DNA of 64,000 nt, taken from Bugula neritina (taxonomy: Eukaryota > Animalia > Bryozoa). Each line of letters starts with the position of its first letter. The first letter of the stretch is position 1. The notes beneath the pieces were generated by a model. The model saw only the letters and a list, made by a program, of their open reading frames with translations. It was not told where the DNA came from and ran no database searches. Of this stretch, positions 1 through 64,000 are shown in pieces. Position numbers and translations under genes: made by a program. Where the stretch lies: assembly GCA_964035545.1 (NCBI GenBank), contig OZ037766.1, positions 16,358,722 to 16,422,721 of the forward strand, in the 5' to 3' direction.

Positions 1-835
1 AAGTGTTCAGCGGTTTTTCTCAACACATTGACATTGAAATTTGACGTACTAGTACTATTATTATGATTATGATGATATTTTAGCATTGCGGTATAGTTAA
101 ACTTAATCATAATCATAATGATAATCATAATCATAATGTTATACTTATAGTTATAGTTATACTCTAAGTCTTATACTTATAGTTATAAGTATAACTGTAA
201 GTATAAGTATGACTATAAGTAGAAGTATGACATTAAGTCGCATATTTAAAGTCCTTATGATAATTATGTTATGCGCGGACATAATCGTATACTATTCGGG
301 TTCCCGTTAGTTCTAAGCGGTTATACTTATACTTATAGTCATAGTGGTAGACTAGCTCCTGGCATACACATTTTAACATCAATGCTGTGTCATTCGTATT
401 CGTGACAAACAAATTAAACTACTCTCAATACCGACAATTTGAATCATTGAAGTAGGTAAGAATACTTTAGTGTATAGTATTATTAAACCTTCAATTACTA
501 TTTAATTATAACTTTAAGTTAGATATTGAAATATTCAAATACTAATACTAATAGTCATAGTGATAGTATTACTGACAGTACCGGTACGTTAATTATTGTA
601 AATGATTGGTATCACAACACCTGCTTAGCTTGGTTTGTTGTATAAATTTAAACTAGTTTCAACTTTTTTACCAAAACCTATTTAACTGTTTAGTGTTTAG
701 CTTTAGGCAATAATTATCTTATTGTTAACTGCAAGTGCAAATCAAAATGAAAGTCAAACTCAAACTGAAAACAAATAACGAAGATTAGCTGTTACTTTAA
801 AATCAAAGTAATAACTTATAATATATCAACAGCTC
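1..835. repeat. Low-complexity tract with TNA trinucleotides phased at 6 bp; candidate promoter/first-exon region
   Basis: Runs such as tta-tag-tta-tag-tta-tac, taa-tac-taa-tag-tca-tag-tga-tag and tca-aaa-tga-aag-tca-aac-tca-aac-tga-aaa; strong + strand donor AG|GTAAGA at 455/456. Boundaries approximate. Confidence 0.7.
722..833. repeat. 112-bp direct repeat, copy 1 (copy 2 at 2699-2810)
   Basis: ttgttaactgcaagtgcaaatc...acagc aligns without gaps to 2699-2810 with about 10 substitutions. Confidence 0.9.
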
Positions 836-2517
836 TTTAGTCTTGAGCCCATACTTGGCTAGATGATTTCGTACTTCCTCAGCACCGACAAAAATCTCCT
901 GCACCACTATGTTATCAATGTAGTGGTCTGTTGCCCGACGAACCGATCGTTCATTGACAGTATCTTACCAAGAATCCAAGTCATAATTCTGGGTGCCGGT
1001 TCAGAGCGTAGTGCACCCCCTCATATTTATTGACCTGGTACTTCCACAGATCCTTGGCTATGTGAATCTGAAGATAAGCTGCCTTCAAATCCACAACTTG
1101 GAGGTTACTTTTCAACTGTCTCCACTTTCTAATTTTTTCACCACACACCGCGACCTTGTCATCTCCAGTGTGAGATTCAACGTAGTTTGTCAACTCACGG
1201 TAGTCCATGACTGGCCACACCTTGTCCTTACTTGGCTGAAACACTGCAAGCAAAGGGATAACCCCTTTAACTGGGCCCTCCCATCGTTTCAACTAACCCT
1301 TGAAGATCCAGTTCTCCAGTCCCAGTCCCACCAACCACCCGCGGACTTACCAGAGTCCGCTCTCTTCCAGTGTCAACAAGACACGAGAACCAACGGTTGT
1401 TCAGAATGGCCTGAATGTTGGGCATACTGCTACTTGTGGTAGTCCTACTAATTGCCCCAGATAGCGCCAGGCTGTTCCGCAGTACGCATGCATTGCTCAG
1501 AACCTCGCTAATCGATGAAGAGCATGGCCCTCGGCGGTTAACGCCTAAGCTGTGGTATCCATGTTGGAGGATGCGGCACTTCGAGTTGCGTCCTCCGCCT
1601 GAAAACCCGGCTGGTTACTTTCCAGCCTCACAGCCACTGCAGGTGGTTTCGGGCAGTCGTGAACCCAGTGATCGATGCCTCTGCATCGGAAGCATCCAGC
1701 TCTCTTCCGAGAAGAGTTTCTCACGGGCCGTCTGTTGGAAGAAGCCCGCCTGCTCTCGGTGCAATCCTTTACCCGGTGTGCACCCCCACACCAATAGCAA
1801 GAACTGGTACCTGGCTGCTGCTGCACTCTTCCAAAAGCAGCAGTGACTACCCCTGACTGTTGCCCAGACCTAGAACGACGTGCAACAGCCTTACACCAGA
1901 CCAAAGTCGGCCGTGTAGGCACTTTCGAGGGTTACTGCCCACTCGCAGACAGAGGCCGGCAAGCCTTCATAAAACTGAGCTTGAAAGCTCAGTTCTTTGC
2001 AGGTCATGCCGACCCGCCCACCGTACTGCTCCAAGCGGTCCAGGTACACGTCAACCGTGTCCCATCTTCCATACGGCAGGTAATAAACCTATGCCATGCT
2101 TCCTGCCTAGGCATGGAATACTCGGTCACCAAGGCCACTTTCACTACATCTCATTGGGATGCCTCGCCCCACGCATCCTGCTGTAGACGCGAGCAGCATT
2201 GCCACGCAACATGTAAATGACGATTTCTGTTGGGGCAATCTGCTCCACCTCGCAGAGTCCTTCAAACTCCCTGATCCATGCATTGGCGTCCACACTGCCA
2301 TCACCAGTAAACTATGACGTGGCTTGTCAAATTCTCGACAGGCTCAGGCCTTTAGCCTGATTGAGGATGCTAGCCAATACTCTCGCATCCAACAGAACTA
2401 GAGCTACAAGCCCAAATCTCGCAGATGATGGCCCACTAAGGTCGGATGCACCACCAATTGTCGAACTCTCCCCAAGAGAGTCCTTGCCTCCACTTTTCTC
2501 TTCTGACTGTGACATTC
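834..2517 (-). mobile_element. Decayed Gypsy-like LTR retrotransposon internal region (gag with two Zn knuckles, truncated RT)
   Basis: Gag-like AWIREFE and VDVYLDRLE segments across frameshifts; knuckles CYWCGGAHRVKDC and CFRCRGIDHWVHDC (ORF 1545-1922); RT motifs PVMDYREL and VVDLKAAYLQIHI (ORF 981-1292); YIDD box mutated to YIDN near 910-925. Confidence 0.85.
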
Positions 2518-2698
2518 CGTTCTCTACAGTCAACAAGTATGAGTAATAAACTACTCGACTGAGAACCAGAATGCACAAACTTACTAACTACTAATAAGTA
2601 ATAGTAAGAAACAGCAGTTATATTATGATTATATCACACTATTACTAACAGTAAAAAATTAATAGTAATAATAGTAATAATGATTATGCTGAAATAGC

Positions 2699-2810
2699 TT
2701 GTTAACTGCAAGTGCAAATCAAAGTGAAAGTCTAACTCAAACTAAAAACAAATAATGAAGATTAACTGTAACTTTAAAATCACGGTAATAACTTATAATA
2801 TATTGACAGC
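2699..2810. repeat. 112-bp direct repeat, copy 2
   Basis: Ungapped match to 722-833; embedded in an AT-rich TNA-phased stretch (about 2560-2810). Confidence 0.9.
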
Positions 2811-3051
2811 CCCAAGCTGCCACTCTGACCTCCAAACTGCCCCTTAGTCACTCCAATCTCCGCCCGTGATCTGCCCAGCAAATCACCGTATTCACCCAGA
2901 ATACAAAGACAAGAAAACTGACTTTGCTAAACTCTCTAATAGCACTAGCTGATAGAACCGTTCTCAGTCGAACACTGCAACTCTGAATGTCTTTGGTTTT
3001 GCAGAGGAACACGAGGAAAAGTCCTTGACCCCTGCTGTGTACCCAAGCACT

Positions 3052-5065
3052 CTATCTTGCTATGCTGCTAACGGCATCAGCATACTTACAGCCCACATCA
3101 CATTGCCCTGCCTCTGGAAATGGGCGAATTTCTTTTGAAGATACCATTGGCAATGTTTTTGAGCCTGTTGGGGTGGCATCGTCTGTTGTAAAAGTTGCGC
3201 CAGAACACCCAAGTGTTACAGCTGCAGTTGTAGGAGTGGTATGTGAGCACCTTGGAGTGTTAGCATCTAGCGTAAGAATTGCTCTGTCTGTGACATGAGA
3301 CCCCAAGAAGTCATCAGAAAAGGCATGACGATCAAAGGGTGAAATCACTGGTTTGCGAAACCCTGATGTAATATTATTCACTGTCATAGCCCTCCCAAAA
3401 CTAGCATTAAACAACTCAGCCATGTTGTATATGGGTAGTGTTTTTCCAGGATTGTTTAGCTGCCATGAATTGGAAGCATCATTGAAAAACCACTCAAGTA
3501 GACTGTAAACTGATATGTCGAGAGGTTGCGGTTTGTGCGAACTATGGGGGGGGGGGGGGAGTTAATAACACCACACTATTTTCCTTTGTCTGCTCAATTG
3601 CCTGAATAGAGATATGACTCTCAGGGTTCATGAGCAAGAGTACCGGCCTCTCTTTTGTTACTCTCGTATGCTTGATAAAATGATTTAACCTCTTAATGAA
3701 AAGCTTAGATGAAATTCAACCAGATGGATTAGTAGCACCAAGTGTCTCAGAGGGTGTGCCTGCAACCATATATTCTTTAAAATTGACCCTTAGAAAAATC
3801 ATTATTGGTGGAATAAATCTGCCAGCGGCATTTATGGCACAAACTGCAGTGGTTAATACCCCACGTTCTGCAAAAGTCACTTGGCCTACGTGCTTGGCTT
3901 TTTTGTCAGCAATAACTTTGGGTGGCTTATGCGCAGTAGTGAGTCCTGTCTCATCCATGTTCCATATGTCTCTACTACAAAAGTTATACCTACTTGGAAC
4001 TTCATCTAAGTTGTCATGAAATTTGCCTACATTTACTTTGTTGAAACTAGTACTTCTACCGAGACTAGTAGCCTCTGGTTTTCGGCATGAAAGACTTAGA
4101 TGGCGCTTGAGAAATCCACTAATCCTAACCCCTTCTGCACATTCGTTGTCATTCCAACCAGATGGATACACATAATTATTTCTTTTTGCATACTCCCAAG
4201 CCAACTGTCTGACTTGCTTTTTTTGTCAATACATGATGTTGTCTAGATGCTGTTGATATATAGTTTTTAAGCTTTAGTTCCTGATCTTTAATAAATACAG
4301 AACGATGTGCTTTTGACTTTTGAAAATCCACAACACTATCAAGCCCTTTTAACCTTGCTTCTTCAACATAACGAGTTAGTCGTTCTTGGGAATTCCAAAT
4401 CAGCAGACACCCTATTCACTGACATACCCTCTATAAGTACCATTTTTGTTGCTGTTCTCATTCCATCAGCTGATACATCCTTGCTTTCTCGCCCATTGCT
4501 CTTTTTCTAGTAAGTATGCACCATATCTCACTTTTATGACAAACTGGAAAAGATAAAAAACCTTGAATTATTGACAGGTTGAGTCTTGGAATATAATAAC
4601 TCCAATAATTGTGTTTCAGCAGAATGTTGAAGTACTTGAAAATATGTTTATATTCAACAGTTACATAGATAGTTAGCTATATGAGGCACAGTGGACAGAT
4701 GTCCACTGTGCCCCGCTTAATGATGTCCACTGTACCCCACCTTGAATTTTAACTAAATAGTGTATATAGTGAAAAGCTACAGTATTTACTGCTACTAATT
4801 CTAACAAATAGATCACAAGACTTGGTTAGCATAAGAGTTATAATCATTGAAAGTTGGAAGTTGTGAACTTACTTTAGTGGGCTAAATTTAGATTTTGATT
4901 TACCACAGCTGCTCGCACATGCTTTCAATGTTGAACACAAAGATGGTTGCATATGCTGAAGATTTGACAACTTCAAATCAGTCAAGTATCTGGAAAAATA
5001 GATATGACCACTGTGCCCCTATGCCCACTATGGCTCCCATCCCCCCCCCCCCCCCCCGTCTCCCC
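3052..5065 (-). mobile_element. Decayed pogo/Tigger-like DNA transposon (HTH + DDE_1 transposase), 5' terminus retained
   Basis: Start MVHTY*KK at 4524; GFLKRH..LSCRKPEATSLGR, IWNMDETG, GRFIPPIMIF (ORF 3716-4204); NNITSGFRK..ISPFDR (ORF 3052-3423); minus-strand end TA|GGGGAGACGGGG at 5065-5067 with repeated GGGGCACAGTGG subterminal motifs (4685-4740, 5008-5020); stops and frameshifts. Confidence 0.88.
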
Positions 5066-5369
5066 TATAATGTTAAACGTCATGCCATTGTTATGTAATA
5101 TATAATTCTATTTTGATTTAAGCATTTGTTACTTTCAAGCCTCTATATCCTTGAATGAGTGTTTGTATGTGGGTTATTAATAGCCAAATAGTGACTGAAA
5201 CAAATGCTAAGCATGAAAATTGCATGCATAAATAGATAAAAATACAATATATATATATACCTCATCCCTTTATTAAAGCTATATAAATTGAGTAATAAGT
5301 AACATTTCGTATAGAATATACATATAGTTAGTTATTGTATTCTAGGTATTCAAGTAAATGTTCCCATAA

Positions 5370-6008
5370 AAGTTTGGGGTGTCTGAAACTAGTCAGAATG
5401 GGGAAGTAGTCCATGCATTTTGTCATTGTCTGCCAGCTCTTGTTTCAGAGCAGTTATCCACTTCACCAACATAGCACCATTCTCCCCCTTATCCATACAA
5501 GTTTGGGGTGTGTGAAACCGGTCAAAATAAGGGAGTAGTCCATGCGTTTTGTCATTGTCTGCCAGCTCTTGTTTCAGAGCAGTTATCCACTTCACCAACA
5601 TAGTGCCATTCTCCCCCTTATCCATACAAGTTTGGGGTGTGTGAAACCGGTCAAAATAAGGGAGTAGTCCATGTGTTTTGTCATTGTCTGCCAGCTCTTG
5701 TTTCAGAGCAGTTATCCACTTCACCAACATAGCGCCATTCTCCCCCTTATCCATACAAGTTTGGGGTGTGTGAAACCGGTTAGAATAGGGGAGTAGTCCA
5801 TGCGTTTTGTCATTGTCTGCCAGCTCTTGTTTCAGAGCAGTTATCCACTTCACCAACATAGTGCCATTCTCCCCCTTATCCATACAAGTTTGAGGTGTGT
5901 GAAACCGGTCAGAATAGGGGAGTACTCCATGCGTTTTGTCATTGTCTGCCAGCTCTTGTTTCAGAGCAGTTATCCACTTCACCAACATAGTACCATTCTC
6001 CCCCTTAT
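5370..6008 (-). repeat. Tandem repeat, 129-bp unit, about 5 copies, open as a 43-aa repeat on the minus strand
   Basis: Unit MLVKWITALKQELADNDKTHGLLPY.DRFHTPQTCMDKGENG(T/A) in ORF 5389-5988; copies differ by a few substitutions; in-frame TAA about 65 nt upstream of the ORF start. Confidence 0.95.
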
Positions 6009-7199
6009 TTTGCTTTTTCTCCAGTTCTCGGTTTTTCTTGCTCAGAGTCTCTTACTGGCCCTGTATGAATAAGGCAGTATTTCTAAATGCAGAACTTCAT
6101 TGTAGGTTATACTTAGTGTTGAACTTGCTGATAAACTTGCTGATAGAAACTAAATAAGAAAGCAAAAGTTATATAAATGATTGCATGCATATAAATGTAG
6201 TTGAAAATATTAAAGTAATGCTCACAAAAACCATAAAAGTAAATTTATTATAAAATGATAATTCAGATAACAATATGACTAAAAGTAACCAACCTTTTGG
6301 GTCCTTCATAGATAGCGCCACTAAATAATATTGTCAAAACAGTAGATTAATAAACTAGTACAATTTTGGTTAAGAGTGCTGCCAACTGATTGTATTGAGT
6401 TTGTTAAGTGTTTATATACTCTGGTTGTTGTTACTGTACCAGGCAAAAACATATTGCATAAATGATTGTCCCTAAAAAGATACCACAATGATTGTGTCCC
6501 AAAACATCGTAAATATTCACTGGGTTGCGTCAGGGCACCAACCCAACATGTCTGAGGTAGGGCAAGACTCGCAGCTACCCCAACCACAATGCCCTGACCA
6601 CAAATCTAATAGTCAGCACAAGGTAAATGAGTAATGCTTGCTGGCGTATGTCACCTAAACATAAATAGGAAGTTAATGGGGGTCAATAGTTATTTATAGA
6701 GGGCAACACACAACCATTTACAGTGTCCATTTCATCGTTTTGCGTGGTTAGCTTTCTTTTTATGTCTTCCAGTGCTTTGATAGGGTCCCCGTTTTTGCTG
6801 AATTTCATTGCTCTTTCTTTCCATCAATCGGATTTCTGCTTCTCCTCATCCAATCGCTGCTTGAGCTCATTTACCAATAACAGTAATACTAATAACTATA
6901 AGTCCTATAGTTATTACATTGAAATAAATCACATTTGCTGGACCGAAATTCAGGCCCTGTAGAATATCAATATGAATATGACCTTAGACTTAGAGTTACT
7001 AGTAGTAGTTGATCAGCAGCAATGGCAACAGGTGTCACTATTGAACAATAAACGATGTCACTTGAAAATGAGTGTCCTGAAAAAAAGGAAAAACTTTTAT
7101 TTTGTAACATAAGTTGGATTAGAATTCCGTTGTGTGGAAAACTAATTGAATTAGCTCTTAGGGATTTTCACTAATAAGTCTCTTAAGTCTCGTTTGACT

Positions 7200-7890
7200 A
7201 TAGTTTCCAGTGACGAAAATTGAATTCTGGTGTTCGGTAACAGTTGCTTAGTTGTGACTGACTTGTAAGCTAGCATTGACCCTCTTTCGAAAATCATATT
7301 TAGAATTAGATTGTTCATCTTTGAAATGTTTTGTTATAGAATGGTTTTCCCCTCCTCTTTATGCTTAAGACAATAGGCGAAGTGCTTTCAGTGGTTTGTC
7401 ATATTTTTTAAAGAAGGTTTTTGCATAAGCTCATTAATATCTTCCATGGCAGTTTTGTTTTTTTCTAGTCCATTAAGGAAAGCATTGGTGGAAGTGGATG
7501 CTTGCATTGCAACTTTCATATCTTAAGCCGTCTGCTCGTTTGCTGCATCAGCCCAGAATTTTTTTCAAGCAATCAATCTTGCTCTTTGGTTTGGTTCTGG
7601 TATTCATCTACCCTAGTACTAAGCTTTTTTACCATCTGTTGCAGTCTACAAAGCTTCAGCATCTGTGGTAATACAGCTTTAGCTGAGTTACCTTCTATAG
7701 ACTGACAGCACTCTGTACAGTACCAGTTGACTCCTTTTTGGCCAACCTGACAATGGTGTTAGCATCTGCCACCTTGAAAGTCTTGGCATATACTTTGAAA
7801 CCAGCGGATGAACATGTCACACTCAAACCATTTAAAGTCAGTCTTTTCTTTTAGTTCCTTCCATTACCCACAGTAATGTAACATTCCTTG
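7200..7890 (-). mobile_element. Decayed PHD-finger ORF1 of a CR1/L2-type non-LTR retrotransposon
   Basis: Minus-strand peptides FKWFECDM...IVRLAK.GVNWYCTEC (PHD-like), a coiled-coil segment, NAFLNGLE and an RL.HKEEGKT-like motif; many frameshifts. Confidence 0.6.
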
Positions 7891-8889
7891 TTGTTACATG
7901 TAATGCCCGGTTGGTCAGATTGGGGTACTTTTTCAACAGACCTCCTCTGGTTTAGGGGAATCTGTGATGTGGCGCAATTCTTCATTTATGCTGTGGATCA
8001 CTGCCATTTTCGTCATTGCTGTTATTTACTAAATGATTGCCCTAAGTCATGTTGCCTGTATTATGCGTTGGGAGTAGGTAGGTGTTATCTAAGCGCTTAT
8101 TGAGTTTCTTTGCCTGAAATGTCAGTTTTTTGTCGGTCAGAGGCAAATGTTTGTGAAGAGTGTCTGTTTCCAAAAGGTTTGTTGATCTTTTTTCAAGAAA
8201 GTAATATTTTTACCATCCACTATCTTGATTATATTTATTGTTGTTTTCTTGAGGGATAAATATTAAGAATTATTTATTAGGCAATATTACAGTAGTATTG
8301 TAGTAACTTTTGGGTTATCTTTTTTAGCATTTCATTTAATGCTATTTGCAGTAGGTTTGATCTTTTTGGTAACTTTTCACTGAATGGTGTTAGAAGTTGA
8401 TGGGGCATCTTCTCAAGTTTTTTTTTCAGTATTTTCGGTGGCATAAAAATTGCAGTGGTAGAAGGTTGGAAAACACTACGCTCAGTTGATGGAATAGAAG
8501 CATTTGATAGTACAGACATGACTAGAGTATGCGAAGAAAGATCTTCCCTATGTCCCCCATCCAAGTTCTCGGAATCAATACTCAAATTGTCTTTCCAGAA
8601 ACTGCTAAATGTCTGTATTCCACAAAGGTTCACAATCACCATCATGATCATCATCGATCAAGTCACCATCACTATCTTTTGCAAAGGCTGGTTTTACATT
8701 TTCACCTGAAATTCTTGTTCTCACTTGGTTACTTTCTATGTTGAGAAGTTTGGTTGTGTCTTATGATTATAATTATAATTATAGAAAACTTCTTTTACTC
8801 TCAACTCTGGTGTTGCTAATCAGCAATCCTACAGGTATGTCATTACTGGAATTTGGTAGTTCGTCTGCTACTGGTAACAAGTGGTGTCA

Positions 8890-9450
8890 TCTTTGTAACG
8901 TTCGCTTCTTGGGAAGTTGATTGTTGTCATAGGTAGTGATGAGTGTCAATAACTTGGTGGTAGTGAATGTTGCTTTATACTTCTGTAGGCATGAACTTTT
9001 AAATGATTTGTTTTTGGAGGTCAATGTGGCGAGACCAATCTCTATTTGCATAGGTTCAGAATTCAATTTTGCTATATTGTCGCAAGTTATGTATGTTGTG
9101 TCAGACATGGAGTCTACCAAGGCGAAAACTAAGCATTCTGTTGATGGGTTTTGCTCAGTACTAGTGGATTAGTCAGCCCACCTTTTTACCTGATATGAGA
9201 TTTTGGCTGTTATCTTTTTTTAGCTGCTTTTGTGTTGTGATTGTCTGCATCAAGGCTAGCAACTGAATCAAGTAAATCAATGCAGTCTTCTAAGGCTTCT
9301 GCATCTCCCTGTTTTATTTTTGGTAGTTTTTAAATTTTTCTGGATATGCCCCTGTTGCCTTTTCTTCTTTTTCATATCTATCATTTAGTTTAACCCAAGC
9401 TGTCTTATAGGAATTTTTTGTTCTTTGCCTGTAAAAGCCTGGAATGGCCT
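8890..9450 (-). mobile_element. BEL/Pao gag and aspartic protease remnant
   Basis: SYKTAWVKLNDRYE...LPKIKQGDAEALEDCIDLL (BEL gag) followed by CLVFALVDSMSDTTYIT (BEL protease ALLDSQSDTTFI-type). Confidence 0.7.
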
Positions 9451-10279
9451 TTTAGGCTCTGACGTTTACAAACTGTCTTAGTCTACAAATATAAAGGGTG
9501 ACAAATATTGTGGTTAGAGAGAATCATTAGTTTGTAATAGGAACACAAAGGTAGTTCTGATTTGCAAGGTGGTTGCTGAGTGTGCAGCTGAGGCAGATAT
9601 TATGATTGAACAGAGATAAATTGTCCTGTGGTAACTATAAGTGATGCTGTGAATAGATTAACAGCAAGGTATGAGCAAGCAAACTAAAGAAACTGTCCTA
9701 GTAATATGTTCCATGTTACTTAAATAATCAAAATATTACAGCAGACATTAATAATTCAATTGTTACATGATGTCCACATATGTAGACATAGATATGAATG
9801 AGCAATTGAGTATGTATCTTAAAGATTTTATTTAAAATATTTGTACATGAATCAGTTTTGACTGTGGAGATTGTCTGAAAAATAAAGGGGCTCGCCTTTG
9901 TATATTTCGGCTAAACATTGAACATGTTCAAGAGCGAAAGTCAAATGCTGCTTACTTTCAAAGTGCAATTGGAAATTTAACTCTAAAAGAGTGAACTTCG
10001 GCCTAATGACACAAAGTTTTTTCTATAGAGTAGATAAATCTTCACTAATGGCCTTTAGTTAATTAGATAATTTCAAATATCAATTTATTGAAGTGGTCTG
10101 CTACAAACAAGGTGATGTACACATACGTAGAAGCTGCGCATGGATGGGTTAAATCTCTTGAAATAGTTGCAACAATTACCGATTTTGTATAAAGATGTAT
10201 GTTTTGGTAGTGCTTTTTAAATTGTCATAAATAAATTGTACTTTATGTTCATTGAAAGAGATTGAAAGGAAGTGCTCAC

Positions 10280-10630
10280 TCGACACCACACCAACTGTTG
10301 GTAGCAATTTTGCTCTAGTTGAAGCTCTTCTAGCTGGCCGCAAATGTCGAAGCTGAGAAGATAAATTTATTGCAAAATGATAGCTCTGATCTTGTTGCCC
10401 AATTCTGTCAATTTTTTTTTGTGTGTCAAACTGCTTTTAAAAAAATTGGTTCGGTGGACTTTCTCTTTATTGGCTTGGGTGTTCTTTGCAAAATCGAACC
10501 ACTCACGGTTGAGCTGCTGCTGGTTGCTGAAATATCGGAACTTAGATTTCGAGACAACTCATCTTCTGCATTGAAATTTGTTGAAATTGGATTGCATACT
10601 CTTTTTATTGTAAGTCTGAGAACTCCATGG
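10280..10630 (-). mobile_element. Possible MADF/BESS-type accessory ORF remnant of a PIF/Harbinger element
   Basis: Ser-rich linker then ELSFC...SQLRHLRPARRASTRAKL, resembling a BESS motif; weak Harbinger-nuclease-like peptides on + at about 9900-10130. Confidence 0.35.
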
Positions 10631-10899
10631 ATACATAAGTCACTTCTTGTACTAAAAGACTAAAATACTTTAGTTATAAAACAAGGGAATTTTTCATACC
10701 TGCAACACATTTTAAAAAGTTTTGATTTGAATACGGTACAAGTTTAACCAGATTTCTAGGTGCTTATATATTTCAACTGTTACTGAATCGGGAAAAAATT
10801 TATTAAACAAATTCTTTTACAAAAACTGCTCAATTATTGAGTCTCAAAATTTGACAAAAATGTTCCTGTTTTCTTCTATTGTCACTTGGTTCGTTTTTC

Positions 10900-11680
10900 A
10901 ATTTTGGTTGAATATTGAGATTTCCGCTGGTTCCAGAACTGTTCTGCTAGTTGCTGCGTCTTCCATTACATGCTTCTTGCATACAGTTCATTTTAAGAAT
11001 AATCTCCTGAAAGTGGTGCTATAGTTTTTTACTTTCCGCTATAACTGGTTTAGTTTGGGTTGAGCTCACGATTGAGAGGGGTCGGTTGTTAGCAGTTGTT
11101 GTGATTTCCGTAAAGGCTTTTCTCAAGCTTTCTGTGGTAAATCTGCAGAGGTATTTTGAGGTCTTTAAATACGATTTCTATCGTTCTGATCTGTGTTCAC
11201 ATAAACTTCATTGGTGGCTAGCTGATGGTGTGTCGGTTTTAAGTTTTACTCTTTTTACTCACTTGCTCACTTTTTTTTCAGTTTTTTTATTTCCTGGGAA
11301 CAGTTTGCTTGTTGTGTGAGCTTGATGGCGATTGTCTCCGCTTCTTGGATCTGATGTACTGTTAGTTCATTTTTTTTCAGACTTCAATTTTTCAACAATA
11401 CTTGGACATTTGCTATAATTCTGGTAAGTTGTTTCCATCAGCTGAAATTACTGATGATCTTTTTTATATATGGCTCTGCAATGCTATCTGTTACTAGGGT
11501 CGTCTGTACTTTCTTAATTTCCGGTCTGTTTTTTAACTTACCTAAAGGCATTGCCATTCTTCAATCTGTTTATGAAGGAAAGCTGGCCCTTTGTACCAGT
11601 CACCTGTTGCTAGTTGTGATGTTGAGGTACCACTTGATATAATGTCTGCTGGGTTGTTACTCACACTCTTGCACTGATAT
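10900..11680 (-). mobile_element. BEL/Pao RNase H to integrase-end remnant
   Basis: NNPADIISSG...WYKGPAFL (ORF 11542-11787), WKQLTRIIA, ELTVHQIQEAE and NNRPLS...QQLAEQFWNQ. Confidence 0.75.
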
Positions 11681-12018
11681 GTAGCAACAAAGAACAAGCA
11701 CAGCTCACCAACATTTACCGTGTAAATAAATGACTGCCCAGAGTATGGCCAAAAATATGTTTCAATATTAGTTTTGCTTGTAATCACTGTTTGTAAGAGA
11801 TGATGTTAGGAATCATTATGCACAGCATATAGGGTAGCAGATGAAATGGTTTCATAATTTTTTTACAGGTATTTTTATTTTCATTTGCGCACCATGTTGG
11901 AAAGGGATCAACTCTAATTTATGCTGCACATTTCATAACTACTACTTTCACCCAATTTTTAGCACTGCTATAATTGTCCCAAAAAGAAAGTTAAAGGACT
12001 GTTCACGTTGCCACTAGT

Positions 12019-12330
12019 GTGGCCGCTCCATCTATTTCACACTCAATTAGTAGGATGACTTTCTTTAATCTTATAGCTGACCTAATCTCTTTCAAAGAAA
12101 TGTCTGGTTTTAGCTGCAACTTTCTAGACAATGCCTTGTCCAGCAGTCTAGCCAATAGACTAGTCTTAATTATATCTTGTTGGACTGCTGCGTCAGCTCA
12201 ACTGCACTTAGCTGCTAACTCCTGCATTCTCCTACTAAACTGTTTATTAGTCTCTTTACTAGACTGTAGCTTTAAACTGAATACTTCTATCCCTGGTATG
12301 TCAGCCAAGGCATCTACCATCAACTCTTAG
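12019..12330 (-). mobile_element. Gypsy (Mag/K02A2.6-like) gag remnant
   Basis: Minus-strand RRMQELAAKC...IIKTSLLARLLDKALSRKLQLKPDISLKE. Confidence 0.6.
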
Positions 12331-12479
12331 AACAGGTAGCATCAATTTTTTATGTTTTTTATTTAAAGTTAGAAAACCTACAAGCTAAGATGATCTATCA
12401 TCCAGTGGCACTTGGTAAAACCCTTGCTCTGCATCTAGTGTATTAAAACAGCATGATCTGGCTATACAGGAGAAGTACT

Positions 12480-12620
12480 TTGACAAAAATGTTGCCTTCT
12501 TTCGGCTTGTTGGCTGCTACTAGTGGTGATAACCACTCAGTTGGCTTATTATCCTTACAAAGAATACCCTTCTACTCAAGGCTATCTAGTTCCTGTTTAT
12601 GTTTTTGTCTAAAACCTAAA
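12480..12620 (-). mobile_element. Gypsy RT N-terminal fragment
   Basis: KQELDSLE*KGILCKDNKPTEWLSPLVAANKPKEGNI, matching the ELD.LE..GI....PTEW.SP.V...K motif. Confidence 0.65.
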
Positions 12621-12749
12621 GAATTATGTTTGGCCAGCAACGCTTCAGTTTCAAAAACATTGTTTTCTGGTATTTACACACCCGTTGAAAGCCTTACCAT
12701 GTCTCTTTACTCTCTGTGCAACACTAGTTTCTGAGTGGCCTTATACAAT

Positions 12750-13250
12750 GTTATGCAACAATCCTAAATATCTACTGATGAGTAGATCTAATACTGTGAT
12801 TCCTCCAAGGCCAAGGAAAAACTATTGCTTTTCTTTTTATCTGTGATGAGCTTGTTGAGAAAATGCTCGCTAATCTTGTGCATTCTATTGGCAATAGTTT
12901 TCCTTGATCCTATAGCAGAATTGATTTCTCTGTTCTTAGTAAACAGTGTTTGTGTTGCAACCTGAATACAGCCCTTATTATTTCCCTGTGAGAGTGGAGA
13001 ATCATTGTCTTAACCAAAATGGCACTAACCCCTAAGACTGGGTTATGCATAGCGCTTTCAGATATTAGTGAATGCTGCTAAGCCACCAAACTGCCTCTCT
13101 CTCGAGCTGGCTGTTTGCGAATGATTTCCTTTTGGATATTTGGTATTGAAATCTTTTTTCTGTATGATATGGCAGTTGATATTAGCTGACTTATTCATCG
13201 CCTCTGTGTCCAAGCATGTCAGGCACATTGGTTTTTTTGGATATTTCATC
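12750..13250 (-). mobile_element. hAT (Charlie/SPIN/GTF2IRD2-like) transposase N-terminal remnant
   Basis: KPMCLTCLDTEAMNKSANINCH (BED-like; ORF 13058-13249), SRKTIANRM..IS and SLALEES (FSLALDES box) in shifted frames. Confidence 0.65.
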
Positions 13251-13543
13251 TGATTTGAAAATCAGTATAATTTTCATTGAAAAACAGCTTAACCTATTCA
13301 TTAGTTGGGTAAATCTAAAAACTAATACATACACAAATATTGTGACGTGTACACAAACACTGGATCTTCAGAATAGAGGTATGGTAGCGAATAATCAGTA
13401 TATCTATTATCTTATACCACTATAAAAGTCATAAAGAACTTTCAGTCAATCAGGGGTAATGTTCCTTGTATTAAATTATATAGAAATGGTCGCCAGTACT
13501 CGCCCAGCGAGGCGCAATTGCAATCAGTAATTGATGATAATAA

Positions 13544-14330
13544 TCATGATGCTATTACAATAAAAGTATTATATCTCTGTAACATAATTTCTTCCAAATG
13601 TAATTCAACTTGCCCATATAAGTTTTGTCCATCTGCACCATCATCGAGATGAACATTAAATGAGTTTAAAAAGTTATCACTTCCATTCACATTCATAATT
13701 TGGGCATGTATAGGCACAATTGTTGGTTTGTCAGGAAGTTCAATGTTGAAAGTTTCAAGAGGTTCCCTAACCCCATTTGAGTTGTACAAATGAATGCTCT
13801 CAGCAACACGCTAAAGAGGTGAAGTTTCCTTCTGTTCTAATTGGATGATTATTATGACATGCTTTCAAGTTATCTAAAACCTGATTAATCCTAGGTATGT
13901 AAACAAAGTGCATGGCTGCAATACAAAGTGGGTTGTCAATGTTTAGCTTTCCAATTCTTTTTAGAGCATAAAACATTCTGGCATATCTTGCACGGATGTG
14001 AGTGTTGATTTCTCTATTAAATCGTTCAACTCCTTGATTGTCAACTGATGATCCAAGAATAACAGGATTTTTATTAACATCGTTTGTCCGTCCTACCATT
14101 GCTTTTCATACAAGCTGGTTTTCACCACCATAATCACTCTGTACTTTAGCTGGAACATATCCAACTTCCTCACAAGCCATTACAAAATGTTCATACACTA
14201 TAGTGGCACATTTATTATTGCTACATTTCAAGAATGTACGCAGCCTAAAATACATATCGATTGCACAGTAAACGACTATTCCCCAACGAATAGGTTTTAT
14301 CCCGGATAAACGCATCCCAGTTAGACGCTC
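13544..14330 (-). mobile_element. Integrase-core DDE transposase remnant of the eukaryotic IS3EU-like type
   Basis: KPIRWGIVVYCAIDMY.R...FLKCSNNK, VQSDYGGEN, GSSVDNQGVERFNREI, HFVYIPRIN and HNNHPIRTEGN across ORFs 14106-14366, 13800-14099 and 13544-13789. Confidence 0.8.
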
Positions 14331-14929
14331 GGCTAAATTTCTCACCAGGATTGCAGCTGTTGTCACTAAAGTTTTTGGAAGCTGATCAGTAAATATTAAA
14401 AGCTATGCCTGGAGGACCTATTTGGAAGGAACACATTGACCAACTCTGTCTAAGACATACCAATGCTGAAGACTCTGAATCTCTTGAGGAAATACATACA
14501 TGTCCCTTTTATGACCAGAGAGGAAAACTCACAGCAATATCCTACACCTGCAGCCTCACTACATAGAAGAAGCAACCCCCGCTTACCCGATGGTGATGAG
14601 TATGATCGGGACAATCCAAGATCAGCACGACTCTGGAACCAATATCAACGCTAACGTTCAGGAGAACTTTAAGCTAGTCGGGAGGTGTTCGAACTTTACA
14701 TAAGCTGGGAAGGTTTTCTCCTAATGCATGAAAACTTTTCACATATCTCAGCTATATTATGCTTTTTCTACATTCAATATAGCTGCTACACAAAAGCTAA
14801 CCTTTTTGACTAGTATAAAAACTCTGCATTTTCACTTATCCACACTTGTGTCTCACACTTGTAACTGGTAACTTATAACTCATGATATAACCCTGCTTTT
14901 TGTGTTATCCTTGATTCTTAGAACTTTCA

Positions 14930-15430
14930 CTGCCAAGATCTCATCGCAGATGAATTCCATGAACAGCTTGAAAGGAAGATAGCCGTCATAGGTTTTTTCA
15001 TTTTTGGTATCTGGTACTTCCACTTAGTTTTTAGCCAACTAGGTGACTTCTCAGGTATTTCTTCTTATATTCTGGTTCATCCAAGCTGTTTAGATGTGGT
15101 GAAGCTTGTTTTGCACTGTTATGATGGGTTAAAAGAATCAGCAAATTGTTGAAGTGCGAGACCATTGGGGTTTCCACTTTTTGGCCACTCTTAAAGTTTT
15201 TTTTAAAGTTCTTTTAAAAATTGTCTTGCAGCATTTTATGAGTTTACTGTGTCATTTATCAAAAAACTTTATATACATCGATGTGCATTTTCATCAATAA
15301 ACCTTTTCAGCATCCTCATTCGTCTAGTGCTTTTAGTAGTAGCTTCAGATACTAAAATGATCAAAACATGTTTACCAATCCTTGAGTTTCATTGGATCAC
15401 CTTTAAAGATAGATGGCTCTACAATGGTCC
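14930..15430 (-). mobile_element. BEL/Pao gag remnant (second copy)
   Basis: EPSIFKGDPMKLKDW...LQQFADSF...PSWLKTKW...PFKLFMEFICDE in shifted frames. Confidence 0.7.
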
Positions 15431-16639
15431 TTTTTGTCATATGCATAGATTCTGTGATAGAGCTAGCTAACTGTTTCATACTACTAAGCAGTGGTGGTGG
15501 TGTATTATGTTGCTGTTCATCATTTGTCTGAAATTCACTTTAGTGTGTTCGAGGTATTGCATTTGTTGTACTGGTAGTAAAAAGATGATCCCTGGGAGTT
15601 GCGTATTCATGCTCAGATCTAGGAGTTGAGCTAGTAGACACTATATACTCTTCTACATATTTGTCTATATCTAATCTATGTAATTCGCTACAGTACCTCT
15701 TTACTTCACCTACACTTGATAGCAGCTCCCGTCCATTTGTCTGTATCTCACTGTGCGGTTGTTTATGTGAGGAAAACTGAGCCTTAATTCCCATTGGTAA
15801 AAAAGGCTTGACTTTAGCTAAAAAAGCTTCACTCCCTTTGGCGAGTAAATATACACTTTTACTGGACAGGCTTCACTTCCTTTAGCGAGTACAAACTTCA
15901 CTATAGCATTTCTGCGACTTTTAAGTTGAATTTGCCTTACTGATGTATTCGCTTTATTTAGTATTTGAAACACCAACGTGGAGTCTAAAAAATAGACAAC
16001 ATATGCTTATGCTACACTAGTAAAAACTCAACTGTTGAAACTCATATCCACAACAAAAATTTATGCTAATGACATTATTGGTAATATTTATAACTAAAAT
16101 TGATATTATTGATAACTAGATTGATATTTGTTACTAAAAACATGCTACAAATAGAGTCAAGTTGATTTAAGTATGCAAATCGACAAGGTATTCAAATTAT
16201 TTCATTTAAAAAAAATTCTTTCAGTTCTCTTATTTTCTTAAAATGCCAACTGTTTGCTTGTGTAACTAAGATTAATATAACTTTATCTGCTTGTGTAACT
16301 TTAAATTAAAATGTAACTTTATAATAACGACTAACCTGTCGGCTTCCGCTCTAACGTTGTTGTTGATTCAACTATTTTTCCACGGGCAAGTTACAAAACA
16401 CAATAGTGCGAGTAATTCATTAGACCCGGGTCAACTAAACCAATCAAATCTCACCGAACAGCCTAGTAGCTAGGCACGCATCTGTACGGGATGCCAAGGA
16501 ACTGCGACCCCATAACATCAGCACCGCACAGCGGGTCAGCCAACCATAAAAATACACTGCAGCGCATAGTGCTTTTGACAATTTTTCCAATCATTTTATA
16601 GCACTCCTAATCCTCCGTCTTCGATGTCCGCATGAATAA

Positions 16640-18212
16640 ACATGCTTGGACATTGCTCTTTCACCTTAACCCTTACCCGATCAATGGACCATATATGTCC
16701 CTTCAAGCGACACTATTTGTCATCTGTTTGCTGTAAATAGCTTGAAATTAAGTAAAAACTTTTCAACATTTTAGCTGGATTCGCGACAAACCCTGCTTCA
16801 CCTAGCTCTCTGACTAACAGCTCTAAATTGACCTTTAGACCTTTTTTTATTTTCTGCAAGCAAAATTATATCATTAGCAAAAGCCATGTACGAGACTAAT
16901 TCTCCATCAATCTTATAACCTATCCTAGCGTTCAGCTTCTGAACACAGAGATCTATGACAGCATTGAAAAGGTGCTCTGGCATCGGATCTCCTTGCTTGA
17001 TACATCTTCTTGATGAAATCCTATGAGACGAGTCATTGGCCAGAATCAACCTTGTGCTACTCATTTTATAAAGTTTTGAGTAGTACTCAATCAATTGTTC
17101 TGGAATACATATTCTCTTGCACGCGATCTATAGTGCTCATGACCAACACTGTCAAATGCTTTCCTCATATTTCAGGAATTCGAGGTGAAGGTTACGGAAT
17201 TCTGATTTTGCACTGCTGTTGCATTTCTGCAGAAGAATAGAGTTAAAATACAACCCATCCCTTCGCCGAAGCCCTTTCTGACAGTGGAAGATTCGTAGTG
17301 TTGTTCCAATCTCTCCCGCCTTCAGAATACCATGATGGAGCCTGAAAAGTACAGACTTCACTGTAATGAGCTTAAACTGGCTCGGATTAACAGTACCTGG
17401 GGACTTCGGTATTAAAGTTGTCCTCTCACATGTCCTGGATGGCACAGAGCTGCAATATAACCGAAGGTTGAAATAAGAGGTGAGCTTCTTGGCGTCTTTC
17501 AACATTCTCCACGTCAGGTCATTCGGCTCCGGTGCCCCTTTACTCTTCCGAGAGAGGTATTTTAAAACCTCCTCCTTCGAGATGGGATCCATGAGGCAAT
17601 CTAACCTAGTGTGGAGATCGTCATTTTTTGCAACATCAGCTCGAGATTCTCTTTCCAGCAGTTCAGTCTAGTAGTCTCTGGCACCTACAGGAATATTCTC
17701 TCTAATTTCAAGGCCATTCAGTAGCATGCGGTTGGGATCCTTGCAGAACATTCTCTGTGCTGTTTTAAAGAAACGTTATCTGCAATGACTTGGCAGGTTT
17801 AAAAATCTTCCCCAGTTGTGTTGGCACCTTTTAAACGTGTTCTCTAAACTTCTCCTGAAATCTCCTAAAAATAAAAGGAACATCGATATTTTTTTGCTGA
17901 TCTCATCTAGCTCTCCATTGGCTAAAGGAGTTTTTGGGACGATAACTGATGGTGTTTCCAGAATGTTCTCTTGCCTTTTGAGTTTTTCAGCGAGTAGCTC
18001 AGCATATTTCTCTTCTTATTCCTTTGACCCTTGATGGATTCCAGCGAGCACCCAGAAAAGCTCCTATGGAGTTCTTGATTAATAAACCATATTCGTAACT
18101 GTCTTACCCCCTCCTTTGCCAACCTAACAATTTTTGCTGTTGCCATGTTGTCCAGCTCACTTGCTACTGCTGCTAGCTTTACCTGAACGTTATGCGTTAT
18201 TAGTTTCAGCAA
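16640..18212 (-). mobile_element. Decayed R2-clade non-LTR retrotransposon (Myb-like domain + RT)
   Basis: FINQELHRSFSGCSLESIKGQR (R2 Myb-like), GAPEP, RTTLIPK, IKQGDPMPEHLFN and MAFANDIILLAE (FADD box mutated) in ORFs 17922-18212, 17152-17592 and 16798-17094; endonuclease domain not seen. Confidence 0.82.
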
Positions 18213-18329
18213 CTATACATTGGCCAGAAACTTCTCTTGAGTCATGATCAGCCAGTGTTCCTAAGTCTACACATTCTGTGAATAATTAAGAAACCAATGA
18301 ATTTATTAGAATTGATGGTGATTGGCTGG

Positions 18330-18391
18330 GGCCTGATTAAAACAGTAGAAGAGCCTGATGTGGCCCACAGGTCGCCATTTGCCCATTCCCG
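18330..18391 (-). mobile_element. Isolated hAT-type terminal sequence
   Basis: Minus strand CGGGAATGGGCAAATGGCGACCTGTGGGCCACATCAGGC resembles the CAGGGGTGGGCAAAC..CGGCCCGCGGGCCA ends of Charlie-group hATs. Confidence 0.45.
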
Positions 18392-18460
18392 CAGTAGATT
18401 ATAATTAGTTGTCAAATGAACGCGAGCAATTAGTAGTTAATATGGTGAATCACTTTATAA

Positions 18461-19113
18461 TGGGGCAGACAGACTACAGTTGAAACTGAACTGTGAGCGC
18501 ATTCAGTGTTCGAACGCTAAAATTTTGAGTTTATTGATTATCTAATCGCTCATTGGTAGATAAGCTCTGATTGGTTGATTGCTTCAACTAATTTCATGTG
18601 CTACTAGCTAGCATTACTATTTGATATAGTTGATTTGGTTCTTCCAAAACTATATTATTTTACTAAATAATTTAAACTATGTATGCAAATAATAATAATG
18701 TATGAAAATAGGTATTTAGATAAACTTGACCGAATGTTATTAGTATATTTGGTTCATTATGCTAGTGAATGCTATTGAATAAAGCTAGTAAGTCTCGTTA
18801 AATGATGTGTTGGTAATTTTGAATAATTGAAGCTAGTAAGTTATAATAAAAAAATAGTAAATCTTTTTGAATTACGCAAGTAAATCTTATTAAATTATGC
18901 TAGTGAATCCCAATAAGTCTCGTTAAATTTTATTATTAATTGCTGTGGGTATAGCAGAAACTGAGTAACAGCATTTCTATTGGTTAAAAGCTTACTGAGG
19001 AGGTTAGGCAGTATGTATAAACATCAAAAATAAGGACATGATGTTGAGGCTATTCGGGAGCAGCTTGAAAAATTTGTTCACAATTCAGTTTCAACTGTAG
19101 TCTGTCTGCTTCA
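18461..19113. mobile_element. Non-autonomous DNA transposon (MITE), about 650 bp with 35-bp TIRs
   Basis: gcagacagactacagttgaaactgaactgtga (18465-18496) is the near-perfect inverse of tcacaattcagtttcaactgtagtctgtctgc (19078-19109); AT-rich interior with repeated ttatgctagtgaat. TSD unclear. Confidence 0.8.
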
Positions 19114-19586
19114 TAATACTTTTAATTTTGTTCAGCATTTTCAAAATACTGATTTTAGCCTTAGTAGCTAGTATTACTGATTGTATGTTGTAGCTAGAGC
19201 TGCTTTTGGGTTTACTATGGGTAGTTAGCTAATTGTTTGGTTCATTTGCTTTCCTTCATTGGAGAAAAGTGATTTCATAGATTGTTAAAGCATTCGCACT
19301 ATGCCATGTGTCTTTTGGTGTTTTTTTTTGGTATTCTGATGAATAAAGTGCTATGCGTAATCGCTAATTAAATCCACGACAATCTGAACTTCATTGAGCC
19401 AGAAATATTACATAGGTAGCTGCTACAAAGTTATGCTGTAGGCCTACCTATTTTTAGGGGCTTTTCGTATTTCATATATTCATTGCAAGGAAAATATTCT
19501 GATTGCTCTGGTGCAACTGTGTTGAAAAATTTTTTGCTAAATATAGTCATTTGATTTTAAAATACAATTGTTTTTTAGACTTGAAA

Positions 19587-22284
19587 ATGATATCTCTTCA
19601 ACAAATATGTGTAGACTTCATCTCTCAGAATATTTGTTGTGTAGAATCTTTGAATGATACTCCTGAACTTATTGGTCAGATGTTAGCTGAAAGCATCACT
19701 GGTTGTGGAAATAGCACAGCAGAACAAAGGGCTCGTGTAATGATCCGACTCTATTACTTGTACTGTTTACTTCTTGTATAATACATTTGGGATTTTTTTA
19801 ACATTGTCTGATATAGTATAAATGTAAAGTTTAGGTTTCTGTCTTGCATGGTTCCTGTTACTAAGATGTCTCTTGGCCGTTGATTAGCAACATAACTCTA
19901 GTATCCTAAAACATATACCTTACCGGTTAAAACCTGTACTGTTTACCTTCACAGCTATGAGTTGTCTGTCTATAGTTTGAAATCTTTCTGTTGCTTAACA
20001 CTTTTCTTAGTAATTGAAAAATTTAAACTTTTTATACATCCCAATACAGCTTTGAGTATATTTTAAAACACTGTCCTAAACCAAAGAGAAATTTAAAAAA
20101 TGTTTTCTAAACATTCCTTAATTTTGCACCGTGAATTAAATTCCAATCCCTATCTCATAGGATTAATATTTAAATACACCTACTTTTATGTTTGATTATT
20201 TAATGAATTGCAAACTTTGAAATTGTATACAACAGTTACATGTTGAAAAGCTTTTAACATATTTGATTTTTAGGTAGATGAGTGTGTACTTTTATTTACA
20301 AAGGCCTATGGAGATGTTGCATTACACAGTCTTAATCTAGATTCTAGCTATGAGTTAGTTCTTCACGAGAATGGCACAGCCAATAAAATGTGCCAGGTGT
20401 TGAGAGAAAGTGTTTTCAATATCATCTCATTTGATCAACTCAAACAGCTTGATGTTAGCTTTTGCACTGCATTCAGCTCAACGAAATGGCTAGATGTTCT
20501 TGGGCAGTGCAGGTAAGAGCAATGATGTACCGGCTTCATCATAAACATTGTGTGAAAGTATGAAATATGGCTGATTTTATACAAGTCTATAAGCACCCAT
20601 TAGCTGTACATTAGCTACATTGGTATTGTTGAATATATTGTTTGTATTTCAACAGCTGCAACCTCTAAAATTAAGGGAGCCTGTGGTACAGCTAACCTAT
20701 GTGCTCAAATCTTGGCAAGCTCACCAGTGATGCTAGGAAATACTTTTGGTCATAATTGCTCCTATACTGCATCTTTAAACCATATCATGTCAACATGGAA
20801 CCCATGCTCAAACGCTTAGATTATGATAATTGTGCATATCTTATTCTAAATTAATTAGATACAGCATTTATTGACATATGAAAGCACAACTTCTTATTTT
20901 GCAATGCTTTTAAGCCATTAAACTGAAAACAACCAGGGAAAAGTCATTTTTCTAGAAATACATGTTGTGTTGATAGCCTGACTCACCTGTCTCTGAAGGG
21001 AGTTGGTCTTGATGATACCAGTCTTATATATCTGACCACCTGCGCTGCTGTTCGTAAATCAGGACTCCACTCCCTGGAATATTTAAATTTAAGCAGTTGA
21101 GTATTTTATGCCAATTATATACTTACACTGTCATGAATATCATAATTTATCTAGAAATAAGTTACTTTATTGTGTGTTCAATATATAAATCTAAAAATTG
21201 CTTTTGGCGTTAAACTTTCAAATGTTTCAGACAATAATCTATCCCCTAAGTGTTTGAAGAGAGTTTACAGATTTAACAAACTCAGAGTTTGTGTTTTGTC
21301 TAATACTTTAATAAGGGTAAGTTTTTTGTGTTTATTATCTGTAAGTTATGATTGTTCCATGACTTTGCACAGTGGTGTTTTATTGCAGGAAACTAACTTA
21401 AAATATATTCATTCTATTTTCATACTTATACCTTCCTCTTAGTTAGGAATACAGATCAAATACTTCACTAAAGCATAACTTTTACTCCAATTTTTTTCCT
21501 AAACAAAGTGCTTTTAAATTTTGGTTTTAAATTTGTCTCATGTTTTTGTGTTAATATTTCTAAAACCTGTTAACACCATCTCGGAATTAATTCAGTATAT
21601 TCATGTTTTTACTGACCAAACATTCACTCAACACTAATTATATGTTGTTATTGTAGCCGTGTGATGTTGATCCTGGTATATGGAGTGTATCAGAAGACTC
21701 ATCTCACATATATAATATAAAAGGAAGGGGTTGGTTAGCAGACTATATAGAAACCATGTGCGGGAAGTCTAAAGGGCTGGGATTTTATCAACAAAGAACT
21801 AACAGGCCTCATTGTAAGCAAATATCTTATGTGTCGTATTGTCTTTTTAGCAAAAACTATTTTGATTAAGTTTTCAAATTGCTAGATGGGTGTATTTTAA
21901 ATAATATTAGATCGTCGCTTGTGAGAGACCTTGTTAATTTCAAACCATTATGAAGCCTAAAATGTGCAGAATTTCAATGTTTCTTGCAATTACGTCACTT
22001 TAGAGTTATGGGCACATGGTATAGATTATGGATTAGTGTCTAGGTTTGGTTAAATATTGTGCTGTCGGGTGCTATAGTTGGCATTCTAAAAGTTTCTTTT
22101 TAGTTTTATAATTCAATATAAAACTTTGATGTGTTACTATTTTTTAGCTGGTTCAACGATGATTATGTTAAAGAAGAGTCGTAAGAGAAATATCTCTGTA
22201 GAAGCTGCGAAATTATCTCAACATTTTACTGAAAGTTCTAAAAAGAAGCAAGCTGACTCTGATATATTCAATTTATATTCATAG
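19587..22284 (+). CDS. LRRC42: Leucine-rich repeat-containing protein 42 homologue, about 295 aa, 6 coding exons (19587-19736, 20274-20512, 20977-21095, 21231-21316, 21657-21813, 22148-22284)
   Basis: GT-AG junctions with consistent phases; peptides SLQQICVDFISQNICCVESL, FTKAYGDVAL, LKQLDVSFC, SLTHLSLKGVGLDD, GLHSLEYLNLS, KGRGW and C-terminal DIFNLYS* parallel LRRC42. An acceptor at 19578/19579 implies an upstream exon. Confidence 0.85.
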
Positions 22285-23491
22285 TGCCATCAATCTCTTT
22301 AGTTTAAAGCAAATTTTTTATTCCACATTATTTACCAGAGAGTAAATCTTTTTTTCTTCACATTTATAGCCAAGTGTAAGTTGGATACTGGGTATTGCCA
22401 TCAAGTGTATTTTGTAACTGCCATTTCACACTGTACAGTTTAGTTTTTAGAAGGACAACTCCTAACTTTCAGTTCCTCACAATAGTGCCCGTTTCTGTGA
22501 CTTGCTAATTTTCTAGTAGCCCATGGACTACTTTTAGCTGGGTTCAAATTTCGGACAATTTTTTATTCTTTTTGTTTTATAGGAAATTATATTTTATTGT
22601 ATTCCATCAAATTGCTTTCAGAATAACAAAATTTCTGTAAGAGTTTGCATTGCACATTATGCTTCCATTGCCTTGTTGTGCAAGCCTTAAAATAAAATAT
22701 TCGAAAGAAATAAATGATTTTGCTTGTAAAAAGTATGATAAACTTAATTCTAAGTTCTAAATTATGGTTATGGATTATCTATAAGCATGCTATAAAGTGA
22801 AAATAGAGTTTCTCAACAATGTTATTAATTTGGCTTCAGGTGAAATACAAATCTGCTAGAAATGGGCTGAAGAAAATAAAACCATGATAATAATGACATT
22901 AACATAGCTTCCAAGATTATCACAGCCATGATAAATAACATAAAAAATTTTATGAGTCAGAAGTGTGCAAAAGGAATTAGATTATTCAATTTACATAATT
23001 GTATCCAGTGTTATTGGCAAAGTGATGCATTATTGTCCAGCTAATACTGCACATTTGAATTTGTTTCAGCTGTACAAATTAAAATAATTATGTTAATCTG
23101 ATTACCTCCATTTGTATGATTAGGATAAGAGTAAGGTAGAAAGTCTCGGCTGGCATGAGATCATTTGTGTATCTACTGCATCATCTATTAATGTGTATGC
23201 TTTAAAATGCTTAACTCAGAGATATGCCATTTGAGGCAGCTTCTTTCATTTTCTTTGATATGATCAGCTGCTGAGAGTTATGGTTACAGTTTTTTTTTAA
23301 GACCTTGCATGCATGCAAAGTCATAACATAATGCTATAGTCTTAATAATGGCATAAATGCAGTAACATTTTAATTAATAATTTAGTTGTAGTTATAATGT
23401 AGTCAATATATTTTACTACATATTATATGTAAACAAGTGACATAATGTTTACAGTCAGTTCTGCAGATGTTTGCATTCTAGGACCGCATAT

Positions 23492-23876
23492 TGTGATAGT
23501 TTTGTGGGTTATGAATGCAACTAGTGCCTTACATACTTGTTACAAAGAACAAGGCGAGAAATAAGGTAGAAGATAAGGTAGCTTTATTGTAGTCGAATGA
23601 TCCAGTAGTCCGTATCCAGCGAGCTCCAGTAGTAGACTGAATCTACACTGAAACTCGCTGGCTTTTATATACACGCAGGACAAAGACATTCCTTTGTTGC
23701 CGAGATCGGAGGCCCGAAATGCCGAATATCGGCACCTCGGGAATCCGAAATGCCGAATTGGCATTTCAGCACTTCGGTAGTCCGATACGCCGAAAATCGG
23801 CATATCGGTGTTTCGGAGGACCGAAGTGCCGATCTTAGCAACCAAGGACACACACACACAACATAAATCTACCACA
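23492..23876 (-). repeat. 3' LTR (385 bp)
   Basis: Differs from 26188-26574 by about 8 substitutions and one CA-repeat indel; preceded on the minus strand by GATGGGGGGTGTG (PPT-like). Confidence 0.95.
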
Positions 23877-24355
23877 CACACCCCCCATCGGAAAGCATGC
23901 TTTCCGATAAAGAGGCGCACACAAATACAAAAACATCAATCACACAATATAAACCACATGACACGACAATATAACACACATTTAACAAACAACACGGACA
24001 AAAAACAAATATATGGCAGCCATGCAGTGATAAACAGATAGAAGGAAAAAAAATGTGCTCACACGAGTAGAAAACAGTACATAACACTACGTGAAAGAAT
24101 TTACACACACATGAATTAGAAGGAAAAAGAAAAAAAACAATCAAGGAAACAGAATACAAAAATACAAACAGTTACATGCACCCGCCACCATTGCCAGGTG
24201 GTTGTGGTGCTCATCGGCGGTCCCCAGATTGGCTCCGTTCCAGGCGGCTCACACGTCTCCTTAGTTGCCCCAACTCCTCCTCGTATCTGCGGAGCCGCCT
24301 GCGTAGGTGCCACACCTCTTCCTCCAATTGGGCCGATGTCTGGTGTCTGGGGCGG

Positions 24356-25255
24356 TCAGTGGTACTGTGGCTGGTCCGTCGCCTCTGCTTCTTGCCCGCC
24401 GCCGAGGGCCCAGGTCCAAGGAGTCGGTTCTGGCGCCTGATCCGACACGAGTTCCTTCCCAGCCATCACCACCACTGACTTCTGGAAATCCATGCAGCAC
24501 TGGTGTTTCTCCAGAAACGGCCTTCCCAGGATGGCGTCCTCCTTCAGCTGGCTGACTATGAACGTCTCGTGAATCGCCTGATCACGGACGCGTCCAGGCA
24601 GTGAAATGACGTCGTAGAAAGGAATGCATGATCCGTCCGCCAACGTACCATGCGCACCTTCATACGGCTCGAGGCTCGCCCGCTCTCGGGCACCAAGAGT
24701 GTCAGAGACGCCTACTCAACAGGTTGGTAGTGCACCCAGTAGGAATGTGGCAGCTTTACCCGAAATTTTTTCGGGCAGGAAGTAGCTGCTTCCATACGGC
24801 TGGGTGCTCCTGGAGCGGTCAGTCTCTGGGGGAAACACAACTTGGGTTCGCACAGCGGGCCTCCTCTTCGTCTTAGAGACAGCGGGGGGTTTCTGAGGTC
24901 GGGAGGGTAGCTTGGGGTACTCTTGCGAGTAAGCTGAATCCTCCTCCACAACCTCCTCGAGCAACCCCGCGAACCGGTTACGGAGTGGCCAGGCCGGAGG
25001 ATCGGGTAGACCTTGCGGTCTCCGAGATCTCCGAGGTGCCTGCCATCCTGTTTCTTCTAGCTCCATCCAGGTTTCGAGTGGCACAGCAGGAGGATCGGGT
25101 AGACCTTTCGATCTCCGAGATCTCCGGTTTGCTTGCCACTCGATATTGGCCGACTCTGAAGAGGTCTCTTCTGTTATCCTTCGAGTCCTATCCCGGACCG
25201 GATTGGCGTGGGGCCCACGGGTGGCGGAAGTCACCGTGAGCCTCGGGTGTTTAAA
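24356..25255 (-). pseudogene. -1 frame pol remnant: Pro/Arg-rich linker with a duplicated motif, then an inactivated retropepsin
   Basis: ORF 24716-25234 ends SYFLPEKISGKAATFLL; the catalytic D(T/S)G is deleted and frameshifted before GCTTNLLSRR; continues LADGSCIPFY...EDAILGRPFLEKH (ORF 24356-24643). Confidence 0.8.
25213..25255 (-). promoter_or_regulatory. Programmed -1 ribosomal frameshift signal (U UUA AAC + 7-nt spacer + stem-loop)
   Basis: Heptamer at 25255-25249 is in X XXY YYZ register with gag; stem GCUCACGG (25241-25234) pairs with CCGUGGGC (25220-25213); the -1 frame is the downstream ORF. Confidence 0.8.
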
Positions 25256-26136
25256 GGCTTCTGTCCCTTAGGGCAGTGCCTTCTCATATGTCCTGACATC
25301 CCGCACCCCCAACAGGTGGGCAGAGGGGGGCGGACAGGGTTGTCCCGCGGTCGGGGAGCCCGCCTGTTCGTCTGGTTGCGCTGCAACTCCGTCACCGTAG
25401 CCTGCAGGCCTTTCATCATGCTCATCAGCATGTTGAGCTGCGTCTGCTCGGGCGACGGAGTGGCTGCTGCTGCTACCTGCGGGGTTGAGGGTGGGGGTGC
25501 CTCTTCTTCATCTCGGGTCACCTGGCGAGCTGTGTAGTTCGCCCTCCGTGGTTCTTCCACTTGGAAGTAGGCCTTCTCCATCTCCAGTGCCTCTTCCAGG
25601 CTCTTGACCTTGGCGGCCAGCCAGTACCGCTGTAGGTCTGGGTGGTTCACGCTCCGGAAGAACGCGTTATAAACGAGGCGCTTCCGGTCGTCGCCAGTGG
25701 CGTGACCGAAAGCAGCCTGAGCCAGGCGCTCTACCTCGTTAGCGTGATCTCCCAGAGGTGTTCTTCGGTCTCTCCTCATTACTTGTAGTTGGTCTGACGC
25801 CTCTTCAGCCGTCAGACCGAACCGGGCCCTAAAAGCCCGCATGATGTGAGCTTCATCGAGTCCCAGCGCGAAGTTCTTGGCCCGGCCTGTCAAACAGGCC
25901 CGGAGCTGGAGGATGCGCACCCGTGCTGGCCATTCAGTGATGGTGGCCACATCCTCGAACTCCCTGATGAACTGTTCCACGTCTCCTTCTCCTCCGAAAT
26001 TCGGGGGCTGGAGGCGATACCTGTCACCAGGTGATGCCTGACCTTGCCCCCGCAATCCCTGGAGGGCTGTGACCAACGCCTCAACAGTGAGAGCTGGTGT
26101 CTTTGCTGCCTCAGGGGTCGAGTCCCCTGAGGCCAT
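25231..26136 (-). CDS. gag: Gag polyprotein, 301 aa, C-terminal CCHC zinc knuckle
   Basis: Uninterrupted ATG-TGA ORF; PPNFGGEGDVEQFIREFE, LRACLTGRAK, CWGCGMSGHMRRHC. Confidence 0.93.
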   Translation of the reverse strand: MASGDSTPEAAKTPALTVEALVTALQGLRGQGQASPGDRYRLQPPNFGGEGDVEQFIREFEDVATITEWPARVRILQLRACLTGRAKNFALGLDEAHIMRAFRARFGLTAEEASDQLQVMRRDRRTPLGDHANEVERLAQAAFGHATGDDRKRLVYNAFFRSVNHPDLQRYWLAAKVKSLEEALEMEKAYFQVEEPRRANYTARQVTRDEEEAPPPSTPQVAAAATPSPEQTQLNMLMSMMKGLQATVTELQRNQTNRRAPRPRDNPVRPPLPTCWGCGMSGHMRRHCPKGQKPLNTRGSR

Positions 26137-26167
26137 CTTATTTCTCTCAGCAACTAGCTATTCGTAT

Positions 26168-26186
26168 AATCCCACCGCTGCCACCA
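26168..26186 (-). promoter_or_regulatory. Primer-binding site complementary to the tRNA-Leu 3' end
   Basis: Minus strand TGGTGGCAGCGGTGGGATT, 1 nt inside the 5' LTR; complement of ...AATCCCACCGCTGCCA-CCA. Confidence 0.88.
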
Positions 26187-26187
26187 A

Positions 26188-26574
26188 TGTGATAGTTTTG
26201 TGGGTTATGAATGCAACTAGTGCCTTACATACTTGTTACAAAGAACAAGGCGAGAAATAAGGTAGAAGATAAGGTAGCTTTATTGTAGTCGAATGATCCA
26301 GTAGTCCGTATCCAGCAAGCTCCAGTAGTAGACTGAATCTACACTGAAACTCGCTGGCTTTTATATACACGCAGGACAAAGACATTCCTTTGTTGCCGGG
26401 ATCGAAGGCCCGAAATGCCGAATATCGCCACTTCGGGAATCCGAAATGCCGAATTGGCATCTCGGCACTTCGGTAGTCCGATACGCCGAAAATCGGCATA
26501 TCGGTGTTTCGGAGGACCGAAGTGCCGATCTTGGCAACCAAGGACACACACACACACAACATAAATCTACCACA
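26188..26574 (-). repeat. 5' LTR (387 bp)
   Basis: Direct repeat of 23492-23876, adjacent to the PBS. Confidence 0.95.
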
Positions 26575-27859
26575 ATATGTAGGTCTAGTAATCAAGTTAA
26601 ATTATAATATTCATTAGCTAGAAAACTTTTGACAACAATATCTTAAATTATTGAAGAGTGAATTTTTCTGCTTTTAAGAAAGTAAAATTATAGTTTGAAA
26701 TGCCTGCATAATATTAAATGCGCAACCAGGAGTTGGAAATTGTCTTCTTTTTAACTCACAAGTTTCGAAACATCTTGACTACTTTTGTAAGTTTCCGAGC
26801 ACAGGTTTAAGTAGAGGAAGGCTGCAGACTGTGATTAGTGAGCACCATTTGTGGTCAAGGTTATTTACCATACCTCCGCCATAATTTCCCATTGCATGCA
26901 CTCTATATCTGCTGTACGTGAAATATAAGTTTGGCACAAAGTTGGTGATACAAGCCTTATGAAATGTCAAACACCAAAGCACTCTAGTCATTCTAGCCAT
27001 TGTTATTATTCATCCCGATAGCTTCTCCAATAATAGCAGTTGTCTGACTCAGCTGTGTAATTTTCTTCCTGCAGGTCTATTTGTAGAGTGTAAAGTTTAA
27101 TACCAATTAGTTTAATTGAAAATGAGTAGGGCTATACTGTGTATCAATATAATAAGTTTTTTTGTAAAACCCTCAACAATAACTTGTGATCTTGCAATTT
27201 TTATGGTTGAGATTTAAAATGTGTGGGCTGAATTAACTCAACAGCTCTGATATTTGGTTGAGTTTGTCCTAAAATTAATTGAAAGTGCAGCCTGAAATAA
27301 AAAGACAAATTCAAATGTTTTGCAAGAAAGTGATTTAGCAAAGAAGTACTTCACTGTTCATATCTGGTATCCTACTTTGTTTTGCGTTTTTAGGGTACAC
27401 TTTCACCCTTTTCTGTAGTCTCTGAACATTACATTAAGTAACATACAACATCTTTAAGGACCACCTTTAGTTACTTTTTAATAGCAGCTCTAGTACGCAG
27501 AAACTATGTTAGAGTTATCCCGCTTACACTACAAAATGACTTTCATGGTTTCAGCTACATGCACGCTTTCGGTTTAAGATAGAGTTGTTACCCCTTTCGT
27601 TTACATTTTTCTTATCTTTCAGACCTTAAGCTATGGCTATTTCACATTTGCAGACTATGTCATGACCGTCATAATTATCGGTGTAAATGTTAATTTAAGA
27701 AAGCGTGAATTTCTTAAAAATTATTTTAATAGATTTTCTTTTTATTTTTTCTCTATAGATTGTGTTTATAACTTTATAAAATAAAAATTACACCGCGAAA
27801 TTCTTATGATAAGAATTAATTTTGCGTTCAACCTCATTACATTTGCCTAACCCTGACCT

Positions 27860-29400
27860 GTGACTGTAATACTAGTTGATGCTCACTCACTCTCAGTCTC
27901 AGTTTCAGCTCAGTCAGACTGAGACTCAGTGTCACCCACAGTCTCAGTCACACTCAGTGACTCACACTGACTCTAAAACTCACTGACTGAGACTCAGACT
28001 GTGACACTCACAGTCACATTGACTGACTGGGAGTGAGTCTGACATTCACAGTGACGGTATCGCTCAGCCTGGCCTTGAGACTGAGACTCCTGAGACTGAG
28101 TCTTGATCATGATGGATTTCGATATATTTATAATTTATAGTTATACTTCATCACTAATAGTAATATTAATACTATTTTTTTGGTAAATGTAATACTAATA
28201 GTAACTGATACACTTGAGTGATAATAATAATCATCATAATGATATTATGATAATGATAGTCACGCTTACGCTCGTAGTCGTACCCATACTAATACTCACA
28301 CTGATAGTGATAGTTATACTTATACAGTATAACTTATAGTCATAGTGATGCTCATACTAATACTTGTGTCTTTGTGATATATTAACTTTTAGAATAAGAT
28401 TATGATAGTTCGCTGTCAGCCACAGTGATACTGATACTTATACTGATAGTGATAGTAATAGTGGTGATAATCATCATAATCGCTTTATCATAATGGTTAT
28501 ACTCATGCTTATGCTGATATTGATAATCATAGTGATATTCATGACATTCACATTGACTGTCTCATTATTCATGACTCATGGGTAATCATATAATGATGAG
28601 GATTGTCATAACTCACTAGTACGAGTTCTAATTGTAATTAAATTTAATACACAATTAAAAGTATAATTTTACTATAATTATTTTGATATTGGTTGTGATC
28701 TATGTATTTATCAAATTCAATATCAAAATTCAGTGCGATGTTGACCGTTATTATTTATGTTAATAATTAAATGCAAATATCAGTGACAATATTAATTACT
28801 ATAACAACTAATGAGGGATATCAATAATTATTAGTATTAACTGGTAGCTTAGCATATAAAATATAATAATAATTTAGTATAAGTATTTTAATTTAGAATA
28901 ATTGTAAGATAAAAACTAGGAGTCTTTCCCTGAAGTTCAAGATCATAACTTACCTAAATCTAACATATAAGATTAACTATAAGTATAACCAATCAACCGT
29001 AAATATTATTATTTGATTTCATATTATGTATTTATATTATTATAATTTCCATCACAAAAATTTTGACCAAGTAGTTATACTTAGGTCTTAGAGTAAGTTG
29101 TTAGGTAAGTATAAGTAGGCCTAATGGCTATTATAATCAGACTTGGTACTGTTTTTAATCTTTAACTTTGACTTCAAATTATAAGTTGAAGCTAAATATC
29201 TTAGTTATTATTCAATTTGAAGTTCTGTTTTCAGTTTTGATAGAGCTAAAACTCAATTTGGAATTTGGATGCTTGTAAATTAAACATTAAATGTCATTAA
29301 TCGAAACCATATGTAATACTAGATGTGATTGGTTTAGGTTGAAGTTTTTTCCTAATTATTTAACTGAGTTTAACTTTTACTAGTACAATGATTTAGCAAA
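27860..29400. repeat. TNA-phased hexamer mosaic upstream of MRPL39 (presumed promoter / 5' UTR exon)
   Basis: tca-gtc-tca-gtt-tca, tga-gac-tca, tga-tag-tga-tag-tta-tac-tta-tac and similar runs; donor AG|GTAAGT at 29104/29105 and acceptor ttgcag at 29827 before the MRPL39 ATG. Confidence 0.75.
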
Positions 29401-29869
29401 AGTTATCATAATTACTATTTTTGTAGGTAAATTACTGAAAAAATAAAAGCATATTGACATTGATGCTATTCAAAAACTTTATTCAGATGGTTTTAGTCTC
29501 ACGATTCTTGTAATTATGGAGTTATTTTAATTTTAATAGCTGGAATTACTTTTAATCTATTTATTGATATCTCTTTATTCTTTGTTGATGATTGATTTAA
29601 ATTAAATTTTCAAATCTGTGATTAACTTAAAGAATTAATAAACTAAAATGAAATGACACTGCAACTGTTAAGGATTCTCACGAATACTAAATCTCTAAGC
29701 CCTTTTGGATTACTGCATTAGTTACCTGTTTAAACCAGCCAACTGTCTAGTTGGCTAGTTTATCACTCTTATATATCTCATTTAATTTTCTACCCATCGT
29801 TTTTCAATATTAAAATTTGAATTGCAGTGAACATCAGAAGTGAAGTTAAATCTGAAAAGTTCAATCAAG

Positions 29870-32800
29870 ATGCTTGCTGAATATTTGACTCAAAAAGGTA
29901 AAAATAACTTTACATTTATTTCAATAGCTTCAAGTTTATGTATTGCTGCAGCCTTGTTTATGCGAGAAAAGTTTTGTATGATACTTTTATCTCAACAGAT
30001 GTTTAGCAGTGTTAGTAATAACAGCAAATGACTATAGCTAACTGATTTTACTTGGTTCATATTATAAGGCCATCAAGTTGTTATAATCAAGTTTTCATGA
30101 TTCTTCATGGTTGGATGTATTTTTTTATGCAGTTTGGTGTCATAGACTGCAGTCAACTCCTGAAATAGCTAGAAAGCTGTACCATGCTGCAAGTGATATC
30201 TTCATTGCTGAGAGACAGCGCCAGTTGTCTCTAACCAAGAGAGTTGAAAAGGTCACTGTCTTATGTCATGGTGTCAGGGATTCAGCCAATCCAGTTAAAC
30301 TGTTTATGAATAAAAATCTATCGACACCGTATTCATGTACCAGGCGTAAGTGGATCTAGTTTTATTAATAGTGATACATTCAAACAGTGCATTCTGAAAG
30401 TGCTCTCAAATGTTTTATATTCTAATAATGCAATTGATGTAATCTACTATTTACCTGTAGAAAAATACTTATTTATTAACTAGAACTTTGGATTAGTTTA
30501 GTATACAATTATTTCTGCGACATTATCTGCTAGCCATTCAATTAGCTAATAATGATGTATATAGATAAATCAGGTGAACAATTTCTGTTTTAGATCTGGG
30601 AGAGCCATATATCAAACAGGCTGCCATTTCTTTAGTTAATGGTAAACCGCATCATATGCATGAACCGTTGACTGAGGATTGTGAAATTGAATTTCTTCAC
30701 TTTAAACAAGATGACCCATCAATAGTAAACAAGGTAATTTTCTTTTTTCAATAATATTGTTTTCAAAAATGTGATTGATGTTTTTTGCACATATTTCTTT
30801 GGCAAATATTTGACCCCACTTGCACTTTTTATAGGCTTTCTGGAGAAGTTGTTCCTTTGTGCTAGGAAGTGTGTTGGACATAGTGTTCAAGCAGGAGCAT
30901 GGCGTGTGCTTGTGTGAATCTCGAGATTTCCCCAGTGAGTATGCCATGTGTTGGTTCTCTTTACATAGTATCTCTGTTTATGTCTCTGCTTCTTCCTGTT
31001 TACGTAGAAACATCATGATATAAGGCTTCTTCGCATTAAATAAGTTTCTAAAACATTTTCTGAAAATTGTTTCAAGTCTATATCCATGATTAATTGTCAG
31101 CCTTCTTTTTTTACTTTTACATACCAATCTTATTATTGAAAGTTATGTAAAGGTTTTCTTCAACAGTTTTTTTCCATGTCATACATTAAGTACATCATAC
31201 AAACAAATTACATTTTGCGAGCACTGCGATATATTGTACGATGTATTCGTAGTATGACAACTGTTTACTAATTTTTCGCCGATCATGTTTAAATATTTGT
31301 TTTATTTTATATTAAAAACTGGAATGTAATTGGGTGTCATCTATCTGCAAACTTGTAAGGTTATTTAACAAAGTGACACTACTGACAAACTGGGAAAATT
31401 AACATGTTGAAAACATGATGGCAACAGTTTTACCACTGTAGAGTCTGTGAATTAATATTATACTGTGTGTTGTAGTTGAAAGTGGAAGTTTTGCGTATGA
31501 CTTTAAGGCAAAGCTAGGAAACTGGCAGCCAACTCAGGTGATGGTTTTATAGTATGCTAATAGTATGCTTATAGTATGCTAGTTTAATCTACTGCATCCA
31601 AACTGATTTAATTCCTTATTGTGGTTTGAGATTTATCTACTCTTGGTCTTAGACTTGTAGCAGTATTTTAATATTGTTCTTTTACAACAGCTTATTTTCA
31701 ATAGACTTATAGTATTAAATAGTAACATAATTATACTAGGGGGTAGAAGTCTACCAATAATAGTTGTGACTTGGTAATAAAAGTATATGTAAATTGCATC
31801 AACAAGAGCAAGACAATAATATTATTTCAACAGTTTTTAAATTAATACAAATTTTTATTCAACTGCAATTGTTGCAGCCCAGGTTTATTAATTATCAAGA
31901 CGCGAGTCTGTTTTGTTTCTGTGATATAGAGTATATGTCTATGTGCACACAATTCCTAATTATTTCTCTCAATAGATGGAGTTACAGATTATGTCGCAGG
32001 CAATCAAGAAGTTTTCTTATGGAAATGGAAGACATGCCTTCATTCAGCCTTTAACTACTAGCATAGAAAAGGCTAAGGAGATTTTCCACAGTAGCAGGTT
32101 TGTCAGCTGAGCTCATGTGAAAATATATGAGTACAATTGCAGATTATTTTTAAGTTTTACCCACCAAAGTGATGTTCGTATTTCATTCTTCAATAATAGT
32201 AGCAAGACCATGTGTTATTTGATAGAGCAGATGTACTACAATTTGTCTGCGATTAGTAGAAATAGTGATGTTACATGAGCTTTTCTGGTTGATTACTCTA
32301 ATTTATCTATTGCTACTCCTAATTGCATATGGTAAGCGTTCAAAATAAATATACAACTTTTACTTGTAATGCATTTAAAATCTGAAAACATATCTCTAGA
32401 ATCAAGTAAAGCAAAGTCCATGTGTAAATTAAGTTGATTTTGACTAGATAATTTGGAAATCGGTGTTGAAGGAGTTAATTTCCTAAATCTTAAAACTCCT
32501 AACAAATTTTTGGCTTCAAGTTCCATTTGATAAGTATAGTAAATACTAATTGCTTCATGAGTATGTATTTAAAATGAAGACTAGCTGGTGTGCTTGCAGA
32601 CATAAGTTGGCTCAGCTTGAGCGGTTGAGTGCTACTCAGGACACAGCTAGCCTATATCAGATGGCCAGGCACGTAGATATCATTGATGGACCTCTTATTT
32701 CAAATATTGGACACATTGGCCGTTTCACTATCGCAGCGGTTTGTATTACTAATAAATACTACATTATATACTACTACTTTGCCCTATTTTAAGCTGCAGG

Positions 32801-33945
32801 TGGTTTATTGTAACACCTACAATCTGTGTTAGTTGTTCACTTTTTGTTGTTGCTGTCTTTCTTAAATAGACGTATTTATTGTCAATAAAATCTTATTTCA
32901 CCCATGAGAATTCTTATGCAAATGACTAGACAAAGCTCGAGACTAATTAACTGCCATCAATTCGATTGGCTTCACTAATGCAGTAGTATTTAAAAATCGG
33001 CACAAAATGAAAGCATGATTGATTTGCATGACATTTTTAATAGCTTTGAAAACAATTCTTGGTTGTTTGTTGTTTGTATGTACATCTTTCAAGCAAACAA
33101 CTATTTTTGCTCAAATAGCTTTCGAAAACTTTCTATGCAGAAAATTAGTTGTATTCAGTTCTATATGGTCAGCCTTGTAAGTGTTCCTCTTTCAGATACA
33201 CAAGCTGAAGGAGGAGGGAGATGGAGTGTGTCTGTATAGAGCTCAGGGTGTGGCTTTGCCAGCTCCTATCACAGTAAGTTGCTCAGCTGTTACAACTTGA
33301 TACTATAATAATACAGCACACTGTAGAAGGGCAGTTTACCATTATAATAGCTTGTAGTTTATATAATGGTAGTTTCACATGCAAGGTATACTTTCTCTAC
33401 TTATATCTATGGTTACTAGTTTCATATATTAGTGTCTAGATATGTTTGTTGATATAATTACATTTGTCGTATTGAATTAATTTTATTCCCTCATCATAAT
33501 ATTTATGGAAGTGCTGAATCAGTATTGTTGTTAATGATATTGAAATTTGGTGGGCAAGTAAGCTGTCTCATTTCAATAGCTGTTTTCACCTGTGATCAGT
33601 TTTAATTGTACCAAAGAGCAGATAACTAACTTATGCTCTATTTTTAGATGCACTCCTGGACATACCAATCTCTCGTTGCAAATGCTACTCCTTTGGTAAG
33701 CCTTTCCCAATGTGTACTAATATAACACCATACCCTGCATAAAACACAAATCAAGTTTCCTATTTTATTATCTTTTTAGTGTTGAAAATAACTTTTTAGT
33801 TGAAAAAATCATTTCAACATGTTGTTTTAAGCAAGGTTATGGGGTATAAACATTCATAATGTGTGTTTAGAATGAATCAGAAGAAATTGTTGAAGAATCT
33901 AGTGAAGATGGTGAAGAAAAGCCGTCATTGGAAAGTCATCAATAA
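29870..33945 (+). CDS. MRPL39: Mitochondrial ribosomal protein L39 (mL39), about 334 aa, 10 coding exons (29870-29897, 30133-30345, 30594-30733, 30835-30934, 31476-31537, 31976-32097, 32600-32738, 33196-33273, 33648-33695, 33871-33945)
   Basis: All GT-AG and phase-consistent; RQLSLTKRVEK, MNKNLSTPYSC, VNKAFWRSCSFVLG, SGSFAYDF, DGPLISN and YRAQGVALP match MRPL39. The first exon is the least certain. Confidence 0.93.
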
Positions 33946-35115
33946 TTCTTAACCTACAAAATTTTCTTCGTACCTTTCTAAACTGCATCGAAAAGGCCAG
34001 TCAGATTGCAGTTGGTTGCTTTAATTTGCAGCAAAGCTGCAGCGTACTATATTGTCTTGGGAATTTCTTTGCATTATTTTTAACGTTTTTGCAATTTTGA
34101 TGTCAATAATTCGATTTTGTGTAAGTTTGTTAGCAAATATCTCTGTAAATATGAATTTAATATCTTTATAAGTACAACATTTTATTTTTTTGTAAAAAGG
34201 CATTATGGTTTGAGTGTGTGTAGCTGATATTTCTCAAATGATGATTCGCCTGCTGTTGATGACAAGACATTGTTTAAATTTAGCCTCTAAACTTGATCAG
34301 TTATTTGCTAACTTTTGTGTTAATTATTATAGTGATTTCTAGCTGCACTCGGAACAGTAACTAGTCAGGACTTTCTCCTATCTAGTGGTGCATTGGGTTC
34401 GTGGATGCATTTGCAATTGTATAAACTAAAGTTATACTTAGTTATAGTCACTTTATATTACATTTACATATTTTCATCCAATAATTTGCATTATAATTAC
34501 ATATGTCATAATTATTGGGTATTGTGAATAAAAATAGTGATTAATTTTAGTTTATCTATTATTTTCACAAAAGTCTCATTAGGCCCCAAGTCTTTGGAAA
34601 TACAGAAAATGCTGCTTTTACCAGCTTGCAACTGGATTATTTTATGCAACATAACAATTGCCTTGCTAACACCTATTACCTGTGGAAACCAGTATACCTA
34701 TTGCATTTCCACTCCACTGTTTTGAAATGTTGCATTTGTAATGAAAAATTTATCAATCATTTCTGTATTTCATCAGTGGAGCCATACTCTGAAAATAATT
34801 TATAGCATGTGAAATGCAAATAATTATATCACAGCGCGTCAAGAAAAAAAAAGACAAGTGCTTGCTTACATGCTGTAGGCCTATATAACTATTGAAAGTT
34901 TAAATTCATTTCATAAAAAATGATCAGCATTTAACTTAATGCAGTACTGTTTCTACAATAAATAAAATACAAATATATTATGAAAAAATAGATAATGGTT
35001 TTAAAAAAATATATCAGTATTTTTTTAGATTTGTGTTGATAATATTAAGAATGATGAGATAAAACTTTAAGACAGACTTATAAGAATATTGCGCCACCAT
35101 ATAAATCAATATACT

Positions 35116-38100
35116 TTACACAATATCTTTATTTACCCTGCATTTCTTAGAAAAAGATGTTATGTTGTCATTAGATGTAAATGTTGGAACAGATAGTCTG
35201 TTAGTTGTTGCAGAATTTACTGGAAGTTGTAGCATATGATTAGCATTCTTGTCCGTTAGAGATGGAGAGTGGGCGCTAACTGCTTCAGTATTAGAGCAGC
35301 TGTGAGATTCTGACTTCATTCTAGAAAGTTCTATTGAGCTTTTTGACCGGCGGGGACCAGCTGGAAGAACTACAGGGGCCAACAAGTGGTGAAGATTACT
35401 CCGTATTCTCGGCACTTGTGGCTTGCTATAAATAGAATCGAGAGCCTTGTCAAGAAGAAGAATTCAAATTCTCTTTTGACAATGCGTTACAACTCACTCG
35501 TTTTACTGTGCAGTGAATTAAAAATACACCATTTGTGGTAAATCACTCTCCTAGTTCACACACAACATGGACAGGACAGAAAAAATTGAAAATACCCGTT
35601 ATCTGGATTAACACGAAGGCATAATATCTTACCAGGTTTTCGGCTCAAAAAAAAAATTCATAGCACTAATTAGAGAACTTAGCCTATTGGAATTTCTGTT
35701 ATATTGTATGTGAAGGCTAAATTTTTCCACAAGTTGTAAAATAGGTTATGTTGATTAATTATTGTATATCAATTTCATTTGTGAATAAACCAACTACTCA
35801 ATAATATACCAAGTACCTGGTATGACCTGACGTGGTCTCTTTTACTCTTCTCGGAGATGATATGTAGCTATTTGGTCTGAACAGCTGACGGTGTCTATCT
35901 GAGTCTGTGGTGAAAAAACTTTTCACTGCTGTGAGAAACTGGTTATTGCTGGAGATGTTCTCATCTCCATCTGCATTCTCCTCATCGTCAGATATCGATT
36001 CAGGATCCACCTTTAAAATGTCGTATGACTGAGAATGTTGCAACAGCTCTGCAGATGAGTTTGTGCTAGGTTGTGTAGCAATGACTACTTACCAACTGCT
36101 AGGCTGATTTATTAAGTTACTAGCTATCAAGCCTAAACTTACATATTTACAACTTTGCTATTCAAAGAAAAATCAAATCATAGCAGTATTCTATAGTTTG
36201 GTATATTGGTAAGTTTATGCTAGACACTAAAATTAAAAATGTTTCAAAAATTCAGTTTTCATTGAGCCGATCAACCATAATTTAAAAATGTGTATTGTTT
36301 TCTGCTTATGGTTAAATTTTAAGTTCTGCTATTAAACCAAATCATGTTTTGTTTACCTTAGCTTTTGGATTTCGAAGTTGGTTTATTTTACTAGTTAGTT
36401 TTATGTAACTGTTATTTAGCTTTAACTTGAACCACTCCCTAATGTTCTGTAACTCTGGTTGGTTATACAGCAGTGTATGCTAGAAACTACCAAAATATTT
36501 GCATCAAAAGCACGTGGCCTTGTAGTAAATGCAAAGCCAGTAAATGACATCTTTTTAGAATTTTGGTTTGTGCTTGACCTTACTAGAACAAGATGTGAAG
36601 ACTCATGCTAACAAACCTCATCACCAACAACCATCAAGGCAAAAGAAGAACTTGAATATTTCAGACTACAAGGCTGCAGTATTTGAAAATGTATTACCTT
36701 GTTTTGCCATATTTCCTGAGGATGAATTTACCATTTCATTTGTCTTCAAGCGTTTGTTGAAACTAAGCAGATTACAAAGTTTATATTATAGCTCTTAAAC
36801 CTGCTAAATTAAATAGTTTCAGCCTCACAATATAATTATAATAATTCACAAATAAATTGAAAAGTAAAAAATAAAGATAATTGTTAGAGTAGAATTAAGA
36901 CTCTTTGTACAGACAGACCTGCATTGCTCTTTGTATTCCATTCACGTCATCAAGAAGACTCTCTCTTGAAGTCACCATCGAAGGGTCTTTGCCCAAATGT
37001 CTCAATCTCTGAGCTGCTATAGTCTCTAAAGTTCTTCTCATGAGAGGATAACTCATTAGTATAGAGTCAAAGTCTTCCTTTGACAAGGAAAATAAGTTGC
37101 AGTATGTGGTTGCCCTCACTGTGGCCATTCTCATTTGGTTAGACAGTAGGCTAATTTCTTGAAAACAAAGAAAAATGTAATTCAACTTTATTATAACATG
37201 ACTTTCAACAAAGTGGAAAATGAAGCTGATGTATTATGTATGATTAGGAAATATTTTATATTAGAGGAATAAATTGAGTGCTGTGATTCCTACCACCGAA
37301 GTATGAACCATCAGACAACCTGGTCACCACTTTCTCATTGTGTTCATCCACCACTTCAACTAAACCTGAAAATAGTATATTTTTACTACACTGTCTAATA
37401 TAAACCTTACATGCCTACTTGGCAATCAGTAGCTTTTTCATTCACCAAGTTGATAAAGTGAGGTGTTCAAAATAATAAACATATTATGTAGCATTATGAA
37501 GTTATACTAAATCACATTGAATTTACTAGATGTATATTAATTATGAGTAATAAACTTTTCATTGTTCTACATCTGCCGAATGCATCTTAAAATGGACAAC
37601 CTAAAATATCTCTGTGCAAACTTTACGTTGCTCTGAGCCCTAAGGCAACACACAAATATCCTCCTATTTTTAAATACCTGATAATATGTTAAAAAAGGTT
37701 TTTATTACACAAAACATTTAGTCGGTATATTAGAGTATTAAGAGCATAGAATAAAATAACATCTCTGTACCTTCTTGTATGAAAAACATTTTATCCCCTT
37801 TTGTGTTGGCTTTGACTATCAACTCTCCTGGCATATACATCTCATAGTGTAACTTTGTGATCACATCACTCACAAAGTTGGGATCAGCATTCACAAAGAA
37901 CGGGACTGTATGTATTAATGCTTGACAGTTGTGGTATAGAATGTCCTGCAAGTTTACAATATTTCACAATATACTGCCTGCAGTAACTATGTTTTGAAAA
38001 CCTATAACTAGTATGTTTATGTAAATTATTTTTAACTTTAATATATTGTGATGCATGTTTAGACAATATTGTAAATACTGTAACAGGCGTGGGGCATGTG

Positions 38101-41100
38101 TGCTCCCCCTCGACCCTTAGGCATATAAACATTTGCATGCAAAGCGTAACTGTATTATAGTCAAAGGTATGATAACTCTCTTCGTTACGCTCAGGCTAAC
38201 ATTGTGAAATACCGTACTCTCTGCGGTGGTGGCGCACGACACCCGCCAGCCCTGTCGCGGTTTCTACCGCCGAAACATACCAGCCAATCAGAAGATAGTC
38301 TCACAGGCACTCAGATTCATTCCATGCTTAGACGCCTTACAAAGCTAACTACTGTGTAACTCTCTGTATTGTGTGCTTTTCTATATTGATGTAATTTTTT
38401 ATAAATATATATATTTGTTCGATCTTAACACTACTCGGTTCTCTCTTATAACCTCATTGAGAGGGAATGTTCTAACTGTGCAAACACACAACATAACCCA
38501 CATTGGCTGTCGTCAGCAAACTATAACAATACTGAGCAGCGATTTTGATACCAGTAGCTCAAGTAAAAATAATATTGTGTGTAATACACAATAATCAGAT
38601 AAAATAAGTTACTGCAGTTGCCAACAGCTCTATTGCAATATTTAATTATATATCTTATTTAAATAAAATTCTGCCGATTACACACCAATCAATTGCTACT
38701 TCCTACTTGCTGCATTATATTGCATAATTGAAAAGTTTGAAACTTGCGGATTTTAAACAACATAGAATTTTGCTAAACATTAAGACAATAAAAATGTCAT
38801 AAGCAGAGATTATTCAGCTTTCTATTAGTATAATAAGACCCTTTTGCTTATTTGTTCAATAAAATTTATAATATGTGCTTTGTGCAGGTATTATTGTACT
38901 CAGTATAGTAAAACCATTTCATCGATACAAAAACTTTTAGATATCAGGAAAGCAAAAGAGAGTTTGAAGCAAAATGTTGTGTATATTGTTTTTACATATA
39001 TAAATTTGAAAACTTGAACTAGATTGCCAATCATAATATTTTTTATGAATATTGACGTACTGTTGGCTGATAAAAATTAGAATCAACAACTACTGTGTTG
39101 CCGAGTATTCTTTGAGTTTGTTCTCAAAAGATAACATTTTTGAGATCAACTAATGCATGTATATTAAATTAAAAAGAAAAGCTAAATAGATTATATTTTG
39201 CATCTTACAACCGCTATGATAGCGATCTTATATTAGTGCATTAGAAACAATAAACCACCAACTCTAAGCTTTAACAAGTTTAAGTAAGTAAACTAGCCTG
39301 TTAATTATAAGTCACTACAAGCATTTTGTTACTTACTGCTCTAAGCGTGTGAGAGAGCTCATTCAATATGACTTGCTCATCAAACATTTTGCCTCCATAT
39401 TTGTGATCGTAATAGGCTGTAATTTTTCTTCTCAAATCCTGTGGGAGTTTTCGGAAACTCATATATTCATTCACCTGTTGCAGCTGAAACAGAAACTTAT
39501 GAAGTTGCATTATCATATATTTGAAGATGTTGGTGTTTTGATTTGAGCAAATCAAAAGTGGCTAGATAGATCAAATTTGAAACTGATTTTTATTGTTTTA
39601 AATTTTTCACATGCATTTTAAAGTAGACAGCATAAAAATATACATATGTAAACTTTTTATTTGCTCTAAAGCAATAACACAAATATCATCTTATTTTTTA
39701 AACACCGAATAATTTGAAAAGTTTTCATTATAGTATTGTGTTACGAGCATCGACTCACATGATCACGAAACTGTCTGCTGGATGTATCAAATGACTGTAT
39801 GAGAGTTGTAGCATGACCAACAAACAACGCGTAGCAAGTGGCACCAGCTAGCATACTGGCAATAGTTAGCCACATGTCTGTGTTGTTGCTGGGTGGATAC
39901 TGACCATATCCTATGCATAACATGTGAGACAGAGCTTTGAATAATGACTTTGTATATTGGTCCCACCAATGCACATTCTAAAATAAACAAACCATCTATA
40001 ATAGCACACATGTACAGACAACTCCTCATATACTATTGCCAGAAGAGATGTTCACCTTTTACTAAAATATAAAATTAAAAAAAACTTTGCTTAACAAATA
40101 TTCCATCTATCAACAGAAGCTTTTATTCTATTAATAAATGCCCTGTCAGGCTGTCATGCTGCTATTAATATGTAAATACTGGAAAATTAGATATTTTTGG
40201 AAAGTTGTTTTATCTTTGCATATTTATTCGTAGATATAACAATCAGTACAATAATTCTACATAAATTATTTAAAATCTGCATTACAAGACAGAAATACCT
40301 GCAGCTTCTCAATGCTTATCCATGAATCTTCAGGCCAACCCTGTATAACTGGAACAAAGAACTGAATACACCCGCTCCAGTGGGATAGCAGAACCATCAC
40401 ACAGATCAGATTAAATATCCTCACTACTATAGAAGCCAGGCTAAAATACTAACACCAGATTACAGTTAAAGTAGTAACACTAATATGAAGACATGCAATC
40501 TGAACTTGAGGGAACATGGGTTGTAAGGTTAACTAATAATTAGCCCATCACACTTTTTCAGTTGTTGCAAAATGCAAGAAAAATTAGTGAGTCATAAAAT
40601 CATATTATAATCATTTGCACAAAAATCATCCAATCAACTTTTTGCTTCTACAACTTGCTAAAACAAGTTCTTTAAGTATTATATGACTTTAAATAAAATA
40701 TTCATACACACACACCCACAAACAAACACACGCATACACACATACATACATACACACATACACACATACACACATACACACATACACACATACACACATA
40801 CACACATACACACATACACACATACACACATACACACACATACACACACATACACACACGAACACACACACACACATACACACACGAACACACACACACA
40901 TACACACACATACACACACATACACACACATACACACACGAACACACACACACACACATACACACACATACACACACATACACACACATACACACACATA
41001 CACACACGAACACACACATATACATACATCCATCCGTTCATACATACAAACACACATACAAACACACACACACACACACGCACATGAACACAAATGCACA

Positions 41101-44100
41101 CATATGCACACATATGCACACATATATGCAGGAATGCACAAATACACACACAGTGCACAGAATTTTACAAAATAAAGGAAAAGTATATTTATATAGCTAC
41201 AAGCAAAGATGCATAATACGTTGCATATTTAAACACGTACTAAAAAAGGAATGAAATAACATACAAAATGCTTACCTCTTGCCATATCCTTATGTATCTA
41301 ACAAGTCGTGATATTCGTAGTAGTCTGAGCAGCTGCAGAAGTTTGGCTAGTCGAAGGATTCTAATAGCTCTGCCAGCCTTATATGAGCTGCCATCAAACT
41401 TGAGAAATATATAGTCTATGGGCATACTGCTGACAAAGTCTATGACAAACCAACTTTTGAGGTAGCGTATGGCTATCAGCTTCCCATCTAGTATGACATT
41501 GCCGTGAGAGTCTGCATCAATTATACCTGAAGGTAAACATTTTTATTAGATTTTTTGTATACGGTATACAAAATACGGAAGGCATTTCAGCATCGGTGGA
41601 TTGTGGTAAATTAGACTTCATATTATAATGGATTTGCACAAGCGAACTTATTCTTGAAATGCCAACCAATCAGAGATTGAAGAAGCAGTTCTTATAATAC
41701 TCATCAATTAATTTTAGTTTAACGCAATAATTACATTATAACTCCCTTGCTGCCATTTTTCTCTAACTCTTTGATTAAGAGTTAATAGCGGAAGCCAAAT
41801 TTTAAATTCAAAAGCTAATGAACTGCAAATGAAAGGTATAAAATTTCGTAATTGATTTTAGTTTCATTTCACCCTGCAAGTCTTTTTATATTATTGATTT
41901 TAGCTTTTGTGGATAAACATTTGTATATCTTGCTATAACTACTTAAATAAAATCTCAACACTAAAATAAAGTGCAATTTTTATCCATTGCCTTTATAAGC
42001 CTTTATATTTACAGTTTTACCAGACACCATAATATATACATATATTATATGTTTACTTGATGAGTTTAATACACAAAACTACTTATCATGTAGTTTTTAA
42101 AAACTTTATTACCACAGTATTACTTGTTTATGTTACTAAAACTCCAAGGGTTCACACAAGATACTGTGTCCATTATTTTTGTCAGAAAAAAAATATGTAA
42201 TTACAAGCTACCTGTTCTAAAATTGATGAATATATCTAGAATGAAGAGTGTATCACAGGTTATGTTGAAGATCATCCAATGAGAGCCCATGTCACTGAAG
42301 AAAAAGGCAATTGCGACTGGCAGCACAACCAGATTGGTTACCAAGAAGATGAGCATCAGCAAGTCCCAATACAACCTGTAAAAGAATGATTTTAGGCAAA
42401 TATGGCACTGGTAAAAATGGCACAGATAATAATGGCACAGGTAATAATAGCATGAGTAACAATGACACAAATGGAAAATAGGTAAAAATGGCAAACTGAT
42501 GTTAAATTTTCCCAAACCCCAAACCTAAGCCCCAATCCCCAAACCCAAATCTTCCCCCCCTCAATTCCAAACCTCTAGCCCCCACCCCCAAGCCCCTAAT
42601 GTTGAAAATGCGCCATTTTCACATACTTTGCTACTTGTGCCATTTTTACCTGTCCCATTTTACCTGTGCCATTTTTACCGGACACCGTAAAAGAATATTA
42701 GCAGATGATCAGTTAGCTCAGAGGCCATCTATCCCACGGCTGTGAGCTACATGCACAGTTCTCTTTCACAGGAAGTTTGAACCAAGGCCTTTGTGTCTGA
42801 CCTCGGCATACAAGATTAGTTCATTAACCTTTCATTTGCTTGTTTATCTTGCCGGAAATCAGAAGCGGGCAATTTTAAAATATATATTATCAAAGGGATT
42901 TTCCTAGTTTTAATTAAGCTTTTATTGTTTAAATATTTTATCATGGGATTAAATATACTTTACTAGCATAAATATATTTGATATTGGTAACATGTACATA
43001 AGTTGCAATAGTCACGCACCAACTCGCTTCACTTAACTTGCAAGGCAGTTGCTGATGATTTGATTGAACAGAAAACCTTCGAAATACCCAGTTGATTGAG
43101 TCAACTGTGTCGATATTATTGACCCGCTAGCTGCTAGATGCAAGCTCATGAAAACTTTGATTTCATGTGAAGACGGAGGAGTTTAATATATCTATGAATA
43201 GTAGGGTTTCAGGCAAATAACCAGTGTGTGTTATGAGGATAGATATTAAATCAACATTCTTATAATTAGCCCAACACATATGAGAGCTCAACTCAATACT
43301 AGCTGATTCAGTACTGAACTGCAGGCAAAACATGGCTGTGTGTGTTTAGCATAGACTTACAATGTATTTTCTCTGTTTTGATATTCACTAGTACCACATC
43401 TCATGCATACACATAATGAGCACTCTGTACTACAAATATTAGCATTGCATTAAAATTATATATGAGAAGCATTGTTGAAGAGTTAAAAAACAACTAAACT
43501 TATTGAAACTTTAGTTTTACAATATTTCAATGCTGTTTCTTGTATATGATTTTATAGCAAATTTTCTGGCCCATATTGATACTCTAGAATATTATGTTGC
43601 ATTGTGGTACATGACCCCTGCATACTGTGTGCTTCCTGAAGTTTAGACATAGAATATGCTGAGCTATTAGAGAAGGGAATAGTTTAGTGGATGAGGTGAT
43701 GCATGTTTTCTTTCATTAAATATTACTTTAAGATACTCTCAAAAATCTCCTGTTTGTTAATACTCTCCCTCAGTATGAAAACCCTGATAACAAGAAAATT
43801 TATAAGTAGACTAAAGACTGTCACACAGGAGCAATTTTAACAGATGCTCTTGTTGGCATCACCTATGGTACTGCTTGGATCCAGACCCATTACTTGGGGC
43901 ACATTATGCCAAGGCTGCTCCCTATTATTTCAAACTGTTCTATTAGTTTCCATTAACCAGATTTTTTGTTATACATACATTAAAATATGGACAGAGAAGA
44001 GATAGGTGGGGATGGGTGAGGGTTAAAATATAATATATATATATAATACAGATAGCTTATTGTTTCAAACAATAATAAACACTTATAACTGACAAGTTAT

Positions 44101-45725
44101 TTCTGTATGAACCATACCAATAATCTGACAGATTAAAGCACTTGAATAGATGCATTAAAGGAATCTAAATGTATACTGTAAATGTGTATTGTTAGAATAT
44201 ATTACTAAGTTTTCCATGCTTCATTTTAGTGTACATTAATATACCTGTTTCCTCCAGAAAGTATAATATTTATATTATGTTTAGTAACTTAATTAAACAA
44301 CTCCACACCCTTCTAACAAACCTTACCACTCATTAGTGCTAGTTACATAACATATATTAGTGTTGCAGGCATTCTGATCATAGCTAGTATAAGCTGCTAG
44401 GACCAGAGAATCTTTGCATGTGCTGTTGGTGCAGCTGCAAGATGAGTTGAGTAAATGCATGAACAGCTTTTTTAATTACAAGTTAATTTCTTAGTAATGA
44501 CCTATAAGATACATGCAGAAAGACATATAATTAAAATTACCAAGCCAAGTGGAAACACTAAATAAATTGATTAACTTTAGTGTCACAACAATCAAGTTTG
44601 CATGTCTTTCATTTCTCTAATTGAATAGGAAGTCTATCCAAAGTCATCACAGTGTCTTTCTATGGTCAGCAGTTTAAAACAAAGATCATACTGTTTGTTT
44701 TTCATTATTCTGCCCTCAGCAATAACTCTTTTGTGTTGTAATCAGTATTCAATATTATATCTGTCACTTCTAGCAATTAACTAGCTAGCAGCTGGATCAT
44801 TAATACAATATCTTTTATTGTCATTCTTAGGCCTCAATACAATACATTATGCAGTAAAACTATAGCAAGTTTCTGTTACAATGTATTACCTATAACACAT
44901 TACATAATCGTTGTTTTGTTCCAACCTGCAAGCATAGTTTTTTAGCCTGTAAAGTTACAATATTAATGTGCATGCAAATATAGGCAGTTTAGCTTGATAT
45001 TGCGTACCAAGCAAAACATTGTTATTACTACGTGCTCCCCCCCCCCCCCCCACCCCCAGTCAGCAAATCCACATTTTTATTCTACTACAGAGAGACAGAC
45101 CATAAACATATGTTTCACCATATGCAGTGTACCTCTTGTAGCAAAGACTTCTCCGCTGTTGAGGTGTTTGCCTGGCAATCTTTCAGGCAATCAGCTGCTT
45201 TTGTGAACTTAGTGTATTGACACGTGTTCAGAACAAGCACACTTGTTAAAGTACTGCAAGCTGGCAGTTTGAGTAAAATCAGCTTTTGGTGCACAAAAGA
45301 TATGGCTGAGAAGCCAATCAAGCATTGGCTTTCATGTCATTGAAAGACACAGTGATTAGCTTGACAATCATGACAGTCACTTCTTAGCAATAGCTTTGAT
45401 CTACTGTATGCATGGAAAAGCAGTCTTATAAGTAACGGCAATTTCCTATATAAGTACAGTCATCTTTTTTCTGTATTCATTTATCTATTCTCTTTTACCC
45501 ACATTATACAATTAGTTCATTACATGCGTTTAGAGGGATAAAACCTCAGCTGTACTCTTTCATAACATAATATTCTTAACTAAAATTGCAAAAATACTTA
45601 ATTATAAGGTCGTGGAGAACTAAATAAATGGTCAATGAACTTAGGAGTTAAGAAGGAGTTATGGAACATAGTTTAAAGGGTTGCAATAGATGATAATTAA
45701 TGAACACCTATATACAATAAAAAAA

Positions 45726-45756
<31 letters not shown>

Positions 45757-47577
45757 AATTATATGCATATAGACTACATATAATGCTAAACATTATGGTG
45801 ATGCTGCATATAGTCATAATTACATGTACCTGAAGTTACTGCAGGGGTGAATAATCCATTTACTTGATGCGTATTGCCTTCTTTTCTCTTTCTGCAGGGC
45901 TGTTCGACTGCCAAACAGCTTCATAGCCAGTTTGTTGTCTGCAGCTTGTATGAAAGAAAAGAGATGATTTTTCAATCCGGGCTCTGCAATCTCCCTTCCA
46001 GTATTCCATTGGTCATTTTCAAGGTTCATATCTCCGAATACACTAGAAATATATTTGAGAACAAAAAAGTAGCCTACATTAAATCACCTTTGGGATAACA
46101 CACATGGATGGATCCCTTGGGAGAAATAACAACAAGTCTTGATCATTAAAACAAGTATAAGGCCAAAGAAGAAAACCCAGTTTTAGTTCTCTGAAACTTC
46201 AATATTTTCGTTGTTTTCCTAAAGTTGTTTCAGTGTAGTAAGTTCTTGCATGTATAAACTTAAAATACCAGTCTGATGGTTAAATAATATGACATTTGTA
46301 TGTTCTATGCTGTATTATAACATAAATGCAGTATGCAGTATGTTGGTTGATATGCATGCATATATTATATCCACAGTCAATAAGCATATATACCTAGCAT
46401 AGCTAGAACTTCACATTACTATATAAATATATGAAAGTACCAAGATATCAGGGCAAGAAAAACATCTGATATCTTTAAATAAGCTTGGAGTGTGTTGTGA
46501 TACAAAAGCAGAATTACATCATAGCAAACTAGTAGCCATTGCAATCACATTGTCTATATTTATCTGCTCATATTTGCTAATAATTTAACTATTTGAAAAT
46601 AATATAATGGGATCCCATCCTTATACTTACAGCTAGACAACAAAGTTTAGACTTTTTCATTTCATCTAAAGGTGTTATTAAACTATCAAAGATGGCATAA
46701 CTGCTAGCAGTTTTTAAAATGAATGTTTAATAATCTGTAAACTTTAAAATTTATTTTGCCATGATCCTGTTTATATAATTACATGCTTAGAAGGCTCTAA
46801 GGAGATCAATTTACAGGACACTGCAGAATTTATAGCAACCCTGGTAGTACTTGGCCATCAAAAAAAAATTCAACAAGATAAAAACATTAGACGCTATAAA
46901 GTACGATATGCTCACCTATGCTGTCTCTTGCTCTCTGCATCTTCACTGCACTCTGCCGTCTGCGTGCTGCTGACAGAGAGTCGGTGTTTGCTCAATCGGC
47001 TACCTTTTTTCACTTTAGAACTGTGACCAGAATCTTCATCATCCCTCAGCGGCTCTTGTGAACTCTTTTTGCTATTTGGTTTCATTTCCTTTGCAACTTT
47101 AATAAACAGCTCATTCCATTTTGAAGAACTGGACTTACGTGAAGCAGGATTTAAATTATCAGATGCCGACAGCTTTGCTGATGGCACTGCCTCCTTTTCG
47201 CTGCAGTTTTCTATTATTATAGTTTGCAGAGAAATATTCTCCTGCCCATTACTAACACTGGTTTCACGCCCACCAAGTACATCACAAGCATTGTTACACT
47301 GATAACTTTTTCTGTAATCTGCCTTTTTGTGTATACAAGTTGTGCCTGCACTGTCAGATTTTAAGGTCGGAGATCCAACAGCTTTTGGCTGATGAGATAC
47401 GGGAGGTATCTGAGGCGTGCCGTTAGGTTGTTGTAATGTTTCTTGCTGCTTCACTGCTGGTGTAAGAGGTGTAAGCGGTGATTCAACATCTGGAATAAGT
47501 TTATCCGTATCTGTAAAATCCAAATCTTCGCTGCCAATTCTAAATCTAATCACTGATTGAGCAGCAACCTCTGTCAT
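35116..47577 (-). CDS. HCN: Hyperpolarization-activated cyclic nucleotide-gated channel (HCN/Ih). Exons 47577-46916, 46042-45830, 42375-42212, 41526-41276, 40448-40299, 39977-39759, 39483-39337, 37945-37771, 37365-37294, 37157-36919, about 36048-35817, 35425-35116
   Basis: HCN domain [22 protein letters not shown]4 [26 protein letters not shown], pore [10 protein letters not shown]-linker YMSFRKLP...GKMFDE and CNBD DGSYFGEISLL...[15 protein letters not shown]. The first ten exons are phase-consistent; the 36919 to about 36048 junction is unresolved. Confidence 0.96.
38079..38528. mobile_element. Solo LTR (450 bp) in an HCN intron
   Basis: Begins TGTAAC, ends ATAACA, flanked by the 4-bp direct repeat ATAC (38075-38078 and 38529-38532); higher GC than the flanks. 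Confidence 0.75.
40704..41152. repeat. Compound (CA)n / CACACATA microsatellite, HCN intron
   Basis: Directly visible; source of the spurious VCVC/HTHT ORFs. Confidence 0.97.
42388..42686. mobile_element. About 300-bp MULE-like non-autonomous element
   Basis: Inverted arrays of 15-bp ggtaaaaatggcaca / tgtgccatttttacc units around a C-rich core; flanked by direct repeat gtaaaagaat (42378-42387 and 42687-42696), a 9-10 bp TSD. Confidence 0.8.
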
Positions 47578-49489
47578 TTTTTTTAAGTTGGTAGTCGCTG
47601 TCAATATTTGCTACACATATTTCCAAGCTCTAAAGCTTTTAAGCTCCTTGAACACAATGATGGAAGAGCTAATGAACAAGAAGACTATAAGACTTGAGAC
47701 GAAGTAAGATATTTTATAATCTAATGTATATACTTTAAATATATCAGGCAACGTGTAACCCTTTAATATTTACTAACAGTGATACTGATTAATTGCCTAC
47801 AAAGTCCAGCAGCAATACCTACTATGCCTTATATTACAGCATGCGTATTCATTAATCAATTTTTTTCTCCATCAATATAAGCCAGCTTATAAGAGAGCAT
47901 TTGCCCTATAACATTAGCAGCGTAATATTTCTCAATCCTTTAGTAAATGGCTTTATTGAATGTCATGTTGACAATTACAAAAGCTAAAGTGAAGTGAATA
48001 TGACGTTTTTTAAGTTTTTAAATTAGCAAATATTTAACAATCTGCTTAAACTTTGCATTTAGTATATAATATATATTACAATCAAATACACTCACAATAA
48101 GTAGAGATCCTATTAATTAGTTGGAATAATAATTACTAAATTTAAATTGAAGAATAATCTGTTTTACATAAAACTGAGATGAGCACATGTGAGCTATAAG
48201 TGTTAATTACTATAAATTGAGTCTTTTAACATAATTATTATTTTGAATAGGATAATAGGTTTGATAGACTTTTTTTCATGACCCATTAGCAAATACAGGG
48301 TGGAGCTCACAAAACTTCAGTGATGGATTTTTTTAATGGCAACATCATGTAATGTACATTATAACATTGTTCAAGCAAGTTTTAGAAATTGACTTTTCAT
48401 GTGAAACTTTCACCATAAATGCTGAGAGTTTTGTAATACAAATTAGATAAACATGTGTTGAGCATCTCTAATGTATAGCTTTTTATAGGTCTTTATAGTA
48501 GTTAGTTCTGTGTGGCATTCAAGTGTGAGTTTCTTGTATTTTAGCATAAACCTATATATAGACAAGCCATCATAAGTACCTAACCCAAATTTTTTAGTAA
48601 TAATATATCAAATTTCATGTATGCAAAAAAAAACAGTAATAAAAGAATGTTGATGCAAAATTTTACATATTAATACATACATTTTCCAAGTGCCATTATC
48701 CCTAATTTTTATACCACTCTGCTCCATGATAAACAATTACGACTAATGAAAAATATGTGCATCATATAATGTTGACAATAGGTCTACAACTGTGGTAGGT
48801 AGTGCAAAAGAAGAAGATAATTAGCAAGCTAATTTTATTTTTTCATTTCTTTAAAATACCTTTCTTTACAAACTTAAAAATTATTATTATATATTTTTGA
48901 AAAAATAAATTTATTCACACTTGGAGAACACATTTTTAATACACCTTCAGAAGCAAGCAACTATTCCAAGCTTACAAGTTACAATAATAATAAGCAGCTA
49001 AATTACAGTATGCTAAAATTAGATACAGACAGTATATACATATGTGTTAAATGCATGTGCAGGAACAAAATATGTGTTCAAATTTGCTTAAGCCTCACCA
49101 CCCCTTGCAATTTTCGTATATTAGCTTGAAAGTAAAAATAGTGAAGAAGATTCAGTTTAGTGAATATACTGCTTCAAATTTAAATAAAAACTATAACTTT
49201 GTATCTTATAATCATCAAGTGTGGCTCACGTTTGTTTGATTGCCACCAAGTTTCACTTGTGATTCAAAGTTAGTCTTTCGGAGTTGTCTCCTTGTGATAG
49301 ATGTGTTTGGAGTAGCCTTCTCGCGATAACTTACAAGCCCATTTAGAAAAAACACTAGTAATTAAAATTGTCGAGTGGCTCATACGAGCAGCCGCACAAA
49401 ATTGCAGAATAAGCTATTTCTGCTACGCGGTAAGTTTGAAGCAGCACACTTTTGAAGCCAGCTGTACCAATGGAAGACTTCTCATTTTT

Positions 49490-50600
49490 TGCATTCATAG
49501 TAACGGTATTACTATTAGAATAGTTGTCGTAAACTTTAGTCTTTATCTACGTCACAGTAACAATAAATTGTAGTATAAGTGCAGTAGCAAATGATTTTCA
49601 CCATGAGTGTGTCACTTTAAGTTTAACTTTCAGCTTAAAATTCAAATTAGCAGACCTATGGCTACTCTAACTGCTACGCCTACAGTTACCGTTAGTCATT
49701 AGTGCTAGTGTTGCTCTTACTCATGGTACTTAACATGAGTGATTGTTTAATGGTATTGTACTTGGCATTAGTCTTACTAACTGATATATTCATAGCCATA
49801 CTCAGTCTTATACTATTACAATTAGTGCTACGGTTAGCCTTAGAAGTTAACAGAGTTACTCAAGTATTTGTGTAAGTCAAAGTGTTACGCCAATAAGTAT
49901 GAGTATCACTATCACTACGACTATGAGTATGAGTGTGACTATGAAGTATAAGCATTTACTATTAAATTTTATATCTTAGTCTTGCCCATCACTGTTAATC
50001 AGACTTGGTATTAATAAAATTATTAATAATTATAATAAACCTAATAACCATTTTTAATTCAGCTTGAACTTCAACTTGAAAACTATTGATGTATTTTGAT
50101 TTACCAAATTTCAAAGCTATTCAATTTCAGGTACTTTTGATTAAAAAGGGTAATTTGATGCTTGTTATGATTATTATAAGAAAAATCATTATGATTATAT
50201 TTAGTATAATAATGACTTAATTTGTATTGAGATTGTACAAATTATTCCATACTAATGTTTGATTTGAATTTTAATTTTACTTAGAGTTAGAGTCAGCAGC
50301 TGCAATTCTACAAGCTAGTGTTATATTCATTGAACTTTTATAGAATATTTATAAACTAAGATGTAACTTTAATATAAAATTAAATCATTTACAATTTAAA
50401 TTAAAATCTACCTATACTTATAGTCACATTTTGACTTATGTCTTATAAAGTGATACTTAATTTGTAAGCTTGCCATAAGGCCACTTCCTGTTTAGTAGCA
50501 AAGTTGGGCTCAAGCCATACTAAGTTCAATCAATAACTAAAAGCAAATCAAATAAAGGCACAGAAAAAAATCTCAAATTCAACTTAATAACTTTAGCTGG
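49490..50600. repeat. TNA-phased tract between the divergent HCN and orphan genes
   Basis: agtatgagtatcactatcactacgactatgagtatgagtgtgactatg and ttcagcttgaacttcaacttgaaa; candidate donor CAG|GTACTT at 50130/50131. Boundaries approximate. Confidence 0.65.
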
Positions 50601-51250
50601 CCTAAATCAGTCTGAGTGGCCTTGTTTTTCCTCAAGTCAGAATTATATTGAATATATATTATAACTGACCAAAAATAATTTTTTATTCAATTGATAGACA
50701 TTGATGAATAGTTTAGATGTACATGAATTTACCAATTCAATATGAAACACATTACTTATTTTAAAATTAAAAATTATTAAGCTACATAATCATGCTAATA
50801 GATGACTGCCAGCTGATTATATTAGCCATAGTTTTTTATGAAATTGAAAAACAGTCTCTCTAAAATAGCTTTAAATAAACCTGACTTTCACCTGTTTTAC
50901 TAATTGGAAACTATGGTTTTGCCTATTTATATCTTGATTTATGGTTTCATTAGTAATTTAGAAATTTGATCAATTTATTTATTTTTATTTTAATATTTAC
51001 CCTATTGACTTATTTTGATCATTATGTGCATAAAGTTAATTAGAATGTTTGGAGTATCATAATAATATTGTGATTAAAATCGAAATCTTAGTTTACAGCA
51101 TTCAAATCACTATACTTGTGTGTAGGCAGCCATGTTTTAGCGAGGGACTTGGTTAAATATTCCATGACTTCATTTTCTCGACATATTTATAGTTTTGACA
51201 ATACTGTAACAGATTTAATCTCAAGTTGACTTTTTATATTGATGACCGCA

Positions 51251-51984
<734 letters not shown>

Positions 51985-52125
51985 ATCTGATACTTTGATA
52001 AAAAAAAGACCTTCCAAACTATACATTGTAACATTTCGAGCACTATTTAATTTATGATATAGATACATTTAAAATATATATATAAGAATTTGAAATACCG
52101 TACTTTTTCATAATATATCGTATAT

Positions 52126-52178
52126 TTAGTAAACTGTAAATATCACTCAAATTTTGAGTGATATTTATAGTTTACTAA
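52126..52178. repeat. 53-bp palindrome (26-bp arms, 1 mismatch, 1-nt centre)
   Basis: ttagtaaactgtaaatatcactcaaa-t-tttgagtgatatttatagtttactaa. Confidence 0.9.
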
Positions 52179-52359
52179 GCTTGCGCATTACATATATGTG
52201 GTTAAATTCACAATGTAGTATATTTTATATATTATGCCAGTGTAAAGTAATAAACAATATCGGTTCAATCAATTTAATTTAACATATATATTATATTTAC
52301 TATATCATTTTATTTAGCAGTGGATGTTCTAGGGCGTTGTATCATGATTTCTTCTAATC

Positions 52360-55300
52360 ATGGAAAGCTCACTCCGAATACTCACCGAAAGCATAGACAG
52401 GCAAGTTGAATATCATGCATCAGTGTTATAGCAGTGATAGTCAAATTCTATATCTACAGCGTACTTTTCAATTGAATATTTTAAATAAAAGCAGTTTACT
52501 GTTTCGCCCATGTTTCTTTTCTTAGCGCACGCACACACACCACCTTGAAAGTCTGCTCAATATTGTACATGAATAACATGCAAATAATGAGAAATTTTGC
52601 AATTTTCCTTAGTACTGACAAAATAACACGTGATTTTATTTTAGGCTTCAGATGCCAAATGGCGAGCCAACATGCATGCTTGCTATCATTTATTAAAGCA
52701 CACTTCCAACAATCCAAACTTAAAAAAGATCAAAACTAAAGGAGGCAAGATAACGAGGGTATGTACTTTCAAAACTTCCTAAATTTTACTGGCAGAACTT
52801 GTATGAAAATATTGACCTTTGGCTTAATTGCAAAATGTGGACCTTCTTTTCTTGCAGTTTAAAAAAATTTAGTGCTATATTTATTCATAGATTGGTGCTC
52901 TTAATATGACGTTACAGCAGCTACCTGTGATAGAGGTTGTTTTATCTCAGCTTTTGGAAGGTGAATATTTTTTTCTTTCATCACGTGTATTCATGGCGCT
53001 ATAACATATACATGTATATACATTTACATTATGTATACACAAAATACTAGCAAGAATACTATTGATTTATATAGTGTTGGCTAACACATTATATTTCTAA
53101 TAATTTTAGTTGCAGCATAAAACATAGTTTTTAAACCTATACATATCAGCATTTTTCTGGATGTTCAAATAACACTGTTGTGTATTGTCCAAAAATATTA
53201 ACTTTTGTTTCTAGTTTAATACGTGTAAAACCTATGCTTAAATAAATAAATTACAGTTTTAATTGCAGCTAAAAATAAACAATTCAACACAAGTGAGTCG
53301 CTGTCTACGGTAAAGTCGGAATTCAGCGCTCTAACCGAGCAAGTTCGTAGGTATGAACTGTTAAGTCTGCTAATGTTTTCACTCAATTGTCGACAAGAGC
53401 TAGATCACAATTGTTTTTGAATGTTTCTAATTATTTAAGTGCAGTTGTGATTTTCCTTATATAGAAATCAAATTGCTAATAAAAGAGTGCACCTTGTACA
53501 AGCTAGTAGTAGCAGTAACAGGATGAGTGCTCGTTCTGACAGCCTTTCAGCATCAGCTTCTTGCAGTGAGGAATTCATTCTAAGTACTCCTTCAAGTGAT
53601 GGGCTACCAAGTAGATCCACTAGTGTTGCCAACTCATGCTTTAGGTTAGTTAACCTCCCTTCTCTATAAAATTCTATTGAAACATATTCAATTACATCCA
53701 TCGTAAGTGTTGAGATTTATATGCTGTTGCAATATAAACAATTTGTTAGAACTGTATAGGGTATAGTCATGCAGTGAATATACAATATAGCTGCAGAGGT
53801 TGTACTTTTCCAGCAGTTATTGTCTATGATCACAGGATATTAAACTCAATAATAACTTGTTGTATTTTTGCTAAGTTGAAAATATTTGAGGTTTCATATA
53901 AGGCTCAGGCTTCACTGCAAGTACAATACTTTTCATCAGGTCTATTTGTATTTTAAGTTTCTTCATGTGCCTATAATTCAATATAGTGAACTGTCTGGTA
54001 CAACAACTGCTCAACTCTCAAGATGCTCTTCACCTGACGAACTTAAATCAAAAGTAGATGATTTTTCTGAAGGTAAGTCTACAAATACTTGCAAGATATA
54101 TTCACTTCTGCACATCCTTTAAAGTTTAAGGCAACATTAAACGTAGAGCCACATGAAGTGGATTTTTGCCCTGGCTGGCAAAATTCTGTACATTGTAAAG
54201 TTGGGCTTTTGTGCAAATTTCTTTCGATCACAATACTGGACAAACACTGCGGAAAGTCTCTGCGGCAATGATCTAATTGGTTGATTGCTTAGCCCACTTG
54301 TTGTGTTTCATGTTTACAGTTTTATTTCAATCATTGTCCCATTGAGAATAACATGAGTGAGGTTTAAAATGGAAACAATTTATACTGCAGGGCAGTAAAA
54401 CCATTGGCAGTTATAGAACTGGTCACTTGAGGTTCACTCCTGCTGACAACATATTGTGCATAGCAGATAGCTCCCACAGGAAACTTTTCAGCTTTGCATG
54501 TGGAATTCTTCTCAATGTAGTCCCAGCCTAATCTGTCAGTGTATAGTAATCATTACTCATCAGTATTAAATTTATTTTACTGGTTTTTGGCTCCATATAA
54601 AATATTGTGCTTTTAGAAATATTTGACGATCTGTATGCATCTGATAGCATGGTAAGTTGCCTTTATGCATTAATTGTATTTGCAGTGCTTGCTGAATAAC
54701 TATTTCACTTGAATGCCACGTTGCTAGTATAAATCAAACTTATTATTCTGTTATTATTACCAAGCTTCTGAGCAGTATTGTCATGCAGGTGTAAATGTTT
54801 GTCTTGTTAACTATTGTATTGTAGTTCAATGAAGACATCAGTGAAGTATTCCCCTCAGTGAGTGGGCAGTCTGTGAACGTTGAGAAGTTTATAGATTTAA
54901 ACTGTTGGACATCATCTCAGACACCCTTCTCACCATCTAATCTGTACAGCAGTCCTGCGGCCAAGTATGTAGTAAAGAGTTGTCTTACCATTTCTTACAT
55001 ATAAATATATACAGTATTAATTTATTGTCTCAAGGTTATAGTTTTATAAATCTACTATATTGTGTAGTATGTTGGCTGTGAATATTATAGTGAATCAGTG
55101 GGTCAATCTAAAAAAAACTCAACATTAGTGAGGATACTAATAAAAAATTACTTGAAGGATTGACTTTAATTGGCAATAGTTTATTGCCTTTTAATTGTCT
55201 CAATGTAATTTATTTATCGGTCTTTCTTACTTATTGGAAACCTGTTTTGTTTTTTGTCTGCTTTACATTTGCTGTTTGTTAGAAGTAGGCTACTGGTATC

Positions 55301-57363
55301 ATACATCAAGTGTTTACTGTTTAGGACAAGAAAACCAGAAAACATTTTCTTCACCAGTGACTTCAGAGAGCAGAATTTAGACGCTAAAGTAACATGTCAG
55401 TTGCAACCGGAGAGCATTGATGTACCTCCTCACTTTAACCAGGTGCTTACCAGCGTTCAGTGTTCTGTAGTTTTAGTAGTTTATTTGTTATTGGGGGCTA
55501 GGAAGTTTACAAATTGAATCAGTTATTACTGTTTTATAGGTTTGCAACATGTCTAAAACCTGTTTCAATGCATTAGTTATATCCCACTTTATTTTCCAAT
55601 TCACAAAACTTATATCTAAAACTTTCAACCACATTATACATTTAATTTTGTTTGTTTAAAATAGTGTAAATTAATTTACATTTCTACCAAATCAATTTTT
55701 AGTGTTGATTATTTTTCTTAAGTCGCAATTTTGCAAATAATAAAATTTAAGAATTTAATAAATCACCTCAAGTGTACTTTTGTGCATATTAGTTTTAAAA
55801 TAACATATTACATAATATTTTATTTCATAAAGTTGTATGTTTGATATTTAAAGGTTGTTAAGAGTGAGCCAACCACACAAACCCTGGAAGATTTGGACCT
55901 GCTACTTGCAGACGATTTTGTAAGAATCGTTCTATACCATACACCATACATTAGATAGGCTTCTCTTTAGAGTTGTGCACACTCATTATAGAGTCTATGC
56001 ACATTATAATAATGACTAAATGTGCAATTAGTTTAGCCTTAGAATTTAAAAATCTTATTTTTACATGAGTAGAACTATGAAGCCGCTATACTATTTTATA
56101 CACTGCACAAGTATGTGTTTATTCACCACACAGGAAATGTACCCGCCTGACATTTCTAGCGAATCCAGTAAGTTACTCAGTGGCCAATCTGATCCAATGA
56201 TGTCACAGATGTACAAGAGGTCATCTAAACTGGCTACGGGAGATTCAGACTCTGTAAACTCTAATAATTTTCCTAAGCAGGTTGGTAGCTCAACTTATAA
56301 TAGGTATAATTTAATTGGGTAAGCATTTGCAGTCTAGAATCTTCTATGTAGATATATTTTGATATGGTGTGGCTAATTAAAAGAATCTATAGATGAAGAT
56401 AAGTTTACCCTATAAGTATATGATTTATAACATATTGGAAGTAAGTTGTTGCCATCTAAATTCTAATAGAATAATATATAGAATTTTTGTACCATGGTTT
56501 TGGTAACTTTTAAAATGTTAATGTCTTAAATTCACACTCAGCACAAAATTTTGAACAAAATTCAATGAATTTTGCATGGCCATTCAAAAAATGTTTGCTA
56601 TAAAAAATTCTACCTATCAATTATTTTTAGTTACTCCATATTTAGGAGAAATTTGTATTTCTCTTCTTTGGAAAAGAAGCTATAAGTAGGTGCATAGTGG
56701 AGAAATTGATAAAAAAATAAGTGTTTTAGATAGAAATGTAGCAGAAAAAAGTTATGTTCTTACAAGAATTTTAATCCTAACTCGCCCTGAAATTCATCAG
56801 AAAATTTAGAAACCTAAAATATTTACATTGAATGAATATGTATTTTTAATATGTACATTGTCAGCTAGTTTATTTTCTATTCTTCGTTTATATATTTATT
56901 GTACCATAGTGTTATAATAGGCCTGCATTATAATTTTTAATGATACACATCTTTTTTATATTTGAGCTAAGGATAATACTTAAATTTAGTAATTACTGCT
57001 TTGTATTCTCATTATTAGTAATGCTCAAAGATGTTGTTAGTACTTGTTAACTTTGCCGGGCACACTGTAATATCATCTTGGAATATCTATCTTCTTTCAT
57101 ATACAGAGCACATTTGTCTCTTTGATATTGATTTTTCTTTTTATATGCAAAATTGTCTTAATTCTATGCCCATACGGTACCCAAGTGGTGTAGTAATTGT
57201 ATGCTTCTGTGAATTTTATTATAATAGTGTCACAATTAATCATATTAGTGCAGCAAAAATTTACCCAGTAAGCTTGAACATTTCATTTGACTTACTGGAT
57301 TATTTCTTGTAGGAAATTGGTAGTCCTTGGAAGATGGAGACCATAGAAATTAGCTTCTCTTAG
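52360..57363 (+). CDS. Unrecognised Ser/acidic-rich protein, about 287 aa, 9 coding exons (52360-52400, 53465-53644, 53987-54072, 54617-54651, 54825-54964, 55325-55442, 55854-55919, 56134-56280, 57313-57363)
   Basis: Eight consecutive junctions are phase-consistent and give an 864-nt open frame MESSLRILTESID...METIEISFS*; the first intron has a GC donor (AG|GCAAGT); in-frame TGA upstream of the ATG. No domain recognised. Confidence 0.72.
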
Positions 57364-58192
57364 AAGCTTTATTTCTCAGTACCTTAAGCCTCTGGGGTGC
57401 ATGGCTTCTTTAGGTTCAGCAAAAGAGCTAGGCTAGTGGTTCGGCAAAGCTTGTGTTTATATTTCATTTTTATAATTTGACTTGATTGATGCCAGTCTTT
57501 TTGATAAAAATCTATATTTGGATAGCAATATATTATTATGCATTAATAATTCAACTGTTAAAATAAACCTGTTCTGTGGCAAAAATAATTTTAGATAATA
57601 AATCATGTTTCAAAAATGTATTTTATTCAAGTTTTGAATATTTGAATTGAGGTCAACACCTTTGCACCCAGCAAGCAGTTATTTCCCATTTGTAGTAGGA
57701 ATGTCAACGTATGAGACTAATTATTACCTAGTCATTAACATGATTTCTACATCATTGTCATGTGTGTAGTGTAAGATTATCAGATAATAGAACTTAGTTT
57801 ATTTCTATAGACAATATCATTACACGCAATAACAAAGTAACAAAAGTAAATTATTTCTAAAAATGCAATGCTCACAACAGTAAAAAAATAAAAGGATGAT
57901 ACATGTTCAAAAGAATAGCAGCTAAAACAATTATAAGATTTGTGGTCTCTATTATGCAATATCAAAAGGTATGTCATGAATAATATATTTTGAATAATTT
58001 AGAAATTAGATTCACTATACGTACCAGAAAATAATATTATTTCAAACCATTCAACAATATAATGCACATACTACATAATAGAATAATAACTAATTTCAAG
58101 TAAATAAATGTGAAGTGAAGTTCCTAAAACAAATTGAGGTTTGATTGTTTTTTGACTAGATTACAAGATTGAATTTTAGCATAGCAATGGAA

Positions 58193-63584
<5,392 letters not shown>

Positions 63585-64000
63585 CTAAAAATGAAAAAAT
63601 AATTATAATTTAACATAAGCACCAAGCTTGTCAATTGTAAGATTTATTGGATTAGTTAGTGCAACAAAGGTGGTGTAATACCTACAATATTTTTTTAGGA
63701 ACAATCCTTAGAAGATTAGTGTAACTTACACTATTACATATTAATGATATTATACAACATAAAAAATATATATAATTAAATATCAATTTGCACTAGCAAG
63801 CCAATTCAAATTATACCAATTACATATTAAATTTAACAGACTCGAGACCAAGTCATGGATGATTGAATGACTTGACTCAAACTCAAACTGAAAGGTTTTT
63901 GTCTGGATCAAACTAGATTGGCCACAAACTAGATTTGCTGCGAGTTGACAATACTCAGTCATCATTAGTTTTTGCAAATTAAAAATAGAATAAAACTAGG

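Follow-up and report, generated by a model that had tools for sequence, protein, structure and literature searches.

The central question posed by this locus is whether a pile of transposon debris that lies almost entirely on one strand owes its polarity to piRNA biology, to transcription of a neighbouring host gene, to a bias of insertion or simply to chance. The window analysed, a stretch of 64,000 nucleotides of Bugula neritina DNA, carries at 722-19118 (C2:16,359,443-16,377,839) an 18.4-kb mosaic of old, broken transposon fragments, hereafter the pile. It comprises at least 11-13 independent insertions from at least nine lineages representing all major classes, i.e. LTR, BEL/Pao (two to four copies, from more than one BEL family), two LINEs, pogo, piggyBac, hAT and an rva_4-type DDE element. 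The pile is intergenic, with an ion-channel/LRR gene on one side and a transposon-poor left flank on the other, and its flanks gave no library transposon matches; its right edge is formed by a MITE. The original prediction of a flamenco-like piRNA cluster had started from a dense mosaic of unrelated transposon lineages, and this mosaic is borne out by typing via better copies.

Pieces were typed and oriented via better-preserved copies elsewhere in the genome (loci L001-L014), using tblastn, Pfam and collinearity (table 1). Judged by these matches, they are independent insertions: the pile as a whole is single-copy in the genome, its fragments match different loci piece by piece and their junctions are common to no other locus. 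No duplication was found inside the pile, so the piece count is not inflated.

Table 1. Features of the pile and of the adjacent host gene (window positions; L numbers denote loci holding the copies used for typing).
Feature	Position	Strand	Basis and remarks
LTR retrotransposon (gag with CCHC, start of pol)	722-3099	-	collinear with L001, 85-86% identity
5' LTR of the same element	2699-3099	-	LTR pieces 91% alike
3' LTR stub of the same element	722-833	-	LTR pieces 91% alike
Pogo/Tigger-type DNA transposon, transposase C-terminus truncated	3103-5046	-	88% to L002
129-bp x5 tandem repeat	5364-6008	.	TRF score 1157, 95% matches
High-copy repeat ~680 bp, probably solo LTR	6049-6724	.	>30 copies, 80-90% identity
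Gypsy LTR fragment	6933-7257	-	7113-7257 matches both L005 Gypsy LTRs; identity only 73-76%
LINE ORF1 with PHD finger	7266-7932	-	tblastn E 7e-32 to 9e-33, L006 PHD ORF
PiggyBac 5' part, left piece	8343-8763	-	collinear with L007:3805-4228; orientation inferred from collinearity
BEL/Pao fragment: gag DUF1759 region and downstream piece	8791-9482	-	L008, 74-76% identity
PiggyBac 5' part, right piece (continues 8343-8763)	9744-10152	-	matches L007:4411-4733
Low-copy repeat	10245-10659	.	77% to L010:3453-3925; second copy on C1
BEL/Pao pol-like remnant, weak	11575-11769	-	tblastn E 1.5e-4, 31% identity, L008 Peptidase_A17 ORF
hAT (Buster/FAM200/ZBED5-type) transposase remnant	12797-13058	-	77% to L011:3533-3805
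rva_4-type DDE transposase/integrase ('IS3EU-like' in the original prediction)	13537-14402	-	L004, 86%
Gypsy integrase C-terminus and partial LTR; sole plus piece	14348-14892	+	L012:4075-4609 reversed, 74%
BEL/Pao gag-like remnant, weak	15360-15455	-	tblastn E 4e-5, L008 gag ORF
BEL/Pao pol (RT region), second BEL family	15904-16596	-	72% to L013:3630-4269, reversed
LINE: N-terminal ORF part and partial RT	16770-18131	-	Pfam RVT_1 E 2.7e-4
High-copy repeat ~200 bp	18197-18403	.	many copies, 81-85% identity
MITE, 48-nt terminal inverted repeats	18456-19118	.	inverted repeat I1, 85% complementary
First coding exon, right-hand host gene (putative LRR-like protein)	19588-19760	+	read directly from sequence

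Typing via better-preserved copies changes the reading of several pieces. What had been taken for reverse transcriptase placed before gag at the left end is a single minus-strand LTR element in native order with two internal deletions (~510 bp and 2.35 kb), matched by tblastn at E 1e-40 to 1e-125 by L001 ORFs that carry Retrotrans_gag, zf-CCHC, RVT_1, RVT_3 and rve. Likewise, the ORF at 17.3-18.1 kb that had been ascribed to Harbinger as a probable accessory ORF turned out to be the N-terminal part of an RT-bearing LINE (E 1e-57), which also takes in the piece first labelled R2. This LINE is matched at E 1e-56 to 1e-59 by a pair of adjoining L014 ORFs, of which the second carries RVT_1 (E 5e-24), and its codon periodicity is strong (p 1.6e-11). 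A weak Harbinger-like peptide, proposed at 9.9-10.1 kb, falls inside the 5' part of a minus-strand piggyBac, where plus-strand ORFs (9744-10152) match no Pfam families. The copy that orients this piggyBac lies directly upstream of a same-strand ORF with DDE_Tnp_1_7 (E 1.3e-10), and nested inside it is a BEL/Pao fragment with a 650-bp deletion (tblastn E 2e-12 to 3e-16), whose L008 relative has ORFs with DUF1759 and Peptidase_A17. Finally, ORF 5392-6051 (220 aa) is no coding remnant: it is a spurious frame kept open by the tandem repeat, and its Pfam hits contain zero matched stretches.

The remaining assignments rest on similar anchors. The pogo/Tigger element is hit on the minus strand at E 1e-100 to 1e-116 by L002 ORFs with DDE_1 and HTH_Tnp_Tc5, and the rva_4-type element is recognized directly by Pfam rva_4 on ORFs 13803-14105 and 14109-14402 (E 6e-19 and 7.5e-15). 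The Gypsy at L005 is intact, with RVT_1, RNase H and rve on minus-strand ORFs, and the LINE at L006 has an APE endonuclease and RVT_1 on the strand of its PHD ORF. Next to the matched part of L011, a minus-strand ORF clusters with DUF4371/FAM200-ZBED5 RNase-like proteins (score 0.94). At its own locus, the L013 BEL is a plus-strand element. The probable solo LTR at 6049-6724 has copies that occur as several same-strand pairs ~4.4 kb apart (e.g. C7:2371021 and C7:2375431). The low-copy repeat at 10245-10659 has neither a Pfam match nor codon periodicity, and the weak BEL/Pao piece at 11575-11769 has no match in Pfam.

The strand bias of the pile is real. The original prediction, which had proposed strand counts as a check, held that all remnants read on the minus strand, with the weak Harbinger-like peptide as the only possible exception. 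The typing gives 10 firm minus pieces against 1 plus piece, or 12 against 1 with the two weak ones, so that the claim holds for the 10-12 minus pieces and fails for a plus-strand Gypsy piece that had been overlooked (tblastn, plus strand, E 7e-14 to 9e-15, to the L012 ORF that immediately follows those for rve and RNase H). Open reading frames agree: among the 77 minus-strand ORFs of at least 45 aa in 834-18391, Pfam finds rva_4, RVT_1, zf-CCHC and rve and, weakly, DUF1759 and BrkDBD, whereas the 72 plus-strand ORFs in the same interval yield 0 transposon families. The polarity is common to all classes, DNA transposons (pogo, piggyBac, hAT, rva_4 type) included. The plus strand of the pile is also T-rich, as had been claimed (A 0.283, T 0.332), and the left flank is not.

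Could this polarity be an accident in an otherwise ordinary transposon nest between genes, without functional meaning? A two-sided binomial test yields p 0.012 for a 10:1 split and 0.0034 for 12:1, in place of the 0.008 to 0.0005 first given, which moreover disregarded that ~3,365 windows of the genome had been read. Against that number, p ~0.003-0.01 alone is unremarkable, since several such piles are then expected by chance. The bias could also be diluted by seven repeat pieces that stand outside the strand count (6049-6724, 9483-9659, 10245-10659, 13286-13395, 13390-13535, 18197-18403 and the MITE at 18456-19118). Moreover, there is no sign of constraint between individuals across the pile, 2-4% of whose sites differ in another individual (X1, a genomic DNA run and the only public run found to contain this DNA). 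What speaks against chance, however, is that three other multi-family patches, which had been fetched for other reasons and not for their polarity, are fully co-oriented, i.e. L014 with four families, L013 with three to four and L007 with two. The chance of that is ~1/64, which makes pure chance unlikely, and across eight loci 0/128 opposite-strand ORFs carry a transposon family. Taking both sides together, we consider chance polarity an improbable explanation.

Co-orientation in several unrelated patches could also point to a mutational bias, for example an orientation of insertion set by replication or chromatin, or the joint transport of the fragments in a composite mobile unit. LINE insertion has a mild replication-strand preference, but no mechanism is known that would impose one orientation on DDE transposons, LTR elements and LINEs together. 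Nor is the pile a mobile composite, given that the mosaic is single-copy and its junctions are unshared. Such a bias is the explanation to which we give least credence, a quite improbable one.

The fragments are old. Their identity to the nearest copies, which were taken from the best-scoring candidates of the genome search only, is 69-93%. On this measure, 7/13 aligned fragments are 69-81% identical to these copies and share with them essentially no 26-mers with at most one mismatch, so that these seven would be unable to guide silencing of their nearest copies; four families are 86-93% identical, with 15-47% of their 26-mers having at most one mismatch. Codon periodicity is absent in 13/15 fragment alignments, which indicates neutral decay. 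No young insertions were found inside the pile; a young LTR element (LTRs 98% identical) lies ~4 kb outside it, on the minus strand at 23.5-26.5 kb.

This young element also bears on the question of whether host transcription, rather than piRNA biology, polarised a transposon graveyard. The right-hand gene, the only host gene within 0.7-26.6 kb, occupies 19.6-22.3 kb of the plus strand and appears, by our own reading, to encode an LRR-like protein, on which Pfam finds no families. The pile may sit in a long 5' intron of this gene or in its upstream or read-through transcription, where sense insertions, which bring poly(A) and splice signals, would be selected out and antisense ones would remain. 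In line with such a process, all but one of the typed transposons in 0.7-26.6 kb, the young LTR element included, are antisense to the gene, on both its sides, and its ATG is preceded, 8 nt away, by a polypyrimidine-AG acceptor-like site, so that the exon with the ATG may be the second. Passive accumulation also agrees with how old the pieces are and with their neutral decay. However, no upstream exon or transcript of the gene was found, and an 18-kb first intron would be unusual for a 216-Mb genome. Orientation biases in introns elsewhere are mild (~55-70%) and concern chiefly LINE and LTR elements, whereas the bias here exceeds 90% and includes four DNA-transposon lineages. Furthermore, the plus strand of the pile shows no depletion of poly(A) hexamers (AATAAA 17 vs 14 expected, ATTAAA 13 vs 10.5 expected). 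On balance, host transcription seems to us a rather doubtful explanation, if a less improbable one than chance.

The explanation that we rank first, though only tentatively, is that the bryozoan genome may have many small loci that serve as one-strand piRNA sources, the pile among them. A Pol II transcript would start left of ~722, cross the pile rightwards as plus-strand RNA and be cleaved into piRNAs antisense to transposons; antisense insertions would then be retained and sense insertions lost. A promoter for this putative transcript was not identified at the pile's left edge, where no CpG-undepleted patch was found at p<1e-4. In favour of this reading are the polarity itself with its ORF strand control, the independence of the pieces, the participation of all classes, the intergenic position and the recurrence of co-orientation in the three other patches. 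Against it stand the undepleted poly(A) hexamers of the plus strand, the small size, a bias that Gypsy does not drive, the sense orientation of the one Gypsy pol piece, the restriction to old insertions, the divergence of the seven fragments from their nearest copies and the seven repeat pieces outside the strand count. Genes with a Piwi domain (PF02171; PIWI and AGO clades counted together) are present at at least seven loci of the genome, and PIWI1 and PIWI2 have been reported for Bryozoa (PMC11114477). Somewhat more hesitantly, we extend this piRNA reading to the genome as a whole, which may keep old transposon debris in many small intergenic piles, the present one among them, polarised as unistrand or two-armed piRNA source loci. 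All classes would be archived antisense there, in a lophotrochozoan counterpart of flamenco-type clusters that would be neither Gypsy-specific nor hundreds of kilobases in size. Such breadth would set these piles apart from the known intron effects, with their focus on retroelements.

How far does the likeness to known systems go? Like flamenco, the pile is non-coding, lies outside genes and has its fragments overwhelmingly on one strand, and a single transcript through either stretch would be antisense to these fragments. For flamenco and flam-like clusters, however, the promoter has been mapped and one-strand piRNAs have been validated (PMC10643416, PMC10495008); flam-like loci measure 227-1,085 kb and are rich in ERVs of the Gypsy family, which alone accounts for their strand bias (PMC10643416). 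By comparison, the pile covers 18 kb rather than hundreds of kilobases, mixes classes and consists of old fragments; its bias is not driven by Gypsy, whose only pol piece lies on the opposite, plus strand. Clusters of the proTRAC type, as in mollusc and annelid surveys, are called from small-RNA maps by the density, the 1U bias and the strand asymmetry of piRNA reads (PMC6342924, PMC8915122); a search for small-RNA libraries found none from a bryozoan. With the uni- and bidirectional clusters of other animals, a size of tens of kilobases, an intergenic place and a one-strand output would fit.

Two further comparisons concern processes other than piRNA production. An antisense orientation bias of retroelements in or near genes is known from mammalian genomes, where it is moderate and class-specific. 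The pile resembles it in that, to either side of the adjacent plus-strand gene, transposons run antisense to that gene, but here the bias is near-total and comprises LTR elements, LINEs and four DNA-transposon lineages, and the pile lies upstream of the start codon. With ordinary nested graveyards the pile shares fragments that are old, truncated, partly nested (BEL in piggyBac) and neutrally decaying as well as an overall single-copy state, whereas its strand polarity is not expected of ordinary nests.

If such piles are piRNA sources, the one-strand transposon-trap design, best documented so far in Drosophila ovarian somatic cells, would be present in a phylum without piRNA-cluster data, in a compact version whose reach includes both retroelements and DNA transposons; for non-model animals, sequence by itself might then suffice to predict piRNA loci. 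Otherwise, some cause must still be sought for the near-total co-orientation of unrelated intergenic transposons, with pervasive one-strand transcription or some orientation bias as candidates.

Read depth in the DNA run of the other individual is uniform along the pile (~110-130), with spikes at 14683-14892, which is high-copy, and at 18834-19030, within the MITE.

The transposon-fragment region at 722-19118, here called the island, had to be typed through better-preserved copies of its elements, because direct Pfam searches of the window's own ORFs lack the sensitivity to recognise pogo, BEL, hAT and the PHD-LINE. Among stop-to-stop ORFs of the window, such direct searches yielded rva_4 at 13803-14402 (E 6e-19 and 7.5e-15), RVT_1 at 16801-17127 and zf-CCHC at 1548-1931, all of them in minus-strand ORFs. 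The region was searched against its own genome, 14 better-preserved copies were taken (L001-L014), their long ORFs were typed by Pfam and ESM Atlas, and blastn and tblastn then placed the copies on the window, giving the anatomy listed in the table.

Transposon fragments and repeats of the island (positions in the window)
Element	Position	Strand	Remarks
LTR retrotransposon, single	722-3099	minus	5' LTR 2699-3099, gag, pol start, 3' LTR stub 722-833
pogo	3103-5046	minus	DDE_1 and HTH_Tnp_Tc5 via L002
129-bp x5 tandem repeat	5364-6008	not assigned	43 codons per unit
High-copy repeat, probably solo LTR	6049-6724	unoriented	
Gypsy LTR fragment	6933-7257	minus	
LINE ORF1 with PHD finger	7266-7932	minus	copy L006 also has APE endonuclease and RT
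piggyBac 5' part, in two pieces	8343-8763 and 9744-10152	minus	
BEL/Pao fragment	8791-9482	minus	nested in piggyBac
BEL-like, weak match	11575-11769	minus	
hAT, FAM200/ZBED5 type	12797-13058	minus	
rva_4-type DDE element	13537-14402	minus	
Gypsy integrase C-terminus, then LTR sequence	14348-14892	plus	reverse-orientation match to L012 Gypsy, E 7e-14 to 9e-15
BEL-like, weak match	15360-15455	minus	
RT region, second BEL family	15904-16596	minus	
LINE	16770-18131	minus	N-terminal ORF part, E 1e-57 to 1e-59
MITE, about 660 bp	18456-19118	not assigned	48-nt terminal inverted repeats; closes the island

Two details of the original prediction do not survive this typing. The LTR element at the left end, a minus-strand one, carries two internal deletions but has otherwise kept its native order, so that 'RT before gag' was a reading error, and the supposed Harbinger accessory ORF is the N-terminal ORF part of the LINE at the right. 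The two piggyBac pieces are separated by the nested BEL/Pao fragment plus one untyped repeat, and the 129-bp array merely holds open a meaningless 220-aa frame, with spurious Pfam matches that lack any matched stretch. In the L012 Gypsy copy, through which the plus-strand piece was typed, the matching part is immediately preceded by rve and RNase H ORFs on the same strand. Because Rfam and tRNA scans of the whole window were blank, the short high-copy repeats have no SINE-based orientation; codon-position periodicity gave no strand for pieces of unassigned kind. The MITE, which is partly high-copy, lies directly upstream of a leucine-rich repeat (LRR) gene. In the copy L001, a core histone ORF (L001:8653-9072; G000:C9, about 4298150-4298570; Pfam Histone, E 1e-22) adjoins an intact LTR retrotransposon on the same strand.

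The agreement on one strand that had been claimed for the fragments thus holds in large part, with ten firm and two weak assignments to minus, but is broken by one plus-strand piece that had been overlooked, the Gypsy integrase-LTR fragment (two-sided binomial p = 0.012 to 0.0034); seven repeat pieces are left unoriented. When every ORF of at least 45 aa in 834-18391 was searched with Pfam as a strand control, none of 72 on the plus strand matched a transposon family, and the 77 on the minus strand included rva_4, RVT_1, zf-CCHC and rve as well as, weakly, DUF1759 and BrkDBD. The T-richness noted for the plus strand is real (A 0.283, T 0.332) and confined to the island, and follows from the orientation of the pieces.

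Each piece represents an event of its own: the pieces have their matches, one by one, at different loci, and a composite mobile unit can be dismissed because their junctions recur at no other locus. Local duplication is likewise ruled out as the source of the polarity, since the island contains no internal repeats apart from the LTR pair (91% alike) and the 129-bp array. Could independent insertions then agree in strand by chance? With about 3,365 windows of genome read, the island's polarity alone is not beyond chance; we nevertheless regard this explanation as improbable, because three multi-family patches, chosen only for holding copies of island elements, are also fully co-oriented, for which the chance is about 1/64. 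Four unrelated families lie on the plus strand of L014 (G000:C8:5166500-5175500), namely an LTR element, a LINE, a BEL gag and a P-element-like TNP. L013 (G000:C2:16965000-16973000) has three to four, again all plus, represented by a CCHC gag, BEL, a DUF7869-type ORF and Harbinger HTH; and L007 (G000:C1:12465000-12473500) has two, piggyBac and a DUF7869-type ORF, both minus. Across eight loci, none of 128 opposite-strand ORFs matched a transposon family. The island's polarity might also stem from an orientation bias of some unspecified kind, to which we give very little credence.

Among the known types of locus, only one-strand piRNA clusters combine an intergenic position with a transposon polarity that is nearly total and independent of class. 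Piwi-domain (PF02171) genes are present in the assembly (G000), with four tandem copies on the plus strand within 43 kb (G000:C2:12874319-12917145) and more at C4:9.39 Mb, at C2:7.08 Mb and on C216, a count that takes PIWI and AGO clades together; for Bryozoa, PIWI1 and PIWI2 have been reported (PMC11114477). On these two grounds we rank first, if only tentatively, the reading of the island as a candidate one-strand piRNA cluster. It is not, however, a member of the Drosophila flamenco family (PMC10643416), falling outside it by both size and Gypsy criteria.

The main rival is that selection has removed insertions lying sense to a host plus-strand transcript, that of the LRR gene. The ATG of this gene is at 19588, and its exon-like ORFs extend along the plus strand as far as about 22.3 kb; Pfam gave no match, and the LRR family is presumed from our own reading. 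Directly upstream of the ATG stands a polypyrimidine-AG acceptor-like site, so that a 5' exon may lie further upstream, possibly past the island. We consider selection of this kind a rather unlikely source of the polarity, less so than chance. Poly(A) hexamers show no depletion on the plus strand of the island. A CpG-rich promoter at its left edge, first suggested, failed a scan of the whole 84 kb, in which the only CpG-undepleted patches are LTRs of a young element, at 23.4-24.3 kb and 26.2-26.8 kb. This non-autonomous element (23492-26487, minus; GC about 57%) has LTRs that are 98% identical; inside it, a gag-like ORF of 308 aa occupies minus-strand positions 25234-26157.

Within the island itself there are no young insertions. 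Relative to nearest copies taken from the best-scoring candidates of the own-genome search, so that closer ones are possible, the LTR element, pogo, the solo-LTR-like repeat and the rva_4 element show 86-93% identity and the other nine aligned fragments 69-81%. Stretches of 26 nt with at most one mismatch to these copies occur only in the four closer families, and the 'antisense catalogue' originally envisaged would be mostly outdated. Codon periodicity of the differences is absent from 13 of 15 alignments, which indicates neutral decay; it is present in the LINE (p 1.6e-11) and weakly in the BEL piece 8810-9157 (p 0.04). A search of sequencing runs for this DNA gave a single one, X1, on genomic DNA of another individual, and no RNA run. 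X1 covers 14500-20400 at even depth, and its differences from the assembly amount to about 2-4% of sites in the island and about 1% in the first exon of the LRR gene; the stretch from 14.5 to 20.4 kb is therefore single-copy and unconstrained. X1 also carries small indels, e.g. a 38-letter replacement at 15202-15208.

The assembly, in which the window occupies G000:C2:16358722-16422721, measures 216 Mb. In the 20 kb to the left of the window there are no matches to the transposon library, and GC is 0.32-0.34 as against 0.385 in the island; a minus-strand exon at about -17.5 kb in this flank is, as we read it, HSPA12-like. A gene-record search with an island ORF gave no match. Across the window and this flank, CpG observed/expected is about 0.45 in genes, flanks and island alike, a uniformity that suggests broad germline methylation, and gene starts have no CpG-rich patches. 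An ion-channel gene (Pfam Ion_trans), which we take to be HCN-like, occupies about 35-48 kb on the minus strand. Two stretches, 40660-41250 and 60340-61415, are long simple or tandem repeats with open frames 160-359 aa in length; they comprise a (TG/CA)-rich array, intronic to the ion-channel gene, and a minisatellite whose frame is rich in Tyr and Ile.
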